The position numbers and the translations under genes were made by a program. Shown here one piece after another: positions 1-64,000 of a stretch of DNA of 64,000 nucleotides; within the stretch, counting starts at the first letter, position 1; the number at the start of each line of letters is the position of its first letter. Below the pieces are notes generated by a model. That model was not told the DNA's origin and did no database searches. It worked only from the letters and a program-made list of their open reading frames with translations. This DNA comes from an uncultured Lachnospiraceae bacterium (GTDB lineage Bacteria; Bacillota; Clostridia; Lachnospirales; Lachnospiraceae), in assembly GCA_947167135.1 (NCBI GenBank), contig CAMVGV010000010.1:2237-66236 (forward strand), in the 5' to 3' direction.

Positions 1-254
1 ATACCGTGACGGATCGCTCCTGCCTGACCGGTATAGCCGCCGCCAAATACATTTACCTTAACATCATACTTGTCAACCGTATCGGTAGCTACAAGGGGCT
101 GACGGACTATAACCTTCAGTGTCTCAAGTCCGAAATAGTCGTCGATACTTCTCTTATTTATTGTGATCTCTCCCTTGCCGGGTACGAGATATACTCTGGC
201 TACGGAGCTCTTCCTTCTGCCTGTACCATAGTACTGATTAACTGTCTTAGCCAT
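1..254 (-). CDS. rpsI: 30S ribosomal protein S9, N-terminal part (3' end runs off the window)
   Basis: Manual minus-strand translation from the ATG at 254-252 gives [36 protein letters not shown]...[14 protein letters not shown], a canonical S9 N-terminus. It lies directly downstream of rplM. It is absent from the ORF track because it is truncated. Confidence 0.9.
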
Positions 255-269
255 TGCTTTCCCTCCTTA

Positions 270-698
270 TCAGAATTTCAGTTCCTCAGGCTTCTGAGCT
301 GCATGATCATGCTCAGGACCTGCGTAAACGTGAAGCTTCTTAAACATCTGGCGGCCTAAAGGCCCCTTGGGAAGCATTCCCTTAACAGCGAGTTCAAATA
401 CCTCTTCAGGCTTCTTTGCGAGCTTCTGGCGAAGAGTCTGGGTCTTTAATCCACCCACATAATCAGAGTGTCTCTTGTAGATCTTATTGTCCAGCTTCTT
501 TCCCGTAACCTTGATCTTTGAAGCGTTTACGATGATCACATTGTCTCCGGTATCAAGGAAGGGTGTGTATATGGGCTTATGCTTTCCGCGAAGCACGATA
601 GCAACCCTGGAAGCAAGACGTCCGAGTGTCTGTCCCTCTGCATCGACAACATACCATTTTCTGTCGATATTAGAGGCGCTTGCCATATATGTATCCAT
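270..698 (-). CDS. rplM: 50S ribosomal protein L13
   Basis: ...[47 protein letters not shown]... is the L13 signature. I prefer the internal start MDTYMASAS (ATG 698-696), which has a GGAGGA SD 11 nt upstream, over the 764 start in the track. Confidence 0.92.
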
Positions 699-888
699 TG
701 CAAATCCTCCGAATCCGCACCGCCTTAAAGGTTCATCAACCGGCGGTGTCTCCTGTATTTTCATTTCAAAACATAGTTTCCGTGCAGACCGGGGCTGTGG
801 TCTGCAGCGTCAACAATTCTACAATACAGAAATACTCTTTGTCAAGGAAACTGTAGCAAATAATTGAATTTTTAGATACAATAGGTGC

Positions 889-1992
889 ATGAATCCTTCA
901 GGAAACACGAGGCTAAATTATATTGACTTTGCCAAGGGTATCGGCATAATCCTGGTGATACTTGGCCATATTTCCTATCTGTCGGACAACAGCCGCATCT
1001 TTATTGTATCCTTTCATATGCCGCTTTTCTTTGTGATCTCGGGACTTCTGATCTATCTGAAAAATGAAGCTGGCCGCGATTTCAATACTCTTATAAAGCT
1101 GAAGGCAAAAAGGATGATGCTGCCGTATTTTCTCTATTCTGCTGCGGGCATACTGATCTATATCGTTTACTACCTTATTACCGGCAGAGACGGAGGTTTT
1201 CCCACCGTAATATCAGACATCATTCAGACCCTTACTCTTTACGGCTTTTCGGTAATGTGGTTCCTCCCCGCCATCTTCGGGGCAGAGCTGCTCTTTATCC
1301 TTCTGATCAAAAAAACCAAATATCCGCCGATAATAATGATCGTGCTGACCGCCGCAGCAATGATCCTGAATACGTACCTCGAAAGGGCCAATGCCCTCTA
1401 TGGAACGGAGACTGTTTTTTCCGTTTTCCACCTGATCGCCGTAATGCTGCTTAGGATCCCGGTATGTGCTTCCTTTACGGCATTGGGCTATTATATCGCA
1501 AAACTGTGGGACAGAGTGCCCTCTCTCGGACCGGCTCTTTTCGGAAAACTCACCCTGCCGGCAGATATTTTTATCGGTATCGACCTTATCGGGCTTACGG
1601 CGGTCATCAGTCATTTGAACGGAGTGACCGACCTCCACTTCCTTATATTTAATAATGTATCTTTCTACTACATCTCAGCCCTTTCCGGATCCTTCGGGCT
1701 GATACTCTTATGCAAAGCAATGGAGGGCGCCGCCAAGCTCCCTCCATTAAGACTGCTTTCATATTTCGGACAGAATTCACTTATAATAATGGTCACCCAT
1801 CTGAATTTCTACGTGCTGCTATGCGCGGAGATAGGCGGGTTCCATTTTACAAAACATCTTCCGGAGGGAGACCTCAAACACTGCATCTTTATGCTGCTGG
1901 TGCTTCTTTTTACCCTCTGCGGCGAGATCGTCCTTATAGAACTGATAAACAGAAGTAAATCCCGTCTGTTTTCAAAGAAACTTTCCGATTAA
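889..1992 (+). CDS. Acyltransferase family 3 integral membrane protein
   Basis: The N-terminal NYIDFAKGIGIILVILGH motif and about 10 hydrophobic segments are typical of Acyl_transf_3 (OatA/WecH-like) proteins. Confidence 0.7.
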   Translation: MNPSGNTRLNYIDFAKGIGIILVILGHISYLSDNSRIFIVSFHMPLFFVISGLLIYLKNEAGRDFNTLIKLKAKRMMLPYFLYSAAGILIYIVYYLITGRDGGFPTVISDIIQTLTLYGFSVMWFLPAIFGAELLFILLIKKTKYPPIIMIVLTAAAMILNTYLERANALYGTETVFSVFHLIAVMLLRIPVCASFTALGYYIAKLWDRVPSLGPALFGKLTLPADIFIGIDLIGLTAVISHLNGVTDLHFLIFNNVSFYYISALSGSFGLILLCKAMEGAAKLPPLRLLSYFGQNSLIIMVTHLNFYVLLCAEIGGFHFTKHLPEGDLKHCIFMLLVLLFTLCGEIVLIELINRSKSRLFSKKLSD

Positions 1993-2286
1993 ATCCGTTA
2001 GGTTCTTCTTCGGCTGCGCCCCGATAACGGGAGCGGAGGGCTCGCCATTCTTGAACATCATCATTGTGGGTATGGACATTATGCCGTATTCTCTTGCGGT
2101 TTCGGGGCACTCATCAACATCACAGCTTATGAACTTCACATTCTGATATTCCTCTGACAGCTCATCAAATATGGGAGCCATCATCTTGCAGGGGCCGCAC
2201 CAGGTCGCATTAAAATCAACAAGCACAGGCTCCTTTGCTTCCAATACTTCACTCTTGAAAACATCATCCGTTACTTTCTTTACCAT
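1972..2286 (-). CDS. trxA: Thioredoxin
   Basis: 104 aa with the WCGPCK active site and a thioredoxin-fold sequence. An AGGAGG SD precedes the ATG. Confidence 0.93.
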   Translation of the reverse strand: MVKKVTDDVFKSEVLEAKEPVLVDFNATWCGPCKMMAPIFDELSEEYQNVKFISCDVDECPETAREYGIMSIPTMMMFKNGEPSAPVIGAQPKKNLTDLIGKFL

Positions 2287-2367
2287 GTATGACCTCCTTT
2301 TTGTGGTGAAGATTATTTCCTTCGCCTTGTTTTTATCCTTTGACTAGTTTTTATTTTCTGCAATTAC

Positions 2368-2396
2368 ATTGTACGCAATTATTATTGTCCTGTCAA
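2368..2396 (-). promoter_or_regulatory. SigA-type promoter for trxA
   Basis: The minus strand reads TTGACA (2396-2391), a 17-nt spacer, then TACAAT (2373-2368), about 80 nt upstream of the trxA ATG. Confidence 0.6.
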
Positions 2397-2398
2397 TA

Positions 2399-3058
2399 CT
2401 ATTTTTTACATATGATGAATTTGCAGATCCTGTTTCCTTTTGCGGAAAACTTCTCTTCATACTCGGTCATAACATTGTCCTTCATAGCCCCGTTGTCGGA
2501 ATGAAGGTCGTAAGTGGAGTACAATAATTCCCACCCGGCAGGCCCTATCTCAGAAAGGCCGAAATCAAACAGACCCCTGTTATCTGTCTTGAATTCGATA
2601 GTACCCTCCCTTTTCAAAACCTGCTCGAAAACCGAAAGAAAACGGCCGGATACCAGCCGCCTCTTTGCATGTCTCTCCTTGGGCCAGGGATCGGAGAAAT
2701 TCAGGTAGATCCTGTCTATCTCGTCCTTTTCGAAGAAATCCGGCATATCAGCCGCATCCATCCGCAAAAACCGCACATTTTCCGGAACCGGCTTCCCTTC
2801 GGCAGCGCGCCGGTCAAGCTTCGCCAATGCTTTTACCATGACGCTCTCATATCTCTCTATTCCGACAAAATCAGCTTCGGGATGCTTCAGCGCCATTTCG
2901 ACGATAAATCTTCCCTTTCCCATCCCCACTTCGGTTATAAGCGGGGCCTTCCGCCCGAAGATCCTGTGCCAGTAGCCCTTTGTTTTATCCGGGCTGTCAA
3001 AGCAGCGGCTGTCTGCCGCCACTGCCTCTCTGGCCCAGGGGATATTACGTAATCTCAT
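2399..3058 (-). CDS. trmB: tRNA (guanine-N7)-methyltransferase
   Basis: 219 aa. The EVGMGKGRF SAM-binding loop, the FSDPWPKERHAKRR motif and the overall length match TrmB. Confidence 0.88.
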   Translation of the reverse strand: MRLRNIPWAREAVAADSRCFDSPDKTKGYWHRIFGRKAPLITEVGMGKGRFIVEMALKHPEADFVGIERYESVMVKALAKLDRRAAEGKPVPENVRFLRMDAADMPDFFEKDEIDRIYLNFSDPWPKERHAKRRLVSGRFLSVFEQVLKREGTIEFKTDNRGLFDFGLSEIGPAGWELLYSTYDLHSDNGAMKDNVMTEYEEKFSAKGNRICKFIICKK

Positions 3059-3118
3059 ACTACCTCTTTTTGATTTGCATAGAATATGTATTGCATTATA
3101 TAATAATGTAGTTGTGTT

Positions 3119-3405
3119 GTCATTATGAGCGCAGCGAAGAATCTTACAGCCGGTGGGAAGATCCTAGCTGTTGCTTCGCGTCTCGTCTCCCGACTCGGTC
3201 CGCGCTAAACGCGTGCCACTGGCACGCAGCGCCCCTCGCCGGGGGGGCATCCCACATCTGCGATGTGGGATAAACCTCGCCGGGGCGGCATCCCACATCT
3301 TCGATGTGGGATAAGCGTCGCTTCGCTCAGGATGACAATGTGACCGTTGTTCAGGATGACAATAAGGCTCCGCTCAGGATGACAATAAGGCTTCGCTCAG
3401 GTTTG
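3119..3405. repeat. Composite REP/BIME-like intergenic repeat array
   Basis: It contains GTCAT(T/C)(A/C)TGAGCG / CGCTCAGGATGAC units and GAAGA(A/T)TCTT units. It also has a 53-nt module with the GCGTGCCACTGGCACGC palindrome, and two tandem hairpins ATCCCACATCnnnGATGTGGGAT (3249-3271, 3290-3312). Confidence 0.85.
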
Positions 3406-3509
3406 GCACATTTTGAATGACGTTTTGCAGTGCTGAGCACGGCTGCCATCGGACAGACATGCGCGTCAGTGCCCCGCAGGAATTATGTTTCGCTTTTGAT
3501 AAAGATATA

Positions 3510-4988
3510 ATGCTCTATAATTTATTGAAAAAAACATCCATATATTTCACAGCCTTCGTTCTGGCTTTCACCGCGGCATTACTGCCATTTTCGCGTGTGT
3601 CCTACGCGGATGAGGTGACCCGGGACGATATCAATGCTGCGCGTATGGCTATTCCGATCTCCTCCAATGAGATCCCGGGCTGGCCCCAGGGTCCCGAAAC
3701 CGGCTCCGAAAGCGCCATTCTTATGGAAGCGGATAACGGCATCATATTATATGCGAAAAATATTGATACCCCTCGCTATCCCGCCAGTACCACAAAGATC
3801 ATGACCTGCCTTCTTGCCGCGGAAAACTGCTCTATGGATGAAATGGTGGGCTTTTCCAATAATGCGGTATTCGGCATTGACCGGGGCTCCTCCAATGTGG
3901 GAATGGATGTGGGTCAGGAGATAACCATGGAGGAGGCGATCTACTGCGTTATGCTGGCGTCTGCAAACGAGGTAGCGGTGGCGATTGCCGAGCATATCTC
4001 CGGCAGTGTGGAGGAGTTCTCGAAGCTTATGAATGAGAGGGCACGGGAGCTTGGCTGCACGAACACGAATTTCGTGAACCCCAACGGTCTTCCGGATGAG
4101 GAGCATCTGACAACCGCCCACGATCTCGCCCTGATCGCCCAGGAGTTTAATAAGAACGAAACCCTCCGCCGCATAGCCGGTACAAGGATCTATGATGTGG
4201 TTGCGACCAGCACACAGCCCGATTCCTTCACAATGACAAATCATAATAAGATGTATCCCGGCAATTCCCGCTCCTATGATTACACCACTTGGGGGAAGAC
4301 AGGCTACACCAACGCCGCAAGGGAGACCCTTGTTACCTGCGCCGAGAAGGACGGTCTGAACCTGATCTGCGTGGTAATGAAGGCTGAACCGCCCTATCAG
4401 TACACCGATACCTACAATCTCTTCGAGTATGGCTTCCAGAACTTTGAGAGGCTGAATATTGCTGAGAACGAGACCAGATACGATCTCGACAATTCCGATT
4501 TCTTCAATACCGACAACGGTATATTCGGAAATACGAAGACCCTTGTCAGCCTTTCCACGGACGGCTATGTGGTCATACCGAAGACTGCATCCTTTGAGGA
4601 TCTGAACAGTGAAGTCAATTATGATGATAAGAATGAGAATTCCCTTGGAAGAGTCACATATTCCTTCGGGGATATATATGTTGGGGAAACCGATCTGCTG
4701 CTATCCGACTCCAATGTGAAAACCTATATCTTCGGGGAAACCGTATCTGATGATGAGATAGAAGAGGTAAGCAAAGACGGTATACCCGGCTTCAGCAATA
4801 ATGATGTGGTCTTTCTGGATATAAAAAAGGTTCTGATCGCAGCCGGAATAGTCGCGGGAGCGATACTTATCATACTTCTCATCATTCTGTTCATAAAGAA
4901 CTACTTCTTCTCCGCACAGAGAAGGAGAAGAAAGATAAGAAAGAGAAACCGCCGCTATTTCTCGGAATTTGATGATTTTGATTTCTGA
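3510..4988 (+). CDS. D-alanyl-D-alanine carboxypeptidase (serine peptidase S11, PBP5-like) with C-terminal TM anchor
   Basis: SxxK motif (PASTTKIMT), SxN motif (LASANE) and KTG motif (WGKTGYT). A signal/TM segment sits at the N-terminus and a TM plus basic tail at the C-terminus. I prefer the start MLYNLLKK at 3510, because the track start at 3417 lies inside the repeat array. Confidence 0.85.
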   Translation: MLYNLLKKTSIYFTAFVLAFTAALLPFSRVSYADEVTRDDINAARMAIPISSNEIPGWPQGPETGSESAILMEADNGIILYAKNIDTPRYPASTTKIMTCLLAAENCSMDEMVGFSNNAVFGIDRGSSNVGMDVGQEITMEEAIYCVMLASANEVAVAIAEHISGSVEEFSKLMNERARELGCTNTNFVNPNGLPDEEHLTTAHDLALIAQEFNKNETLRRIAGTRIYDVVATSTQPDSFTMTNHNKMYPGNSRSYDYTTWGKTGYTNAARETLVTCAEKDGLNLICVVMKAEPPYQYTDTYNLFEYGFQNFERLNIAENETRYDLDNSDFFNTDNGIFGNTKTLVSLSTDGYVVIPKTASFEDLNSEVNYDDKNENSLGRVTYSFGDIYVGETDLLLSDSNVKTYIFGETVSDDEIEEVSKDGIPGFSNNDVVFLDIKKVLIAAGIVAGAILIILLIILFIKNYFFSAQRRRRKIRKRNRRYFSEFDDFDF

Positions 4989-5941
4989 GAATTTCTGAGC
5001 ATATTCAGGTACTTTCTTTCCTGCTCCTTCGCAGTTTTCTCCTTCTGTCTCAGATCCCCCTCATCTCCGGGCTTTGCGGGGCGTATAGTCTTCATTCCGT
5101 AAACAACGCCTTCCGAATGCTTCCTGATACGCAGATGGCCTCTCATTTTCCCGTGTTCCGGGCACTTGCCCATAGCAAAATACTGCTTTCCGTTCACGGA
5201 TACCCATGGGATAAAGACTGAAGTCTTTGCATCACAGCAAAAGCACCGTAAAGACCGTGCCTCTTTATCCCTCAGTACATCCCGTCTCTCGGGAAAACCT
5301 CTGGAAATGTATTTTGAATATGTTGGGAATGTTACATGGATTTCTTTTTCAGGACTTTGCGGAAGACTATAGACATCAAAGGACTCGTAAACCTCCAGCT
5401 CCCTTTTCTTTAATCTTCTGAAGATCTCGGCCGTATAATAAGCATCGCTGTCAGCCCTGTGGAAGCTGTCATTTTTCTCTATTTCAAGGGCATCGACCGC
5501 CTTCTCCAGCGATCTTCTGCTTTTCCCGTCATCAAGCTCCAGAGAGTAGAGCTTCTGGATATCCAGATAATGAAGAGGTCCCTCCGCGATCGGAGCAAGC
5601 CCATGGAAATCTGAATTTCTCCGAATCTCCGTCAGATCCATGCTGCCCCAGGTACAGAAAATATAATCATCTCCGCACCACCTCAAAAACCTCTCTAATA
5701 CCTCAGGAAAACCGTCGGCCTTTTTTAATTCCTCCATAGTAATGCTTGTCACCCGTGCAGTCATATAGAATATCTTCTTATATACCACGGGACGGATAAG
5801 GCTCTCAAAACGTCCTATGATCTCCTTATCCTGATTTAATTTCACGGCACCTATCTCAATGACCTCAAAGGGAAGGTCACTTCTTTCAGTTTTGGGAGTA
5901 CCCTGGTTCCATTCCAGATCCAGTACGATATAAACCTTCAT
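4955..5941 (-). CDS. DEDDh 3'-5' exonuclease domain protein (DnaQ/KapD-like) with C-terminal Cys/His-rich extension
   Basis: The N-terminus has IVLDLEWN (ExoI), CTWGSMD (ExoII) and HRADSDAYY (ExoIII, H-x4-D). The C-terminal third is not assignable. Its 3' end overlaps the convergent carboxypeptidase gene by 34 nt. Confidence 0.75.
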   Translation of the reverse strand: MKVYIVLDLEWNQGTPKTERSDLPFEVIEIGAVKLNQDKEIIGRFESLIRPVVYKKIFYMTARVTSITMEELKKADGFPEVLERFLRWCGDDYIFCTWGSMDLTEIRRNSDFHGLAPIAEGPLHYLDIQKLYSLELDDGKSRRSLEKAVDALEIEKNDSFHRADSDAYYTAEIFRRLKKRELEVYESFDVYSLPQSPEKEIHVTFPTYSKYISRGFPERRDVLRDKEARSLRCFCCDAKTSVFIPWVSVNGKQYFAMGKCPEHGKMRGHLRIRKHSEGVVYGMKTIRPAKPGDEGDLRQKEKTAKEQERKYLNMLRNSQKSKSSNSEK

Positions 5942-6054
5942 GTGCCTGATTATACCACATTACTCCGGATAATTAGCTAAGTACCTCGAATTCCCCTGAA
6001 AAAGAATTCCTCACCGCTTTCCCGGCAGACTGTTATTTACACTAATAAGGTACA

Positions 6055-6264
6055 AGATCCTTCGCTAACGCTCAGGATGACAAAGGAGGGGCGCCAATGG
6101 ATGACAAAGGAGAGGCGCCAACGGATGACAAAGGAGGGTGCCAATGGATGACAAAGGAGGGGCGCCAATGGATGACAAAGGAGGGGCGCCAATGGATGAC
6201 AAAGGATGGCGCCAATGAATGACAAAGGAGGGGCGCCAATGGATGACAAAGGAGGGCTCTTCCG
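6055..6264. repeat. REP unit followed by a tandem array of a 24-nt unit (7 full plus 1 partial copies)
   Basis: AGATCCTTCGCTAACGCTCAGGATGACAA is followed by GGATGACAAAGGAGGGGCGCCAAT repeated head to tail from about 6075. Two units are 23 nt. Confidence 0.9.
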
Positions 6265-6270
6265 GGTGAC

Positions 6271-6299
6271 AAAAAAGAGCACCCCGCCGGGATGCTCTT
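6271..6299 (-). terminator. Rho-independent terminator of the 1330-aa gene
   Basis: The minus strand reads GAGCATCCC-GGC-GGGGTGCTC (9-bp stem with one G-U) followed by TTTTTT, about 20 nt after the stop at 6317. Confidence 0.75.
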
Positions 6300-6316
6300 T
6301 CCATTGTTGTTTCCCT

Positions 6317-9300
6317 CTATTTTGTACTGCTGCTTGATGTTGTACTGCTTGAAGATGATGTACTGCTTGTCTTGGTGGTGGTTCCCGCCGTTATGGTAAA
6401 GTTCCCGTAGCCCATATATCCGGTGTACCTCCCTTTCCCGAATACAATTCCCTGCGCGGTCGCCGTTCCCGAGGATGAGCCCGTATTGTTGCTGTAATCC
6501 ACATACATATTGCCCTTTTTCAGCTTCTTCCCGTACAGCGTCACCTTCGGAATAGCTTTGATCGGCTTCCCCGTATATTTATACGAGCTCTTTTGGAATT
6601 TCACCACAGCGTCCGTAGTAACATGAGTAGGCTTGATCATAAAGTACCGGGTAACCTTGCCTGAATAGGGGCCGCCCTTTGCGGCCTTTATAATGATCTG
6701 AGCCATTCCCGCATTCTTATTCTTTTTGTATTTGATCTTCACATTGTAATCAATGCCGGGCTCCAGCTTCTTCCCTGTTTCGGCATCATAGATGGAAACC
6801 ACCTCAGGCTTTATCTTCTTTCCGGTATAATTGATTTCGGGAAGATCCCCTATGTGATCCTCTTCATTCCATTCGACTGTCCTTTCCCGGTCCTCGAATT
6901 TCAGATTCACGGATATGCTGCGGTCGCTTATGGGTTTCTTATCCTTTGCCTTCTGGAGCTTGAATTTCGGCTTCACCGTATTCTTGAAGGTACCTATTCC
7001 GGTAACCATCACCGTAAGCTTCTTCCCCTTTACATTATTTCCCTCAATGGAGCCTACCGTATAGTCTATACCCTCAGTCAGGGTAACATAGTGCTTGGTC
7101 TCGGACACATAGTATTTGACGATCATATTGTTCTTTATATCGTCGTATATCCTGGTCAGGGCCTTTCCCTCGCCCTCACTGTACTCCTGAGGTTCCAGTC
7201 CCTCTATCTTGCACTTGGAGATATTCAGCTGATCCTTCACTATCTTAAAGGGTACCGAGATCTCACCGGAGAAAATATCGCCCTTTCCCCGGACTATCAC
7301 CGCAGCTATTCCCTCATCTTTATTATTAACCCCAACGTAATTATAATGGCTCTCCACACCCCCGATCTTATTGTACATCACAAGAGCTTCGGGATATTCC
7401 TTTCCGCCCCTGTCCTTTTGTATTCCGGCCGGTGTCATATTGAAATCCACCAATACCTCCGGTATGGGTGTGATAGCCTTCCCGGTATGTGTCCAGATAT
7501 ATTTCTTCAGCTTGATATCAAGCATGGTCTGGTCTATATTCCCCGGAACCTTGAGATCCGAGGTATAGAGCCTCATACGCGGGGTTATGCCCATATACCT
7601 TGATGTGCTGTCATTATAGGGAATAGCACTTCCCTGAATCGGTTTGTTGTTTCCGGATACACTCATAAAGAAGCTCTCTGCTCCGGTCCTGGTTCCGTTG
7701 GTATAGGAAGAGAATATCACTCCGTTTTCGGACGCGATACTGCAGCCCAGCATCCTGTCACTCTCCGAGTTCTTGGAAGAGTATCCGGCCCGGTCTTTAT
7801 CATAGAACCCGTCCACCAGCATATGGAAATCCGTTGCATCCACTCTTTCAAAGCAGACAGATACCATATCATTTTTGTAGAAGAGTATAGGCTCATCAAG
7901 CTCAATAGTATGGTACCCGGGATAGCTCAGCTCGACCTGCTGGGTCAGTACCTCAAACTGATTGAGATACCTATCTCCTGAGGGATCATAGCCGCTGTAG
8001 ATTGTGAGCCTGTACCTTCCGGAATCCTGGATCCCGACCCCGACAGACTTCAAAACCTCCACATTTCCGCTGTTCGTTTTTCCGGAATGACCCGACTTGA
8101 AGATCCCGTATACCTTCTTTGTGGAGTAGGAATTAAAGTAATTCGATCCGTCATAGCCATAGCTGTAGTCACTGGTATCATTTTTCACAAAATCATAGGC
8201 AACGGCATATCTGTATTTATTATTATAGGCCTTAAACGCGGCATCCTCATAGGAGATCCAGAAGTGATCATAACCTAAATAATCATTCCCTTCCCCGGGT
8301 TTTGCCACCGTTGAACTTACGGCAAGAAAGGCTCCTGTGCGTGCGGGCTGGATATTCTTCCTGTCACCGATGGTCCACTTCTTAAAATTGCCAATAGCAA
8401 CCGAGTCGTCCCATCCCACAAGGGCTACGGTATGATCCGCCTTGTATCCGTTATACAAGGGGATATATTCATACTGATTTGTCTCCTTGTCCTCTGTGGC
8501 TGCCGGCTTAAAGCCTGAAATCTGACCATTCTTACCATTAGCTGTTCTTCTCATCTGGATACCAACCGCCCCATGATCCACTATCATGGCTTTTATGGCA
8601 TCTATATCCGTACTCGGAACCCAATAGGCATTTTTAAGCTGGGCACCCACGCCGCTGGTATCCGCTTCGTAATTTATGACATCCTCGTCATCGATCACGT
8701 TATTTCCGCCCTCTTCTCCCTTCATATATGGCGAAGCCCAGCGCTCATAGTTAAAGGTGGCAAAAAGAAGGTTTCCGCTGGCGGAATTAACAAAACGTTC
8801 GTCTGTGACCTTCATAACGGGAAATCCGTTATTACTTACGCTGTCAGGGCTGTCGCTGTGAGTATCGTACCTATCCCTGTCAAAAATACCGGTATAATCC
8901 CAGTAATGATTAAATACATTCGATCCGCTTTTCTTCTTCTCGGAAAGGCTGTCTTTATCAAAATACGGAGTGTCGCTGGTTTTCTTCCAGGTTTCGCCGT
9001 AGCTGTCATATCTGTATTGATTATAGGTGGCCTGAGCTATCTGCAGGGGATCGGCACTGGTCTTATCGCCCTTTTTTCTCAAGCCCTTCTTTGTCATATT
9101 AATATCTGCCAGGGCAGCCGCGGTATAAGCCCAGCACAGCTTGTTATCGCTTGTGGAATCATTTCCGCTGGCATCTTTCAGGACATACGAAATACTCTTG
9201 TCAAAATACTCATCATATGACCCTAAATATCTGCTCTGCTCGGAAGCAATCGAGCTTAACTCCGCTTCCCCGGAGGATGCAAGTTCAGCAAGCCTGGCAT

Positions 9301-10309
9301 CAGATGACTCGGATATCTCTTCTACCGTGTCGGATCCGAAGTCCATGAACATATCGATATTTCCACCGGAGTATTGGCTTCCTTCTCCGCTCTCTTCATC
9401 CGCTTCATTATCAGACAGTGAGTCCTCAGCCTTGTTTTCGGAAACCTTCTTTTCCGGATCCTCATCCTCGTCTTCTTCAATTACCGCTATGGAATTCCCT
9501 AAAACCTCATTCTCGGAAAGAGTCAGCTCCAACCCCACCTCGGGTACGGTATTTTCGGACAGGCTCTCCTCCGCAGCGTTTCCGGATAATGAAGCCACTT
9601 CCATATTGTTCTCAGATACGCCTTCTAAGGCCTCCTCCTGTATCTCATTATCCCCGGCAGCCAGCAGAGCGTTATTCTCTGCCTGTCCTACGATCTCATT
9701 TCCTGACTCGCTGTTTTCTGCCGGGAGACCGCTGTTCGTATCGACAGTCCCACCGTCTTCTATGATCTGACCGTCAGCCTGTTCTGCCGTCTGTACTTCG
9801 GACTGCGCAGTCTGCTGCTCCGGCTGCGCGGTCTGCTGCTCATTTTGCGCAGTCTGCCGGTCCTGCTGCACGGTCTCCTCAGCCTGCCGGTTCTGCTGCT
9901 CTTCCTGCTGTTCGGTCTGCGGTTCCGACTGCTCCTCCGGCTGTTCAGACTGCTGCTCTTCCTGTTGCTGCTCCTGCTGTTCAGACTGCTGCTCTTCCTG
10001 CTGTTCTGTCTGTTCTTCCTCCTGCTGTTCAGTATGCTCTTCCGGCTGCTCTGACTGTTCGGATTGCTGCTCTTCCTGCGGTTCCTCTTCCCCGGAGCTG
10101 CCCTCCCCGCTTCCTTCCTCCTGTGCTCCGAGTACCGGAGCCTCTTCTGCCGGTGCTTCTCCGCCTTCAGTTCCCTCTGGAACCTGAGTGGCGAGAAGAG
10201 CTTCATCCATCTCACCGGAATAAGGCTCTGCAAAAACAGAACCTGAAACCGAAGAGAAAATAAGGGATGCTATTAAAATGATCGATAATTTTCTGAAACG
10301 TTTTTTCAT
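6317..10309 (-). CDS. Giant secreted papain-like (C1 family-like) cysteine peptidase domain protein with acidic Q/E-rich region and C-terminal Ig-like repeats
   Basis: Signal peptide MKKRFRKLSIILIASLIFSSVSGSVFA, then about 150 aa of EEQQSEQ low complexity. The putative catalytic Cys is in KLCWAYTAAA and the His in DHTVALVGWDD, followed by FWISYED. Repeated YTGK(P/A)I.P segments and a Ser/Thr tail follow. No LPXTG. Confidence 0.65.
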   Translation of the reverse strand: MKKRFRKLSIILIASLIFSSVSGSVFAEPYSGEMDEALLATQVPEGTEGGEAPAEEAPVLGAQEEGSGEGSSGEEEPQEEQQSEQSEQPEEHTEQQEEEQTEQQEEQQSEQQEQQQEEQQSEQPEEQSEPQTEQQEEQQNRQAEETVQQDRQTAQNEQQTAQPEQQTAQSEVQTAEQADGQIIEDGGTVDTNSGLPAENSESGNEIVGQAENNALLAAGDNEIQEEALEGVSENNMEVASLSGNAAEESLSENTVPEVGLELTLSENEVLGNSIAVIEEDEDEDPEKKVSENKAEDSLSDNEADEESGEGSQYSGGNIDMFMDFGSDTVEEISESSDARLAELASSGEAELSSIASEQSRYLGSYDEYFDKSISYVLKDASGNDSTSDNKLCWAYTAAALADINMTKKGLRKKGDKTSADPLQIAQATYNQYRYDSYGETWKKTSDTPYFDKDSLSEKKKSGSNVFNHYWDYTGIFDRDRYDTHSDSPDSVSNNGFPVMKVTDERFVNSASGNLLFATFNYERWASPYMKGEEGGNNVIDDEDVINYEADTSGVGAQLKNAYWVPSTDIDAIKAMIVDHGAVGIQMRRTANGKNGQISGFKPAATEDKETNQYEYIPLYNGYKADHTVALVGWDDSVAIGNFKKWTIGDRKNIQPARTGAFLAVSSTVAKPGEGNDYLGYDHFWISYEDAAFKAYNNKYRYAVAYDFVKNDTSDYSYGYDGSNYFNSYSTKKVYGIFKSGHSGKTNSGNVEVLKSVGVGIQDSGRYRLTIYSGYDPSGDRYLNQFEVLTQQVELSYPGYHTIELDEPILFYKNDMVSVCFERVDATDFHMLVDGFYDKDRAGYSSKNSESDRMLGCSIASENGVIFSSYTNGTRTGAESFFMSVSGNNKPIQGSAIPYNDSTSRYMGITPRMRLYTSDLKVPGNIDQTMLDIKLKKYIWTHTGKAITPIPEVLVDFNMTPAGIQKDRGGKEYPEALVMYNKIGGVESHYNYVGVNNKDEGIAAVIVRGKGDIFSGEISVPFKIVKDQLNISKCKIEGLEPQEYSEGEGKALTRIYDDIKNNMIVKYYVSETKHYVTLTEGIDYTVGSIEGNNVKGKKLTVMVTGIGTFKNTVKPKFKLQKAKDKKPISDRSISVNLKFEDRERTVEWNEEDHIGDLPEINYTGKKIKPEVVSIYDAETGKKLEPGIDYNVKIKYKKNKNAGMAQIIIKAAKGGPYSGKVTRYFMIKPTHVTTDAVVKFQKSSYKYTGKPIKAIPKVTLYGKKLKKGNMYVDYSNNTGSSSGTATAQGIVFGKGRYTGYMGYGNFTITAGTTTKTSSTSSSSSTTSSSSTK

Positions 10310-10363
10310 TTTTGAAAGCCTAATAAAAATTTGCTAAAACCGCAATACTAACAACCCGATGGA

Positions 10364-10414
10364 AAGATTCTTCGCTGTCGCTCAGAATGACAGAGTGCTG
10401 TCGCTCAGAATGAC
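10364..10414. repeat. REP-like units (2 copies)
   Basis: GATTCTTCGCTGTCGCTCAGAATGACAG followed by TGTCGCTCAGAATGACAG, in the intergenic gap between two secreted-protein genes. Confidence 0.8.
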
Positions 10415-10493
10415 AGTATTATACAACAAAACAAGTATAGCAACAAAATCTTAATATTTGCTTAAAAAATAAATGAAAATATAAAAATCTTTC

Positions 10494-12158
10494 TTACGCC
10501 TTGTATTTTACGACAATTTTTGTCGGTACCGTTTCTGCATCGGCTCCCCGTGCTTTGAGTGAATAAGCAAGGGTATATTTTTTCCCGGAAATAACCTTGC
10601 TTTTGTCGATCACTATGCGTATTCTGGCGGTCTGCCCCCATCTGTCTATGGTCCATTCCGCCCTGAATGCGGCATTATTTGTAAGATCCTTTATGGAAGC
10701 CCAGTCAATTGCAGCGTATTTGGGCGAAATGACTCTCAGTTCAATAGTCCCCGCTACATGATTATCGGATAAAGTTTCATTGACCTTTAGTGAATTCCCG
10801 CTTACGAAGGTTGTTTTAATCTTTGTTGATTTCTTTTTTGCCCTGACCGTCGCGGTCTGCTCCATACTGCCGACATCCATTCCCGGAGCCTGCAGCAGCA
10901 TATTGAAGCCAAATGAATCATTTCCGCGGCGGAGAACCGCACCGTTCTTCGCGCAGACATAAAAGTCCGTGACTTCCTTTGTATCCGGAGCATATGTCTT
11001 CTTTATCGTATAGTTTTCCGAGAGACTTCCTTCCCTGAAGCTCACATCATTTACAACAAAACCCGTGTTCTTCGTAAGAGGCCTGTAGTGCAGAGCCGTG
11101 CCGTTCCTGTCTGAAAGGTTAAGAGCGCTCCCCTTAAGCTTTTTTAGCTTCACGTTCTTCGGTTTGTCCGTTACCTTTACATTGAATTTTCTCTTCACGG
11201 CCTTTATCTGCGTACTGTCAGTGTACATCAGCCATAATGTCACAGGATAATTCTTATTCAGCTTCACACCCTTCCCGGCAGTGATCTTTACGGTATTTTC
11301 GTTCTGCAGCCGGATATTCAGGCAGGCCGGAACCTTTGGCTTATATCTTTCATTTCCCGAAAGAGGGACGATGGATACGCCGTCAATATTCGGCGTGTTG
11401 AGTGCAAATTCCCCCTTAACCGAATTACTCAAAGTAATCGTCTGGCTCTTCCACTTTACCGGAGGATTCTTCTTTTTCACTGATATAATCAGCTTCAGCT
11501 TATTGAGCTCTTTTCCGTTCATCCGGTTTCTGGGCGTAATGGTAAGCTTCGTGCTGCCCCGCGCTGAAGAGGAGTTCACCGACACTGAGATGCGGTAAGC
11601 CGGCAGACCGTTATATGAGAGTTTATTTACGGATATTCCAAATCCTGCTCCGGTCAGACCGGACAGCTCATAATCGCCGTCAACATTGAAGACAATGTAG
11701 GTATCGTCGCTTACCGAGCGTCTCATTCCGTTCAGTACCAGCTTTTTCTTCGTCAGAAAGGCGCAAGGCTTTGTAAAATCCGCACTTAAGGATCCGACGG
11801 TAATGCCGTCTATTGAAGCTATCTCCCAGTCTTCTTTTACCCTTTCGCTCTTATTTTCGGAAACCTCATTTCCTGAGGTGCTGTTGTCTGAAAGGCTGTT
11901 ATCGGAAGGACTGTTGCCGGAAAGACTGTTGTCAGAGGGGCTGTTATCTGAAAGACTGTTATCGGAAGGGCTCTCCTCCCCCGATACCGTATCATTATCC
12001 ATAGATACACTGTCTTCCGCAGCAGCTTCTCCCGCAGTGATCAGATTAGCAGAAAGCTCCTCCGCCCGGATGGAGGGAAGAGAAGAAAAGGACGCTGAAA
12101 ATAATATGATAAATGCCAGAAGTACGGCTGTTCGCTTCTTCAGATAATGAAATAACAT
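10494..12158 (-). CDS. Secreted protein of unknown function
   Basis: Signal peptide (LLAFIILFSASFSSLPSIRA), an SPSDNSLSDN low-complexity repeat, then a beta-rich K/T/V-rich sequence. I recognise no motif. Confidence 0.6.
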   Translation of the reverse strand: MLFHYLKKRTAVLLAFIILFSASFSSLPSIRAEELSANLITAGEAAAEDSVSMDNDTVSGEESPSDNSLSDNSPSDNSLSGNSPSDNSLSDNSTSGNEVSENKSERVKEDWEIASIDGITVGSLSADFTKPCAFLTKKKLVLNGMRRSVSDDTYIVFNVDGDYELSGLTGAGFGISVNKLSYNGLPAYRISVSVNSSSARGSTKLTITPRNRMNGKELNKLKLIISVKKKNPPVKWKSQTITLSNSVKGEFALNTPNIDGVSIVPLSGNERYKPKVPACLNIRLQNENTVKITAGKGVKLNKNYPVTLWLMYTDSTQIKAVKRKFNVKVTDKPKNVKLKKLKGSALNLSDRNGTALHYRPLTKNTGFVVNDVSFREGSLSENYTIKKTYAPDTKEVTDFYVCAKNGAVLRRGNDSFGFNMLLQAPGMDVGSMEQTATVRAKKKSTKIKTTFVSGNSLKVNETLSDNHVAGTIELRVISPKYAAIDWASIKDLTNNAAFRAEWTIDRWGQTARIRIVIDKSKVISGKKYTLAYSLKARGADAETVPTKIVVKYKA

Positions 12159-12204
12159 CTTGTTATGTCTACTTTACATATATTGTTAACATAACAATAC
12201 CATA

Positions 12205-12390
12205 CGAAAACCGGCTCCGCAAGTGGAAAATACAAAATCAACCCCTCTTTAAGACCCCGGTTGCCCCACGTCACATGGGAGGTTCCGCTTAGTGCTGCTT
12301 CGTTCCCGACCTGACACGGTTCACGGATTCCCATTGCATGGGACCGGAGTCCTAAAGAGAGGTTGATCACTCTTCCCGTTCTTTAACGAC
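12205..12390 (-). ncRNA. ffs: Signal recognition particle RNA (ends approximate)
   Basis: The minus strand contains GUGUCAGGUCGGGAACGAAGCAGCACUAAGCGG, matching the conserved helix-8 motif CAGGUCCGGAAGGAAGCAGC. The flanks pair into a long hairpin (GAUCAACCUCUCUUUAGG with CUUAAAGAGGGGUUGAUU; GACUCCGGU with ACCGGGGUC). A consensus promoter lies just upstream. Confidence 0.8.
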
Positions 12391-12396
12391 TTATGA

Positions 12397-12425
12397 ATTA
12401 TAGAGTTTTAGGGTTTAATTGTCAA
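12397..12425 (-). promoter_or_regulatory. Consensus SigA promoter for SRP RNA
   Basis: The minus strand reads TTGACA (12425-12420), a 17-nt spacer, then TATAAT (12402-12397). Confidence 0.75.
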
Positions 12426-12548
12426 TTCGTCTATAACCCGCCAAAACTTCCCTGACTGCCTCGTCCACAGCACTTTCGGTGGGATGTTTCCTGTTGCAGC
12501 TCCCGGAGGATGCAGGATCCGCCGCAGTTTGTTATAATACATACGATC

Positions 12549-13035
12549 ATGAAAGAACACACAACCGATATGACAAACGGGGATACGGTGAGGCATCTTA
12601 TTCTCTTCGCCCTGCCTTCCCTTATAGGCAATGTTTTCCAGCAGATCTACAATATCGCCGACTCCATCATCGTTGGGCGTTTCGTAGGTTCGGTGGCTCT
12701 TGCTGCGGTGGGATCCACGGGTTCCGTCGCCTTTCTGTTCTTCGCGCTCTGTAATGGGATCGGCAGCGGCGGCGGCATAATCGCTTCACAGTTTTACGGT
12801 GCCCGGGATGACAAAAGAGTGAAGTCTGCCATAGTCAATACCGCGGAGATGCAAGGAACAGGATAGAACAGCTTATCCATCAGCCCTTCACCACTCTGGG
12901 TGCCTCTATTGCCACCTTCTGCTGTCCGCTGTGATGATACTTACCATGCAGCTTTTCGGCGGAGCCATCACCGGTCTTTTCGTAACGGATCCTGAAGTTA
13001 TAGCCTTAACTGGATCGATCCACGTTCCAAAAGGT
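12549..13035 (+). pseudogene. MATE-family efflux transporter remnant (frameshifted and truncated)
   Basis: MKEHTTDMTNGDTVRHLILFALPSLIGNVFQQIYNIADSIIVGRFVG...QFYGARD is a typical MATE N-terminus but stops at 12866. The +1 frame continues with ...LFGGAITGLFVTDPEVIAL... and stops at 13035. About two thirds of a normal MATE protein of about 450 aa is missing. Confidence 0.75.
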
Positions 13036-13106
13036 TAAAAAAGATAAGCCTTGAATAGTTACCTTGAATTTAACAAACATCAGTAAATCGTGTATCATTA
13101 ATCATT

Positions 13107-14696
13107 ATGAAGAGCAAACAAAAGGTCAGACCGCAGACAATTGCAATAATAGTCGTGATGACAGTAGCAATATTACTGCTTTTGCATCAGGCATTTCTAC
13201 GGATCCGTGTGCTGTACACGGAACAGCTCTACGCCAATGCCCTGGAGCTCAGACAGCATTTCCTGGAAAACACCGTGAATAATCTGGTCGAGGATATAGT
13301 CACGGAAAGAGCCGTTCGCACAAAGGAGTATGAGGATCAGGTGGAGAGCTGCCGGGACTATGTCCACCTCATTGCGGAGGAAGCGGGAAGCAGCGCGGCA
13401 AAGGAGGTCAAGGACTACTTTGACGGGCGGCCCGACAGCCGGAACTGGACCTATATGGCCTATAATACGGACACTAATGAGGTTCTCTACGATTCCGACG
13501 GCCTTCTCGGAGATGCCTGGGGCGGGAATGAGGAGGAGCTGAAGAACAGCTTTATTTCCTCAGACAGCTTCAATGTGGGAAATACCGCTATTATTTACGG
13601 CATTACCAGACAGACCATGGATGATGTCGTGAGAAAGAGCATCACCCAGAAGGTCATGTACAATGAGTTCGACGGCAATACCTGGATATGGATAAATGAG
13701 ATAAGGAACTATAACGGCGGGAAGAACTATGCGGTCCGGGTGGTGAATCCCGAAGAAAAGGGAACGGATGGGAGACTCCTTTCCACGGACGAAAGGGATG
13801 CCGATGGAAAGGAATACCTTAAGGATGAGCTCGACAGGCTTCAGGATCTGGGTGAATGCCATTACACCTACTCTATAAAAAGCGGCGATGGCGGCAGTAC
13901 CCCGCGGCTTGTTTTTTCCAGACTTTTCAGGGATTACAACTGGATAGTCAGCATGGGCTCCAATATGGACGACATCGCGATCTATGTCCGGAACACAAAT
14001 GCTCCCGTTGAGCAGTATATGATAAAGTTCGAGCTTGTGGTGGCTGTTATTTTCCTGCTGCTTTTAGCTTTTATGGTTGTAATGACCCTGAGATCCGACA
14101 GGGTATTTTCCCTGAAGATCACGAAAAAGCTGAAGCACCAGGTGGAAAGGGATGCCCTCACGAAAGCCACCAGCCGCCAGTACGGCGAAGAAAGGCTGAA
14201 GCAGTTCTTCGAAGCTTATAAAAAGGGAAAGCCAAGCCCTGCCATTATGCTTCTGGATGTTGATCACTTCAAAGAGATTAACGATACCTACGGGCATGAC
14301 GTCGGGGACGTGGTGCTTAAAAGGGTTGTTACGAGTCTGTACCACACATTCAGAAAGTCGGATTACCTGATAAGGTGGGGCGGCGACGAATTCGTCGGAG
14401 TCTACCTGGGACTTAATGAGGATGATGTCACGATGGTCGCGAAGAAGGTTATGGATGCGGTCCATGCAGTAAAGGTCAAAACCGATGACGGAACCGAGCT
14501 GTCAATGACCGCCTCTGTGGGGATAGCCGAGTTTGCCGTATCCGACACCGAATATATGGACGGCATCAAGCGTGCCGATAATATGCTTTATGAATCAAAG
14601 GCCGGCGGGCGCGACCAGTTCCACATAGCAAAAAAGAACGCTGTCATCGACGAAAGCAAGCAGAGCGACAAGCTCGCAAGAGGAAAGACCGGCTGA
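13107..14696 (+). CDS. Diguanylate cyclase (GGDEF) with N-terminal TM and Cache-like extracytoplasmic sensor domain
   Basis: The C-terminal domain has LLDVDHFKEINDTYGHDVGD and RWGGDEFVGVY (GGDEF active site). Two TM segments bracket a periplasmic region of about 270 aa. Confidence 0.88.
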   Translation: MKSKQKVRPQTIAIIVVMTVAILLLLHQAFLRIRVLYTEQLYANALELRQHFLENTVNNLVEDIVTERAVRTKEYEDQVESCRDYVHLIAEEAGSSAAKEVKDYFDGRPDSRNWTYMAYNTDTNEVLYDSDGLLGDAWGGNEEELKNSFISSDSFNVGNTAIIYGITRQTMDDVVRKSITQKVMYNEFDGNTWIWINEIRNYNGGKNYAVRVVNPEEKGTDGRLLSTDERDADGKEYLKDELDRLQDLGECHYTYSIKSGDGGSTPRLVFSRLFRDYNWIVSMGSNMDDIAIYVRNTNAPVEQYMIKFELVVAVIFLLLLAFMVVMTLRSDRVFSLKITKKLKHQVERDALTKATSRQYGEERLKQFFEAYKKGKPSPAIMLLDVDHFKEINDTYGHDVGDVVLKRVVTSLYHTFRKSDYLIRWGGDEFVGVYLGLNEDDVTMVAKKVMDAVHAVKVKTDDGTELSMTASVGIAEFAVSDTEYMDGIKRADNMLYESKAGGRDQFHIAKKNAVIDESKQSDKLARGKTG

Positions 14697-14888
14697 TCTC
14701 CCGCGGGTAAGCCGCCGGATGACGCTTTAATCATAAAAATGACGAAAATTTTTGATTATTTCAGTTTTTTTTGTAAAAAATATACACAAAACGTCTCTTT
14801 AGTTGTATAATCACTAAGTATAGATTGCTGAATTTTGTAGCTATTTCAGCAGTCATATCTGATTTTTAGAAAATATGAGGTGATGCTG

Positions 14889-16157
14889 ATGATCAAAAAA
14901 GAGATAATCGCCATGCTACTGGCAGGAGGACAGGGCAGCAGACTCGGAGTCCTGACAACGCATATGGCCAAGCCCGCAGTGCCCTTCGGGGGGAAATACA
15001 GGATCATTGATTTCCCTTTGAGCAACTGCATCAATTCCGGAATAGATACAGTGGGCGTACTTACCCAGTATCAGCCCCTGAAGCTGAATTCTCATATAGG
15101 TATCGGAACCCCCTGGGATCTGGACCGGTACATCGGCGGTGTTACCGTACTTCCACCCTTTGAAAAGAATGTAAACAGCGAGTGGTACACCGGAACAGCC
15201 AATGCCATATTGCAGAATATCGAATATATGGAGAGCTACAATCCGGATTATGTGCTGATCCTCTCCGGCGACCATATCTACAAGATGGACTATGAGGTGA
15301 TGCTGGACTTCCACAAGGAGAATGACGCCGATGTAACGATCGCCGCCATGCCGGTTCCCATGGAGGAGGCAAAGCGCTTCGGAATAGTGATCACCGATGA
15401 CAACAGAAAGATAACCGATTTCGAGGAGAAGCCCGAGCATCCGAGGAGCAATCTGGCTTCCATGGGCATTTATATCTTCTCCTGGAGCGTGCTTAAGGAA
15501 GCACTCATCGCACTCGCCGACCAGTCCAGTCTGGATTTCGGAAAGCATGTGATCCCCTACTGCCACGAAAAGAAGCAGCGGCTCTTTGCTTACGAATACA
15601 ACAGCTACTGGAAGGATGTGGGAACATTGAATTCCTATTGGGAAGCCAATATGGAGCTTATCGACATCATTCCCGAATTCAATCTGTACGAAGAGTACTG
15701 GCGGATCTTCACCAAGAGCGAGATCGTGACTCCCCAGTTTATCGGAAACGAGTCCGAGATAGAAAAGAGTATCATCGGAGAGGGCAGCCAGATCTTCGGG
15801 AAGGTCTACAATTCCGTTCTTGGCTGCGGTGTCACCATAGGGAAAAACACCGTTGTCCGCGATTCCATCATTATGAACGGCACGGTTATCGGAGAGAACT
15901 GCAACATAGAAAAAGGCATTATCGCCGAAGAAGCCATCATAGGTGACCGCGTGAACATCGGCAGCGGGGAAGAGGTGGAAAACGAGACCGATCCCACGAT
16001 CTACACCCACGGTCTGGTCACGATTGCGGAGAAGTCGGAAATACCTTCCGGATTGACAGTAGGCAAGAATTCCGTTCTGTCCGGCGTTTTCACCATTGAT
16101 GAATTCGCGGACGAAACCGTTTCTTCCGGAAAAACCGTTATAAAGGAGGAAAGATAG
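14889..16157 (+). CDS. glgC: Glucose-1-phosphate adenylyltransferase
   Basis: [43 protein letters not shown] is the GlgC signature. The start is chosen at MIKKEI, 8 nt after GAGGTG; alternative in-frame starts exist at 14880 and 14883. Confidence 0.92.
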
Positions 16158-16160
16158 TCT

Positions 16161-17279
16161 ATGAGAGCGATAGGTATAATTCTTGCCGGCGGCAATAATC
16201 ACCGGATGAAGGAACTGACAAAGAAACGCGCCATTGCGGCAATGCCCATAGCCGGAAGCTACAGGGGTATAGATTTCGCCCTGAGCAATATGACAAATTC
16301 CCATATACAGAAGGTCGGTGTATTTACCCAGTACAATGCCAAGTCCCTGACCCAGCACCTTTCCTCATCGAAATGGTGGGATTTCGGACGAAAGCAGGGT
16401 GGACTTTTCGTGTTCACTCCGTCCATGACCAGCGACCACTCCTTCTGGTCAAGGGGAACGGCGGATTCCATCTACCAGAACATCTCCTTCCTTAAGGACA
16501 GCCACGAGCCCTATGTGATAATCGCATCCGGCGACTGTGTCTACAAGATGAATTACAATAAGGTCCTTGAGTACCACATCGCAAAGAAGGCCGATATCAC
16601 CGTGGTATGCAAGGAGCTTCCGGCCAGTGAGAATGTGGAGAGATTCGGTGTTCTCACCATGAATGAGGACCAGAGGATCGTCGACTTTGAAGAGAAGCCC
16701 GTGGAGGCCAAGGGACGGACCATTTCCTGCGGAATCTACGTTATCCGCCGCCGCCAGCTTATCGAGCTTATCGAAAAGGCCGAGGAAGAGGACCGCCACG
16801 ACTTTGTTTCCGATATTCTGGTGCGTTACAGGAACCAGAAGCGTATATACGGCTACAAGATAGACAGCTACTGGAAGAACATCGCTACGGTAAATGATTA
16901 TTTCAGGACAAATATGGACTTCTTAAAGCCGGAGGTGCGGGACTACTTCTTTAACCAGTATCCGGATGTATATTCAAAGGTAGACGATCTGCCTCCCGCG
17001 AAGTATAATGTGGGAAGCCAGGTACATAACAGTCTCGCGTCCTCCGGCTGCATTATAAACGGCACAGTGCAGGATTCGGTACTCTTCAAGAAGGTTTTCG
17101 TCGGGAATAACTGCTTCATAAAGAATTCCATCATTCTTAATGATGTGTATATCGGAGACAATACCCATATTGAGAACTGTATCGTGGAGAGCCATGGCAC
17201 CATAAGGGCAAATTCCTACTACAAGGGTGAGAACGGGGTTCAGATAGTAATAGAACGAAGCGACCGTTTCTTCTTATAA
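16161..17279 (+). CDS. glgD: Glucose-1-phosphate adenylyltransferase regulatory subunit GlgD
   Basis: A paralogue of GlgC (ILAGGNNHRMKELTKKRAIAAMPIAGSYRGIDFALSNMTNS) immediately downstream, as in the Firmicutes glgCD arrangement. Confidence 0.88.
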   Translation: MRAIGIILAGGNNHRMKELTKKRAIAAMPIAGSYRGIDFALSNMTNSHIQKVGVFTQYNAKSLTQHLSSSKWWDFGRKQGGLFVFTPSMTSDHSFWSRGTADSIYQNISFLKDSHEPYVIIASGDCVYKMNYNKVLEYHIAKKADITVVCKELPASENVERFGVLTMNEDQRIVDFEEKPVEAKGRTISCGIYVIRRRQLIELIEKAEEEDRHDFVSDILVRYRNQKRIYGYKIDSYWKNIATVNDYFRTNMDFLKPEVRDYFFNQYPDVYSKVDDLPPAKYNVGSQVHNSLASSGCIINGTVQDSVLFKKVFVGNNCFIKNSIILNDVYIGDNTHIENCIVESHGTIRANSYYKGENGVQIVIERSDRFFL

Positions 17280-17282
17280 AGA

Positions 17283-17870
17283 ATGTATATTATCGCAGGA
17301 CTGGGAAATCCGGGTTCAAAATATAACGGCACAAAACACAACGTTGGCTTTGAGACCATTGATATTTTATCGGACCGTTTCGGGATTTCCCTGGATTTTG
17401 AAAAATACAGGGCAATATGCGGAAAAGGGCTTATCGAAGGAGAGAAGGTGCTCCTTGTTAAGCCCCTTACTTTCATGAACCTTTCGGGCCAGGCCATACG
17501 GGAGGTTCTTTCCTATTATAAAGCTGATATCTCCGCAGACCTTATAGTGATCTCTGATGACGTCAATCTCGAGCCGGGAAGGATCCGTGTGAGGCCCTCC
17601 GGAAGTGCGGGAGGCCATAACGGGCTGAAGAACATTATCGCAGAGACCGGATCGGACAGCTTCGCAAGGGTTCGTATCGGAGTAGGTCTGAAGCCCCACA
17701 ACTGGGATCTGGCCGACTGGGTTCTGTCTCCCTTTGACATACAGTCGCGGGCTGCCGTGGAACAGGCGGAGATCCGGGCTGCCGGTGCAGTGGTGAGTAT
17801 TATTAAAGATGGCTGTGATAAGGCGATGAACGACTATAACGCAGCGGAAAGCTCCTTAGGCGATGCTTAG
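17283..17870 (+). CDS. pth: Peptidyl-tRNA hydrolase
   Basis: MYIIAGLGNPGSKYNGTKHNVGF...GHNGLKNI... are the Pth motifs. Confidence 0.92.
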   Translation: MYIIAGLGNPGSKYNGTKHNVGFETIDILSDRFGISLDFEKYRAICGKGLIEGEKVLLVKPLTFMNLSGQAIREVLSYYKADISADLIVISDDVNLEPGRIRVRPSGSAGGHNGLKNIIAETGSDSFARVRIGVGLKPHNWDLADWVLSPFDIQSRAAVEQAEIRAAGAVVSIIKDGCDKAMNDYNAAESSLGDA

Positions 17871-17919
17871 TGGTCATTTTAGCCTTAGCGGGGTGGTTTC
17901 CCATAGGAGATAAAACATT

Positions 17920-19299
17920 ATGTACAACGTAGATTTTTCCGATTCAAAATTACATTTCCATTTTATCGGCATAGGGGGCATCAGCATGAGCGGTATTGCT
18001 GAGCTCCTTTTGTCTGAAGGCTTTTCGGTCTCCGGTTCCGATATGACGGAAAGCGAACTTACGGATTACCTTACATCCCTTGGTGCCCGCATTTCCTTTC
18101 CCCAGTCGTCAGACAATATCACCGATGATATCAGCCTTATAGTCTATACTGCTGCGATACATGAGGACAATCCGGAGCTCTCGGAGGTCAGAAAGCGTCA
18201 GCTCCCCGCTCTTACCCGTGCGGAGTTTCTGGGACAGCTGATGAAACGCTACCGGATCAGTGCAGCAGTTTCCGGAACCCATGGAAAGACCACCACCACT
18301 TCCATGCTGTCCGAGATACTCTTAAGGGCAGACAAGGATCCGACTCTATCCATAGGAGGGATGCTGAAGAGCATAGGCGGCAATTTCCGTGTGGGAAAAA
18401 GGGACTTCTTTGTGACGGAGGCCTGCGAATACACCAACAGCTTCCTTTCCTTTGCCCCGACTCTGGGCATAATACTAAATGTTGATGAGGATCACCTTGA
18501 TTTCTTCAAGGATCTTTATGATATACAGCAGTCCTTCCGGAAATTCGCCCTGCTTCTGCCGGAAAACGGCTCCCTTATTATTAACAGTGAAACAAAGGGC
18601 TTTGATATTATTACCGACGGGCTGACATGCCGCGTAGTGACCTTCGGCCCCGACAGCTCCTCAGACTACTATCCTTCCGATATAAGCTATAATAAGCTGG
18701 CTTTCCCTTCCTTTACCCTGCACCACGGGGACAGGGTCCTGGGAAAGGTACAGCTCAGGGTTCCGGGAGAGCACAATGTCGGCAACGCCTGTGCGGCAGC
18801 GGCTGCTGCCGTGGAAATGGGGATAGATGAAGATAATATCATCCGTGCCCTCAATGAATTTGAGGGAACGGACCGCAGGTTCCAGCATAAGGGCAGCTTT
18901 AAGGGAGTGGAAGTCATTGATGATTATGCCCACCATCCCACCGAGATAAAGGCTTCCCTGACCGCTGCAAAAAAATGTGAGTATAACACGCTGTGGTGTG
19001 TTTTCCAACCCCATACCTATACCCGGACAAAGGCTCTTCTGCCGGAATTCGCTGAGGCTCTTTCACTGGCGGACAAGGTGGTTCTCGCGGATATCTATCC
19101 CGCCCGGGAAACCGACACTCTTGGGATAAGCTCCGAAACCCTGGCGGACGAAATCCGCGCCAGAGGTCATAACGCCTGCTATTTTGATTCCTTTGAAAAA
19201 ATTGAAAAATTTTTGCAAAAAAACTGTATCCACGGTGATTTGTTGATAACTATGGGTGCGGGAGACGTATATAAAATTGGAGATGCACTTTTAAAATAG
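17920..19299 (+). CDS. murC: UDP-N-acetylmuramate--L-alanine ligase
   Basis: HFIGIGGISMSGIAELL, the GTHGKTTTTSM P-loop and the DDYAHHPTEI motif. Confidence 0.93.
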   Translation: MYNVDFSDSKLHFHFIGIGGISMSGIAELLLSEGFSVSGSDMTESELTDYLTSLGARISFPQSSDNITDDISLIVYTAAIHEDNPELSEVRKRQLPALTRAEFLGQLMKRYRISAAVSGTHGKTTTTSMLSEILLRADKDPTLSIGGMLKSIGGNFRVGKRDFFVTEACEYTNSFLSFAPTLGIILNVDEDHLDFFKDLYDIQQSFRKFALLLPENGSLIINSETKGFDIITDGLTCRVVTFGPDSSSDYYPSDISYNKLAFPSFTLHHGDRVLGKVQLRVPGEHNVGNACAAAAAAVEMGIDEDNIIRALNEFEGTDRRFQHKGSFKGVEVIDDYAHHPTEIKASLTAAKKCEYNTLWCVFQPHTYTRTKALLPEFAEALSLADKVVLADIYPARETDTLGISSETLADEIRARGHNACYFDSFEKIEKFLQKNCIHGDLLITMGAGDVYKIGDALLK

Positions 19300-19336
19300 A
19301 ACATTTCCACCATATCCACCAAATCCACATCATCGC

Positions 19337-19364
19337 AAAAACCCCGATTTTATCGGGGTTTTCG
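19337..19364 (+). terminator. Rho-independent terminator after murC
   Basis: AAAACCCCGAT-TTT-ATCGGGGTTTT: a 7-bp GC-rich stem plus a T tract, 40 nt after the murC stop. Confidence 0.75.
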
Positions 19365-19377
19365 GCTCATCGGGGCA

Positions 19378-19406
19378 TTGAAATCAATTTACTGACCATG
19401 TATAAT
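19378..19406 (+). promoter_or_regulatory. SigA-type promoter for the dnaD-like operon
   Basis: TTGAAA (19378-19383), a 17-nt spacer, then TATAAT (19401-19406, preceded by TG). An 8-bp hairpin TTCAGGAT...ATCCTGAA follows in the leader. Confidence 0.6.
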
Positions 19407-19468
19407 CGTATCTGTTCAGGATCCGGAATATCCTGAAAAGAGTAATTACGATCCGGGAGATAGTTAAA

Positions 19469-20629
19469 TTGGAAGGCGAGAGCATTTCACTTTATGAAAG
19501 TGACAGCTGTGGTCACACAAAGGTGTCCAATCATTTTATAGATCATTTTATGACCAATGCCAATGAGGCCCAGATAAAGATCTATCTTTATCTTCTTCGT
19601 TCGGTTTCATCGGGGAAGGACGTGTCCCTGCCGATCATTGCAGACCGCTTCAACTATACGGAGCGTGACATAATCCGTGCGCTGATTTACTGGGATAAAC
19701 AAGGTCTTATTTCTCTAGACTATGATGAAAACAGGAACGTGAGGGGTATCTGCCTCAATGTGATAGAGAAACCGGTCATTCATGATTCCACTCTTTCCGT
19801 ATCCGGGATCCCGGCACAGAGCGAAGGAAACACCATACAGAAAAGCGCTCCTTCCGCTCACATCGCCGCTCCGGCAGGTGCTGAAGCTGCCGCCCACGTT
19901 GACACTCCGGCAGGCACTGAAGCTGCCGCCCACGTTGACGCTACGGCTACGGAACCTGCACGTCCGTTTTACCCTGCCGGACAGCTTCAGGATTTCAGGG
20001 AGAATCCCGAGGTCAGGGATCTTCTGTTTACGGCGGAGAAATATTTGAGACGGACCTTGAGCCACTCTGATCTCAATACCATTTTATATATGTATGACAA
20101 TCTCCGCTTCGATGCCGCTCTGATAGAGTACCTCATCGAATACTGCGTGAGCTCCGGACACAGAAATATACATTATATTGAAAGTGTGGCCAGAGACTGG
20201 GACGACAGGGGAATACGTTCTGTGGAGCAGGCAAAGTATGAGACCGGTGTGAACAGGAAGGAATATTATGAGGTTATGAAGGCCTTCGGACTGAGCGGAA
20301 GAAATCCCGTGAAGCCGGAGATGGATTTCATAAGGCGATGGCGGGACGAGTACGGTTTTTCGACCGAGCTTATCATAGAAGCCGCAAACCGTACTATGAG
20401 CACCATATCGAAGCCCAGCTTCCAATATGCCGATACAATCCTGAGAAACTGGAAGGAGCACCGGGTTTCAAAGCTATCCGACATAGCCGATGCCGACCGG
20501 GTCCACGAAGCCGAAAAGAAGGAAAAACCCCTTCGGGAAGAAACTGACGGAAGATCCACAAAGTTCCGGAATTTCCATGAGCGGGACATAGATTTTTCCG
20601 ATCTTGAAAAGAAATTCGCCAGGAATTGA
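19469..20629 (+). CDS. DnaD-domain replication initiation/primosome protein (Bacillus DnaB/DnaD-like)
   Basis: The C-terminal DnaB_2/DnaD-type repeat is recognisable (IEYLIEYCVSSGHRNIHYIESVARDWDDRGIRSVEQA; ...ELIIEAANRTMS...FQYADTILRNWKEHRV). TTG start with a GGGAGA SD. The gene is followed by a helicase-loader gene. Confidence 0.75.
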   Translation: MEGESISLYESDSCGHTKVSNHFIDHFMTNANEAQIKIYLYLLRSVSSGKDVSLPIIADRFNYTERDIIRALIYWDKQGLISLDYDENRNVRGICLNVIEKPVIHDSTLSVSGIPAQSEGNTIQKSAPSAHIAAPAGAEAAAHVDTPAGTEAAAHVDATATEPARPFYPAGQLQDFRENPEVRDLLFTAEKYLRRTLSHSDLNTILYMYDNLRFDAALIEYLIEYCVSSGHRNIHYIESVARDWDDRGIRSVEQAKYETGVNRKEYYEVMKAFGLSGRNPVKPEMDFIRRWRDEYGFSTELIIEAANRTMSTISKPSFQYADTILRNWKEHRVSKLSDIADADRVHEAEKKEKPLREETDGRSTKFRNFHERDIDFSDLEKKFARN

Positions 20630-20687
20630 ATGAAAGTACTGAGAAACAGCAGACTGTATAGACAGGAAGGAGCTGCACCGGCCGATA

Positions 20688-21644
20688 ATGTCAATGAACG
20701 ACGCCGACTTCCGCGGTATTATGGCGGAATATGATGAAATAAGAGATAAGAACTCAAGGCTCTTAAACGACAGAAAGAGGGAGATCTGCGAAAAGCTTCC
20801 GGAATACAAGGAGCTGGAGGATCGTGCTGCCATCGCCGCTATTTCCGCGGGGAAAAAAAGTCTGGAGGGCGACGGGTCTGCCCTGGCAAATCTTGAAAAT
20901 GAGCTGAAGGAAATTGCCGGAAAAAAGGAAGAGCTCCTTACGGCTGCCGGCTTTCCCCGGGATTACCTTATGCCGTTCTATGACTGTCCCGACTGCAAGG
21001 ATACCGGCTTCATAGGAAATGAAAGATGCCATTGCCTAAAGCAGCGTATCATCGATTCCCTGTACCGCCAGTCCCATCTTAAGGAAATACTTGAAAGAGA
21101 GAATTTTTCCACATCGGATCTGAGTATCTTTTCCCCCGGGATCCTGCCGGATATCCGGCAGGTTTATCTGGCTGCAAAGGATTTTGTAAAATCATTTGCC
21201 CAGTCTTCCCGCAATATGTTATTCTTAGGTGGCGTCGGAAGCGGAAAGACCTTCCTCACAAACTGTATCGCGAAAAAGCTTCTGGACGAAGGCTACAGCG
21301 TAGTATATTTTACGGCCTTTCGTCTTTTTGAACTTATCGCTGACAACACCTTCAGGAATACCGGGGCTGAGGACAGGGAAGACTTTTTTGCAAATATTTA
21401 TGACTCGGATCTGCTGATCATTGATGACCTTGGAACGGAAAATACCAATTCCTTTGTGGCGGGACAGCTTTTCAATATCCTGAATGAGCGGGAGATACGG
21501 GGGAAATCAACCATTATTTCCAGCAATCTGGCGCTAAAAAGCATTAAAGATCTTTATTCCGAGAGATCCCTGTCAAGGATAATAAGCAACTACGAACTTT
21601 ACTATTTCAGAGGCGAAGACCTTCGAATGAAGAAAAAGGGGTAA
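20688..21644 (+). CDS. DnaI/DnaC-like helicase loader ATPase
   Basis: Zn-ribbon-like CPDCKDTGF..ERCHC, Walker A GGVGSGKTF and Walker B LLIIDDLG. This is the IstB/DnaC AAA+ family. Confidence 0.8.
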   Translation: MSMNDADFRGIMAEYDEIRDKNSRLLNDRKREICEKLPEYKELEDRAAIAAISAGKKSLEGDGSALANLENELKEIAGKKEELLTAAGFPRDYLMPFYDCPDCKDTGFIGNERCHCLKQRIIDSLYRQSHLKEILERENFSTSDLSIFSPGILPDIRQVYLAAKDFVKSFAQSSRNMLFLGGVGSGKTFLTNCIAKKLLDEGYSVVYFTAFRLFELIADNTFRNTGAEDREDFFANIYDSDLLIIDDLGTENTNSFVAGQLFNILNEREIRGKSTIISSNLALKSIKDLYSERSLSRIISNYELYYFRGEDLRMKKKG

Positions 21645-21649
21645 ACTGT

Positions 21650-22834
21650 ATGGCAGTTCACGAGGGAAAAAGAAAACTTGAGAGCATACCCGTTGGAAAG
21701 CTTGGCGTCATACCTGTTGAGGGCTGCCGCGAGCTGGGTGACAAGGTCGATAAATATCTGGTTGACTGGCGCACCGAGCGGGAAAACGAGCACAAGGGCT
21801 CACTTGTTTTCCAGGGTTACCAGAGAGACTCCTATATCATTGACACCTCGATCTCACGTTTCGGAACCGGTGAAGCCAAGGGTACCATAAACGAATCCAT
21901 ACGCGGAATGGATCTCTTCCTTCTCTGTGATATCTGTAATTACAGCCTGACCTACTCCCTTTGCGGACATGATAACCATATGTCGCCTGACGATCATTTT
22001 CAGGATCTGAAGCGTGTGATCGCTGCCGTAGGCGGAAAGGCCAGGAGGCTCACGGTCATTATGCCCTTCCTGTATGAAGGACGCCAGCACAAGAGAAGCT
22101 CCCGGGAATCCCTGGACTGTGCTCTCGCCCTGCAGGAGCTTGTACGTATGGGCGTTGACAATATTATCACCTTTGATGCCCATGATGCCAGGGTCCAGAA
22201 TGCGATCCCTCTTCATGGCTTTGAGACCATACAGCCCGCATATCAGTTTATGAAGGGTCTGCTGTACCACATAAATGATCTTATGATCGATGCCGATCAT
22301 ATGATGGTCATAAGTCCCGATGAAGGCGGTATGAAAAGAGCTATCTATCTCGCCAACGTTCTGGGACTGGATATGGGAATGTTCTACAAACGGCGTGACT
22401 ACACCCGCGTGATCAACGGCAGGAATCCGATCGTGGCCCACGAGTTTCTGGGAACCAGCGTAGAAGGTAAGGATATGCTGGTGGTTGACGACATGATCTC
22501 TTCAGGAGACAGTGTACTTGATGTCGCAAAGCAGCTAAAGGAAAGAAAGGCCGGAAGGATATTCATAATGGCTACCTTCGGGCTCTTTACCTCCGGCTTG
22601 AAGAGCTTTGATGAAGCCTTTGAAAGCGGTCTGATTCACAGAGTACTCACCACAAACTGCATCTACCAGTCTCCCGAGCTGCTGGAAAGAGAGTGGTATA
22701 TTTCCTGCGATATGAGTAAATATATTGCCTTTATCATCGATACATTAAACCATGATTCTTCTATTAGCGATCTCTTGAATCCCAATACCAGGATACAGTC
22801 TCTGGTAGCAAGATACAGAAATGGAGAGGTCTGA
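21650..22834 (+). CDS. prs: Ribose-phosphate pyrophosphokinase (long form)
   Basis: Motifs DAHD, VVDDMISSGDSV (PRPP-binding loop) and VISPDEGGMKRA. Confidence 0.82.
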   Translation: MAVHEGKRKLESIPVGKLGVIPVEGCRELGDKVDKYLVDWRTERENEHKGSLVFQGYQRDSYIIDTSISRFGTGEAKGTINESIRGMDLFLLCDICNYSLTYSLCGHDNHMSPDDHFQDLKRVIAAVGGKARRLTVIMPFLYEGRQHKRSSRESLDCALALQELVRMGVDNIITFDAHDARVQNAIPLHGFETIQPAYQFMKGLLYHINDLMIDADHMMVISPDEGGMKRAIYLANVLGLDMGMFYKRRDYTRVINGRNPIVAHEFLGTSVEGKDMLVVDDMISSGDSVLDVAKQLKERKAGRIFIMATFGLFTSGLKSFDEAFESGLIHRVLTTNCIYQSPELLEREWYISCDMSKYIAFIIDTLNHDSSISDLLNPNTRIQSLVARYRNGEV

Positions 22835-22837
22835 CAA

Positions 22838-23422
22838 ATGGATAGATCCGGAAAAGGTATATTGTTTCTGACCCGGTCTGCTATGATCGCTGCGATCTAC
22901 GTGGTTTTAACGGTCTTTATTTCTGCTTTTAATCTGGCAAGCGGCGTGATCCAGATCCGTATATCCGAAGCGCTGACCATTCTTCCCGTATTTACAACTG
23001 CCGCCATTCCGGGGCTTTTCGCGGGCTGCCTTATCAGCAATCTGATAACGGGCTGTGCGCCCTTTGACGTGGTCTTCGGCAGCATAGCGACCCTTATCGG
23101 TGCCGTGGGAACCTATGCCCTGAGAAAGAAATCTCCTGCGATAGCGGCTCTTCCGCCTATCATTTCGAACACAGTGATAATACCCTTTGTGCTGAAATTC
23201 GTATACGATTTTCCGGGCAGCATCCCCTTCTTTATGCTGACGGTCGGAGCAGGCGAGGTTATCTCCTGCGGTATTCTCGGTGTTGCGCTTTATACCGCCC
23301 TTACCCCCGTGAAAAACCGGCTTTTCGGCAGCACCTCATTGGTGGACAGCACTTCGGATGAGAACATTTCCCGGGAGAGCAGCGGCGTCTCCGGCGACGG
23401 CAGCTCCTCAGACGACGTATGA
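22838..23422 (+). CDS. queT: QueT-family queuosine-precursor transporter (ECF S component)
   Basis: A polytopic protein of about 170 aa with IQIRISEALTILPVF, GCLISNL and DVVFGSIATLIGAVGTY, typical of QueT. It has an unusual acidic/Ser tail and starts 4 nt after prs. Confidence 0.7.
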   Translation: MDRSGKGILFLTRSAMIAAIYVVLTVFISAFNLASGVIQIRISEALTILPVFTTAAIPGLFAGCLISNLITGCAPFDVVFGSIATLIGAVGTYALRKKSPAIAALPPIISNTVIIPFVLKFVYDFPGSIPFFMLTVGAGEVISCGILGVALYTALTPVKNRLFGSTSLVDSTSDENISRESSGVSGDGSSSDDV

Positions 23423-25957
23423 CACAAATTCGTTTCCGTGGGAAGCGAACCATTCCGTACTGTCATTCATTCCCTTTTTGTAAATACTGCCTGTAGAGGG
23501 GTCGTAGATCACCGTATTCTTCGGGTCATATCCCACGATCATTACAATATTTCCGCCTTCTACCTCGGCAACGACCGGTCTTCCTATGCTCACATAATAG
23601 AGAACCGAACTTAAAGAGCAGCCTCCCAGTGTCAGGGCATCGGATCCGTCTATTTCCTCTTCTATAATGTCCACAAGACTGCCTTCCAGCCCTGCTATCT
23701 CTTCAGGCTCCGCGGTGACTCCCTCATGACTAAGTATTGCGGAAAGAACAGCCGTAAACTGCTCATCCTGACTTTCCGAAATGGGAGGATCAGTAATGTC
23801 ATTCAGATTTTTCTCCGCAGCTCTGTTTCCCTTCTGCCACAGGTATCTGCCTGTGGATTTGACCACAACACCTCCGCGCTCATCTGCCAGATTCACGGCT
23901 CTGACCTCGGACTCACAGATCCCGTCTATCCCTCCTCTGGAATAAACCATCAGCATTTTGCTGCTGTCTTCGTCATCCTTTATTTCCACGGTCCTGTCAC
24001 CCTCAAAGAGAACCTCCTTCGGGGATACCACATGAACTGAGGAGGTCCTGATATGACCCGCAAGGGATATCTCGGTTATGGTCTCCAGTTCCTCGGTAGC
24101 AACCGTAATGACCGCATTCCTGTCGCCGGTTCCCGGGTCATTATTCACGATCATATCGGGGTCAATACTCAGGAAATTGCCGCTTACCCCTTCCTCCATC
24201 GTGATCCGCGAAAGGCTTATCTCATCATTTTTCACCTCTACACCGGTAATATAGATCCCGTCCTTCGAATAGGTTTTTAGGAGCTCCCCGTCACTGCTTT
24301 CGATGTAGATCTTCTCCATTGAGTCCATGGAAACGCCTATCCGGCTCTCTATGGAATGCTCTCCCGTTGATGAGCCGTAGACCAGATCCTCTCCCAGGAA
24401 GCCAAGAGCCCTTATAGTCACACCGGGATCTCCCAGTATCTCCCGGATATTCCCGCTATTGAAATCGCAGACAAATATACCCGAATCATTCTTTGCCTGC
24501 CAGGCCGCTGTCCTTCCGCTCTTTGAAACCACAAAGGAATCGAAGTATATATTTCCGGCCATAATGGAATCCTTCTTCTCATCCAGACGGATGTCCAGAA
24601 GCCTGCCCCCCAGATACAGGTACAGCTTATTTCCGTCAGGCGAATAGGAGAATTTCTCTATTTCATATTTCAGGAACTGGTATGAACGCTTATAAGGGAT
24701 ATAAACCTCCTCCTCTATCTGGTTTAACGCACTGTTAAAGTAATAGGCCGACACCCCGGTTTCTCCCTCATGCCGCCCCCTGTTCATATATCCGTATATC
24801 AGGAAGGAAATATTACCCGCCTCGTCCACCTGCAGTATTTTTACTCCATGATCACTATTCCGGTTTCTTTCGTCATCGTCCCCCTTATCAAAAAACGAAA
24901 AAACCCGTATCACCTTTGAATCCGAATTTCTGTATGCATAGAGGGAGCCGTTCTGCACAAAGGCGACCACTCCTCCGTCCTCATTCTCTTCCATGACAAT
25001 ATCCGGATCCGAAATGCCCAGTACTATCTTGTCGCTTATAAAAACATCCTCGGAGTCGGGATCAAAAACCTCTTCCATGGTACGCTCGTAATTTAAGAGA
25101 TATATGCGCTTCTCCGTATAACGCACCCTGAAATACTCACTAACATCATAGAATACCGCATCATCCCCGTCCCCTCTTTTCAATAAGAAGCTGTTTTTAA
25201 GAGATGCGGTAGAATCATCCATTTCAAGTATATCCGTGCGGACCGTCTCCGGCTTTTCCGGAGCCAGATTCCCGTATGTTATCTGATCAAAGCTTGAATG
25301 GATGTTCACAAACTGATATGTGGAATTATCTCCGCTGGAATCACTCTCCAGATATGTGGTAAGGCTTCTCGCTGCAGTCTTGTCAAAGGTTCTGTCCGTG
25401 AAATCCCGGACAAAATCCAGTATCTCCTTTTCATGGAGCTCCGTATCGTGGATGATCCTCGTATAATAATAGATTTTCTGTCCCTGCTCATTTGTGAGCC
25501 TTACGGCAAGGATATACTCCTTTCCGTCGTTTATCAGATCCTTTATATTGAGTCTGGCGCTTATCCCGTCCTCATCCTCAATATAATCGAGTATCTCCGT
25601 ATCTTCGATAAGCCTCTCCGCATCAAGGGATCTGACTTCATATGCTACTTCCTTCAAACGGTTGCCGTATTTACTGATATATATTTCAAGGCTTCTTCCT
25701 TCATTTAAGGGAGTCAGGGTGTCGCGCATCATATTCGGCTCCACAGTACTCCTGATCCCGTACATCCGGTTGATCTCCCGGTCTCCGTCAACCACCGAGA
25801 CCACCGGAAGGCTGGCCTCCCCCATTTCCACGGTCATATCCGTCGTTCCGCGGTTCATTATTGAGCTTATGATAAACAGTGATATCAGAAAAGATGTAAT
25901 GAATATCGCTGCCTTGATTATTATCTCCTTCATATCATACTGAGTATAAATCAGCAA
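23408..25957 (-). CDS. Membrane-anchored extracytoplasmic protein of unknown function (possible beta-propeller plus C-terminal papain-like fold)
   Basis: An N-terminal TM (IIIKAAIFITSFLISLFIISSIM) and a long beta-rich region. The C-terminal part (GGCSLSSVLYYVSIGRPVV...IVMIVGYD) vaguely resembles C39-like/transglutaminase-like folds, but I cannot identify a catalytic His. The start (TTG 25957 or ATG 25933) is uncertain. Confidence 0.5.
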   Translation of the reverse strand: MLIYTQYDMKEIIIKAAIFITSFLISLFIISSIMNRGTTDMTVEMGEASLPVVSVVDGDREINRMYGIRSTVEPNMMRDTLTPLNEGRSLEIYISKYGNRLKEVAYEVRSLDAERLIEDTEILDYIEDEDGISARLNIKDLINDGKEYILAVRLTNEQGQKIYYYTRIIHDTELHEKEILDFVRDFTDRTFDKTAARSLTTYLESDSSGDNSTYQFVNIHSSFDQITYGNLAPEKPETVRTDILEMDDSTASLKNSFLLKRGDGDDAVFYDVSEYFRVRYTEKRIYLLNYERTMEEVFDPDSEDVFISDKIVLGISDPDIVMEENEDGGVVAFVQNGSLYAYRNSDSKVIRVFSFFDKGDDDERNRNSDHGVKILQVDEAGNISFLIYGYMNRGRHEGETGVSAYYFNSALNQIEEEVYIPYKRSYQFLKYEIEKFSYSPDGNKLYLYLGGRLLDIRLDEKKDSIMAGNIYFDSFVVSKSGRTAAWQAKNDSGIFVCDFNSGNIREILGDPGVTIRALGFLGEDLVYGSSTGEHSIESRIGVSMDSMEKIYIESSDGELLKTYSKDGIYITGVEVKNDEISLSRITMEEGVSGNFLSIDPDMIVNNDPGTGDRNAVITVATEELETITEISLAGHIRTSSVHVVSPKEVLFEGDRTVEIKDDEDSSKMLMVYSRGGIDGICESEVRAVNLADERGGVVVKSTGRYLWQKGNRAAEKNLNDITDPPISESQDEQFTAVLSAILSHEGVTAEPEEIAGLEGSLVDIIEEEIDGSDALTLGGCSLSSVLYYVSIGRPVVAEVEGGNIVMIVGYDPKNTVIYDPSTGSIYKKGMNDSTEWFASHGNEFVSYVV

Positions 25958-25977
25958 ATAAAACTTCTCAACTGTCG

Positions 25978-26006
25978 TTGACTAAAAATTTCCCTTAGGA
26001 TACAAT
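25978..26006 (+). promoter_or_regulatory. SigA-type promoter of the atp operon
   Basis: TTGACT (25978-25983), a 17-nt spacer, then TACAAT (26001-26006). Confidence 0.65.
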
Positions 26007-26023
26007 AGGAAAAGTGGTTTTGT

Positions 26024-26332
26024 TTGGTGGAGGTAGGTCTTACGGATAACGGAAAAATCAACGGACGATTACGGATATTCGGTAATCTCGCCCTCATCGG
26101 GCAGTTCGGTCTTTCGCTTATGATGCCTGTTATCCTTTGTGTCCTGGGGTGTTATCTTCTGGTTTCCCACAATATCACAGGTGCTTGGGTCTTTATCCCC
26201 GGATTTATTCTGGGGCTCGGTGCTTCCTTTATGACTGCGTACAAGTTCTATCTCTATGTCAGTAAGACCGAAGGAAAGCAGGGCGACAAAAAGATCCGCA
26301 GAAAAGGCGTTTATTTTAACCGCCATATCTAA
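26024..26332 (+). CDS. AtpZ/AtpI-family small membrane protein (ATP synthase gene 1)
   Basis: Two TM helices (LALIGQFGLSLMMPVILCVLGCYLL; WVFIPGFILGLGASFMTAYKF). It is the first gene of the atp operon. The TTG start is uncertain. Confidence 0.6.
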   Translation: MVEVGLTDNGKINGRLRIFGNLALIGQFGLSLMMPVILCVLGCYLLVSHNITGAWVFIPGFILGLGASFMTAYKFYLYVSKTEGKQGDKKIRRKGVYFNRHI

Positions 26333-26345
26333 AGAGGTTAAACAT

Positions 26346-26768
26346 ATGAAATTACAGGAAGCAGTCAAAAAGGAGACACTGTTTATCTCCTGCGGCTGCG
26401 TGATTGCCACAGTTATTTGTCTGCTTCTGTTTTTTATACTGAACAGATTTTTTCCGGAACAGATACCCTTCGGATTGAAGGTGATCATAAGCGGAGTCAT
26501 CGGCTGCGCCGTAGCTGTCCTGAATTTTTTCTGGATGGCAGTGACGGTGCAGAAGGTAACCTCCATTGAAGATGAAGGCCGTGCAAGAAGTGTCATGGCG
26601 CTCAGCTACAGGAACCGGATGCTCCTTCAGCTTCTCTGGGTGGTCTTAAGCTTCGCACTTCCCGTATTTAACGGGGCAATGGGGATCATCCCGCTTTTCG
26701 TACCCAGTATTCTCATCAAATGCCGGGGCATATTCCAGAAAAGAAAGGAAGGCATGGAAACCAAATGA
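26346..26768 (+). CDS. atpI: ATP synthase subunit I
   Basis: A four-TM protein of about 140 aa directly before atpB. The start MKLQEAVKK at 26346 has an AGAGG SD. Its stop overlaps the atpB start (ATGA). Confidence 0.65.
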   Translation: MKLQEAVKKETLFISCGCVIATVICLLLFFILNRFFPEQIPFGLKVIISGVIGCAVAVLNFFWMAVTVQKVTSIEDEGRARSVMALSYRNRMLLQLLWVVLSFALPVFNGAMGIIPLFVPSILIKCRGIFQKRKEGMETK

Positions 26769-27514
26769 ATGTTGAGATCAACGGTGCAAAAATATTTGCC
26801 CGTATACCCACGGGAATTCCCGTTCTCGGCGACTTTACCATCAATGAAACCCTTGTGGTGAGCTGGATCGTTATGATCATTATCACAGGCCTCTGTATTT
26901 TCCTTACCAGAAATATGAAGGTTGAGGGAATCTCCAAAAAGCAGGCCATCGCGGAGATGCTGGTGGAAACTGCCAATAACTTTATCCGTAACAATACGGG
27001 CACCAACAAATTCGATAAGCTCATCCCCTTTGTGGCTGCCCTGTTTACCACCAGCGTTATTTCTAACCTGATAAGCCTTGTCGGGCTCCGCAGTCCTACG
27101 GCGGATCTTTCAACAGAAGCTGCCTGGGCTGTTGTGGTCTTCATAATGATCACCAGCGCAAAGATAAAGGCCGGCGGCGTTCTCGGATATATGAAAGGCT
27201 TTACCGAGCCCATACCGGTGATGACTCCCTTCAATATCCTTTCGGAGCTCGCCACTCCCGTAAGTATGGCCTGCCGTCATTTCGGCAACATCCTTTCCGG
27301 TATCGTTATTAACGGTCTTATTTATGCGAGCCTTGCAGTGGCGACTTCCGCAATACTGATAAACGTGAATGCCACTCTGGCGGCCATCCCCTTCCTGGAT
27401 GTGGGTATTCCCGCCATACTGTCGATCTATTTCGACTGGTTCACGGGAGTTATGCAGGCGTTTATCTTCTCGATGCTGACGATCATGTACATCGCGAATG
27501 CCGCTGAGGGGTAA
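26765..27514 (+). CDS. atpB: F0F1 ATP synthase subunit a
   Basis: Polytopic, with the conserved Arg region ...PVSMACRHFGNILSG.... The start MNVEINGAK is preferred over the upstream track start. Confidence 0.9.
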   Translation: MNVEINGAKIFARIPTGIPVLGDFTINETLVVSWIVMIIITGLCIFLTRNMKVEGISKKQAIAEMLVETANNFIRNNTGTNKFDKLIPFVAALFTTSVISNLISLVGLRSPTADLSTEAAWAVVVFIMITSAKIKAGGVLGYMKGFTEPIPVMTPFNILSELATPVSMACRHFGNILSGIVINGLIYASLAVATSAILINVNATLAAIPFLDVGIPAILSIYFDWFTGVMQAFIFSMLTIMYIANAAEG

Positions 27515-27516
27515 AA

Positions 27517-27735
27517 AGATCCTTCGGGCTACGCCCTCAGGATGACAAATGAAGGCTGACGCCATCAGGATGTCAAAAGAAGGCTGACGCCCTCAGGATG
27601 ACAACAGTGTCATTCTGAGCGAAGCGAAGAATCTTACATAGGATGTCCGCAGTGTCATTCTGAGCGGCGCTGCGTGCCAGTGGCACGCGTTTAGCGCGGA
27701 CCGAGTCGGAAGACGAGACACGAAGAATCTTACAT
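27517..27735. repeat. Composite REP/BIME-like array inside the atp operon (atpB-atpE spacer)
   Basis: GATCCTTCGGGCTACGCCCTCAGGATGACAA, two further ..CTGACGCC.TCAGGATG units and two GTCATTCTGAGCG units. It also holds the 53-nt GCGTGCCAGTGGCACGC module in inverse orientation to the copy at 3179-3235. Confidence 0.88.
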
Positions 27736-27746
27736 AATGAAAATAA

Positions 27747-28061
<315 letters not shown>

Positions 28062-28080
28062 GGAAAGAAAGTGAGAATCT

Positions 28081-28584
28081 ATGGAAACACAGCCTTTAGT
28101 AACGATCATACCCTGGACGTTCATTGCACAGATTCTTAACCTGTTCATCCAGATGTATCTTATAAAGCGCTTCCTTTTCAAGCCGGTAAATGAGATCCTT
28201 GCAAAGAGACAGGCTCTCACCGATAAGGAGATAAGCGACGCGAGGGAAGCAAAGGCTGACGCCGACAAGATACGCGAGGAATATGAAGGTCAGATGGCCG
28301 GCGCAAAGGCCGAAGCAAACAAGATAATCTCTGATGCCAAGAAAGATGCACAGGATCAGGCGGACAAGATGATAAAGGATGCCGAAACTGCTGCCCATGA
28401 CATAAAGGCAAAGGCTGAGGCCGACATCGAACAGGAAAAAAAGAAGGCGATCAACGAAGCCAAGGATCAGATCGGCGGACTTGCCATGGATATCGCAGGC
28501 AAGGTCGTTGAAAAAGAAATCAGGGAAGAGGATCACAGAAAGCTTATTGATGATTTCATAAGCAAAGTCGGGGAGGCATCATGA
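28081..28584 (+). CDS. atpF: F0F1 ATP synthase subunit b
   Basis: An N-terminal TM followed by a long charged helix (AKAEA/KK-rich), at the expected operon position. Confidence 0.88.
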   Translation: METQPLVTIIPWTFIAQILNLFIQMYLIKRFLFKPVNEILAKRQALTDKEISDAREAKADADKIREEYEGQMAGAKAEANKIISDAKKDAQDQADKMIKDAETAAHDIKAKAEADIEQEKKKAINEAKDQIGGLAMDIAGKVVEKEIREEDHRKLIDDFISKVGEAS

Positions 28585-29120
28585 CAAAAGCCGGAGAAAT
28601 ATACGGAAAGAGCCTCTATGATCTCTCCCGCAGCGAAAACCTCACGGATCGCATTCTCCCGGAGATGGAGACCGTAAAGGGTATATTCAGTGAGAACCCT
28701 GATTATGTCAGGCTTTTGTCCGAGCCCTCCATTCCGAAAAAGGAGCGTCTTGGTTTACTGGATGAAGCCTTCACGGACAGTATCCACACCTACCTTCTGA
28801 ATTTCATAAAGATCCTTACGGAAAAGGGGATCTTACGGGAATTTTCGGCCTGCTTCAAAACCTTCCGCAAGCTCTACAATGATGAGCACGGGATCAGCGA
28901 CGCAGTGGTGGTGAGCCCCAACGGCCTGAGTGCCGATGAACGCACAAAGCTTACCGAGAAGCTTCAGAAGATCACAGGTAAGAAGATCATCCTTTCAGAA
29001 AAAAAGGATCCTGCGGTGCTTGGCGGCATAAAGGTTCTTGTGGATGACAAGCTTTATGACGGCACGGTTCAGGGACGCTTAAATGAGCTTAAACGCAGGG
29101 TAGACGAGACAGTCATATAG
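28581..29120 (+). CDS. atpH: F0F1 ATP synthase subunit delta
   Basis: OSCP-like, 179 aa, ending ..[26 protein letters not shown]. Confidence 0.88.
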
Positions 29121-29133
29121 GAGAAGACTAGTA

Positions 29134-30660
29134 ATGGAATTAAAACCGGAAAAGATATCCGAGGTCATTAGAAGCCAGATAAAGAATTATCAGAGCGCCA
29201 TTATCCAGAATGAAACCGGTTCGGTTCTGACCGTTGGAGACGGTATCGCCCGTGTCAGCGGGCTGCAGAGCTGTATGTCGGGAGAGCTTCTGGAATTTGA
29301 GAACGGCACCTTCGGAATGGCTCAGAACCTCGAGGAAACAGTTGTTTCAGCAGTTTTATTCGGTGAAGACACCGGAATCAATGAAGGTCAGACCGTAAAG
29401 CGCACGGGCAGGGTCGTTTCCGTTCCCGTGGGTGAAGGAATGATCGGGCGTGTAGTAAACGCCATCGGGCAGCCCATAGACGGTGCGGGTCCCATAGAAT
29501 CTGACGAGTACCGTCCCGTGGAGTCACCGGCTCCCGGAATAATCGACAGACAGCCCGTTAAGGAACCCCTTCAGACTGGAATCAAGGCTATCGACTCCAT
29601 GATCCCTATCGGAAGAGGACAGCGTGAGCTTATTATCGGTGACCGTCAGACGGGAAAGACCAGTATCGCCATGGATACCATCCTGAATCAGAAGGGACAG
29701 GATGTCATCTGTATTTATGTGGCTATCGGACAGAAGAGATCCACCGTAACAAGCCTTGCAGCTGATCTGAAGGCGGGCGGCGCGATGGATTACACCATCA
29801 TAGTTGCGGCTACCGCTTCGGAGCCCAGTCCTCTTCAGTACATTGCTCCCTATTCAGGCTGCGCTATGGGCGAGTACTTTATGAATAAAGGTAAGCACGT
29901 ACTCATCATCTATGATGATCTTTCAAAGCATGCGGTTGCTTACAGGGCACTTTCGCTTCTTATCCGCAGACCCCCCGGCCGTGAGGCATATCCGGGAGAC
30001 GTTTTCTATCTGCATTCCAGACTTCTGGAGCGTGCAGCCAAGCTTTCGGATGAAAAGGGAGGCGGCTCACTTACAGCACTTCCCGTTATCGAAACCCAGG
30101 CGGGTGACGTTTCAGCCTATATCCCTACCAACGTTATCTCCATAACGGACGGACAGATATTCCTGGAAACAGAGCTTTTCCACTCAGGCATCATGCCTGC
30201 CGTTAACCCCGGTATCTCTGTTTCCCGTGTAGGAGGTAATGCGCAGATAAAGGCCATGAAGAAGGTTGCGGGAACACTGAAGCTGGTTTATTCCCAGTAC
30301 AGAGAACTGCAGAGCTTTGCGCAGTTCGGTTCTGATCTGGACGAGGACACCAAGTCCCGTCTTGCACAGGGCGAACGTATAGTGGAGGTTCTGAAGCAGG
30401 ACAAGAGCCAGCCTGTCAGCGTTGAAAAGCAGGTTGCCATACTTTACGCTGTTATAAATAATATCCTTATGGATGTAAACGTTGCCGATATCAAGGAATA
30501 CGAGGCAGGACTCTTTGAATTCCTGGACAGCGATGCCGACGGAAAGGCAGCAATGTCTGCGATCAGAGAGACCGGCAAGCTCGAAGGTGAGGCCGAGGAG
30601 AAGCTTAAGTCCGCCCTCGATACCTATACTGCAGATTTCATTAAAAAGAAAACGGCTTAA
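29134..30660 (+). CDS. atpA: F0F1 ATP synthase subunit alpha
   Basis: [12 protein letters not shown]-loop and full-length alpha-subunit similarity. Confidence 0.96.
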
Positions 30661-30672
30661 AGGAGGAACTAC

Positions 30673-32959
<2,287 letters not shown>

Positions 32960-32972
32960 GGGGGATTGACTA

Positions 32973-33383
32973 ATGTCTGCCTATCAGCTTGATGTGGTTT
33001 CAATGGACGGACCGGAATTCTCCGGAAATGTACAGAAGCTGCTTCTTAGAACCATAGCGGGAGATGTGGAAATACTTGCCCGGCATATGAATTACTGTAC
33101 CTCCATCGGAATGGGCACAGCCCATGTTGTTATGGAGGACGGAACCGAGAGAACGGCTGCCTGTATCGGCGGCATGCTCTCCGTGATGAACGGAACCTGC
33201 CGTGTTCTCCCCACAACCTGGGAATGGAGTGATGAAATAGATCTGGACAGGGCAAAGGCTGCAAAGGAAAAGGCCGAAAAGGCTTTGAATGACGCAAAGC
33301 TTGATGCTGAAGCCAGAGTACGTGCCCAGGCAAAGCTCTACCGGGCTCTTGTCCGGATAGGAAGCGCATCTTCAGGAAAATAA
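32973..33383 (+). CDS. atpC: F0F1 ATP synthase subunit epsilon
   Basis: 136 aa with a beta-sandwich plus helical-hairpin pattern. It is the last canonical atp gene. Confidence 0.9.
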   Translation: MSAYQLDVVSMDGPEFSGNVQKLLLRTIAGDVEILARHMNYCTSIGMGTAHVVMEDGTERTAACIGGMLSVMNGTCRVLPTTWEWSDEIDLDRAKAAKEKAEKALNDAKLDAEARVRAQAKLYRALVRIGSASSGK

Positions 33384-33386
33384 GTA

Positions 33387-33863
33387 ATGGATAAGCCTAT
33401 ACTCTACAGGAAACGCATAATACCCGAGGAGTGCATTCCGTTAAAGGATGACATCGTTATCTATGCCAATGAGCGTATAATCGTGACCTCCTGGAATACA
33501 CTGCATCCCAAGGATGAATTTGACCACGGGTATTCATGCTACTTCCTGCAGGAAGGCTATAAGGTAAGCCGCTTTCTTCGTTCTGACAATTCCCTTGTTT
33601 ACTGGTACTGCGACATCATAGACTACGAGTACCGGGAAAGCGACAATGCCTATATTTTCAGAGATCTTCTGGCAGATGTGATCGTTATGCCGGACGGCTT
33701 TGTGAAAGTCGTTGATCTGGATGAATTCGAACAGGCGCTGGAATCCGGCACACTCGATGAACTCGATGTGCGCCGTGCTCTCCGCTCCTTATCCAAGCTT
33801 CTGAATATAATATATGACGGTCATTTTGAAAGTCTGACCCGGGAAATAACCATGCGGATATAA
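33387..33863 (+). CDS. DUF402-family protein (possible nucleoside tri/diphosphatase, Ntdp/FomD-like)
   Basis: ...YWYCDIIDYEY...FRDLLADVIVMPDGFVKVVDLDEFEQA... resembles the DUF402 metal-binding Asp pattern. It starts 3 nt after atpC. Confidence 0.55.
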   Translation: MDKPILYRKRIIPEECIPLKDDIVIYANERIIVTSWNTLHPKDEFDHGYSCYFLQEGYKVSRFLRSDNSLVYWYCDIIDYEYRESDNAYIFRDLLADVIVMPDGFVKVVDLDEFEQALESGTLDELDVRRALRSLSKLLNIIYDGHFESLTREITMRI

Positions 33864-33868
33864 GCTTT

Positions 33869-34135
33869 TCACGCCCACTGTCCGCCGGAATTCAATAGTC
33901 CCTTATCTCTTCCCGTTACCTTACCTACTTCCGGAGTTCTGTTTCCGGCAACTCCTGCGTTCTTTCCCCCAAGGAGCAGAGGATCCACGCCTGTATCACC
34001 ACTCATAATGGCATTCTGCGGATTTACGTTATCCTCTCCATCCCTGTGGACAAGGTCATTCATAATGATCACACCGCCGCTTACATTCTCAAGCTCTGTG
34101 TCTTCGATCTTCTCTATATTCTTATTATCCCTCAT
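33869..34135 (-). CDS. Small protein with double-glycine (GG) type leader peptide
   Basis: MRDNKNIEKIEDTELENVSGG|VIIMNDLV.... The leader fits the GG-leader consensus: Gly -1/-2, Val -4, Leu -7, Glu -8, Ile -12, Ile -15. The 67-aa Gly-rich hydrophilic core has no Cys. A weak AAAGGA SD sits 9 nt upstream. Confidence 0.55.
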   Translation of the reverse strand: MRDNKNIEKIEDTELENVSGGVIIMNDLVHRDGEDNVNPQNAIMSGDTGVDPLLLGGKNAGVAGNRTPEVGKVTGRDKGLLNSGGQWA

Positions 34136-34167
34136 ATTCGTACGTCCTTTCTCTTCTAATGCTTGTT

Positions 34168-34328
34168 AAAGATCCTTCGCTGACGCTCAGGATGACAAGG
34201 GTTTCTCAAGATCCTTCACTGGCGCTCAGGATGACATTGCTCCTTGAAAGATCCTTCGCTGGCGCTCAGGATGACAAGGGTTTCTCAAGATCCTTCGCTG
34301 GCGCTCAGGATGACAAGGGTTCCTCTCA
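34168..34328. repeat. REP-like array, 4 direct copies of a unit of about 40 nt
   Basis: AAGATCCTTCGCTG(A/G)CGCTCAGGATGACAAGGGTTTCTC repeated four times between the GG-leader ORF and the 3' end of the hydrolase gene. Confidence 0.88.
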
Positions 34329-34392
34329 GTGATATATACGAATACAGCTTCAAAGATGGCAGCTCCTGATCAAAATTTCCGGAAAATTTTAC

Positions 34393-35796
34393 TCAGGCGT
34401 CATTTTCCTCTACAGCTTCCCCGCCTTCATCATCATTTGTTTCTTCCTCCTGCTGCTCCTCAGGCTGCTCTTCAGGCTCTTCCTCATCTACGGAAACATC
34501 CTCTTCATCCGATTCTTCTTCCGTATATTCCTCTTCCTCTTCCTCATCGGAATCTTCGGGTTTCTTCGCATTTTCAAGAGTTTCGTCCGCTGTTCCGTAG
34601 CCTGAGTACTTGCCGGTCCAGTAGAGATAGAATACATGATGTCCGATTATGGTACCCTTGATCCCCGGAACTATAGTCCGGAAGAACAGACATTCACCTA
34701 TATTATTTTCGCCGTTCATTGCAGCCCGCGCAGCCTTATAGCATTCGGCATTCGCCCCCTGGGAGAGGACTATCGCAAAACGTCCGCTGGTAACCGGCTC
34801 AAACTGTCCCGACTGGTAGATAACCCCGGTAATAGTATTGGGAAAGGCTCCGCTCATTACTCGGTTCATAACAACCGCTCCCACTGCCACCTTTCCGGCC
34901 CAGGGCTCTCCGCCTGCCTCGCACTGTATAAGCGCTGCCAGCATATCCTCTTCCCCTGCACCTATGGTCACCTCGTCCAGGGAACGTTTCTTCATCTTTT
35001 CGGACAGCCTTGCCAGCTCTTCTTCCTTTTTCAGCTGCTCCTTCAGCGCACTGACAGTATTTCTGGCCGCAATAAGCTTTGCCTCATAGGCAAGAGCCTC
35101 CGCCTCCGCAACGGAAATCTCTCCTGCATAGGCGGTAATGGAGTTTCTGGTATTGTCAACCAGCTCCTGAACCCTGTTCTGCTCTGCAGCGGCATCCTCA
35201 CGGAGAGAATCAAGCTCGGTCTTCTCCTTTTCAAGCTCAGCCTTCTGCTTCTTTATTTCGCTGATCTGCTCCTTATAATGCTCCAGCATTTCATGGTCAT
35301 ACTGATTGACCCTGGAAATATATTCCGCCCGGTTCAGGAAATCACTGAAATTCGAGGTCTGGAAAAAGAGCTCCAGATAGCTTTCCTTCCCCTTCTCATA
35401 CTGGGTACGTATCCTGGCCTTTATATACTTATACTGCTTTTTTGCCTCTTCCTCGGCCTCTTCCAGGGCAGCGCCGGCATCATCGATCTCCTGTTCCTTT
35501 TTCCGGATATCCTCTTCTATATCCCCGAGCTTGTCCGATACGTTCTCAAGCTTATTATTGAGGTCCGAAAGATTACTCTTTAATTCACTCTGGGTATCCT
35601 TAAGGTCATCCAGCCTGTCTTCTGTTTCATCCAGCCTGTCCTCTGTCTCCTCCTCGGTCTTCTTAGCTTCCTCCAGCTTTTCCGAGGTAGACTTCTCGGC
35701 GTAAACGGGTGAAAGCCCTCCTACCGCTGCAGAAAAGACAAAGGTGAGGGCTATCGACGAAAATATGAGTTTTTTCAATGCTTTACGGAATCTCAA
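34393..35796 (-). CDS. Cell wall hydrolase (SleB/Hydrolase_2 family) with N-terminal coiled coil and acidic C-terminal tail
   Basis: Signal peptide and a long coiled-coil region of about 230 aa. The motif is CEAGGEPWAGKVAVGAVVMNRVMSGAFPNTITGVIYQSGQFEPV (Hydrolase_2). The tail is DSDEEEEEEYTEEESDEED. Confidence 0.8.
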   Translation of the reverse strand: MRFRKALKKLIFSSIALTFVFSAAVGGLSPVYAEKSTSEKLEEAKKTEEETEDRLDETEDRLDDLKDTQSELKSNLSDLNNKLENVSDKLGDIEEDIRKKEQEIDDAGAALEEAEEEAKKQYKYIKARIRTQYEKGKESYLELFFQTSNFSDFLNRAEYISRVNQYDHEMLEHYKEQISEIKKQKAELEKEKTELDSLREDAAAEQNRVQELVDNTRNSITAYAGEISVAEAEALAYEAKLIAARNTVSALKEQLKKEEELARLSEKMKKRSLDEVTIGAGEEDMLAALIQCEAGGEPWAGKVAVGAVVMNRVMSGAFPNTITGVIYQSGQFEPVTSGRFAIVLSQGANAECYKAARAAMNGENNIGECLFFRTIVPGIKGTIIGHHVFYLYWTGKYSGYGTADETLENAKKPEDSDEEEEEEYTEEESDEEDVSVDEEEPEEQPEEQQEEETNDDEGGEAVEENDA

Positions 35797-35798
35797 AT

Positions 35799-36236
35799 TC
35801 AGATACCTTCTTCCATCTCTCTGATACGACGGATATGCCGCTCACCTTCCGAAAAATCCTCATTTAAGAAGGTGTCGGTAATGGCGGCTGCCAGCCCGGG
35901 GCCCACAATATTGGCTCCGAGTGCCAGTACATTGGCATCATTATGCAGTCTCGTCATCTTTGCCATAAGCTCATTCGTGCAGAGTGCTGCTCTTATGCCC
36001 TTTACCTTATTCGCCGCGATCGATATGCCGATACCGGTGGTACAGATCACTATCCCTCTTTCCGCTTCACCTCCGGCAACAGAATGAGCTACTGCATGCC
36101 CGTATACGGGATAATCGCAGGACTCTTTATCATAGCAGCCCTTATCTATTACGGAAATATTTTGTTCCTCAAGATGCTTTTTTATATACTCCTTCAGATC
36201 GTATCCGCCATGGTCACTTCCTATTGCTACCGTCAT
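35799..36236 (-). CDS. rpiB: Ribose-5-phosphate isomerase B
   Basis: MTVAIGSDHGGYDLKEYIKKHL...CTTGIGISIAANKVKGIRAA, the RpiB/LacAB family signature. Confidence 0.92.
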   Translation of the reverse strand: MTVAIGSDHGGYDLKEYIKKHLEEQNISVIDKGCYDKESCDYPVYGHAVAHSVAGGEAERGIVICTTGIGISIAANKVKGIRAALCTNELMAKMTRLHNDANVLALGANIVGPGLAAAITDTFLNEDFSEGERHIRRIREMEEGI

Positions 36237-36266
36237 TTTGATGCTCCTTTCAATATTAAAGATCGC

Positions 36267-37325
36267 CTAACATTCTATGATCTTGTGTCCCGCTGCCCGT
36301 ATCAGGCGGTTCATTATGGCCATACCCATATCAGCGGTGTTAAATTCCTCTGTATAGATAAGATCCGCTCCCTCGTCATCCATATCCCGCAGGACCTTAA
36401 AGAGATTCTTCGCTATACTCTCTTCATCCTGCCTGGAACCTAAGGACCTGACAATGTCCGCCCTGTAATCATTTACTGTCTCATCGGAAGACAGAACCGC
36501 AGTTCTCAGACCCTTCTTTGTTCCCTCCAGGCAGAGAGAATTTATCCTCTCCCTGACTCTGTCCGGATCCCCCTTTACTATGTACAGCTCGCCCTTCGGG
36601 GCATAATGCCTGTACTTCATCCCCGGTGCCTTTGGATGGGCATTTTCATCCATTACACCCTCAATGGACGGATCCGTATCCACCTCACCGATCTTTTCCA
36701 TGAGCCTATTTAAGCTGATATACCCGGGACGGAGTAGACAGGGTCTGTCACCGGAAAGATCCACTATGGTGGACTCAAGCCCTATGCCTACCTCCCCGCC
36801 GTCTATGATCAAGGGAATCTTTCCCTTCATATCCTCATAAACATGCTCCGCCGTGGTGCAGCTCGGCCTGCCCGAGGCATTGGCGCTGGGCGCTGCTATA
36901 TACCCTCCGGAAGCCCGAATGAATTCAGCGGCGATACGGTTTACCGGCATTCTGACCGCCACCGTATCCAATCCCCCTGTGGTTTCCCGGGGAACAGCAC
37001 TGCTTTTCTTAAAGATAAGTGTAAGAGGTCCCGGCCAGAATGCCTCCATCAGAATTCCGGCCTTTTCCGGTATCTCCGTAACTATTCTGTCTAACGCCGC
37101 CCTCTCCGCTATGTGGACGATCAGCGGATTATCGGAGGGTCTGCCCTTGGCCTCGTATATCTTTTTCGCGGAGGCCGGATTCAAGGCATCTCCCGCAAGA
37201 CCATAAACGGTTTCAGTGGGGATCGCCACCAGCTCTCCTCCCCTGATAAGCCTTCCTGCCTCTTCCATCAGGCTCCGGTCACGCTCCTCGTCCCCCCAGG
37301 CTCTGATCACTCTGGTTTCCATCAT
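36267..37325 (-). CDS. tsaC: L-threonylcarbamoyladenylate synthase (Sua5/YwlC type, with C-terminal Sua5 domain)
   Basis: A YrdC domain (GELVAIPTETVYGLAGDALN, KGRPSDNPLIVH) plus a C-terminal domain of about 130 aa. Confidence 0.88.
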   Translation of the reverse strand: MMETRVIRAWGDEERDRSLMEEAGRLIRGGELVAIPTETVYGLAGDALNPASAKKIYEAKGRPSDNPLIVHIAERAALDRIVTEIPEKAGILMEAFWPGPLTLIFKKSSAVPRETTGGLDTVAVRMPVNRIAAEFIRASGGYIAAPSANASGRPSCTTAEHVYEDMKGKIPLIIDGGEVGIGLESTIVDLSGDRPCLLRPGYISLNRLMEKIGEVDTDPSIEGVMDENAHPKAPGMKYRHYAPKGELYIVKGDPDRVRERINSLCLEGTKKGLRTAVLSSDETVNDYRADIVRSLGSRQDEESIAKNLFKVLRDMDDEGADLIYTEEFNTADMGMAIMNRLIRAAGHKIIEC

Positions 37326-39175
37326 TCGGAGGCTCCGTCCTGATCACCTGCAGCATCTACAGTATTTGCTGTTTCTGCATTATCCGCATTGTTCGCTGCA
37401 TAAGCTGCTATATCATCCCACACCGACTCATCCTCAAGCCCCAGCTTCCAGAAGGCCGCACCCGCCAGATGATAGCCGTCCATAATACTGAGCTTCGCAT
37501 TCATTGATTCTTCATCCTCCAGCCATATCCTGACAAGGGCTCCGTCGCTCTCATACTCTCCGTAGTTACAGCCGGCACCATCATCCCATGACGGGGTCAC
37601 ACCGTGAGACGAAAGGAGCTCCGAAGCTTCCTTCATTGGAGCGGCGTGAGTACCCTCCACAGCTCCGTTCTTCGTTTCCCATACCCGGCTGTAGAAGGGA
37701 AGCCCGTTTATCACCTTTGCGGCGTCCACCTCCTGCAGCGTTTTCTCTATGCCATTCTCCACAAAATCAAGAGAGGCCACCGGCCCTGCCTCGGATGAGG
37801 CCGCATTATATTCATCATAACCCATGATCACAACATAATCACATACACGTCCCTGAACTCCCCTGTAATAATGCATGGAGTGGGCTTCCGGAACGTAATT
37901 GTCAACCGACAGGATAAGTCCCGCATTATGGGAGGCCACGGAAAGCTCCTTTATAAACTGGGCAAAGGACACGCCCGTTTCACCGGACAGTCTCTCGAAG
38001 TCCACATTGATACCGTCTGCTCCGCATTCCTTTACACTGTTTACAAGTGCCTCTGTCAGAACCTGTCTCTTTGAGCTATGGCTCAGAACATCGAAGGAAC
38101 CGCTTTCCGACTTGAAGTCCATGCAGTTGAAATTGTCAATAACAGGCCACACCTGCTTCCCGGCTTCATGCGCCGCCTTCACATATTCTCCCGATGAAAG
38201 ATCCGTTATCCCGCCTTCCGTATCTTTGAGACTGTACCAGGTCGGTGAAAGCACGTTTATGGATGAATCTTTGATCAGGATATCATAAACACCCTGATTG
38301 GCATCCTTATTCATAACCTGATGCCACCCGAGTATGATCTTCTGATTGAAACGGGTTGAGGGGAATTCCATTTCCGGCACATTCCCCGGAACGCTGTCCT
38401 CCTCATCCGTATAGTCGTCCAGGCTCTTATTAACCACATATCCGGTGAGGCCGTCCGCTGCCTGTACCCTTGAAAATTCGCTGCCGGCGTCGATCACCCT
38501 GACATGTTCATTCTTTTCCAGAATGGAAAGCACATCGCTTTTCTTATTGTCGCTAAGGTAGAGCGCCGCCTTCTTTGCAGTCACCGCCGATGAATACCTG
38601 CCCCGGGAATTCCGGATGTAGACATAGGGTGCATCAGCGTCAAGCTCCTCCCTGTATTCCAGATCAGTGTATTTCCTTACCAGCTCCGATGAAAGGCAGA
38701 AAACGCCGTTTATTATCTTTGCATCACTTCCGAGCTCGGTTCTTTCTGTGCCCTCCGGTGTGGTGTACAGCACGATCCCCTCATTTTCGTCATAATAGAA
38801 CCAGTCATTCAGTTCGGAACGTGTATAGTCATAAGGCAGGAATACCCTGCTTCCCTCCAGACAGGCTTTGTACTCCGTTTCATAGCGGTCATTAAGTACG
38901 ATCCCGGCCTCATTTGCTTCCAGACCCCCGAAGAGTGAAGCAATATCTGCATTAACCTCCACACCCTTCAGATCATCCAGAGAGCCTCTTACGAATATCA
39001 GAAATATCCCGGTGATAAGCAAAAGCCCCAGAATAACGGGGAAGAGTATACGAACCAGTGCGGTTCCTCCCCGGCTTTTCCTTTTCCCTTTTCTGCTCCT
39101 GCGTTCAACCCTTTTTTTTACTGTTTCTATATCTTCTATTTCAAGATCGTCAAAATCCTTGTCGTCTAATCTCAT
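37322..39175 (-). CDS. Membrane-anchored glycoside hydrolase family 18-like protein with SH3-like domain (YdhD/YaaH-like peptidoglycan hydrolase)
   Basis: An N-terminal basic region plus a TM. An SH3_3-like segment (HVRVIDAGSEFSRVQAADGLTGYVVNKSL). A GH18 core with the catalytic-type motif ADGINVDFE. Confidence 0.75.
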   Translation of the reverse strand: MRLDDKDFDDLEIEDIETVKKRVERRSRKGKRKSRGGTALVRILFPVILGLLLITGIFLIFVRGSLDDLKGVEVNADIASLFGGLEANEAGIVLNDRYETEYKACLEGSRVFLPYDYTRSELNDWFYYDENEGIVLYTTPEGTERTELGSDAKIINGVFCLSSELVRKYTDLEYREELDADAPYVYIRNSRGRYSSAVTAKKAALYLSDNKKSDVLSILEKNEHVRVIDAGSEFSRVQAADGLTGYVVNKSLDDYTDEEDSVPGNVPEMEFPSTRFNQKIILGWHQVMNKDANQGVYDILIKDSSINVLSPTWYSLKDTEGGITDLSSGEYVKAAHEAGKQVWPVIDNFNCMDFKSESGSFDVLSHSSKRQVLTEALVNSVKECGADGINVDFERLSGETGVSFAQFIKELSVASHNAGLILSVDNYVPEAHSMHYYRGVQGRVCDYVVIMGYDEYNAASSEAGPVASLDFVENGIEKTLQEVDAAKVINGLPFYSRVWETKNGAVEGTHAAPMKEASELLSSHGVTPSWDDGAGCNYGEYESDGALVRIWLEDEESMNAKLSIMDGYHLAGAAFWKLGLEDESVWDDIAAYAANNADNAETANTVDAAGDQDGASE

Positions 39176-39292
39176 AGGTTGTATTGTATCACAATCATCT
39201 TATGTAAAACAGCCCTCTGTACAAGTCATCAGCATTTGGGGCGCCTGTGGATATAAGAAGTACAAAGGGCTGTACCGTTTCAGGGCTTAGTC

Positions 39293-39517
39293 CTAAAGAT
39301 CATCCACCCTGTCAAACCTGATCTCCGACAGAAGACCTCTGTCGTCTTCGACATAATCAGCCATATAGCTTTTCCCGCTTTCCATCACTGTCCTCACGGT
39401 CTGCTCGGGAGACAGGGGCTCGTTCTGGACGAAAAGCCTGATCCCGTTGTTCGCGTAATAGCTTAGGGTGGACAGCAGGTTTAGTTTACTGCTATGAATA
39501 CTGCCATTATTATTCAT
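39293..39517 (-). CDS. Hypothetical small protein (74 aa)
   Basis: An ORF with an AGGGGAAG SD 4-5 nt upstream. I recognise no motif. It is preceded by an unassigned leader of about 350 nt. Confidence 0.4.
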   Translation of the reverse strand: MNNNGSIHSSKLNLLSTLSYYANNGIRLFVQNEPLSPEQTVRTVMESGKSYMADYVEDDRGLLSEIRFDRVDDL

Positions 39518-39899
39518 TTTCTTCCCCTTCCGGTATAATTTGCGGTTTACCGCGTTTCCCGGGGCTCCGCATAAGGAAGAGTGTGATATATCCGTAAAGC
39601 TGCATAGACCCCGGTACCCTCATAAAGATTATGGGAAGGACTGACTGGATGCATCCTGCAGTGATCAGATCATTAAGAAGTTAAGATTCTTCATGGAAAT
39701 GCCGATAATAAGTAAAAGAAAAAGTACTCGCCATTTGTTCATTTGGAAAATTTCCGGAAACCGGAATGAAACGACCTGAGCCGCAGTGTAGCTGACCCCC
39801 TCTCCGCATCCGAAGAAATGTGATTCGTCAGCCGACCCGTGAAATGAATTATACATCAATAATGGTAAATGACAAGTACTAAATTAAGAACAATTACCA

Positions 39900-39995
39900 A
39901 AGATTCTTCGGGCTACGCCCTCAGAATGGTAAAACGTCCGGTGGACGTTTTACGACCCCGTTTACGAGCGCTATGCGCGAGTGGGGGCCGCACAG
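39900..39995. repeat. REP-like unit plus hairpin module
   Basis: GATTCTTCGGGCTACGCCCTCAGAATGG, then the hairpin GTAAAACGTCC-GGT-GGACGTTTTAC, then a GC-rich tail. Confidence 0.75.
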
Positions 39996-40172
39996 GAGAG
40001 TTAAACAGCTTCGAATTATTAAAAAATTCTAATTTGTCACCATTTCGCTTGACTATATATAAAAAATGGTATAAAACTTACAAGATAACTAAAACTAAGG
40101 AGCTGTTAATAAATAATTTTACAATGTGAAGTTTTATTTATGAACAGATCTAAGGAAGGACAGGTGCGTCAT

Positions 40173-40976
40173 ATGAAAATAGAAAAGGTCAATGATAAAA
40201 CGATCCGATGCACTCTTACAAAGAACGACCTCACAGAAAGAAAGATAAAGCTCAGCGAGCTGGCTTACGGCACGGAGAAGGCCCGGGGCTTTTTTAAGGA
40301 TATGATACAGCAGGCAAGCTATCAGTTCGGCTTTGAAGCGGAGGATATCCCGCTGATGATAGAGGCCATTCCCCTTTCCGGAGAAGCTATCGTCCTTGTC
40401 ATCACAAAAGTTGAGGATCCTGAGGAGCTGGATACCAGGTTCTCGAGATTCGCTCCGGATCTCAAGGATGACAACTATACCAATGACGAATCGGTGAGCG
40501 CTGTGTCAAATTACGGGGCGGATGATGTGATCGACCTAGTGAAAAAGCTCCACGATACCATTCAGAATGCAAATAAGGTTCTGAAGGGCGACCAGCATCT
40601 TCTGCAGGATGTGTCCACTGCGGAGAGCGTTCCCGATACTGCCGCCCGTGAAGAAAATAATATCCAGATAACTGTTCCCGTGGACATTGTGAAACTCTAC
40701 GCTTTCAGGAATATGGATATGCTGATAGACCTTGCCCATATATTAAAGGGGCTTTACGACGGACAGAATACCCTGTACAAAGAAGAATCCGATGACAGGT
40801 ATTATCTGATAATCAGAAAATCGTCACTGTCACCGGAAACTTTCAATAAGGTCTGCAATATAATCACCGAATATGCCGCTGTTGAGACCTATAATCCCTC
40901 CGTTCAGGCATACTTTGATGAGCACGTCACCCCGATAATCAGCAATAACGCACTTCAGATGCTTGCTGAGATCTGA
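40173..40976 (+). CDS. mecA: Adaptor protein MecA
   Basis: MKIEKVNDKTIRCTLTKNDLTERKIKLSELAYGTEKARGFFKDMIQQA... is the MecA N-domain signature. The start at 40173 lies 7 nt after AGGTG. Confidence 0.88.
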   Translation: MKIEKVNDKTIRCTLTKNDLTERKIKLSELAYGTEKARGFFKDMIQQASYQFGFEAEDIPLMIEAIPLSGEAIVLVITKVEDPEELDTRFSRFAPDLKDDNYTNDESVSAVSNYGADDVIDLVKKLHDTIQNANKVLKGDQHLLQDVSTAESVPDTAAREENNIQITVPVDIVKLYAFRNMDMLIDLAHILKGLYDGQNTLYKEESDDRYYLIIRKSSLSPETFNKVCNIITEYAAVETYNPSVQAYFDEHVTPIISNNALQMLAEI

Positions 40977-41177
40977 TCAGGCCTGATTCAGCTTTTCCAC
41001 CAGCTCATTGGGATCCATACCGTGTACTATGGCTGCTTCCTCAATAGTCTCTCTGGCTGAAGAGGGACAGCCTATGCAGTGCATACCTATCTCCATAAGT
41101 ACCGGAACCGCACCCGGCTTTATCGAAAGAAGATCCCCTATTGTGGTATCCTTTGTGATCGTATCCATTGTTTCCAT
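40977..41177 (-). CDS. DUF1858 domain protein (hybrid-cluster-protein-associated redox disulfide domain)
   Basis: 66 aa. TIGDLL...MHCIGCPSSARETIEEAAIVHGMDPNELVEKLN matches the DUF1858 pattern with its CxxC. Confidence 0.75.
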   Translation of the reverse strand: METMDTITKDTTIGDLLSIKPGAVPVLMEIGMHCIGCPSSARETIEEAAIVHGMDPNELVEKLNQA

Positions 41178-41200
41178 TATTCTTTCCTCCTTTATTTATG

Positions 41201-42463
41201 TCATCGCATCAGTGTACTCTTTACCTTTTCGTACCTGACCTTCAGTTCCTTGAACATCGAAAGCATTTCTTCCGCCTTGTTCTTTGCAACAGACATTATA
41301 TTATCATAATCATTGACAAAGGTCATCACCACTTCCCTGTCAAATTTATTATGATCCATTTCGTCCTGCAGTATCCTTATGACTGCTTCCTTGTTTTTTG
41401 CGGGATGATAGGCTCTTTCGCAGGTAAGCGCCGTTATGGTATCCGCAACCTGCAGCACCTTCTGTCCCCTCGTCATCTCGTCGACCCTCCAGCCGTACGG
41501 ATACCCGCTACCGTCCAGTCTTTCGTGATGTCCCAGGGCTATCTTCAATATGTTCTCACTGACCCTGTCCTTTAAGATCTGCTCGAGTGTGGAGACGTGC
41601 TCCCTTACCTTTGCCATTTCCTCATTGGTAAGTCTTCTGGGTGCGGAAATAATATCCTCCGGAACCACAAGCATACCCACATCATGCAGCGCACTGCCGA
41701 GGAAAAGCTCCTTCATCTCCCCCTCATCGAATTTCTCCATCCTCCCGGCTATCTCCGATGCTACCATTGTGCAAGTCATGGTATTTATTACATTATACTC
41801 ATCATTAAAGCCTGAAATATAGATGAGCATACGGATATAGATCTGCTTTTCCTTCTCAGAGAACAGCAGTCCCTTCCACAGGTTGTTCAGTTCTTCCTTG
41901 TAGGAGCCGTCCCGGAATTTCTGTTCGATATCAAATTTGACCAGTGCACCCTCGAGTAATTCTATATTTTTCGAGGTGAATTTCTTCCCCTCATAAGCCC
42001 GCAGATTCTGTATACCGAATCTGTCCCCAAGGGAATTGTGGAAAAGGTCATATCTGCCTGCCAGATGGATAAACTCGGACACTTCCTTTCCCTCAAATTC
42101 CACGTCCTTAAGCTGGGAAGCGTCAATATGGCTGTACATCAGCATCTTCGAACGCTCCTCTATGGGAGAGGTATATTTCATAAAAAGATAGCCGTAAATA
42201 GAGTGCTTCATAGGATGTGCCACATCAAAATCAAGCACGTCCCTGCCTCTCTCAACCTTAAAGGCCCCGATATCATGGAGTGCCGCGATGAAGGCATACT
42301 CGGCCAGCTCATATTCCTCGTATCCGCCCTTATGCTCCATCATACGCCATATCAGATAAGCGACCCTCTCTCCATGATCGATAAGGCGCTTGTCAACAAG
42401 CCTCAGCGCCTCCAGGATGATCCTGCATATGTCCTTACTGGAAATATTGTCTTTATTGTTCAT
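41201..42463 (-). CDS. HD-GYP domain protein (probable c-di-GMP phosphodiesterase), tandem HD domains, no REC
   Basis: The C-terminal domain has HDVGM...HHERLDGSGYPYG (HD-GYP signature). The N-terminal half has a second degenerate HD (ALHDIGAF). Its start overlaps the HK stop (ATGA). Confidence 0.85.
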   Translation of the reverse strand: MNNKDNISSKDICRIILEALRLVDKRLIDHGERVAYLIWRMMEHKGGYEEYELAEYAFIAALHDIGAFKVERGRDVLDFDVAHPMKHSIYGYLFMKYTSPIEERSKMLMYSHIDASQLKDVEFEGKEVSEFIHLAGRYDLFHNSLGDRFGIQNLRAYEGKKFTSKNIELLEGALVKFDIEQKFRDGSYKEELNNLWKGLLFSEKEKQIYIRMLIYISGFNDEYNVINTMTCTMVASEIAGRMEKFDEGEMKELFLGSALHDVGMLVVPEDIISAPRRLTNEEMAKVREHVSTLEQILKDRVSENILKIALGHHERLDGSGYPYGWRVDEMTRGQKVLQVADTITALTCERAYHPAKNKEAVIRILQDEMDHNKFDREVVMTFVNDYDNIMSVAKNKAEEMLSMFKELKVRYEKVKSTLMR

Positions 42464-44784
42464 TTCAGCCTTTCAAATCCCAAAATAACCTTAAACAGAT
42501 CGCCGTCCAGGTCGATCGTGAATTCTCCGTTCTGCAGCTCCGTCAGACTCTCCGCGATGGAAAGTCCGAGACCGCTGCCTTCCGTGGAACGGCTGACATC
42601 TCCTCTTATGAATCTCTCGGTAAGCTCGGAGGCATCGATATTCAGTGCCTGTCTGGAAATATTTTTCAGCGTGAACTCAGCCTTTGCATCGCTTGCCCTG
42701 AGATCCGCGTAAACCCTTGTGTCCGGCATTGCGTATTTGGCCACATTTCCGTAGATATTATCAAGTACCCTGAAAAGCCTGCGGCCGTCAGCATAAATAT
42801 AAACCTCTTCATCTGGAACGTCCGTAACAAGGGTAAGACCGGCCTCTTCAAATTTCTCGGCCACCTCCCCCTCCATCTGCGTGATCATCATTCCGAAGTC
42901 CAGCTTCACGGGCTCTATGGAAATATTGCCCGATGTGATCTTCGATGCCTCCACCAGATCCTCCGTAAGGGTTTTTAGCCTTAATGATTTCTGATCCAGT
43001 ACATCAATATATTCCCTTGCCTTTTCATCCTCTATATCCCTGCGTTTCAGGAGTCCCACATAGTTTATTATGGAGGTTAGCGGAGTCTTTATGTCATGGG
43101 AAACATTAGTGATAAGATCCGCCTTCAGCTTTTCCGTTTTGATCGAAGACTGCATGGCACTGGAAAGCCCGTCCTTCATAGAATTAATCGCTCTGCCCAG
43201 CTCTGCGTTCTCTCCGTTAAGCCCTGAAATATCCAGGTTTTCCGAAGTATTTCCTTTGCAGATCTCATTAACTGCCGCTAGGATCCTCCGCCGCTGGAAT
43301 GCGAAATTCAGAAGCAGTATGAAAATGACTGTATCCAGGCCTGCCAGAGCGATAAAATAGCTGTTATTGTAGTTGCTCGTCCCCATATAAAACAGGAAAA
43401 GGTTTAATCCGATGATAAACCCAAACATGACCACCGTTCTGAGGATCACGAATAATGCGGAGGATTGTCCCCGTGCGCCGGATGAAATATACTCAACCTT
43501 CTGCAGGATATAGTTTGTGAGGCTGTCCCTGTATAGCGTCCCGGCCTTTATCCTTCTGACCAGGCTGAAGTATCCCGTAAGAAAGAAGAGATTCAGGATC
43601 GCAGTCCCTGCACCCGCCATACAAAGTGCCTCTATCTCCACGTTTCTGAGCTCATAGGTTTTGTCCGCAAAGAACAGCAGCCCCTGTATTCCCACAATGG
43701 CAAAAAAGGCTCCCGCTATTTCGGTCTTTATCCTGTCAAAGCCTACGGTCTCGCTTCTCGTTGCCAGAGTCAGCGCCGCCAGACAGAGAAAGGCTCCTAT
43801 CAGGAATATCACGGCTCCTATGGTTGCCGCCTGCATTACGGGGCGGTAGCGGTAATATTCATCCCTTGCGGCACTTATGGAGTCCGTCACGGGATAATCC
43901 GTATCCACCGCAAATTCCAGATAATAATTACCCTCGAAGCTGTCCCTGTATGCCGTCATCAAATTAAAGAGATAACTGTCCGTCACAAACATATTGCTCT
44001 CATACTCCAGCTTCCTTGAATCCAGTATGAGATACTGCCTGTAGGTTTTTATGGTATCGTCTTCCTTAAAGACCGCAGTGTCGATATTCGAACAGATATT
44101 TGCATTGGCATAATCTGTGAGGAAGAAGCGCACATTCGTATTGTCGCTCCGAAGCTCAACCCCGAGCTCCTTGTAATCCTGGTAGTCCTCCTGTATTTTC
44201 ACCAGAGCCTGTTCCAGAAGCTTCAGCAGATCCTCGTCACTGTACTTATCATTTGAATAGTCAAATAATGATCTTCCGTGAGCCGGGAAGTACTCTTCAT
44301 CAAGCTCTATGGTTACACCCTCCGAGTCGCTTAAACTTCCCTCTTTATAGGAGGAAGGCATCTCCGCATTGGCGGCTATAGCATCCCGGTCCTCCCGGTA
44401 TTTATATTTCAGTCCCTTGCGGCTCCAGTGAATAAGATCGGAAAGCTTGTAGCCCACACTTCTGCTCTGCTGGCCGGAGATCCTGCCGTCCTCCACGTAT
44501 TCTGCCAGATCCACTATCTTCCTGCCGTAGAATTCCCCGTTTCTCTCAAAATTGCTCTTCAGCTTGGAGCTCTCCACGATCTCAGCTATCCTGTCCGCCA
44601 CCATACTCCGGAACAGATCCGAGCGCTCAAAAACAGCGGTACGGTTAATGATACTGATATTATTATCCATCCTGGTAACGGAGACCGCCGCAACCGTGAG
44701 ACAGAGGACAGCCATAATGACCAGAAGCTCCTCCACCAGGACAAGAAAAGCCTTTCTGCCGTTGGAAAAGATCTTATCCTTCAC
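42460..44784 (-). CDS. Sensor histidine kinase with large extracytoplasmic domain and multi-TM region
   Basis: HisKA H-box NVSHDIKTPLTSI. The HATPase N and G boxes (NIYGNVAKYA; EGSGLGLSIA). An N-terminal TM, an external domain of about 300 aa and about 6 TMs. Confidence 0.9.
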   Translation of the reverse strand: MKDKIFSNGRKAFLVLVEELLVIMAVLCLTVAAVSVTRMDNNISIINRTAVFERSDLFRSMVADRIAEIVESSKLKSNFERNGEFYGRKIVDLAEYVEDGRISGQQSRSVGYKLSDLIHWSRKGLKYKYREDRDAIAANAEMPSSYKEGSLSDSEGVTIELDEEYFPAHGRSLFDYSNDKYSDEDLLKLLEQALVKIQEDYQDYKELGVELRSDNTNVRFFLTDYANANICSNIDTAVFKEDDTIKTYRQYLILDSRKLEYESNMFVTDSYLFNLMTAYRDSFEGNYYLEFAVDTDYPVTDSISAARDEYYRYRPVMQAATIGAVIFLIGAFLCLAALTLATRSETVGFDRIKTEIAGAFFAIVGIQGLLFFADKTYELRNVEIEALCMAGAGTAILNLFFLTGYFSLVRRIKAGTLYRDSLTNYILQKVEYISSGARGQSSALFVILRTVVMFGFIIGLNLFLFYMGTSNYNNSYFIALAGLDTVIFILLLNFAFQRRRILAAVNEICKGNTSENLDISGLNGENAELGRAINSMKDGLSSAMQSSIKTEKLKADLITNVSHDIKTPLTSIINYVGLLKRRDIEDEKAREYIDVLDQKSLRLKTLTEDLVEASKITSGNISIEPVKLDFGMMITQMEGEVAEKFEEAGLTLVTDVPDEEVYIYADGRRLFRVLDNIYGNVAKYAMPDTRVYADLRASDAKAEFTLKNISRQALNIDASELTERFIRGDVSRSTEGSGLGLSIAESLTELQNGEFTIDLDGDLFKVILGFERLK

Positions 44785-45470
44785 TGCTTCTCAACCTTAT
44801 ATCCGACTCCCCATACCACCTTCAGGTATTTGGGCTCCTTCGGATTTATCTCTATCTTTTCCCTTATATGCCTTATATGCACGGCAACCGTATTGTCCGC
44901 GCCTATGGCATCTTCATTCCAGATGCTCTCGTAAATCTGGTTTATGGAAAAAACCTTCCCCGCATTCTTCACCAAAAGCAGCAGGATATTGTATTCAATA
45001 GGGGTAAGCTTTACAGCCTCCCCGTCAACAGTCACAGTCTTATCTGTGTCATTTATGGAAAGTCCGCCCACACTGAAAATGTCCGATCCGTCCTCCGCAA
45101 GGGTGCCGAGCTTCGTGTAGCGGCGAAGCTGGCTTTTCACCCTGGCTACCAGCTCCAGTGGATTAAAGGGCTTCGGGAGGTAGTCGTCAGCACCCACGTT
45201 AAGCCCCAGTATCTTATCCGTATCCTCGGTCTTTGCGGAAAGCATTATCACCGGGATCGAGCTGGTCTTCCTGAGCTCAAGGACCGTATGTATCCCGTCC
45301 AGTACCGGCATCATCACATCTATAATGAGGAGCTGGATATCGTTATTCTTTATGATGTCCAAAGCCTGCTGACCGTCGTAAGCCTTGAAAACATCATATC
45401 CCTCCTGGGTCAGATAGATATCGACCGCTTCCACTATTTCCCTGTCATCATCACACACTAATATATTCAC
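44781..45470 (-). CDS. OmpR-family response regulator
   Basis: A REC domain (ILVCDDD...DVMMPVLDG...SAKTED) plus a winged-helix domain (LTPIEYNILLLL...IRHIREKIE). I prefer the GTG start at 45470, which has a GGAGG SD 6 nt upstream, over the track start at 45524. Confidence 0.9.
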   Translation of the reverse strand: MNILVCDDDREIVEAVDIYLTQEGYDVFKAYDGQQALDIIKNNDIQLLIIDVMMPVLDGIHTVLELRKTSSIPVIMLSAKTEDTDKILGLNVGADDYLPKPFNPLELVARVKSQLRRYTKLGTLAEDGSDIFSVGGLSINDTDKTVTVDGEAVKLTPIEYNILLLLVKNAGKVFSINQIYESIWNEDAIGADNTVAVHIRHIREKIEINPKEPKYLKVVWGVGYKVEKQ

Positions 45471-45495
45471 ACTTTTCCTCCCGGATATCTGCAGT

Positions 45496-46038
45496 TTATC
45501 CGCTAGTATGCCCCTGGTTTTCATACGTCACTTGCGGTTCCGCAAGTGACTGTTCTGAATAGTTACTTCCGCTCTTCTTAAGAGAATGCCTCATGGGCGT
45601 ATAGGTTATGCCGTCGCTCTCACGGGCGGGACCCGTTTCACGAAAACCGTATTTCCGGTAAAAATCCACCGCATAGGGTGACGAATTGACCGTGATCTCC
45701 TCCTGATCCTCATACTCTGCGCAGTAACCGCAGAGATAATTTAAAAGAGACGTCCCGATCCCTCTTTTCTGGTACCTCCTGTTGACAAACAGAAGGGAAA
45801 TATGATTGGAATTTCTGATGGACGCTACGCCCTCTATCCTGTCATCCTCGAAATACCCGATAACCCTGTAGTAGCCGTTTAAGTACATTTTGTACAGCGT
45901 TTCGTCGGTAAGGAACTTCCTGAAATTATTGATCCCCTCCATCCCGTAATCCGGGGCGTCAAATTCGAGAAAGGTCTTCCATACGGTCTCCATCGCATCG
46001 GGATATTCAGATTCTTTAACCTCTCTTATCCAGCCCAT
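45496..46038 (-). CDS. GNAT family N-acetyltransferase
   Basis: The acetyl-CoA-binding motif RRYQKRGIGTSLL, and about 180 aa in length. Confidence 0.8.
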   Translation of the reverse strand: MGWIREVKESEYPDAMETVWKTFLEFDAPDYGMEGINNFRKFLTDETLYKMYLNGYYRVIGYFEDDRIEGVASIRNSNHISLLFVNRRYQKRGIGTSLLNYLCGYCAEYEDQEEITVNSSPYAVDFYRKYGFRETGPARESDGITYTPMRHSLKKSGSNYSEQSLAEPQVTYENQGHTSG

Positions 46039-46044
46039 TTCTGC

Positions 46045-46971
46045 TTAAGAATGCTTCTTCATAAAGTCCATTATGTCAAAAAAGACGTTGTATCTGTCCG
46101 CCTCGTGGAACAGCTCATGCCTGTCTCCGGGATAGATCTTACAGGACACATCAGAAAAGCCCAGCTCCTCATACTGACTGCGCAAACTCCGGATCGCTGC
46201 CCCGTTTTCTCCGACCGGATCCTTTTCCCCTGACATAAGGAAAACAGGCAGGCTCCTCGGGATCCTTGAGATCAGCTTTTTATCCTGCATACGAAGTATC
46301 AGCACCGAAAGCCAGTAATAACCGTTCAGCGTGAACTCCCTTCCGATAAGCGGATCCCGTGATGATTCCTCCCGTACTTCCCTCCTGCTGCATATCCACC
46401 CTAAGGGGCCGTCCTCCGGGAAAAGACCGGTATAGCGCCCCAGAGAAACCCTTGTACAGAAACTGTCTCTCTTATGCCATCCGCCGAAAAGAGCACTGAG
46501 CCTCACATACAAAAGCTGGATACGGATAATGAGGCTGTTGAAGCTCCCTGTTCCCATCAGGATAACTCCCTTTATCCCGCTTCCGTACATCTCCATATAG
46601 TTCCTTGCGATAAAGGAGCCCAGACTGTGACCCAGGAGAAAAACCGGTTTTCCGGGATACTCCTCCTCGATCATTTTCTTCAGCCTGTGCACATCCCTTA
46701 CGAGAACGGTGGCTCCGTCATTTTCCGCGAAATATCCGAATTCACCCTGATAATCTTTTGCAGTGTGTCCATGTCCCAAATGATCGGGACCCGCCACAAG
46801 ATATCCTTCGGAAGCAAAAAACTCACAAAGCTCCTTATAGCGCCCGATGTGCTCATTCATCCCATGTGCGATGATAAGGATCCCCTTTACTTCCTTTTCG
46901 GGAACGTACTTTTCGGCATATATGGTTGTTTCCTCATCCCTTGAGAGATAGGTCACGATTTCAGGCTTCAT
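46045..46971 (-). CDS. Alpha/beta hydrolase (lysophospholipase/monoacylglycerol lipase-like)
   Basis: An HG oxyanion motif (IAHGMNEH), the nucleophile elbow GHSLGS and a C-terminal DRHELFHE. Confidence 0.8.
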   Translation of the reverse strand: MKPEIVTYLSRDEETTIYAEKYVPEKEVKGILIIAHGMNEHIGRYKELCEFFASEGYLVAGPDHLGHGHTAKDYQGEFGYFAENDGATVLVRDVHRLKKMIEEEYPGKPVFLLGHSLGSFIARNYMEMYGSGIKGVILMGTGSFNSLIIRIQLLYVRLSALFGGWHKRDSFCTRVSLGRYTGLFPEDGPLGWICSRREVREESSRDPLIGREFTLNGYYWLSVLILRMQDKKLISRIPRSLPVFLMSGEKDPVGENGAAIRSLRSQYEELGFSDVSCKIYPGDRHELFHEADRYNVFFDIMDFMKKHS

Positions 46972-48957
46972 TTATGAGATCTCGGCTCCTGCGCCTATTT
47001 TGTCATCGGTGGTCATCAGGGCAAGATTGCCTTCCTTATCCTCTGCGCAGAGAAGCATTCCCTGTGATTCGAAGCCCGCCATCTTCCGGGGCGGAAGGTT
47101 TGTAATGGCCATAACCTTTTTCCCTATAAGCTTCTCCGGCTCGGGATAGTATTTCTTTATCCCGGAAAGGATCTGCCTCTCTTCACTGCCTATCCGCACC
47201 TTGAACTTAAGGAGCTTTTCGGACTTTTCCACTGCCTCCGCTTCTATTATCTCGCCTACCCGGAATTCATTCTTCAGAAAATCGTCAAATACGATATTTT
47301 CCTTATTCTGAGCCTTGTCGAAATCGAACGCGGGAGCCTCCGGAGCCTTTTTCTCTTGCTTTTTTTCAGCCTTTTTCGCAGGATAGAGCTTTTCTATCTC
47401 TTTAGCTATATCCTCATTCTTCACTCTCTGGAAAAGGGTCTCCGGATCCTCCGTAACCTTTGTTCCGCTCACAAAGCGTCCTGCTGTGTGAAGATCGTCA
47501 AATTCCGGAAGAGCCGTATTTAACTGCTTAAGTATCTTTTCCGCGGTCTCCGGAAGGAAGGGGCTTAACAGCGCTGTCCCGATAACTATTGAGTCCGCAA
47601 GATTATAGAGAACCGTGCTCAGACGATCCTTTTTCTCCTCATCCTTTCCGAGGATCCAGGGCTCTGTCTCATCAATATACTTATTGCAGCGCTTAAAGAG
47701 ATTAAAGATATGGGTAAGTGCATCCGCTACCCTTAAGCCCTCCATATCCTTTACGATCTGATCCCGGGTACCCAGCACGGTATTATGAAGATCATCATCC
47801 ACCTTTTCAGAAACACCCTTATTCTCTATTACTCCTCCGATATACTGATTACTCATTGAAATTGTGCGCTTGACCAGGTTCCCCAGAGTATTGGCGAGAT
47901 CCGAATTGAACCTCTCCACCATCAGATCCCAGGAAATCACACCGTCGGTCTCAAAGGGCATCTCATGAAGCACAAAATAGCGTACCGCATCCACTCCGAA
48001 GATCTTCGAAAGATCATCGGCGTAAAGCACGTTGCCCTTGGATTTACTCATCTTCCCGTCTTCCTGCAAAAGCCAGGGATGCCCGAATATCTGCTTCGGC
48101 AGAGGCTCTCCCATTGCCATAAGGAAGATAGGCCAGTATATCGTATGGAAGCGGATTATATCCTTTCCGATGAGGTGGAGATCCGCAGGCCAGTATTTCT
48201 TATACATCTCCGTATGGTTTCCGTCAGCGTCATAGCCTACGCCCGTAGCATAGTTTGCCAGGGCGTCAAGCCATACATAGACCACATGCTTCGGATCGAA
48301 GTCCACGGGGATCCCCCATTTGAAGCTGGTCCTCGAAACACAGAGATCCTGTAAGCCCGGCTTCAGGAAATTATTCATCATCTCATTCTTTCTCTGAACA
48401 GGCTGGATGAATTCGGGATGTGTCTCGATATGCTCTATCAGCCGGTCCGCGTACTTACTCATCTTGAAGAAGTATGCCTCTTCATGGGCAAGCTGAACAG
48501 GCCTTCCGCAGTCGGGACACTTGCCGTCCACAAGCTGTGCCTTTGTCCAGAAGGACTCACAGGGTGTGCAGTACATTCCCTCATAGGCACCCTTATAGAT
48601 ATCACCCTGATCGTAAAGCTTCTTAAAGATCTTCTGAACCTGCTTTTCATGATCCTCATCCGTGGTCCTGATGAAGCGGTCGTAGCTGGTATTCATGAGA
48701 TCCCAGATCCTTTTTATCTCCGAAGCGGTCCGGTCCACATATTCCTTTGGAGTGATACCTGCCTCCTTCGCCTTATTTTCTATTTTCTGACCATGCTCAT
48801 CCGTTCCCGTCTGGAACCTGACATCATAGCCCTGCTGTCTCTTGAAACGCGCAATGGCATCTGCCAGAACTATCTCATAGGTATTGCCGATATGCGGCTT
48901 TCCTGATGCATAGGCGATGGCTGTTGTAATATAATAGGGTTTTCCTTTTACTGACAT
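46972..48957 (-). CDS. metG: Methionine--tRNA ligase (with C-terminal EMAP/tRNA-binding domain)
   Basis: HIGN (HIGH-type) motif, KMSKS, a Zn knuckle CPDCG and a C-terminal domain ...ITNLPPRKMAGFESQGMLL. Confidence 0.95.
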   Translation of the reverse strand: MSVKGKPYYITTAIAYASGKPHIGNTYEIVLADAIARFKRQQGYDVRFQTGTDEHGQKIENKAKEAGITPKEYVDRTASEIKRIWDLMNTSYDRFIRTTDEDHEKQVQKIFKKLYDQGDIYKGAYEGMYCTPCESFWTKAQLVDGKCPDCGRPVQLAHEEAYFFKMSKYADRLIEHIETHPEFIQPVQRKNEMMNNFLKPGLQDLCVSRTSFKWGIPVDFDPKHVVYVWLDALANYATGVGYDADGNHTEMYKKYWPADLHLIGKDIIRFHTIYWPIFLMAMGEPLPKQIFGHPWLLQEDGKMSKSKGNVLYADDLSKIFGVDAVRYFVLHEMPFETDGVISWDLMVERFNSDLANTLGNLVKRTISMSNQYIGGVIENKGVSEKVDDDLHNTVLGTRDQIVKDMEGLRVADALTHIFNLFKRCNKYIDETEPWILGKDEEKKDRLSTVLYNLADSIVIGTALLSPFLPETAEKILKQLNTALPEFDDLHTAGRFVSGTKVTEDPETLFQRVKNEDIAKEIEKLYPAKKAEKKQEKKAPEAPAFDFDKAQNKENIVFDDFLKNEFRVGEIIEAEAVEKSEKLLKFKVRIGSEERQILSGIKKYYPEPEKLIGKKVMAITNLPPRKMAGFESQGMLLCAEDKEGNLALMTTDDKIGAGAEIS

Positions 48958-49030
48958 AATGCTCCTCTTTCAGATTTTTCTACAATCTGTTTTAGTTTAT
49001 CACTTTTTGGGGTAAACGGGAAGAGTAGTT

Positions 49031-49329
49031 ACTTTGTCATCCTGAGGAGCAGCCTAATTTGTCATCCTGAGGAGCGGAGCCTAATTTGTCATCCTGAGGA
49101 GCAGCCTAATTTATCATCCTGAGGAGCGCAGCCTACTTTGTCATCCTGAGGAGCAGCCTACTTTGTCATCCTGAGGAGCAACCTAATTTGTCATCCTGAG
49201 GAGCGCAGCGACGAAGGATCTTTCCATCCGGCAGTAGAAGATCCTTCGCTTCGCTCAGGATGACAAGAATGAAAGCTCAGGATGACAAGAATGAAACGCT
49301 CAGGATGACATTGGCGCTCAGGATGACAT
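49031..49329. repeat. Large REP array: 7 direct TTTGTCATCCTGAGGAGC..GCCTAA units, a central hairpin of about 80 nt, then 4 inverted CTCAGGATGACA units
   Basis: Read directly. The left-arm period is 29-32 nt and the right-arm period about 18-24 nt. The central element lies at 49188-49268. The array fills the whole HK-metG intergenic gap. Confidence 0.9.
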
Positions 49330-49339
49330 TGATGAACTG

Positions 49340-50662
49340 TTACCTTCTCACAGGGAGCATTACATTTGAAAAGAATTCGCATCCTTCATGCGAAAAGTAG
49401 GCGTTTCCGCCTTTAGATCTCGCAATGGATCCGATTGAGACAAGCCCCAGGCCGTTTCTCTTGTGGCCTGTGGAAAAATAGGTGCCGTTTACGATTTCGG
49501 GAGTACCGTTAAAGCTGTTTACTGCGGTGATAAAGAGATAGTAGTCATTCCTCACAGCCGCCGTAAGGCGGATGAAGCGCTTATATGCTTCTATTTCCCG
49601 GCAGGCATTTATGGCGTTTTCCAGAATATTACCGAAAATGCTGCAAAGCTCATTGTCGGAAATATCCATTTCCTTCGGCAGGGAAATATCCACGCTAAGC
49701 GGTATCTTCTCCATCTTTGCGATCTCCATATAGTAATTGAGAACCGCGTTTACAGCGGGATTCGAACAGACAGTTTTCACGGTGAGACCCGGCATATCAA
49801 CAATATAGCGGTCGATCAGGCTTTCGATCTCTTCGGTTTTTCCTTCAGCTGCAAGGCTCTTTATCGTCCTCACCGTATGCTTGAAGTCATGCCGCTCCTT
49901 TGCAACTGCCTCCAGATAACGCTGCTGTTTCTTAAACTGGGTTTCCTGCATCTGCAGGATATTATTCTCATTCTCTATATCCGCCGCTTCGATCATTGCC
50001 GTTACTATGAAATAAAACTGGATACAGAGAAGTATCATCAGCGTAAAAAACAAAACGAGTGAGAGCCAGAAAGCCAGGAAAACATTGTGTACATGCAGCG
50101 TTTCATAGTGCCTGGGGACAATGAAAAGATTGTAGGTAAGAAAGATAGCCATCACTCCGGCTGCCGTATACCATATCCTGTTCTGATGAAGCCTGTCCAC
50201 CATCATCCTTCCAAAGACCCTGAGGGGCTGCCACACGATGAGAAGGAAGACCACATTTATCAGTGCCTGAAATACTGCTGCTCTGAAACTGAAGTGATTG
50301 ATATCGGAGGTGGGATTGATAATGGCATCATAGCCGTTGGCAAAATTATTTAAGAACCCCGTAGCCGCGCCTGACAGGATAAACATAAACAAAGCCTTGC
50401 TGGTATGACAGCTCAGACAGTAACGGAATACAATGAAACAGATAAGAAAGGCGAGCGGTGTGATCCCGTTATAGGAAAGACCAAAGTATACTTCGACTGC
50501 GGAAAGCACGAGGATCATGATAAGAAAAACAACAGAGACGATCTTTATTGTTTTTCCCCTGGAAAACCTAAGCTGGTTCTTCATAGGGAGAAAACAGAGC
50601 ATTGCGGCCGTGATAAAGGGGATCCAGGTAATTAAATCGGCAAAAAAAGCGGAGGAACTCAT
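49340..50662 (-). CDS. HPK10-type (AgrC/ComD-like) sensor histidine kinase, GHKL ATPase
   Basis: About 6 N-terminal TMs, an H-box KERHDFKHTVRTI, and a C-terminal HATPase_c_5-like region (GNILENAINA...GLGLVSI). Its start overlaps the RR stop (ATGA). Confidence 0.85.
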   Translation of the reverse strand: MSSSAFFADLITWIPFITAAMLCFLPMKNQLRFSRGKTIKIVSVVFLIMILVLSAVEVYFGLSYNGITPLAFLICFIVFRYCLSCHTSKALFMFILSGAATGFLNNFANGYDAIINPTSDINHFSFRAAVFQALINVVFLLIVWQPLRVFGRMMVDRLHQNRIWYTAAGVMAIFLTYNLFIVPRHYETLHVHNVFLAFWLSLVLFFTLMILLCIQFYFIVTAMIEAADIENENNILQMQETQFKKQQRYLEAVAKERHDFKHTVRTIKSLAAEGKTEEIESLIDRYIVDMPGLTVKTVCSNPAVNAVLNYYMEIAKMEKIPLSVDISLPKEMDISDNELCSIFGNILENAINACREIEAYKRFIRLTAAVRNDYYLFITAVNSFNGTPEIVNGTYFSTGHKRNGLGLVSIGSIARSKGGNAYFSHEGCEFFSNVMLPVRR

Positions 50663-51405
50663 AAGGTTACTCCGCGATGCTCATTCCGGAGCTTATGAAA
50701 AACATAATTTCTCCAGGTCTCCTCTGCCTCCGGCTGATTCTTCTGGCTGATGGGGATACGTATGCTGTTTATGATGCAGCAGACCCCCTTCTCAAAGTTC
50801 ATGATATGATCCATATTTACGATCATGCCCCTGGAGACCATAAGGAAACGACCATCCTTGCCCAGAGTATCCCAAAGCTCATTAAAGCCTGTCCTGGTCT
50901 TGTACACAGCCCCGTCCTTATCCTCTATCTCCTGCCTGTTTCCGTCAGCAATAACTGTAACAATGCGGGAATAGGGGATCTGGACGTCACATCGGTTACT
51001 CATAAATTTCAGGAGCTTATTTGCCCCGGGATCCGTTGTGCGATTCAGGATATCATCAAAGGCCTTAAAGACCCTCTCCCTGACCACCGGCTTTTCCATA
51101 TATTCGTATGCATGGATGGAAAAGGCCTCCGGCATATACTCCAGGCTGCTGGTCAGAAAGAGTATAAACATATCACTGTCCCTCTTTCGGATCTCCTGAG
51201 CCGCCTCCACACCGTTCATGCCCTCCATGAAAATATCCAGAAAGACCGCCGTATAGCGGAAGGGACGAAAGGCCATCAGAAAATCCTCTGCCTTATCAAA
51301 TTCATCAATAGACAGCTCCAGATCGTTTATTACGGAATATTCCTTTAGGTAAAGGATCAGAGGCTCTACCTCTTCCCTGATATCATCAACAATCGCAACG
51401 TTCAT
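50659..51405 (-). CDS. LytTR-family response regulator
   Basis: A REC domain (MNVAIVDD...FLDIFMEGMNG) plus a C-terminal LytTR DNA-binding domain (...IPYSRIVTVIADGNRQEI...FLMVSRGMIVNMDHI). Confidence 0.88.
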   Translation of the reverse strand: MNVAIVDDIREEVEPLILYLKEYSVINDLELSIDEFDKAEDFLMAFRPFRYTAVFLDIFMEGMNGVEAAQEIRKRDSDMFILFLTSSLEYMPEAFSIHAYEYMEKPVVRERVFKAFDDILNRTTDPGANKLLKFMSNRCDVQIPYSRIVTVIADGNRQEIEDKDGAVYKTRTGFNELWDTLGKDGRFLMVSRGMIVNMDHIMNFEKGVCCIINSIRIPISQKNQPEAEETWRNYVFHKLRNEHRGVTL

Positions 51406-51459
51406 ATGGTTATTATTATAAAAGAAAACAAATTAGATAAACAATCCTTTTCTGCTATG

Positions 51460-51686
51460 CAGCGCCAGCGCTTCTGTAATCCTGAGCGAAGCGAAGGATC
51501 TTTCCCAACCGATGAGAAAGATTCTTCGGGCTGCGCCCTCAGAATGACATACTCGTTTATGTCATCCTGAGCGAAGCGCTCCTGTCATCCTGAGCGCCAG
51601 CGAAGGATCTTCTACTGCCGGAGGAAAGATCCTTCGTCGCTTTGCTCCTCAGGATGACAAAGTAGGCTGCGCCCTCAGAATGACAC
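51460..51686. repeat. Composite REP array including a hairpin element of about 78 nt (51583-51660)
   Basis: Several GTCATCCTGAGCG / CCCTCAGAATGAC units. The 51583-51660 element is about 90% identical to the reverse complement of 49188-49268. Confidence 0.88.
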
Positions 51687-51689
51687 GAG

Positions 51690-53321
51690 CGTAGCTCTCA
51701 CCGGGCAGTATAGCTTCCGGTGAGATTGCTGCCCTTGAAAGTGAAGGTCTTCGAAGACCCGCTATAGCTCCACTCTTCCTTCTTTGCCTTGTAATCCTTT
51801 CCGTTTATCATCACTTTGACAGACTTCGGGCTCCCGTTCTTTTTCCATTTCACTGTCAAAGAATCCGTATTTCTGACATAGTAGGGATTTGACTTATATG
51901 ACAGACCCTTTGACCCCTTTGTGGCTTTCTTTATTTCTCTTTCCGTTTTTTTGTCGGCTCCGGAGAGTCCCGTTATCTGGAAGCAGTGGTTCTTTTTATT
52001 GATCTTTACCTTTGTTACCTTATAGGTGGCATTATTGACCGATACCGTGATCCCCTTTTCTCCAAAGACCTCTATTCCTGCCTTTGATTTTCCCCAGAAC
52101 GGAAGCTCGTGGCAGTAGGATATCCTTTATGATCCCTTTGTCTCCGTACGGTAGTCCATAGGCTTATTGTCGGAAACAGTGACTTTCTTTTCTGCCGCAT
52201 CATTACCGCTGCCGGTATTGTCGTCTGTTTTTCCTTCTTCATTCTCACTGCTGTTATCTTTTTTCTGATCCACATAGGTGAGATACCATGATGAAAGACG
52301 GTCTGTTTCTACAGGAAGCGTAGTGTCCGTACCGGATGAGGCGATCTCCACCCTTCCGTCATCATAAATATGGACAACGAAAAACGTTCTTATGACCTCC
52401 TCATCATCGTTCCTCATGGATACGGGAACCTCTATGGTAAATGCTATTTTCCCCGTTCCTTTTTCAGGTTCGATCTCCTGTTTACTGCCATTCCCGACCT
52501 GCTTATAAAGCTTGATATCAAGCATCATTCCGCTTCCCGATACATCAGTTCCGGTGCTTTTCTTTACCTCAGCCTCTGCTTTTGCTTTTGCCTCTTCATT
52601 GCCGCCGGTTGTATCACCGCTTGCCTTCTCTTTTATCTCCAGCGTTACCGTCAGGGTTTCTCCGGCTTCCACTGCCTGTTTTTCTGTTTCATTTAAGAGA
52701 CCGGCTGCGAGCTCTGCAGGGATCGTGACATCACTTACGGCAAAACCATCATTCTCACCGGTATCGTAGGTCACAACCTTGCTCTCTATCTTTCCGGTAC
52801 CGTTAGGTATGGTGTTTTCCGGGAGAGTTTCCTCGTTCCTTTTGTAAATATAGAAAGTATTTTTACCATATTCCACAGAGTAATTACCCTGTGTTTCTTC
52901 TCCGGATGCGCTTATTTCATACTTTCCGGCATCTTCTCCGCTTTCACGGGAGAGCGTATATTTTATAAGCCCATCGCTTTCACCCTCTACGATACCCGTA
53001 ACAGCTGCGGTCAGCTCCGGATCCTCTTCACCGGTAAGCTTTTCCTTTTCATCGGGCCTTACTGTTACCGCAGCTCTCTTTATCGTTACGCTTACACCGG
53101 CCTCTTCACTGTCAGAATGATCACTGTCCCCGAAGACCTTGTAATACACGGTATAGGTGCCTGCATCCTTCTTTACGGGGACATTCTCCGTATATCCGCT
53201 TCCGGATGTGAGGCTGTACATTAATGTTCCGCCTGCAGCGGTGCCTTTCTCTGTGAGGGTCTGATCACCTCCGTTGTAGGTAAGGTCTTTTGCGGAAGGA
53301 GCCTTTGTGATGACTGATCCG
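51690..53321. repeat. Adhesin 3' cassette, copy A (about 1.6 kb shared with copy C, 1.15 kb with copy B)
   Basis: The ORF track shows identical protein strings, identical antisense ORFs and identical 67-aa out-of-frame ORFs at offsets +4962 and +8076. Nucleotide comparison by eye shows identity except near the tract ends. Confidence 0.92.
51698..52126 (-). other. Start-less 142-codon ORF in frame with, and immediately after, the TAA stop of the LRR adhesin gene (copy A)
   Basis: Manual translation after TAA (52129-52127): RISYCHELPFWGKSKAGIEVFGEKGITVSVNNATYKVTKVKINKKNHCFQITGLSGADKK...KTFTFKGSNLTGSYTAR, then TGA (51700-51698). There is no ATG/GTG/TTG before codon 92, so it is absent from the ORF track. 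Confidence 0.6.
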
Positions 53322-56300
53322 GCCTTATTCCCGGCGGGTTCTGCAGATGCGGTAACCGTCACCTTGCAGGTCGCGGTTTTATTTCCGTCTGCCGTGGTGA
53401 CCGTGATGTTTGCCGTTCCGGGCGCAACAGCTGTTACCACACCCTTTTCATTTACCGTGGCGACCTGTGTATTACTGCTCTTCCAGGTCACTGCTTTATT
53501 TGTGGCATCTGAAGGTTCCACTGCAGCAGTAAGGGTCAGGGTCTTTCCCTTTACTATGGACGCACTGCTCTTATTAAGCTTTACCCCGGTTACAGAACGG
53601 GCAGCGATCTTAAATTTTTTCGTAAGATTCAGGACGTATCGCCCTGTTCCCTTTACTGTAACGGTGGCTTCGCCTGCATTGGTATTATTCTTGTACTGCA
53701 CGCTGTAGCAGCCGGGGTAGAGGATACCGTCTGCATTTTTTACGCTTATCTTCGGAGTGATCGCCTTTCCTGTGTATATCTGATCCGGGATATTATCGAT
53801 CACGTAGCCCTTGCCCGACAGATCCTCGCGGTAGTTGCAGATTAAATTGGCAGAGAGCATCTCCCCCTTGTCTTCATCCATATTATAATCGAGGAGAGTC
53901 AACGAGCCGAACTGGTTATCATACCCGCCAATCAAATACTGCTTGGCTTCCTCTGTTTCAGGATCTTTCCATTCTTCTCCCATTATAGGGAACATTGTTT
54001 TCAATATCTCAAGCTTACCTTCATCGCTTATGTTCCTGAAGCTGTCTTCAAGAGCCTGCCATTCCTCTTTACTGCCCGGGAAATAAACATCTTTAACCTC
54101 TGCCGCCATAAACAGGAAAGGCATCAGATGGTCTTTATCAAGGTTTTTGGGCAGGATCACCTTACCGGCACTGCCTTGGATAAACAGAAACAATCCAAGT
54201 TCAGTCACGCTGTCCGGTATATTGACACTCTCCATTTTATTTCCGGCAAATGCACAATCACCTATAGATTTCACTCCTTCAGGAATAAGAATGTTTTTAA
54301 GCTTCATGCATCCTGCAAAGGCATAAGGGGCTATCTTTTCCGTCCCGGAAGGAACAGAGTATGTACTTTCCTCCCTTCCTGCAGGGTACTGAATGAGAGT
54401 CTTTCCATCCTTTGAAAACAGTACGCCTCCAACAGCCTTGACGCAATTATTGCCCTCTGCAACATTTATAGAGACCAGTTCAGGACACACACAAAACGGA
54501 CTGCCCTCAGTTGTTCCTATCTCTTTTACACTTGCAGGGAGGGTGATCTCTTTTATGGGGCATTGCTGGAAAGCACAGGCGGCTATGGTTTCAAGACCTT
54601 CGTTAAGGCTTACGGTCTCTAATCCTTCATTAAAGGCAAACGCATATCTGCCTATGGATTTTACACTCTTAGGAATATTGACATTGGTCAATGCTGTTCC
54701 TGAAAATGCATACTCGTCTATGGATTCTAAGCCTTCTTTCAGAGTCAGGCTGCTTAATTTCTCACATGATTCAAACGCTTTCGAACCTATGGTTTTAAGA
54801 CCTTCCGGAAGAGTCACCTCTGTCACTCCCTTAAGCAGCAAGAAAGCGCTGTTTCCGATACCTGTGATACCATCTTTTATTATTATCCGGCTTATGTCAC
54901 TGAAAGAATAAATCTCACCATTATAACTCCAGGTTTTTTTCCATGGCTGCCCTGAGTTATCTGAGTTATCCGAATAATCCGGCATATTGCCCCGTCCGGA
55001 TATGGTCAGGATGAATTTCCCCTCCTCTTCATCCGGGCTTATCTCCCAGGTGATATTGTTGTTTTCACCTATGGTTCCGCTTTTTATCACATTTGAAGGA
55101 GTAATACTGAGTTCTTTGCTTTTAGCTATCTGTTTTTGCGATCCCTCCTCGTTGTAGTAACCCAGGACTCTGAAAACATATTCCTTTCCGGGGTCAAGTT
55201 TCTTTATCTCACTGTCGAGTTTTCCGTTAATGATCTGACTGTCCGGTACATTTATCCAATCTCCATTTTCATTTTTCATCTCTATCTTATAACTAAAGGC
55301 ATCTTTGGCAGGATCAATGTCGTAATATTTTTCCCAGCTTATTTTCGCCTTTCCGGTTCCGGATTCTGCTTCTATTGAAGCGTTGACTACGCCCTTCTTA
55401 TAGTTATAGATAACTGTAAACGGATTAGAATTGTTTACCGTTTCCAAACCGCCGTAATTCTCAAACTGCTCCTTTGTACCGCTGTACAGTATATACTTAT
55501 CGTCAACAGAGCATTTTTCAAAAACAGAACCCCCTGTTTCCTTGATATTGCTTCCAAAAGCCACGCGCGTCAGGTCTGTACATCCTGAAAAAAGCTTCTG
55601 CTCCAGACTGCTGACCCTCGACGGAATCTCGATACTTACAAGCCCTGATGTATTAAATGCGGATACTCCTATTTTCTCCAACGTATCCGGAAGTTCTATG
55701 CCTTTTAAGGCTTCGCATTTATAGAACGCATATTTTCCGATTGTTTTTAAATTGCCGGGAAGCTTTACCGAGGATAAAGAAGTGCACGTGCTAAAGGTAG
55801 AATCAGGCAGTATTTCCAATTTGCAGTTCTCATTAAAGCTGACCGTCTTAAGCTCTTTGCATTCGTTAAATACGCTTTCTCCCATTGAGGTAAGTCCCGA
55901 AGGAAGAGTGACCGATTTCAGGGCCGTTTTATACAAAGCCGTTTTTCCGATATGTGTAAGATTTTTCGGAAGCAAGATCTCAGATAAAGCTTCGCACTCA
56001 GAAAACGCATCGTCACCTATTGTTTCAACTTTTTCGGGAATCGTAATGCTTGTTAGAGCTTTACAACCATTAAAAGCAAAATCCCCGATCTCAGACAGAG
56101 ATTCCGGTAATTCCACTTCTGTGACCTCTGTGAAATCTTTAAGGGCATTATTCCCGACCCTTGTTATCCCCTTGTCTATCACAACCTTTGTCACTCTTTG
56201 AAGGGGGTAATAATTAGTGTCCTGTCCGAGCATGAATCCCTTTTGCCAGGGACTATTTGTACCCGCTACATAATCCGGTATTGCACCCTCACCTTCGAAG

Positions 56301-56533
56301 GTCAGGGTGTTCGTACCTGGATCGATCTTCCAACTGATGACCTTCCCGTTTCCGCCATCCACCTCGCCGGAGGCTATGGTCTCAATCTCTCCATTCCCGG
56401 AAGCTACCGGCTCACCGGCCATTACCTCTGCCCCACCGACCGGAACTCCTCCCGTAACTGGCATAAAAAGACTGCCGGCGAGTACCGCCGCTGCAGTAAT
56501 AACAGACATCATACGTCTTCCGCTCTTATTCAT
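52127..56533 (-). CDS. Secreted surface protein: two BspA-type leucine-rich-repeat blocks, FN3-like, Big_2, MBG (YGX-type) domains and a shared C-terminal module
   Basis: A signal peptide. Repeated ..IPE.V..IG..AF..C..L..I.LP motifs (LRR_5/BspA). A Big_2 segment (VTGVKLNKSSASIVKGKTLTLTA...ATCKVTV). An MBG-like domain (KLTGEEDPELTA...GNYSVEYGKNTFYI). No LPXTG. Confidence 0.85.
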   Translation of the reverse strand: MNKSGRRMMSVITAAAVLAGSLFMPVTGGVPVGGAEVMAGEPVASGNGEIETIASGEVDGGNGKVISWKIDPGTNTLTFEGEGAIPDYVAGTNSPWQKGFMLGQDTNYYPLQRVTKVVIDKGITRVGNNALKDFTEVTEVELPESLSEIGDFAFNGCKALTSITIPEKVETIGDDAFSECEALSEILLPKNLTHIGKTALYKTALKSVTLPSGLTSMGESVFNECKELKTVSFNENCKLEILPDSTFSTCTSLSSVKLPGNLKTIGKYAFYKCEALKGIELPDTLEKIGVSAFNTSGLVSIEIPSRVSSLEQKLFSGCTDLTRVAFGSNIKETGGSVFEKCSVDDKYILYSGTKEQFENYGGLETVNNSNPFTVIYNYKKGVVNASIEAESGTGKAKISWEKYYDIDPAKDAFSYKIEMKNENGDWINVPDSQIINGKLDSEIKKLDPGKEYVFRVLGYYNEEGSQKQIAKSKELSITPSNVIKSGTIGENNNITWEISPDEEEGKFILTISGRGNMPDYSDNSDNSGQPWKKTWSYNGEIYSFSDISRIIIKDGITGIGNSAFLLLKGVTEVTLPEGLKTIGSKAFESCEKLSSLTLKEGLESIDEYAFSGTALTNVNIPKSVKSIGRYAFAFNEGLETVSLNEGLETIAACAFQQCPIKEITLPASVKEIGTTEGSPFCVCPELVSINVAEGNNCVKAVGGVLFSKDGKTLIQYPAGREESTYSVPSGTEKIAPYAFAGCMKLKNILIPEGVKSIGDCAFAGNKMESVNIPDSVTELGLFLFIQGSAGKVILPKNLDKDHLMPFLFMAAEVKDVYFPGSKEEWQALEDSFRNISDEGKLEILKTMFPIMGEEWKDPETEEAKQYLIGGYDNQFGSLTLLDYNMDEDKGEMLSANLICNYREDLSGKGYVIDNIPDQIYTGKAITPKISVKNADGILYPGCYSVQYKNNTNAGEATVTVKGTGRYVLNLTKKFKIAARSVTGVKLNKSSASIVKGKTLTLTAAVEPSDATNKAVTWKSSNTQVATVNEKGVVTAVAPGTANITVTTADGNKTATCKVTVTASAEPAGNKAGSVITKAPSAKDLTYNGGDQTLTEKGTAAGGTLMYSLTSGSGYTENVPVKKDAGTYTVYYKVFGDSDHSDSEEAGVSVTIKRAAVTVRPDEKEKLTGEEDPELTAAVTGIVEGESDGLIKYTLSRESGEDAGKYEISASGEETQGNYSVEYGKNTFYIYKRNEETLPENTIPNGTGKIESKVVTYDTGENDGFAVSDVTIPAELAAGLLNETEKQAVEAGETLTVTLEIKEKASGDTTGGNEEAKAKAEAEVKKSTGTDVSGSGMMLDIKLYKQVGNGSKQEIEPEKGTGKIAFTIEVPVSMRNDDEEVIRTFFVVHIYDDGRVEIASSGTDTTLPVETDRLSSWYLTYVDQKKDNSSENEEGKTDDNTGSGNDAAEKKVTVSDNKPMDYRTETKGS

Positions 56534-56578
56534 TCCTGATCCTCCTGATCAAAGGTCTTCTCCTAAATTTCCTTTATA

Positions 56579-56644
56579 AAGATAAAAAATTTTTAGTCTG
56601 ATTTCAATAGAACCGTGACGAAAAAATCTGAAACGTGACGAAAA
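56579..56644 (-). promoter_or_regulatory. Candidate activator-dependent promoter: two direct repeats TTTTCGTCACG (20-nt period) abutting TTGAAA-17-TATCTT
   Basis: On the plus strand CGTGACGAAAA occurs at 56614-56624 and 56634-56644. On the minus strand the -35 TTGAAA lies at 56607-56602 and the -10 TATCTT at 56584-56579, about 45 nt upstream of the ATG at 56533. Confidence 0.4.
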
Positions 56645-56651
56645 GTTGATG

Positions 56652-57808
56652 AGTAGATCTCACCGGGAAGCATAGCTTCCGGTGAGATTGCTGCCCTTGA
56701 AGGTGAAGGTCTTCGAAGACCCGCTATAGCTCCACTCTTACTTCTTTGCCTTGTAATCCTTTCCGTTTATCATCACTTTGACAGACTTCGGGCTCCCGTT
56801 CTTTTTCCATTTCACTGTCAAAGAATCCGTATTTCTGACATAGTAGGGATTTGACTTATATGACAGACCCTTTGACCCCTTTGTGGCTTTCTTTATTTCT
56901 CTTTCCGTTTTTTTGTCGGCTCCGGAGAGTCCCGTTATCTGGAAGCAGTGGTTCTTTTTATTGATCTTTACCTTTGTTACCTTATAGGTGGCATTATTGA
57001 CCGATACCGTGATCCCCTTTTCTCCAAAGACCTCTATTCCTGCCTTTGATTTTCCCCAGAACGGAAGCTCGTGGCAGTAGGATATCCTTTATGATCCCTT
57101 TGTCTCCGTACGGTAGTCCATAGGCTTATTGTCGGAAACAGTGACTTTCTTTTCTGCCGCATCATTACCGCTGCCGGTATTGTCGTCTGTTTTTCCTTCT
57201 TCATTCTCACTGCTGTTATCTTTTTTCTGATCCACATAGGTGAGATACCATGATGAAAGACGGTCTGTTTCTACAGGAAGCGTAGTGTCCGTACCGGATG
57301 AGGCGATCTCCACCCTTCCGTCATCATAAATATGGACAACGAAAAACGTTCTTATGACCTCCTCATCATCGTTCCTCATGGATACGGGAACCTCTATGGT
57401 AAATGCTATTTTCCCCGTTCCTTTTTCAGGTTCGATCTCCTGTTTACTGCCATTCCCGACCTGCTTATAAAGCTTGATATCAAGCATCATTCCGCTTCCC
57501 GATACATCAGTTCCGGTGCTTTTCTTTACCTCAGCCTCTGCTTTTGCTTTTGCCTCTTCATTGCCGCCGGTTGTATCACCGCTTGCCTTCTCTTTTATCT
57601 CCAGCGTTACCGTCAGGGTTTCTCCGGCTTCCACTGCCTGTTTTTCTGTTTCATTTAAGAGACCGGCTGCGAGCTCTGCAGGGATCGTGACATCACTTAC
57701 GGCAAAACCATCATTCTCACCGGTATCGTAGGTCACAACCTTGCTCTCTATCTTTCCGGTACCGTTAGGTATGGTGTTTTCCGAGAGAGTTTCCTCGTTC
57801 CTTTTGTA
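56652..57808. repeat. Adhesin 3' cassette, copy B
   Basis: Identical to 51690-52846 except for a few SNPs. One of them creates TAA in the post-stop ORF (56740-56738). Confidence 0.92.
56660..57088 (-). other. Post-stop in-frame ORF, copy B (interrupted by an extra TAA at codon 117)
   Basis: Same sequence as copy A. GAA (E117) in copy A is TAA here. Confidence 0.6.
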
Positions 57809-58275
57809 AATTAGGAAGCGGCGACATTTACATCCTTCTCCCGTTCCTCTTCAACTGCTGCCTCTGCCTTCTCCTCGTCTGTGCGTCCGGCTTTATTTAC
57901 CGAGAGATGTATATCCCCCTCAGGAAAAGCACCGCTTTCAGCTCCTACGGTGATCTTTACGCCGTCAATTGTTTTTGATTCTTCGAAAGCATCAGAGGAT
58001 ACATTATCAGCGGGATCATCCGGGGCAGCTTCATTATCTGCTGCTTCGTCACCGGACACAGTTCTGCCGTCACCATTTCCGGATACACTGACAGAAGCGT
58101 CCGGCTTTTCAGGCTCTGAAATTTCCGGTCCCGCAGTATCAGACTCACCGGACTCCTGTTCTATGGTTTCCTCTATTTCAGATCCGAAAGCCACCGCCGG
58201 AACCTGCGTAGTCAGCATTATTGCCGTAAGTCCCACTGCTGCAAGTCTTTTCAATACATTCCCGTACCTTCTCAT
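57089..58275 (-). pseudogene. Chimeric, frame-disrupted adhesin fragment: 154-aa signal-peptide/acidic N-terminus joined out of frame to the shared C-terminal module
   Basis: ORF 57811-58275 (MRRYGNVLKRLAAVGLTAIMLTTQVPAVAFG...) stops at TAA 57813-57811. The shared module (..IYKRNEETLSENTIPNGTGKIESKVVTYDTGEN..) continues in the -1 frame from the same point. I see no slippery heptamer. Confidence 0.7.
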
Positions 58276-58367
58276 TTTGATGCTCCTTTAATCAATTATA
58301 AAAACTGTCTTCTATCCCTTTATATGTTTTATTACTATTATCCTGACAGTCAATAAAAGTGTCGTGA

Positions 58368-59660
58368 TCAGTCTTTAAGACATGCCAGCGGTATTATTTT
58401 AACCCCATCCTCCCTGGTATATGCCATATTTCCACCGGTGATGATAATTAACAGATCCGGTTCCCTGAGAGGTAATTGCTTTTCTTTTTTATTATACTCT
58501 CTGACAAGCTCTTTTATTTTCAGCAGGTGACCGGCCCCTTCTTCTATTTCTGCACTTCCAAGCTTAAACTCAATAAGAGCATATCTTCCGTCTCCTATAT
58601 GAAGCACCGCGTCCGCTTCAAGACCATATCTGTCATGATAGTAAGATACTTTTCCGTTTATGGCCTGTGAGTAAACCTTTAAGTCTCTTATGCACATGCA
58701 TTCAAAGATAAAGCCAAATGTCTTCAGGTCCATTTCCAGATAATCCGGCGTTAATCCCAACGAAGCCACTGCAATGGACGGATCTACAAACTCCCGTTTG
58801 TACCCTGAACGAATGGTGGTCGCAGACCGAATAGACGGACACCACGCTTCAACGTCTTCTATTACAAATAATCTTTCCAGTGCCGTCAGGTAGGAATCAA
58901 AAGTACCCTGTGACAAAGACTCTTCATTTGCGTTAACATCATTGAAAATATTGCTTTTTTTTGACAAAGTGGACAGATTTCTTGAATACGACTTTAGTAT
59001 TGCACTCGCCAACGAGGGATTTCTGCCGGTTCCGTCAACTGTGGAAATATCTGACTCGCACACATTTTTCAAATAGTCTTTAGCCACAAACAGCTTGGCC
59101 TGATCAGATTTTTTTCGTAAGGTTGATGGCCATCCTCCTCTGCATGCGGCAAAAATAAGCTCCTCCACCTTCATTTCCGATGTTATTCCATCAATATCCA
59201 GATCAGAATCATCAAAGAGTTCTTTTAATGATATCTTCCCATTAGATTCCAATGACTCAAACAGACTCATCGGGTACATCTTTAATCGGGATATTCTGCC
59301 GGTTCCGGTATGATGTATCTTTTTTTCATCAACTGAGGTGGACCCGGTCAATATAAATAATCCATCTTCCTGGCGGTTATCGACGGCAGTTCTTACTGCA
59401 TCCCATAGTACAGGTGCTTCCTGCCATTCATCTATAAGTCGCGGATTATCCCCTTTCAACAAAAGAGAAGGTTTTGTATTTGCTGTTGCCAGATATGATT
59501 CTCTCATGTCCGGATCCTGCATTTTTAACACACTTTTAGCCTTCTGTTCAGCAGAAGTTGTTTTCCCGCACCATTTTGGACCTATTATCAGAGTAGCTCC
59601 TGATGCCTCCAACCGTAATCCTAATTCTGAATCTATAATTCTATGTAAGTATTCACCCAT
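58368..59660 (-). CDS. AAA+ ATPase with DUF4143 (AAA_14/DUF4143 family)
   Basis: YLHRIIDSEL...LIIGPKWCGKTT (Walker A) and LFILTGS, with a C-terminal region typical of DUF4143 proteins. I prefer the start MGEYLHR at 59660, which has a GAGGTG SD, over the track start at 59720. Confidence 0.8.
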   Translation of the reverse strand: MGEYLHRIIDSELGLRLEASGATLIIGPKWCGKTTSAEQKAKSVLKMQDPDMRESYLATANTKPSLLLKGDNPRLIDEWQEAPVLWDAVRTAVDNRQEDGLFILTGSTSVDEKKIHHTGTGRISRLKMYPMSLFESLESNGKISLKELFDDSDLDIDGITSEMKVEELIFAACRGGWPSTLRKKSDQAKLFVAKDYLKNVCESDISTVDGTGRNPSLASAILKSYSRNLSTLSKKSNIFNDVNANEESLSQGTFDSYLTALERLFVIEDVEAWCPSIRSATTIRSGYKREFVDPSIAVASLGLTPDYLEMDLKTFGFIFECMCIRDLKVYSQAINGKVSYYHDRYGLEADAVLHIGDGRYALIEFKLGSAEIEEGAGHLLKIKELVREYNKKEKQLPLREPDLLIIITGGNMAYTREDGVKIIPLACLKD

Positions 59661-59718
59661 TTTGTCACCACCTCTTACACACAAAGAATATTGTAAATCA
59701 GGGATTTTGTCAATTGTC

Positions 59719-59785
59719 ATTGTGTGTTTTTGAGGTGATGTGTTGTGTGTTTTTGAGGCTATTCGTTGTGTGTTTTTGAGGAAGC
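59719..59785. repeat. Three direct copies of TGTGTGTTTTTGAGG (period 22-23 nt)
   Basis: Read directly. The repeats sit between the ATPase start and the end of cassette copy C, and they encode the divergent tail of the copy-C post-stop ORF. Confidence 0.85.
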
Positions 59786-60202
59786 ATAGCTTCCGGCGAG
59801 ATTGCTGCCCTTGAAGGTGAAGGTCTTTGAAGTCCCATTATAGCTCCACTCTTCCTTCTTTGCCTTGTAATCCTTTCCGTTTATCATCACTTTGACAGAC
59901 TTCGGGCTCCCGTTCTTTTTCCATTTCACTGTCAAAGAATCCGTATTTCTGACATAGTAGGGATTTGACTTATATGACAGACCCTTTGACCCCTTTGTGG
60001 CTTTCTTTATTTCTCTTTCCGTTTTTTTGTCGGCTCCGGAGAGTCCCGTTATCTGGAAGCAGTGGTTCTTTTTATTGATCTTTACCTTTGTTACCTTATA
60101 GGTGGCATTATTGACCGATACCGTGATCCCCTTTTCTCCAAAGACCTCTATTCCTGCCTTTGATTTTCCCCAGAACGGAAGCTCGTGGCAGTAGGATATC
60201 CT
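59759..60202 (-). other. Post-stop in-frame ORF, copy C (147 codons, open)
   Basis: Same as copy A up to ..FKGSNLAGSYASSKTHNE, then TAG (59761-59759). Confidence 0.6.
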
Positions 60203-61395
60203 TTATGATCCCTTTGTCTCCGTACGGTAGTCCATAGGCTTATTGTCGGAAACAGTGACTTTCTTTTCTGCCGCATCATTACCGCTGCCGGTATTGTCGT
60301 CTGTTTTTCCTTCTTCATTCTCACTGCTGTTATCTTTTTTCTGATCCACATAGGTGAGATACCATGATGAAAGACGGTCTGTTTCTACAGGAAGCGTAGT
60401 GTCCGTACCGGATGAGGCGATCTCCACCCTTCCGTCATCATAAATATGGACAACGAAAAACGTTCTTATGACCTCCTCATCATCGTTCCTCATGGATACG
60501 GGAACCTCTATGGTAAATGCTATTTTCCCCGTTCCTTTTTCAGGTTCGATCTCCTGTTTACTGCCATTCCCGACCTGCTTATAAAGCTTGATATCAAGCA
60601 TCATTCCGCTTCCCGATACATCAGTTCCGGTGCTTTTCTTTACCTCAGCCTCTGCTTTTGCTTTTGCCTCTTCATTGCCGCCGGTTGTATCACCGCTTGC
60701 CTTCTCTTTTATCTCCAGCGTTACCGTCAGGGTTTCTCCGGCTTCCACTGCCTGTTTTTCTGTTTCATTTAAGAGACCGGCTGCGAGCTCTGCAGGGATC
60801 GTGACATCACTTACGGCAAAACCATCATTCTCACCGGTATCGTAGGTCACAACCTTGCTCTCTATCTTTCCGGTACCGTTAGGTATGGTGTTTTCCGGGA
60901 GAGTTTCCTCGTTCCTTTTGTAAATATAGAAAGTATTTTTACCATATTCCACAGAGTAATTACCCTGTGTTTCTTCTCCGGATGCGCTTATTTCATACTT
61001 TCCGGCATCTTCTCCGCTTTCACGGGAGAGCGTATATTTTATAAGCCCATCGCTTTCACCCTCTACGATACCCGTAACAGCTGCGGTCAGCTCCGGATCC
61101 TCTTCACCGGTAAGCTTTTCCTTTTCATCGGGCCTTACTGTTACCGCAGCTCTCTTTATCGTTACGCTTACACCGGCCTCTTCACTGTCAGAATGATCAC
61201 TGTCCCCGAAGACCTTGTAATACACGGTATAGGTGCCTGCATCCTTCTTTACGGGGACATTCTCCGTATATCCGCTTCCGGATGTGAGGCTGTACATTAA
61301 TGTTCCGCCTGCAGCGGTGCCTTTCTCTGTAAGTGTCTGATTACCTCCGTTATAGGTAAGGTCTTTTGCGGAAGGAGCCTTTGTGATGACTGATT
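59766..61395. repeat. Adhesin 3' cassette, copy C
   Basis: Matches 51690-53321. SNPs are concentrated in the outer 100 nt or so at both ends. Confidence 0.92.
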
Positions 61396-64000
61396 GAACC
61401 TTATTCACAGTGAGTTTTCCTGTTTTACAGGTGATATTGTAGTTAGCCGTGACATCTTTTCCGGAGGCGTCACTGATGGCCGCCCCGGAGGCTGTGATGG
61501 TGTGCTCACCTGCAGTACTTCCGTCAGCTGTCAGATTGACCCGGCTCAGGCTGTGGCCTGCCACCGCGTCTGCAAGCACTGCCTGTTTCGTTCCGGTCTT
61601 TAAGCTTTCTCCGAATAATATGATCTGGTCACAGGCTGTGACTACTGCGTCCCTCTTATTAATGGTGAAGGTCCTGCTCCCGCTGAAGCTGTAATTCCCG
61701 TTCTTTACGCTCGTTACAGCTGCCGTTGCTGTTCCTGCGTTTATATTATTACTGTAGCTTACGTTATATTCCTTTCCGGGAATTTCATCATCTCCATTCT
61801 TTACCGTGACCGCCGGTTCTTTTGGCTTGCCGTCATAGGTTAAGGATTCTTCCGAAAGCTCTATAACAGGGTTTGCTATTATCTTTGGCTTTATAGTAAA
61901 TACACCCTTTTCAAAGGTTACGCTGTAATTACCCTGAGCACTCTCTCCGGCAGGGGTGATGTCATAGGTTCCGACATTCTCCCCTGTTGCGCGGGAAATA
62001 CTGTAGCTTACTGTGTCTGTTCCGATAAGGCCTGTTTCTGTCGCCGTATATTCTGCCGGGACAGGGTCAGATTCCCCATAGATTTTCTCTTTATTATCTG
62101 CTTTAACCGTGACAGCCTTTTTCTTTATAGTGACAGAAACCTGTCCTTCATCGCTGTCCTCATGATTATTATCTCCAAAGACCTTGTAGTATACGGTATA
62201 GGTTCCGGCATCTTTCCTTTCGGGAAGAGTCTCTGCATAACCACTTCCGGATGTCAGGCTGTATTTCAGCGTTCCGCCTGCAGCGATCCCCGCTTCAACA
62301 AGAGTCTGATCCAGGCCGGAATAGGTAAGGCTCTTTACTGTGGGAGCCTTTTTTACCACTGCTTTGATCTTTGTGACAGTGAGAGTTCCGTTTTGATAGG
62401 TGATGTTATATTTGGCGGTAACGTCCGCAGTGCCACTCTTTATCACTGCTGCACCTGGAGTAATGGTGCCGCTATCTGTGATGGCGGCAGTGCTGCTCGA
62501 TGTAAGAGTAACTGTATTGATAGCATGTCCGTCAACAAGAGAACCCGATGTCACACTTACCATATTTGTTCCCGTGGCGATGCTTCCATTAAGTTCCACA
62601 CTCTGATCCTTTGCTGTGATGGTGACTGAGCGCTTAGTAATATCTGCGGTTACAGCCGCAGGCTGGGAAATCAGCTCATAGTTGCCAGCGACCGTACCAC
62701 TGAGCGCGAAGCCGGAAAATGTCACGGTCTTGCCGTCACCGACGTTTGCGTCTGAGAATTCTGCCGTACCTTCCTCAATTTCTACATCATCATTGCCTAC
62801 CTTGCCGTCAATCAATGCAGACGTCATAACAGGAGTCGCTTCTGTCGTGCCGTCATATTCTTTTTCGGAAACAGTCACGCCGGTGATGGTAACCCTCTTC
62901 GGGGCAATGGTATATTCCACGCTCGCAGTAGCTGCTCCGGTTCCTTCACCCAGGGTGATCTTTGCTATATAGGTTCCGGCTCCGGTCGGCGCGGCATCCA
63001 GCTTAGACGATCCCTTGTAATAGGAGATCCCGGGAGTCCCAAGGAAATCCGTATCTCCGCTTATAGTCGCTTCCGCACTCTTTTGATCCCCGTAGATTTC
63101 ATGAGAGGGCTTATCTATAGTAATAACTTTAACAAATGAACCGTTATCACTTGTGCCTGTAGCTTTGATCTTCGCACCCTCTGCCGTATAACCCTCGATT
63201 ATATATAGGGGTTTGGAAACTGCGGTCAGTGTCAATGAGTCCGTATTACCGGGCAATGTTACGGATGTGCCTGCAGGCAGCACCTTATCATCATTTCCTA
63301 CCTTCCATCCGGCAAACTTAGAGTTACTTCCATCAGGGACAGTAAAGCTGCATTCGGGGAGTGTGAAGCTTCCTCCTGACCTGCCGTAGGTACCCTCCAT
63401 GCTGCCGGAGAGCTCTCCCTTATCGAATGTGATCTTTACACCGGGAACTATGGTCGTGCCTCCCATGTTGTCCCGGGTAGCCACAGTTTCCGGAGAATCC
63501 TTCAATACGAAGGTCTTTTGAAAGTCGACCGTTGTATTACTCTCTGCGTGGAATGCGCTGGTGTACAGCTCCATACCCGGATCGTTCCAGGAGAGGATAA
63601 CATCACCCTCGCAGCCACCGTTTTCGCTATAAGGCGTATAGTAATATCCACCTATAGCATTGATGCCCGTAACAATATTCCAATTCCTTTCGACTTTGGC
63701 ATTTATTTTTCCTCCGGTGATAGTCAGCGTTCCACCGATGCCGTGATTTCCCCCGCCAATGGCCGGTGCATTTTGTGCTACGGCTTCTATCACTCCGCCA
63801 CAGATCGTAATATTGCCTGCAGGGTCACACGGATCGTTCGGTTTAGAACGAAGCCCTGAGCCGATAGCCGTATAACCATAAAACGTATTGTACGGATGGT
63901 CACTTGCCTTCAGCTTTCCGGTTCCCTTAGACTGTCCGTATATGGTAAGACTGTTTCCCTCTTTCACATTGATCCCGCATTTTGCATCCGCTGTAGATCC
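60203..64000 (-). CDS. Large surface protein (5' end outside window): beta-helix-like Gly-rich N-region, multiple MBG (YGX-type) and Ig-like repeats, shared C-terminal module
   Basis: Repeated ..KIYGESDP...YS.SR..GENVGTYDIT..G....GNYSV.F..G.F.I.. units (MBG). The N-region has ITICGGVIEAVAQNAPAIGGGNHGIGGTLTITGG. The last 400 aa or so are identical to the LRR protein. The ORF is open to the window edge. Confidence 0.85.
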   Translation of the reverse strand, partial: GSTADAKCGINVKEGNSLTIYGQSKGTGKLKASDHPYNTFYGYTAIGSGLRSKPNDPCDPAGNITICGGVIEAVAQNAPAIGGGNHGIGGTLTITGGKINAKVERNWNIVTGINAIGGYYYTPYSENGGCEGDVILSWNDPGMELYTSAFHAESNTTVDFQKTFVLKDSPETVATRDNMGGTTIVPGVKITFDKGELSGSMEGTYGRSGGSFTLPECSFTVPDGSNSKFAGWKVGNDDKVLPAGTSVTLPGNTDSLTLTAVSKPLYIIEGYTAEGAKIKATGTSDNGSFVKVITIDKPSHEIYGDQKSAEATISGDTDFLGTPGISYYKGSSKLDAAPTGAGTYIAKITLGEGTGAATASVEYTIAPKRVTITGVTVSEKEYDGTTEATPVMTSALIDGKVGNDDVEIEEGTAEFSDANVGDGKTVTFSGFALSGTVAGNYELISQPAAVTADITKRSVTITAKDQSVELNGSIATGTNMVSVTSGSLVDGHAINTVTLTSSSTAAITDSGTITPGAAVIKSGTADVTAKYNITYQNGTLTVTKIKAVVKKAPTVKSLTYSGLDQTLVEAGIAAGGTLKYSLTSGSGYAETLPERKDAGTYTVYYKVFGDNNHEDSDEGQVSVTIKKKAVTVKADNKEKIYGESDPVPAEYTATETGLIGTDTVSYSISRATGENVGTYDITPAGESAQGNYSVTFEKGVFTIKPKIIANPVIELSEESLTYDGKPKEPAVTVKNGDDEIPGKEYNVSYSNNINAGTATAAVTSVKNGNYSFSGSRTFTINKRDAVVTACDQIILFGESLKTGTKQAVLADAVAGHSLSRVNLTADGSTAGEHTITASGAAISDASGKDVTANYNITCKTGKLTVNKVQSVITKAPSAKDLTYNGGNQTLTEKGTAAGGTLMYSLTSGSGYTENVPVKKDAGTYTVYYKVFGDSDHSDSEEAGVSVTIKRAAVTVRPDEKEKLTGEEDPELTAAVTGIVEGESDGLIKYTLSRESGEDAGKYEISASGEETQGNYSVEYGKNTFYIYKRNEETLPENTIPNGTGKIESKVVTYDTGENDGFAVSDVTIPAELAAGLLNETEKQAVEAGETLTVTLEIKEKASGDTTGGNEEAKAKAEAEVKKSTGTDVSGSGMMLDIKLYKQVGNGSKQEIEPEKGTGKIAFTIEVPVSMRNDDEEVIRTFFVVHIYDDGRVEIASSGTDTTLPVETDRLSSWYLTYVDQKKDNSSENEEGKTDDNTGSGNDAAEKKVTVSDNKPMDYRTETKGS

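Follow-up and report, generated by a model that had tools for sequence, protein, structure and literature searches.

Within the 64,000-nt stretch of Lachnospiraceae DNA analysed here (hereafter the window), three adhesin copies on the minus strand, termed A, B and C, end in the same way: each reads ...TVSDNKPMDYRTETKGS-TAA and then continues in the same frame with RISYCHELPFWGK..., which raises the question of why a stop codon should be followed, three times over, by a long open frame. The original prediction named readthrough of the TAA into a long isoform as the first of three options, the second being a nonsense mutation of very recent date that gene conversion had distributed. Minus-strand translation upheld the observation that all three TAA-ended copies continue in frame, for 142-147 codons. 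In copy A, the TAA (52127..52129, minus strand) is followed by 142 codons and a TGA (51698-52126, minus strand). In copy B, the extension (56660-57088, minus strand) is interrupted at codon 117 by an additional in-frame TAA (GAA to TAA, 56738-56740), as had already been noticed. In copy C, the TAA lies at 60203..60205 (minus strand) and the extension (59759-60202, minus strand) runs for 147 codons and a stop, its last residues being rewritten by a tandem repeat of three 23-nt units. These units (TTGTGTGTTTTTGAGG..., 59720-59788) overlap the end of the copy C extension, where the tail reads …GSYASSKTHNE; the related protein P0016 ends similarly (…SSRIHNE). The 63 nt spanning the stop do not differ among the three copies. 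A late first start codon had also been predicted for the extension frame and was indeed found, although its position had to be corrected from codon 92, which is a GTG, to codon 90, which is a TTG and the first ATG, GTG or TTG of the frame.

The three copies differ in what precedes the TAA. Adhesin gene A, as presently read (52127..56533, minus strand), encodes a protein of 1468 aa with a signal peptide and LRR_5 (BspA-type), fn3, Big_2 and MBG_2 domains. Adhesin gene C (60203..64000, minus strand) has its 5' end beyond the window; the part inside encodes over 1254 aa and carries YDG and MBG_2 domains. Copy B of the shared adhesin 3' part (57089..57818, minus strand; about 240 codons, with its TAA at 57089-57091) is identical to positions 52127-52821 of A and severed from its own 5' part. 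The latter is represented by a remnant (57811..58275, minus strand), a 154-aa ORF with a signal peptide (MRRYGNVLKRLAAVGLTAIMLTTQVPAVAFG...) that ends in a stop and meets the shared 3' part out of frame at about 57818, and gene B must be read from its sequence as a pseudogene. An open passenger frame in a large gene thus precedes the extension only for copies A and C, so that the three adhesin cassettes originally proposed are confirmed for A and C and reduced to a pseudogene for B. Adhesins A and C also contain a 278-nt repeat (53103-53380, 61179-61456 and 62148-62425; 72-86% identity), which sits in the part of the proteins to which MBG_2 domains were assigned and outside the perfectly homogenised tract described below. 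Between the copy C extension and the gene B remnant lies a gene for a 450-aa ATPase with AAA_14 and DUF4143 domains (58368-59720, minus strand).

The open frame following the TAA is not a product of chance, since it is homologous to a conserved protein domain. When 1.84 billion representative proteins were searched exhaustively with a profile, the extension proved to be a C-terminal module of about 140 aa, present in 145 clusters at 50% identity and ending at most five residues from the C-terminus in 61 of the 66 strong matches with a length of 250 aa or more. Scanning a single genome for each species located the domain at 22 loci, every one of them in rumen Lachnospiraceae, the sources including the cultured strains AD3010, MC2017 and NK4A144 as well as several rumen MAGs, with many paralogues of the family per genome in relatives. 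At 17 of these 22 loci the domain forms the last 140 residues or so of an uninterrupted ORF, between 328 and at least 2091 aa in length, and the remaining five are truncated or degraded remnants. The passengers are diverse: LRR_5 was found in 38/75 family members and Flg_new in 15/75, with Big_2, DUF285, Lipase_3, Amidase_6, Transglut_core, GDPD, Peptidase_S41 and CotH as further partners, and 54/75 members have a signal-peptide-like N-terminus. From the varied N-terminal parts, the C-terminal position and the signal peptides we conclude that the extension has, at the sequence level, the character of a promiscuous C-terminal module of secreted proteins. A word-indexed protein search with the extension returned ten short proteins alone (82-177 aa), one of which, L003, already runs unbroken from TVSDNKPM... 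into the domain. The idea that the domain is always encoded as a separate ORF was nevertheless rejected: on their contigs these short proteins proved to be fragments cut by the contig end or remnants lying next to unrelated genes, and the fused forms recovered by the genome scan and the exhaustive profile search overturned it.

Loci L021, L022, L023, L024 and L025 carry module copies with stops, missing 5' halves or a fusion to a different Gly-rich ORF, and the family appears from its sequences to decay and rearrange often. Truncated module remnants in relatives directly follow an AAA-ATPase_like/PDDEXK_9 gene (L002/L023) or a YkuD-like gene (L001); such genes and the AAA_14/DUF4143 gene of the window may mark rearrangement points.

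No known family accounts for the module. Scans of the extension and 49 family members against Pfam, NCBIfam and PHROGs gave no family at threshold, the sole recurrent match being a sub-threshold one to CBM_5_12 in 11/49 members, which we take only as a lead towards a possible glycan-binding role. A literature search returned nothing specific to this domain or locus. The module folds confidently in prediction: the AlphaFold2 model of the 142 residues reached a pLDDT of 96 and a pTM of 0.81 with the 49-member alignment (pLDDT 81 with a shallow alignment of 11 sequences) and consists mostly of beta structure with one helix, in agreement with the beta-rich folded domain that had been guessed from composition. 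A sequence-profile search of the PDB with the module gave no match at E-values up to 1, and Foldseek found nothing significant in the PDB (two models; best E-value 0.45) or in BFVD (best E-value 0.17). Partial matches suggesting an SH3-like or Sac7d-like identity covered about 45 residues with a probability of at most 0.7 and were not relied on.

The composition of the module is as distinctive as its position. Its pI is 10.0 and its net charge about +20, against a pI of 4.8 for the passenger part, and the family as a whole is similarly basic (median pI 9.9, range 9.5-10.2). Gram-positive surface proteins can be retained at the cell wall non-covalently by GW/SH3b, SLH, CW_binding_1/2 or LysM modules. 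The present module resembles these in being a basic, self-folding C-terminal unit attached to many unrelated extracellular passengers, among them LRR adhesins and wall-active enzymes (Amidase_6, Peptidase_S41). It differs from them in lacking sequence or structural similarity, in consisting of a single unit of about 140 aa without tandem repeats and in being restricted, among the genomes scanned, to rumen Lachnospiraceae. An LPXTG motif was not found in the protein, and the module gave no profile or fold match to the known wall anchors (LPXTG, SLH, CW_binding_1/2, LysM, GW/SH3b). Because of its very basic charge, its C-terminal position and its many unrelated secreted passengers, we propose that it is a putative undescribed non-covalent cell-envelope retention domain, in line with the perhaps wall-binding role raised in the original prediction.

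We compared the stop position with its counterparts in relatives. The original prediction had asked whether the extension is joined to adhesin ORFs by a sense codon in other genomes, and this is the case in 18/18 relatives with an intact junction, namely 17 intact genomic loci and one metagenome contig. The codon aligned to the TAA of the window is TTA (Leu) in L004 (RUG14895) and L005 (RGIG3735), both with 96% aa identity to the window module, and again in L026, the only metagenome contig that matches the junction exactly; the other 15 intact genomic loci carry TAT, TAC, TTT or TTC. These three closest relatives have GGATCATTAAGG where the window has GGATCATAAAGG, in a context that is otherwise the same. 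Across 72 family proteins the residue at this position is F in 26, Y in 21, L in 5 and I in 5, so that Tyr or Phe takes the place of Leu in most of the family. The fused ORF extends over 1969 aa in L005 and at least 2091 aa in L004. Gene C shares about 97% DNA identity with the L004 locus over 4233 nt, and its counterpart ORF there is the one of at least 2091 aa that includes the module; on this comparison we regard the L004 gene as the orthologue of gene C, probably from the same or a very close species. Furthermore, the module opens with the conserved (I/V)TVSDNKPM motif, 17 codons ahead of the stop; the stop therefore interrupts the module itself and does not mark the edge of a domain.

Close relatives thus possess a longer intact ORF that differs by one base at the stop, as is found in truncation by a premature stop. 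Since all intact relatives have a sense codon, the TAA is best read as a strain-specific nonsense mutation and, judged from the alignment, it corresponds to a single T-to-A transversion (TTA to TAA) specific to this assembly. Neither an exact look-up of the 1468-aa protein nor a query with the 215-aa C-terminal segment that is shared retrieved a second record with the TAA allele. The window's own 69-kb contig was the only place where this form was seen, and the allele rests on one assembly.

The presence of the same stop in three genes finds a counterpart in the extent of sequence shared among them. Copies A and B match without a single difference over 1043 nt (A 51779-52821), and copies A and C do so over 1492 nt (A 51763-53254, corresponding to C 59839-61330, both on the minus strand). 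The shared block comprises the last 230-375 adhesin codons, the TAA and the first 115-121 extension codons. Differences among the copies within the extension are confined to its distal 80 nt or so, and further differences lie downstream of it. Three derived states are common to all three copies, TAA, TGC48 (for CGT) and AAA60 (for AAG), and all three are missing from L004, L005 and L026. Over the tract, identity to L004, L005 and L026 is 93-98%, as opposed to 100% among the window copies; the paralogues are closer to each other than to their orthologues, which is the pattern of gene conversion or concerted evolution. We conclude from this comparison that the tract was, by its sequence, homogenised within the genome after the split from these relatives and carried the nonsense mutation along. 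Because the TAA lies inside a tract that is identical base for base, conversion or very recent duplication probably placed it in all three copies, although assembly collapse is another candidate. Of the options originally listed, the second, in which gene conversion distributed a nonsense mutation of very recent date, is thus the one that draws support from both the relatives' sense codons and the identical tract. The L026 contig breaks off near codon 121 of the extension, the point from which A and C differ, and the L005 contig ends 62 nt past the domain; these contig ends suggest that the relatives may also carry several copies with the same homogenised block.

The distal differences among A, B and C had been regarded as a coding signal because they keep the frame open. 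This argument fell away when the same variants (S122N, S124T, T140A and A141S, together with two synonymous changes) were found in the intact L004 and L005: they are inherited paralogue variants that lie outside the homogenised tract, predate the stop and consequently have no bearing on selection acting on the extension once severed. Within the tract, no substitution has accumulated since the stop arose, and dN/dS between the copies has too few sites to inform on selection after that point. The extension shows no decay at all in A and C, an observation that fits a very recent event and equally fits continued use.

Taken as an explanation of the locus, it is in our judgement highly probable that the frame following the TAA is the adhesins' normal C-terminal domain, severed by a nonsense mutation that spread in a homogenised tract. 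A T-to-A change turning TTA (Leu) into TAA would have cut off the C-terminal domain of about 140 codons, and the 3' tract of 1.0-1.5 kb that is kept identical among the paralogues would account for its presence in all three. The proteins would now be made without the module. As non-covalent tethering of proteins to the cell envelope is the most likely role of the module, adhesins A and C in their truncated form would be released or poorly retained, copy B being presumably already dead.

A comparable loss is documented in Listeria monocytogenes, where premature stops in inlA remove the wall anchor of an LRR adhesin in some strains (PMC12427964, PMC5131979). These InlA PMSC alleles are the closest analogue of the present case, being likewise natural single-nucleotide nonsense mutations that truncate an LRR surface adhesin, limited to certain strains while the relatives' gene is intact. 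The two cases differ in that InlA loses an LPXTG sortase signal of proven function, whereas the part lost here is a basic domain of about 140 aa with a putative anchoring role, and in that three paralogues here carry the same mutation simultaneously.

Concerted evolution or gene conversion between paralogues that encode surface proteins and have conserved ends in common is well known from Neisseria pilE/pilS and from the Mycoplasma MgPa repeats. The window resembles these systems in having nearby paralogues with differing passengers and a block that is identical within the genome yet different from other strains. In contrast to them, it shows no sign of a dedicated variation system, neither a silent cassette array nor a recombinase being present at the locus; it is the constant 3' end, and not the variable part, that has been homogenised, and conversion would have spread a defect and not diversity. 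The spread among the paralogues is on this comparison ordinary concerted evolution.

The main competitor of the severed-domain explanation is an artefact of assembly or sequencing, in which the 3' tracts would have been collapsed or polished to one consensus, or a base called wrongly. The TAA would then be confined to one copy, such as pseudogene B, or to a minority strain, or would not exist, and A and C would be intact fusions. Exact identity over 1043-1492 nt is what a single reused consensus would produce, the source is a 69-kb contig and not a finished chromosome, the allele was found in no other record, and the contigs of relatives break at or near the repeat, as noted above for L026 and L005. 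Against this, TGC48 and AAA60 are common to all copies together with the TAA, as expected of a real diverged allele, and a collapsed consensus normally takes the majority base, which would still place the TAA in most copies. Additionally, the contig runs through three repeats, each longer than 1 kb, in the space of 10 kb, which suggests that long reads were used. A systematic TTA-to-TAA miscall at GATCATTA was considered separately and rejected, this sequence being kept unchanged nine times elsewhere in the window. On balance we hold an artefact to be unlikely.

Less room is left for a functional TAA, which would give short released and long module-bearing isoforms by readthrough, or would act as a reversible switch repaired by gene conversion. 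In programmed stop-codon readthrough, of which the A1 protein of phage Q-beta is an example, a domain-encoding extension free of stops directly follows the stop in frame, as it does here; in A and C the frame of the gene carries on through an undamaged extension, which encodes a real, foldable domain (the pLDDT 96 model). Basal readthrough is never exactly zero at any stop codon. However, in known programmed cases the stop is kept across relatives and is usually UGA or UAG, whereas the stop of the window is UAA and unique to one assembly. It is conserved in no relative, the sense codon being found in all 18 intact ones, three of which are at about 96-97% identity, and it falls within the conserved module instead of at its boundary. 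TAA is generally the least leaky stop in bacteria, and in the window it is, as originally stated, an ordinary one and, by count, the commonest, ending 13/31 ORFs of at least 250 aa. A suppressor tRNA was not found in the window, which is without any tRNA gene. Copy B has acquired a second TAA, and the frame-keeping differences are older than the stop. The long readthrough isoform that headed the original prediction therefore did not stand up to the lack of conservation of the stop, the common use of TAA and the age of the differences, and programmed readthrough is, on the sequences compared, without support. Pattern scans around all three junctions revealed no promoter or terminator and were uninformative. 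Reassignment of TAA to a sense codon was ruled out by the 13/31 ORFs that it ends as the commonest stop in a window devoid of tRNA genes.

As for the switch, the many module-family paralogues per genome in relatives make an intact donor outside the window conceivable. If the shared TAA did work in this manner, through low-level readthrough or through reversible correction by gene conversion, with an intact paralogue elsewhere in the genome as donor, several adhesins would shift together between cell-bound and released states, with the homogenised 3' cassette as their common control point; we regard either form of such a switch as very improbable.

That the extension is an independent small gene, expressed by re-initiation or from a non-canonical start, deserves almost no credence: gene callers did make stand-alone homologous proteins of 82-177 aa, but these are the contig-end fragments and remnants beside unrelated genes mentioned above, the first ATG, GTG or TTG comes at codon 90, beyond over half of the fold, the domain closes off a larger secreted protein at its C-terminus in 61/66 long members, and the extension has no signal peptide of its own.

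The severed C-terminal domain is accordingly a real feature with an ordinary explanation; it does not hold as a recoding candidate and should not be carried forward as readthrough. Homogenisation of a 3' block that several adhesin genes have in common can bring a single nonsense mutation into all of them together, and the surface of a rumen bacterium may in this way be changed in one step. Annotation pipelines would show intact adhesins followed by an unexplained gap. The stranded frame is of modest side interest in having exposed an unannotated C-terminal domain family, the common tail of LRR adhesins and several enzymes, with a confidently predicted fold that has no match among solved structures. 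Should it serve as a wall-retention module, it would define surface-protein display in this group.

Two minor observations concern the region downstream of copy A. A cluster of short REP-like repeats, made of GTCATCCTGAGCGAAGCG and TGTCATTCTGAGGGCGCAGCC units in both orientations, occupies positions 51469-51685 just downstream of copy A and includes a 14-nt inverted repeat (51492-51505 and 51623-51636); the L004 gene is followed by a sequence similar to this cluster. Immediately downstream of adhesin A, genes for a GHKL histidine kinase (440 aa) and a LytTR response regulator (248 aa) are encoded at 49340-51405 (minus strand), and this pair could control the adhesin cluster.

Follow-up and report, generated by a model that had tools for sequence, protein, structure and literature searches.

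How three neighbouring stretches of one gene island come to end in nearly the same 1.1-1.6 kb of DNA, each behind a different upstream part, is the question raised by this locus, which was analysed within a stretch of 64,000 nt (the window). The island, which lies in the chromosome of a rumen Lachnospiraceae bacterium related to isolate AD3010, is an array of secreted adhesin-like genes arranged in tandem on the same strand, and the three copies of its 3' cassette (A, B and C) are all directly oriented on the minus strand (Table 1). The array has most probably undergone concerted evolution by gene conversion, judging from sequence comparison, with a nonsense codon homogenised along with the rest; the 3' ends would be nearly identical because the copies keep overwriting one another.

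Gene A, which matches LRR_5, fn3, Big_2 and MBG_2 of Pfam, is equipped with a promoter and a signal peptide of its own. Copy A covers its last ~397 codons (an unassigned module of ~85 aa, MBG_2 and one of 241 aa that matches no Pfam family) together with the remnant of a C-terminal domain (CTD). The orthologue of gene C in AD3010 (protein P0015) is 2447 aa long and contains beta-helix-like, YDG and MBG_2 parts. Gene C orthologues carry a signal peptide and the same promoter as gene A, the promoter/leader of gene A being 93-97% identical to the region upstream of them; it holds a direct repeat, TTCGTCACG-N11-TTCGTCACG (56614-56642), and a -35/-10-like pair (56607-56579). An intact unit, as in gene A and in the gene C orthologues, would begin with a promoter and a signal peptide, followed by a variable body, and close with a shared 3' part that encodes the MBG-type module, the 241-aa module and the ~150-aa CTD. 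Copy B, a pseudogene, is limited to the 241-aa module plus the CTD remnant, in a frame that does not match that of the upstream stub.

Table 1. Features of the adhesin-like island (window coordinates)
Feature	Position	Strand	Basis or remark
Copy A of shared 3' cassette	51691-53318	-	self-BLAST, three-way alignment, Pfam, translation
Copy B of cassette	56653-57818	-	self-BLAST, three-way alignment; junction same in L003 and L004
Copy C of cassette, 3' end of gene C	59780-61394	-	self-BLAST, three-way alignment
Gene A	52127-56533	-	1468-aa secreted BspA-type LRR / fn3 / Big_2 / MBG_2 protein
Gene C	60203 to beyond 64000	-	YDG, MBG_2 (Pfam); window stops before gene C start
Promoter/leader of gene A	56543-56647	-	abuts copy B end directly
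AAA_14/DUF4143 ATPase gene	58368-59720	-	between copies C and B, outside repeat (Pfam)
Tandem repeat, 23 nt x 2.7 copies	59720-59781	-	marks ATPase block insertion junction
In-frame TAA nonsense codon, annotated gene A stop	52127-52129	-	translation; relatives read through
CTD remnant in A	51698-52126	-	142 open codons after TAA, ending TGA 51698-51700
Stub, 154 codons	57811-58275	-	signal peptide and acidic region; N-terminus of gene-C-like paralogue
Second nonsense codon, private to copy B	56738-56740	-	GAA to TAA, ...KAKK-stop-EW...; also in L003

Self-BLAST of the window aligned A with C (51704-53318 and 59780-61394) over 1615 nt at 99.26% identity (12 mismatches, 0 gaps), A with B (51691-52857 and 56653-57818) over 1167 nt at 99.31%, and B with C over 1154 nt at 99.22%; no further copies of the cassette were found in the window. 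The initial annotation had described three near-identical tracts, offset by +4962 and +8076, behind unrelated upstream parts, with SNPs only near the tract ends. The pairwise identities of 99.2-99.3% bear out the first of these points, the same offsets were recovered, and the upstream parts in gene A, the stub and gene C are indeed unrelated (Pfam). The three-way alignment likewise places all differences at the ends: A, B and C are 100% identical over 1043 nt (51779-52821 in A coordinates), and A and C do not differ over 1492 nt (51763-53254), eight A/C SNPs falling in 51706-51762 and four in 53255-53276, with none between. The differences of copy B are one SNP at 57784 and one at 56740, the latter creating a nonsense codon, followed by the junction of the copy. 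The window copies differ mutually at 10-22 positions, located in the tails, at the B junction or at the two SNPs private to B, and copies A and B retain their own tail alleles and flanks. The ~430 nt after the nonsense codon are identical within the genome apart from the tail SNPs, and synonymous sites are identical too. The breakpoints had also been placed exactly at domain boundaries. The A/C boundary is situated in an interdomain linker; that of B is no clean domain boundary but a frame-breaking blunt junction, 3 codons short of where the MBG_2 match ends.

The same segment was found in L002, L005, L006 (AD3010) and L007, where it differs from the window copies at 30-52 positions, a between-strain divergence of ~2.6-4.4%; the chance of zero differences over 1043 nt at this divergence is <1e-11. 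The copies group by genome and not by locus, as paralogous segments within the genome are closer to each other than orthologous segments of different strains. Comparison between strains reveals 17-29 synonymous and 18-38 non-synonymous differences among 537 codons, and since the identity of the window copies extends to neutral sites, purifying selection cannot account for it. The tract boundaries are sharp, with differences at the ends, and the endpoints are mosaic and vary among strains. At the 5' boundary GGTTCAATCA is present in window copy C and AD3010, and the A-type allele GGCCGGATCA in L005 and L002; the next three marker sites are A-type in L005 and C-type in L002, the C-locus orthologues elsewhere having a mix of A-type and C-type alleles. 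Recent gene conversion, which the initial annotation had proposed, is thus favoured by the grouping of copies by genome, the identical neutral sites, the SNPs at tract ends and the mosaic boundary in other strains.

Since the 3' ends are homologous and directly oriented, ordinary homologous recombination would repeatedly copy one end onto another in a non-reciprocal manner. Such copying would wipe out mid-tract differences and let each copy's own SNPs survive at the tract ends, and the alignment shows this pattern of apparent mid-tract erasure with end SNPs retained. The dependence of the copying on RecA is putative, and so is its direction. A different ENA sample, L003, matches window positions 59893-53200 at 99.91% over 6694 nt, and four of its six differences lie inside copy B, suggesting that the process may be ongoing; at one L003 copy B site there is an A, as in all other strains, and G in window copies A, B and C. 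In the longer term these repeats, in concert with IS elements and inserted genes, would drive the gain, loss and replacement of whole genes, which would give each strain its different layout. Invariance of the locus across isolates, which the initial annotation had named as speaking against its reading, is not observed: the structure differs in every related strain recovered, through gene replacements, IS insertions and deletions that leave relics; the IS elements in L002 and L009 lie beside the cassette but are unrelated to it. This variability looks like birth-and-death evolution and not programmed switching.

Gene conversion would also have placed one TAA in all three copies, the equivalents of the annotated gene A stop being located at 57089-57091 in copy B and 60203-60205 in copy C. 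In relatives the codon is TTA (Leu) or TAC (Tyr), TAC being found in copy B of L003, and P0001, P0015 of AD3010 and 11 other homologues have L, F, Y, M or V there, followed by the conserved CTD. The TAA allele was not found in other datasets outside the window, nor was an independent contig spanning the TAA position of copy A or C found in the window's lineage. As a correction to the initial annotation, the genes are encoded on the minus strand, and the repeat extends ~430 nt beyond the annotated stops, since these are nonsense codons in frame. The CTD remnants of copies B and C occupy 56660-57088 and 59759-60202, respectively. The TAA is located in the first strand of the CTD, and therefore the proteins of genes A and C in the window strain are without the conserved ~150-aa CTD. 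Reassignment of the stop codon or programmed readthrough was rejected, as TAA is a normal terminator of housekeeping genes that ends 12 of the 32 long ORFs of the window, including that of MetRS, and another TAA stands in this frame in copy B; TAG and TGA also terminate normal genes, and no tRNA was found in the window.

The CTD, aligned for 12 homologues (alignment A1), yielded an AF2 model with a pLDDT of 91.7. In the homologues it stands at the extreme C-terminus of signal-peptide proteins, the bodies of which include LRR_5, Flg_new, beta-helix and MBG, and this domain closes many surface proteins of related bacteria that are otherwise unrelated. From its constant C-terminal position, the lysine-rich basic sequence and the lack of another anchor, we infer that the CTD serves as a module for attachment to the cell wall or for sorting; if so, proteins that have lost it would be released and not retained. 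Common C-terminal wall-attachment modules with diverse N-terminal bodies are characteristic of several families of Gram-positive surface proteins, such as Clostridioides difficile CWB2, SLH-domain, choline-binding and LPXTG proteins. The CTD resembles them in always being extreme C-terminal on signal-peptide proteins with very different bodies; unlike them, it has a putative attachment role, no match in Pfam or NCBIfam and no structural match in PDB (the best Foldseek hit has an E-value of 0.19 and TM <0.3). Its identification with a known wall anchor (LPXTG, SLH, CWB2, LysM, SH3b/GW, ChW or choline-binding) was rejected, with no HMM or fold match.

Copy B is no silent donor but a paralogue of gene C that is dead and has suffered an internal deletion. 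The stub has no family match in Pfam but is 37% identical to residues 68-256 of P0015. Its end, ...NVAAS, runs directly into a TAA at the deletion junction (57811-57818), where P0015 continues as ...NVNVAAS/YTYDIKVL, and this out-of-frame stub/tail junction is the same in the window, L003 and L004. The 332-aa ORF of L003 terminates at the second nonsense codon of the copy. Copy B has its own promoter-proximal start and signal peptide, and two nonsense codons. It probably descends from a paralogue resembling gene C, ~2000 internal codons of which were lost when an illegitimate deletion broke the frame, and would be a by-product rather than a working part, still homogenised because its tail remains homologous.

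The possible explanations other than gene conversion include an error of assembly or polishing, with fewer than three repeats in reality or with more different copies made uniform by consensus polishing. The window is one assembly, in which polishing with multi-mapping reads could inflate the identity of the copies and spread the TAA, an allele seen only there, to all three; moreover, related short-read assemblies break at the repeat, L001 starting and L003, L004 and L006 ending inside or beside it, and assembly of the region is clearly difficult. Such an artefact, a concern already voiced in the initial annotation, is nevertheless very unlikely, as the junctions C-tail/ATPase, stub/B, B-tail/gene A promoter and gene A body/A cassette all recur in independent samples, namely L003 (99.91%) and L004, a Logan contig that is 100% identical to window positions 59868-57754. 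Copy B of L003 equals that of the window except at 4 of 1166 positions, and the tails and flanks of A and B are distinct and well resolved in the window, which an assembler would not invent. The structure of the locus is the same in three datasets of the window's lineage, and the three copies are, on this evidence, physically present. Another explanation could be a single recent duplication or domain shuffling, by which one cassette was pasted on three genes with no continuing conversion, its near-perfect identity reflecting youth. The sharp boundaries and the position of the A/C boundary in a linker would agree with it, and the MBG-type module, which has an internal paralogue in gene C (74-80% identity by self-BLAST), seems native there and foreign in the LRR gene A. 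However, the three-part arrangement or its relics also occur in strains 3-6% diverged (for example gene C, a cassette relic and gene A in AD3010, where the contig of gene A breaks at the cassette, as well as L007), and therefore the cassettes are old, yet identical within the window genome. The private tail alleles and flanks of A and B, the mosaic endpoints that differ among strains and the departure of L003 copy B from window copy B in an otherwise 99.9% identical background also make the one-off event unlikely.

The initial annotation likened the layout to cassette-type surface variation, where recombination from silent or truncated donors into expression loci would let a clonal population keep changing the adhesin on display. 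Programmed systems of this kind, such as Neisseria pilE/pilS, Borrelia vlsE/vls, Anaplasma msp2 and Mycoplasma genitalium mgpB/MgPar, bring variable segments into a single expression site from a large set of donors that lack promoters. The island shares with them the non-reciprocal recombination of repeated surface-protein gene segments and a truncated, non-expressible copy nearby: the out-of-frame copy B neighbours two apparently expressed genes, exchange could run through the long direct repeats, and the locus varies between strains. Furthermore, gene A and the gene C orthologues have a ~105-nt promoter/leader in common, so the variable bodies are flanked by homology on both sides. Unlike in those systems, only a constant segment is shared, and gene A, the gene C orthologues and copy B each have their own 5' end and start. 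The repeated tract is invariant and therefore offers no diversity for donation, the variable bodies are single-copy, with no second or silent counterpart found in the window by self-BLAST, and the sole silent copy is a pseudogene with a blunt junction, preserved in the same structure in three datasets and offering nothing novel. Strain differences represent one-way decay (deletions, IS insertions, replacements with relics) and not reversible change. No recombinase, inverted repeat of at least 100 nt, tRNA or Rfam element was found in the window, in agreement with the initial remark that no recombinase was visible, and a specialised cis element is likewise lacking. Programmed donation from silent cassettes is thus highly improbable. 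The cassette as a mobile element (IS, MITE or transposable cassette) was rejected too, as it encodes only a protein tail, has boundaries inside coding sequence and comes with no inverted repeats of at least 100 nt. It is also decidedly unlikely that conversion itself serves as a family-wide reversible switch, the TAA being copied into all members so that the adhesins are detached from the surface together, for instance under phage or host pressure; in that case the dead copy B, with TAC in a 99.9% identical strain, could be a reservoir of the sense allele for copying back.

For concerted evolution by gene conversion, the closest analogue is the 3' ends of Helicobacter pylori babA/babB and homA/homB. 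According to Pride & Blaser (2002), as summarised in PMC3960876, babA/babB, homA/homB and sabA/sabB/hopQ show 3' concerted evolution through intragenomic, RecA-dependent gene conversion. Both cases involve paralogous adhesin genes with different receptor-binding parts, 3' segments closer within than between strains, chimeric and mosaic alleles, and copy number and locus occupancy that vary among strains. The island differs from the H. pylori genes in being a tandem array and not dispersed loci, in having bodies of wholly unrelated domain architecture and not allelic mid-regions, and in sharing modules that end in an undescribed CTD and not an outer-membrane beta-barrel. Its host is a Gram-positive-type rumen Firmicute, and a nonsense codon has apparently been homogenised into all copies. 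Gene conversion itself is a well-known process; one new point is the nonsense codon that acts as the stop of all three and cuts off the CTD.

The ATPase gene of the island matches PDC-S01 of PADLOC (E=2.4e-53) and was not found at the corresponding position in AD3010. The divergent last codons of window copy C (...GSYAS/SKTHNE-stop, versus ...GSYASR-stop in AD3010) come from the first copy of the 23-nt tandem repeat.

The 3' ends of the adhesin-like genes in this island are formed by three copies of a cassette (A, B and C), which, like all relevant genes, lie in direct orientation on the minus strand. The initial annotation had described three near-identical tracts joined to differing 5' parts, and self-BLAST, alignment and domain content prove this description correct: the copies share 99.26% (A-C, 1615 nt), 99.31% (A-B, 1167 nt) and 99.22% (B-C, 1154 nt) identity in self-BLAST, values that consensus polishing could exaggerate, and the 5' parts of gene A, gene C and the stub joined to copy B are unrelated to one another. 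In a three-way alignment, a core of 1043 nt (51779-52821 in the coordinates of copy A) is 100% identical in all copies, and A and C do not differ over 1492 nt (51763-53254). Differences between A and C are confined to the tract ends, with eight SNPs in the final ~60 nt on the 3' side (51706-51762) and four just inside the 5' end (53255-53276); the private changes of copy B are a SNP at 57784 and a nonsense SNP at 56740, followed by its own junction. The locus illustrates why islands of such repeats break short-read assemblies.

Features of the cassette island (window coordinates)
Feature	Position	Strand	Remarks
Copy A	51691/51704-53318	-	self-BLAST and repeat search
Copy B	56653-57818	-	self-BLAST and repeat search
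Copy C	59780-61394	-	self-BLAST and repeat search
Gene A	52127-56533	-	1468 aa; signal peptide, BspA-type LRR_5, fn3, Big_2, MBG_2
Stub ORF upstream of B	57811-58275	-	154 codons; signal peptide and acidic region
Gene C	60203 to beyond 64000	-	open to window edge; YDG and MBG_2 modules
C-terminal domain (CTD)	51698-52183, 56660-57145, 59759-60259	-	homologues P0003-P0014
Gene A promoter/leader, ~105 nt	56543-56647	-	93-97% identical upstream of gene C orthologues
AAA_14/DUF4143 ATPase	58368-59720	-	between copies C and B; PADLOC PDC-S01, E=2.4e-53

Gene A ends at a TAA (52127-52129) that, in translation, is in frame with 142 more open codons ending at a TGA (51698-51700), and the same in-frame TAA and open downstream frame are present in copies B and C. 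The closest cassette homologue (P0001, 94% identical) reads through this position (...TETKGS-L-RISYCHELPFWGK...), as does another close protein, P0015 (2447 aa, the gene C product of Lachnospiraceae bacterium AD3010), while 11 more distant proteins also continue past it; the codon in other strains is TTA. The annotated stops of the cassette genes are, judging from these alignments, premature nonsense codons. The 3' boundary of the repeat is the true end of the ancestral ORF, which is why the cassette seems to include ~430 nt of 'non-coding' DNA. Recoding or readthrough of the stop was considered as an explanation of the open frame and rejected: ordinary genes of the window end in TAA, TAG and TGA, the housekeeping gene for MetRS ending in TAA, no tRNA was found within the window, and copy B carries a second in-frame TAA (56738-56740), which together mark the TAA as a genuine premature stop. 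The TAA allele was not found in the other datasets searched, a scan of JGI metagenomes covering all alleles of the nonsense site found one contig only, which has TTA and is identical to L002 from a related strain, and an exact-sequence look-up of the gene A protein (P0018) gave no record. Annotators would overlook such a spread nonsense mutation, because the TAA is taken as a natural stop.

Copy B is a pseudogene, since its tail carries two nonsense codons. With residues 68-256 of P0015 the stub shares 37% identity; it ends (...NVAAS) exactly where that protein goes on with YTYDIKVL..., and the bases that follow it are those of the cassette, starting three codons short of the end of MBG_2. The junction has no microhomology and a one-base shift, and this shift places a TAA directly after it. 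A programmed frameshift joining the stub to the cassette was rejected, as the site, GCT TCC TAA TTT, lacks a slippery sequence. Comparison with P0015 identifies the junction as a deletion scar, so that B represents a gene-C-like paralogue which lost ~2000 internal codons by illegitimate deletion. Contigs L003 (another ENA sample) and L004 (Logan) share this junction, which is thus fixed in this lineage. A search for a full-length relative of the stub gene found nothing beyond the protein of the window itself and a fusion fragment of 101 aa.

The segment cut off by the TAA is the CTD, a domain of ~150 aa with the motif VSDNKPM...G.F.I.Y.H.IPFFGK.K...NKKK..IQITGL.GADK...KKATKG..GL.FK.NPYYV...KDYKAKK.E.SYD...F.G.NL.GSY, which caps secreted proteins of differing bodies (LRR_5, Flg_new, beta-helix-like repeats). 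Of the best 150 matches of an HMM search against 1.84 billion representatives, ~100 have the CTD at the extreme C-terminus, and its carriers form ~100 protein clusters at 50% identity. The HMM alignment kept non-CTD columns, by which the totals (3137, 449 and 101) are inflated with beta-helix and LRR matches; only the ~100 top matches, located in CTD columns at the extreme C-terminus, were used. No Pfam or NCBIfam model matches the domain. Its AlphaFold2 model reached a pLDDT of 91.7 and a pTM of 0.80, and Foldseek against the PDB found no significant neighbour (best E-value 0.19). The CTD is thus a conserved, unannotated and confidently folding domain, and a candidate for a new wall-attachment or sorting module. 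If, as we infer, it anchors or sorts proteins, the products of genes A and C would be released in the strain of the window. What makes the finding interesting is mainly the homogenised nonsense codon, together with the undescribed domain that it removes.

The cassette copies group by genome. Within the ~1170 nt that all copies share, A, B and C differ among themselves at 10-22 positions, each of these lying in the tails, at the B junction or at the two private SNPs of B, versus 30-52 positions between the window copies and the same segment in contigs L002, L005, L006 (AD3010) and L007. At a divergence of 2.6-4.4%, a stretch of 1043 nt would be free of differences with a probability of 1e-12 to 1e-20. 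Purifying selection as the reason for this identity was rejected, since the differences between strains (17-29 synonymous and 18-38 non-synonymous differing codons per 537) show no unusual constraint. Each copy retains distinct 3' tails and flanks: copy A ends ...GSYTAR* and is followed by REP-like elements; copy B ends ...GSYASR*, as do the C-locus genes of AD3010, L005 and L007, and is followed by the gene A promoter; copy C ends ...GSYAS|SKTHNE*, its last codons coming from a 23-nt tandem repeat of the inserted ATPase block. The 5' end of the A/C tract is mosaic among strains, its boundary reading GGTTCAATCA in window copy C and AD3010 and the A-type GGCCGGATCA in L005 and L002; at the next three marker sites L005 is still A-type and L002 is back to C-type.

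Homogenisation is recent. Contig L003 matches window 59893-53200 at 99.91%, and four of its six differences fall inside copy B, which occupies 1166 of the 6694 nt (binomial p ~0.01, our own calculation). At one of these sites window copies A, B and C share a derived G, L003-B having the base of all other strains; the codon of L003-B at the nonsense site is TAC (Tyr), the copy B allele being the only one known for that lineage. These site states require at least two rounds of homogenisation, and the TAA has been carried into all three copies in the window's strain. Genome comparison demonstrates that three tandem paralogues, of which one is dead, were homogenised non-reciprocally over a 3' segment of 1.1-1.6 kb, and that a nonsense codon was propagated with it. 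The mechanism would be ordinary RecA-type homologous recombination, and copy B remains identical to A and C only as a continuing substrate of conversion.

The initial annotation had also proposed gene conversion within a system in which silent donors recombine into expression loci. The first part is upheld by the grouping of copies by genome, the SNPs at tract ends and the mosaic 5' end, and the second is not: tests for the hallmarks of silent-cassette antigenic variation, which are donors that vary, one sole expression site and the transfer of diversity into the gene that is expressed, found none of them. The cassette array is real, and its mechanism is ordinary. An origin from a mobile element was rejected, as the cassette has neither inverted repeats nor a transposase, and no recombinase, integrase or transposase was found in the window. 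In Helicobacter pylori, the 3' segments of babA/babB and homA/homB evolve in concert by gene conversion between loci (PMC3960876), which is the closest documented analogue. The locus is a clean, well-bounded case of concerted evolution among surface proteins of rumen Lachnospiraceae, which are abundant and little-studied, and a loss-of-function mutation can in this way reach a whole gene family in one lineage via recombination at the 3' end.

Every related contig has a differing island layout. In AD3010, gene C with an intact CTD is followed by REP-like elements and small ORFs, a 50-nt cassette relic, the gene A promoter and gene A, with no ATPase and no stub at the island; the scaffold stops ~200 nt short of the expected start of the A cassette. 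The elements between genes C and A occupy L006 11140-12090, the small ORFs being on the minus strand, and the relic, which encodes ...DDGRVEIASSGTD, directly adjoins the gene A promoter. L001 carries a cassette tail, the ATPase, relics of the stub signal peptide and of gene A Big_2 (1797-2077), a coiled-coil gene, and the same response regulator and kinase as the window. This surface gene (2077-5619), unrelated to the others, encodes an acidic coiled-coil protein of 1180 aa that contains tandem sequence repeats and has a transmembrane anchor at its C-terminus, and its slot is next to the regulator/kinase pair. In L005, gene C and REP-like elements precede an orthologue of it (11560-12318). An IS (DDE_Tnp_1) located 36 nt upstream of the cassette truncates gene C in L002 (= JGI contig L010), and in L009 a fusion joins the promoter and first ~25 codons of gene C to the ribosome-binding site and N-terminus of the stub, followed by another IS; the two DDE_Tnp_1 elements (L002 3128-5033, L009 859-3108) are different. 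The differences between strains are deletions, insertions and replacements that left scars, suggesting birth-and-death evolution of a tandem array, which the shared tails and the shared promoter help. Recombination at the shared 3' end thus both homogenises and reshuffles adhesin genes.

The conservation of the gene A promoter was seen upstream of gene C orthologues in L005, L006, L007 and L009. It contains a -35/-10-like pair (56607-56579) and a perfect direct repeat, TTCGTCACG-N11-TTCGTCACG (56614-56642), unique in the window, whose spacing resembles that of LytTR response regulator binding sites. Directly downstream of the island lie the genes of an AgrC/AgrA-like kinase (HATPase_c_5) and of a LytTR response regulator (together 49340-51405, the regulator at 50659-51405). 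Outside the cassette, the window and L003 differ at only two positions, both in this promoter (56627, 56602). The ATPase matches PDC-S01, a candidate defence family of PADLOC. The protein is 100% identical in L001, L003 and L004, versus only ~94.5% DNA identity in the regulator/kinase flank of L001, and is missing from this site in AD3010. The ATPase block looks like an insertion, since the 23-nt tandem repeat upstream of it (59720-59781) replaces the last codon of the original gene C ORF.

The cassette was found at 94-95% protein identity in three genomes, those of the cultured isolate AD3010, the uncultured Lachnospiraceae MAG RUG14895 and the goat-rumen Lachnospiraceae MAG RGIG3735, and the CTD alone, at 60% identity, in strain MC2017. 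The remaining window is ordinary chromosome, encoding ATP synthase, MurC, DnaD/DnaI-like replication proteins, PRPP synthetase, MecA and MetRS. An Rfam scan of 48.9-64 kb found nothing. Four long ORFs (6317-10309, 10494-12158, 14916-16358 and 23408-25957; 1330, 554, 480 and 849 aa, respectively) have no Pfam match, and tandem-repeat DNA is located beside the first of them (6075-6273) and at 34168-34325. Short intergenic repeats, palindromic and REP-like, form families (example units GTCATTCTGAGGGCGCAGCC and CGCTCAGGATGACA) at 49030-49331, 51470-51690, 27515-27725 and 3174-3321, some of them as tandem arrays with a period of 25 nt; besides flanking the two-component system genes, they are found elsewhere in the window and in related loci.
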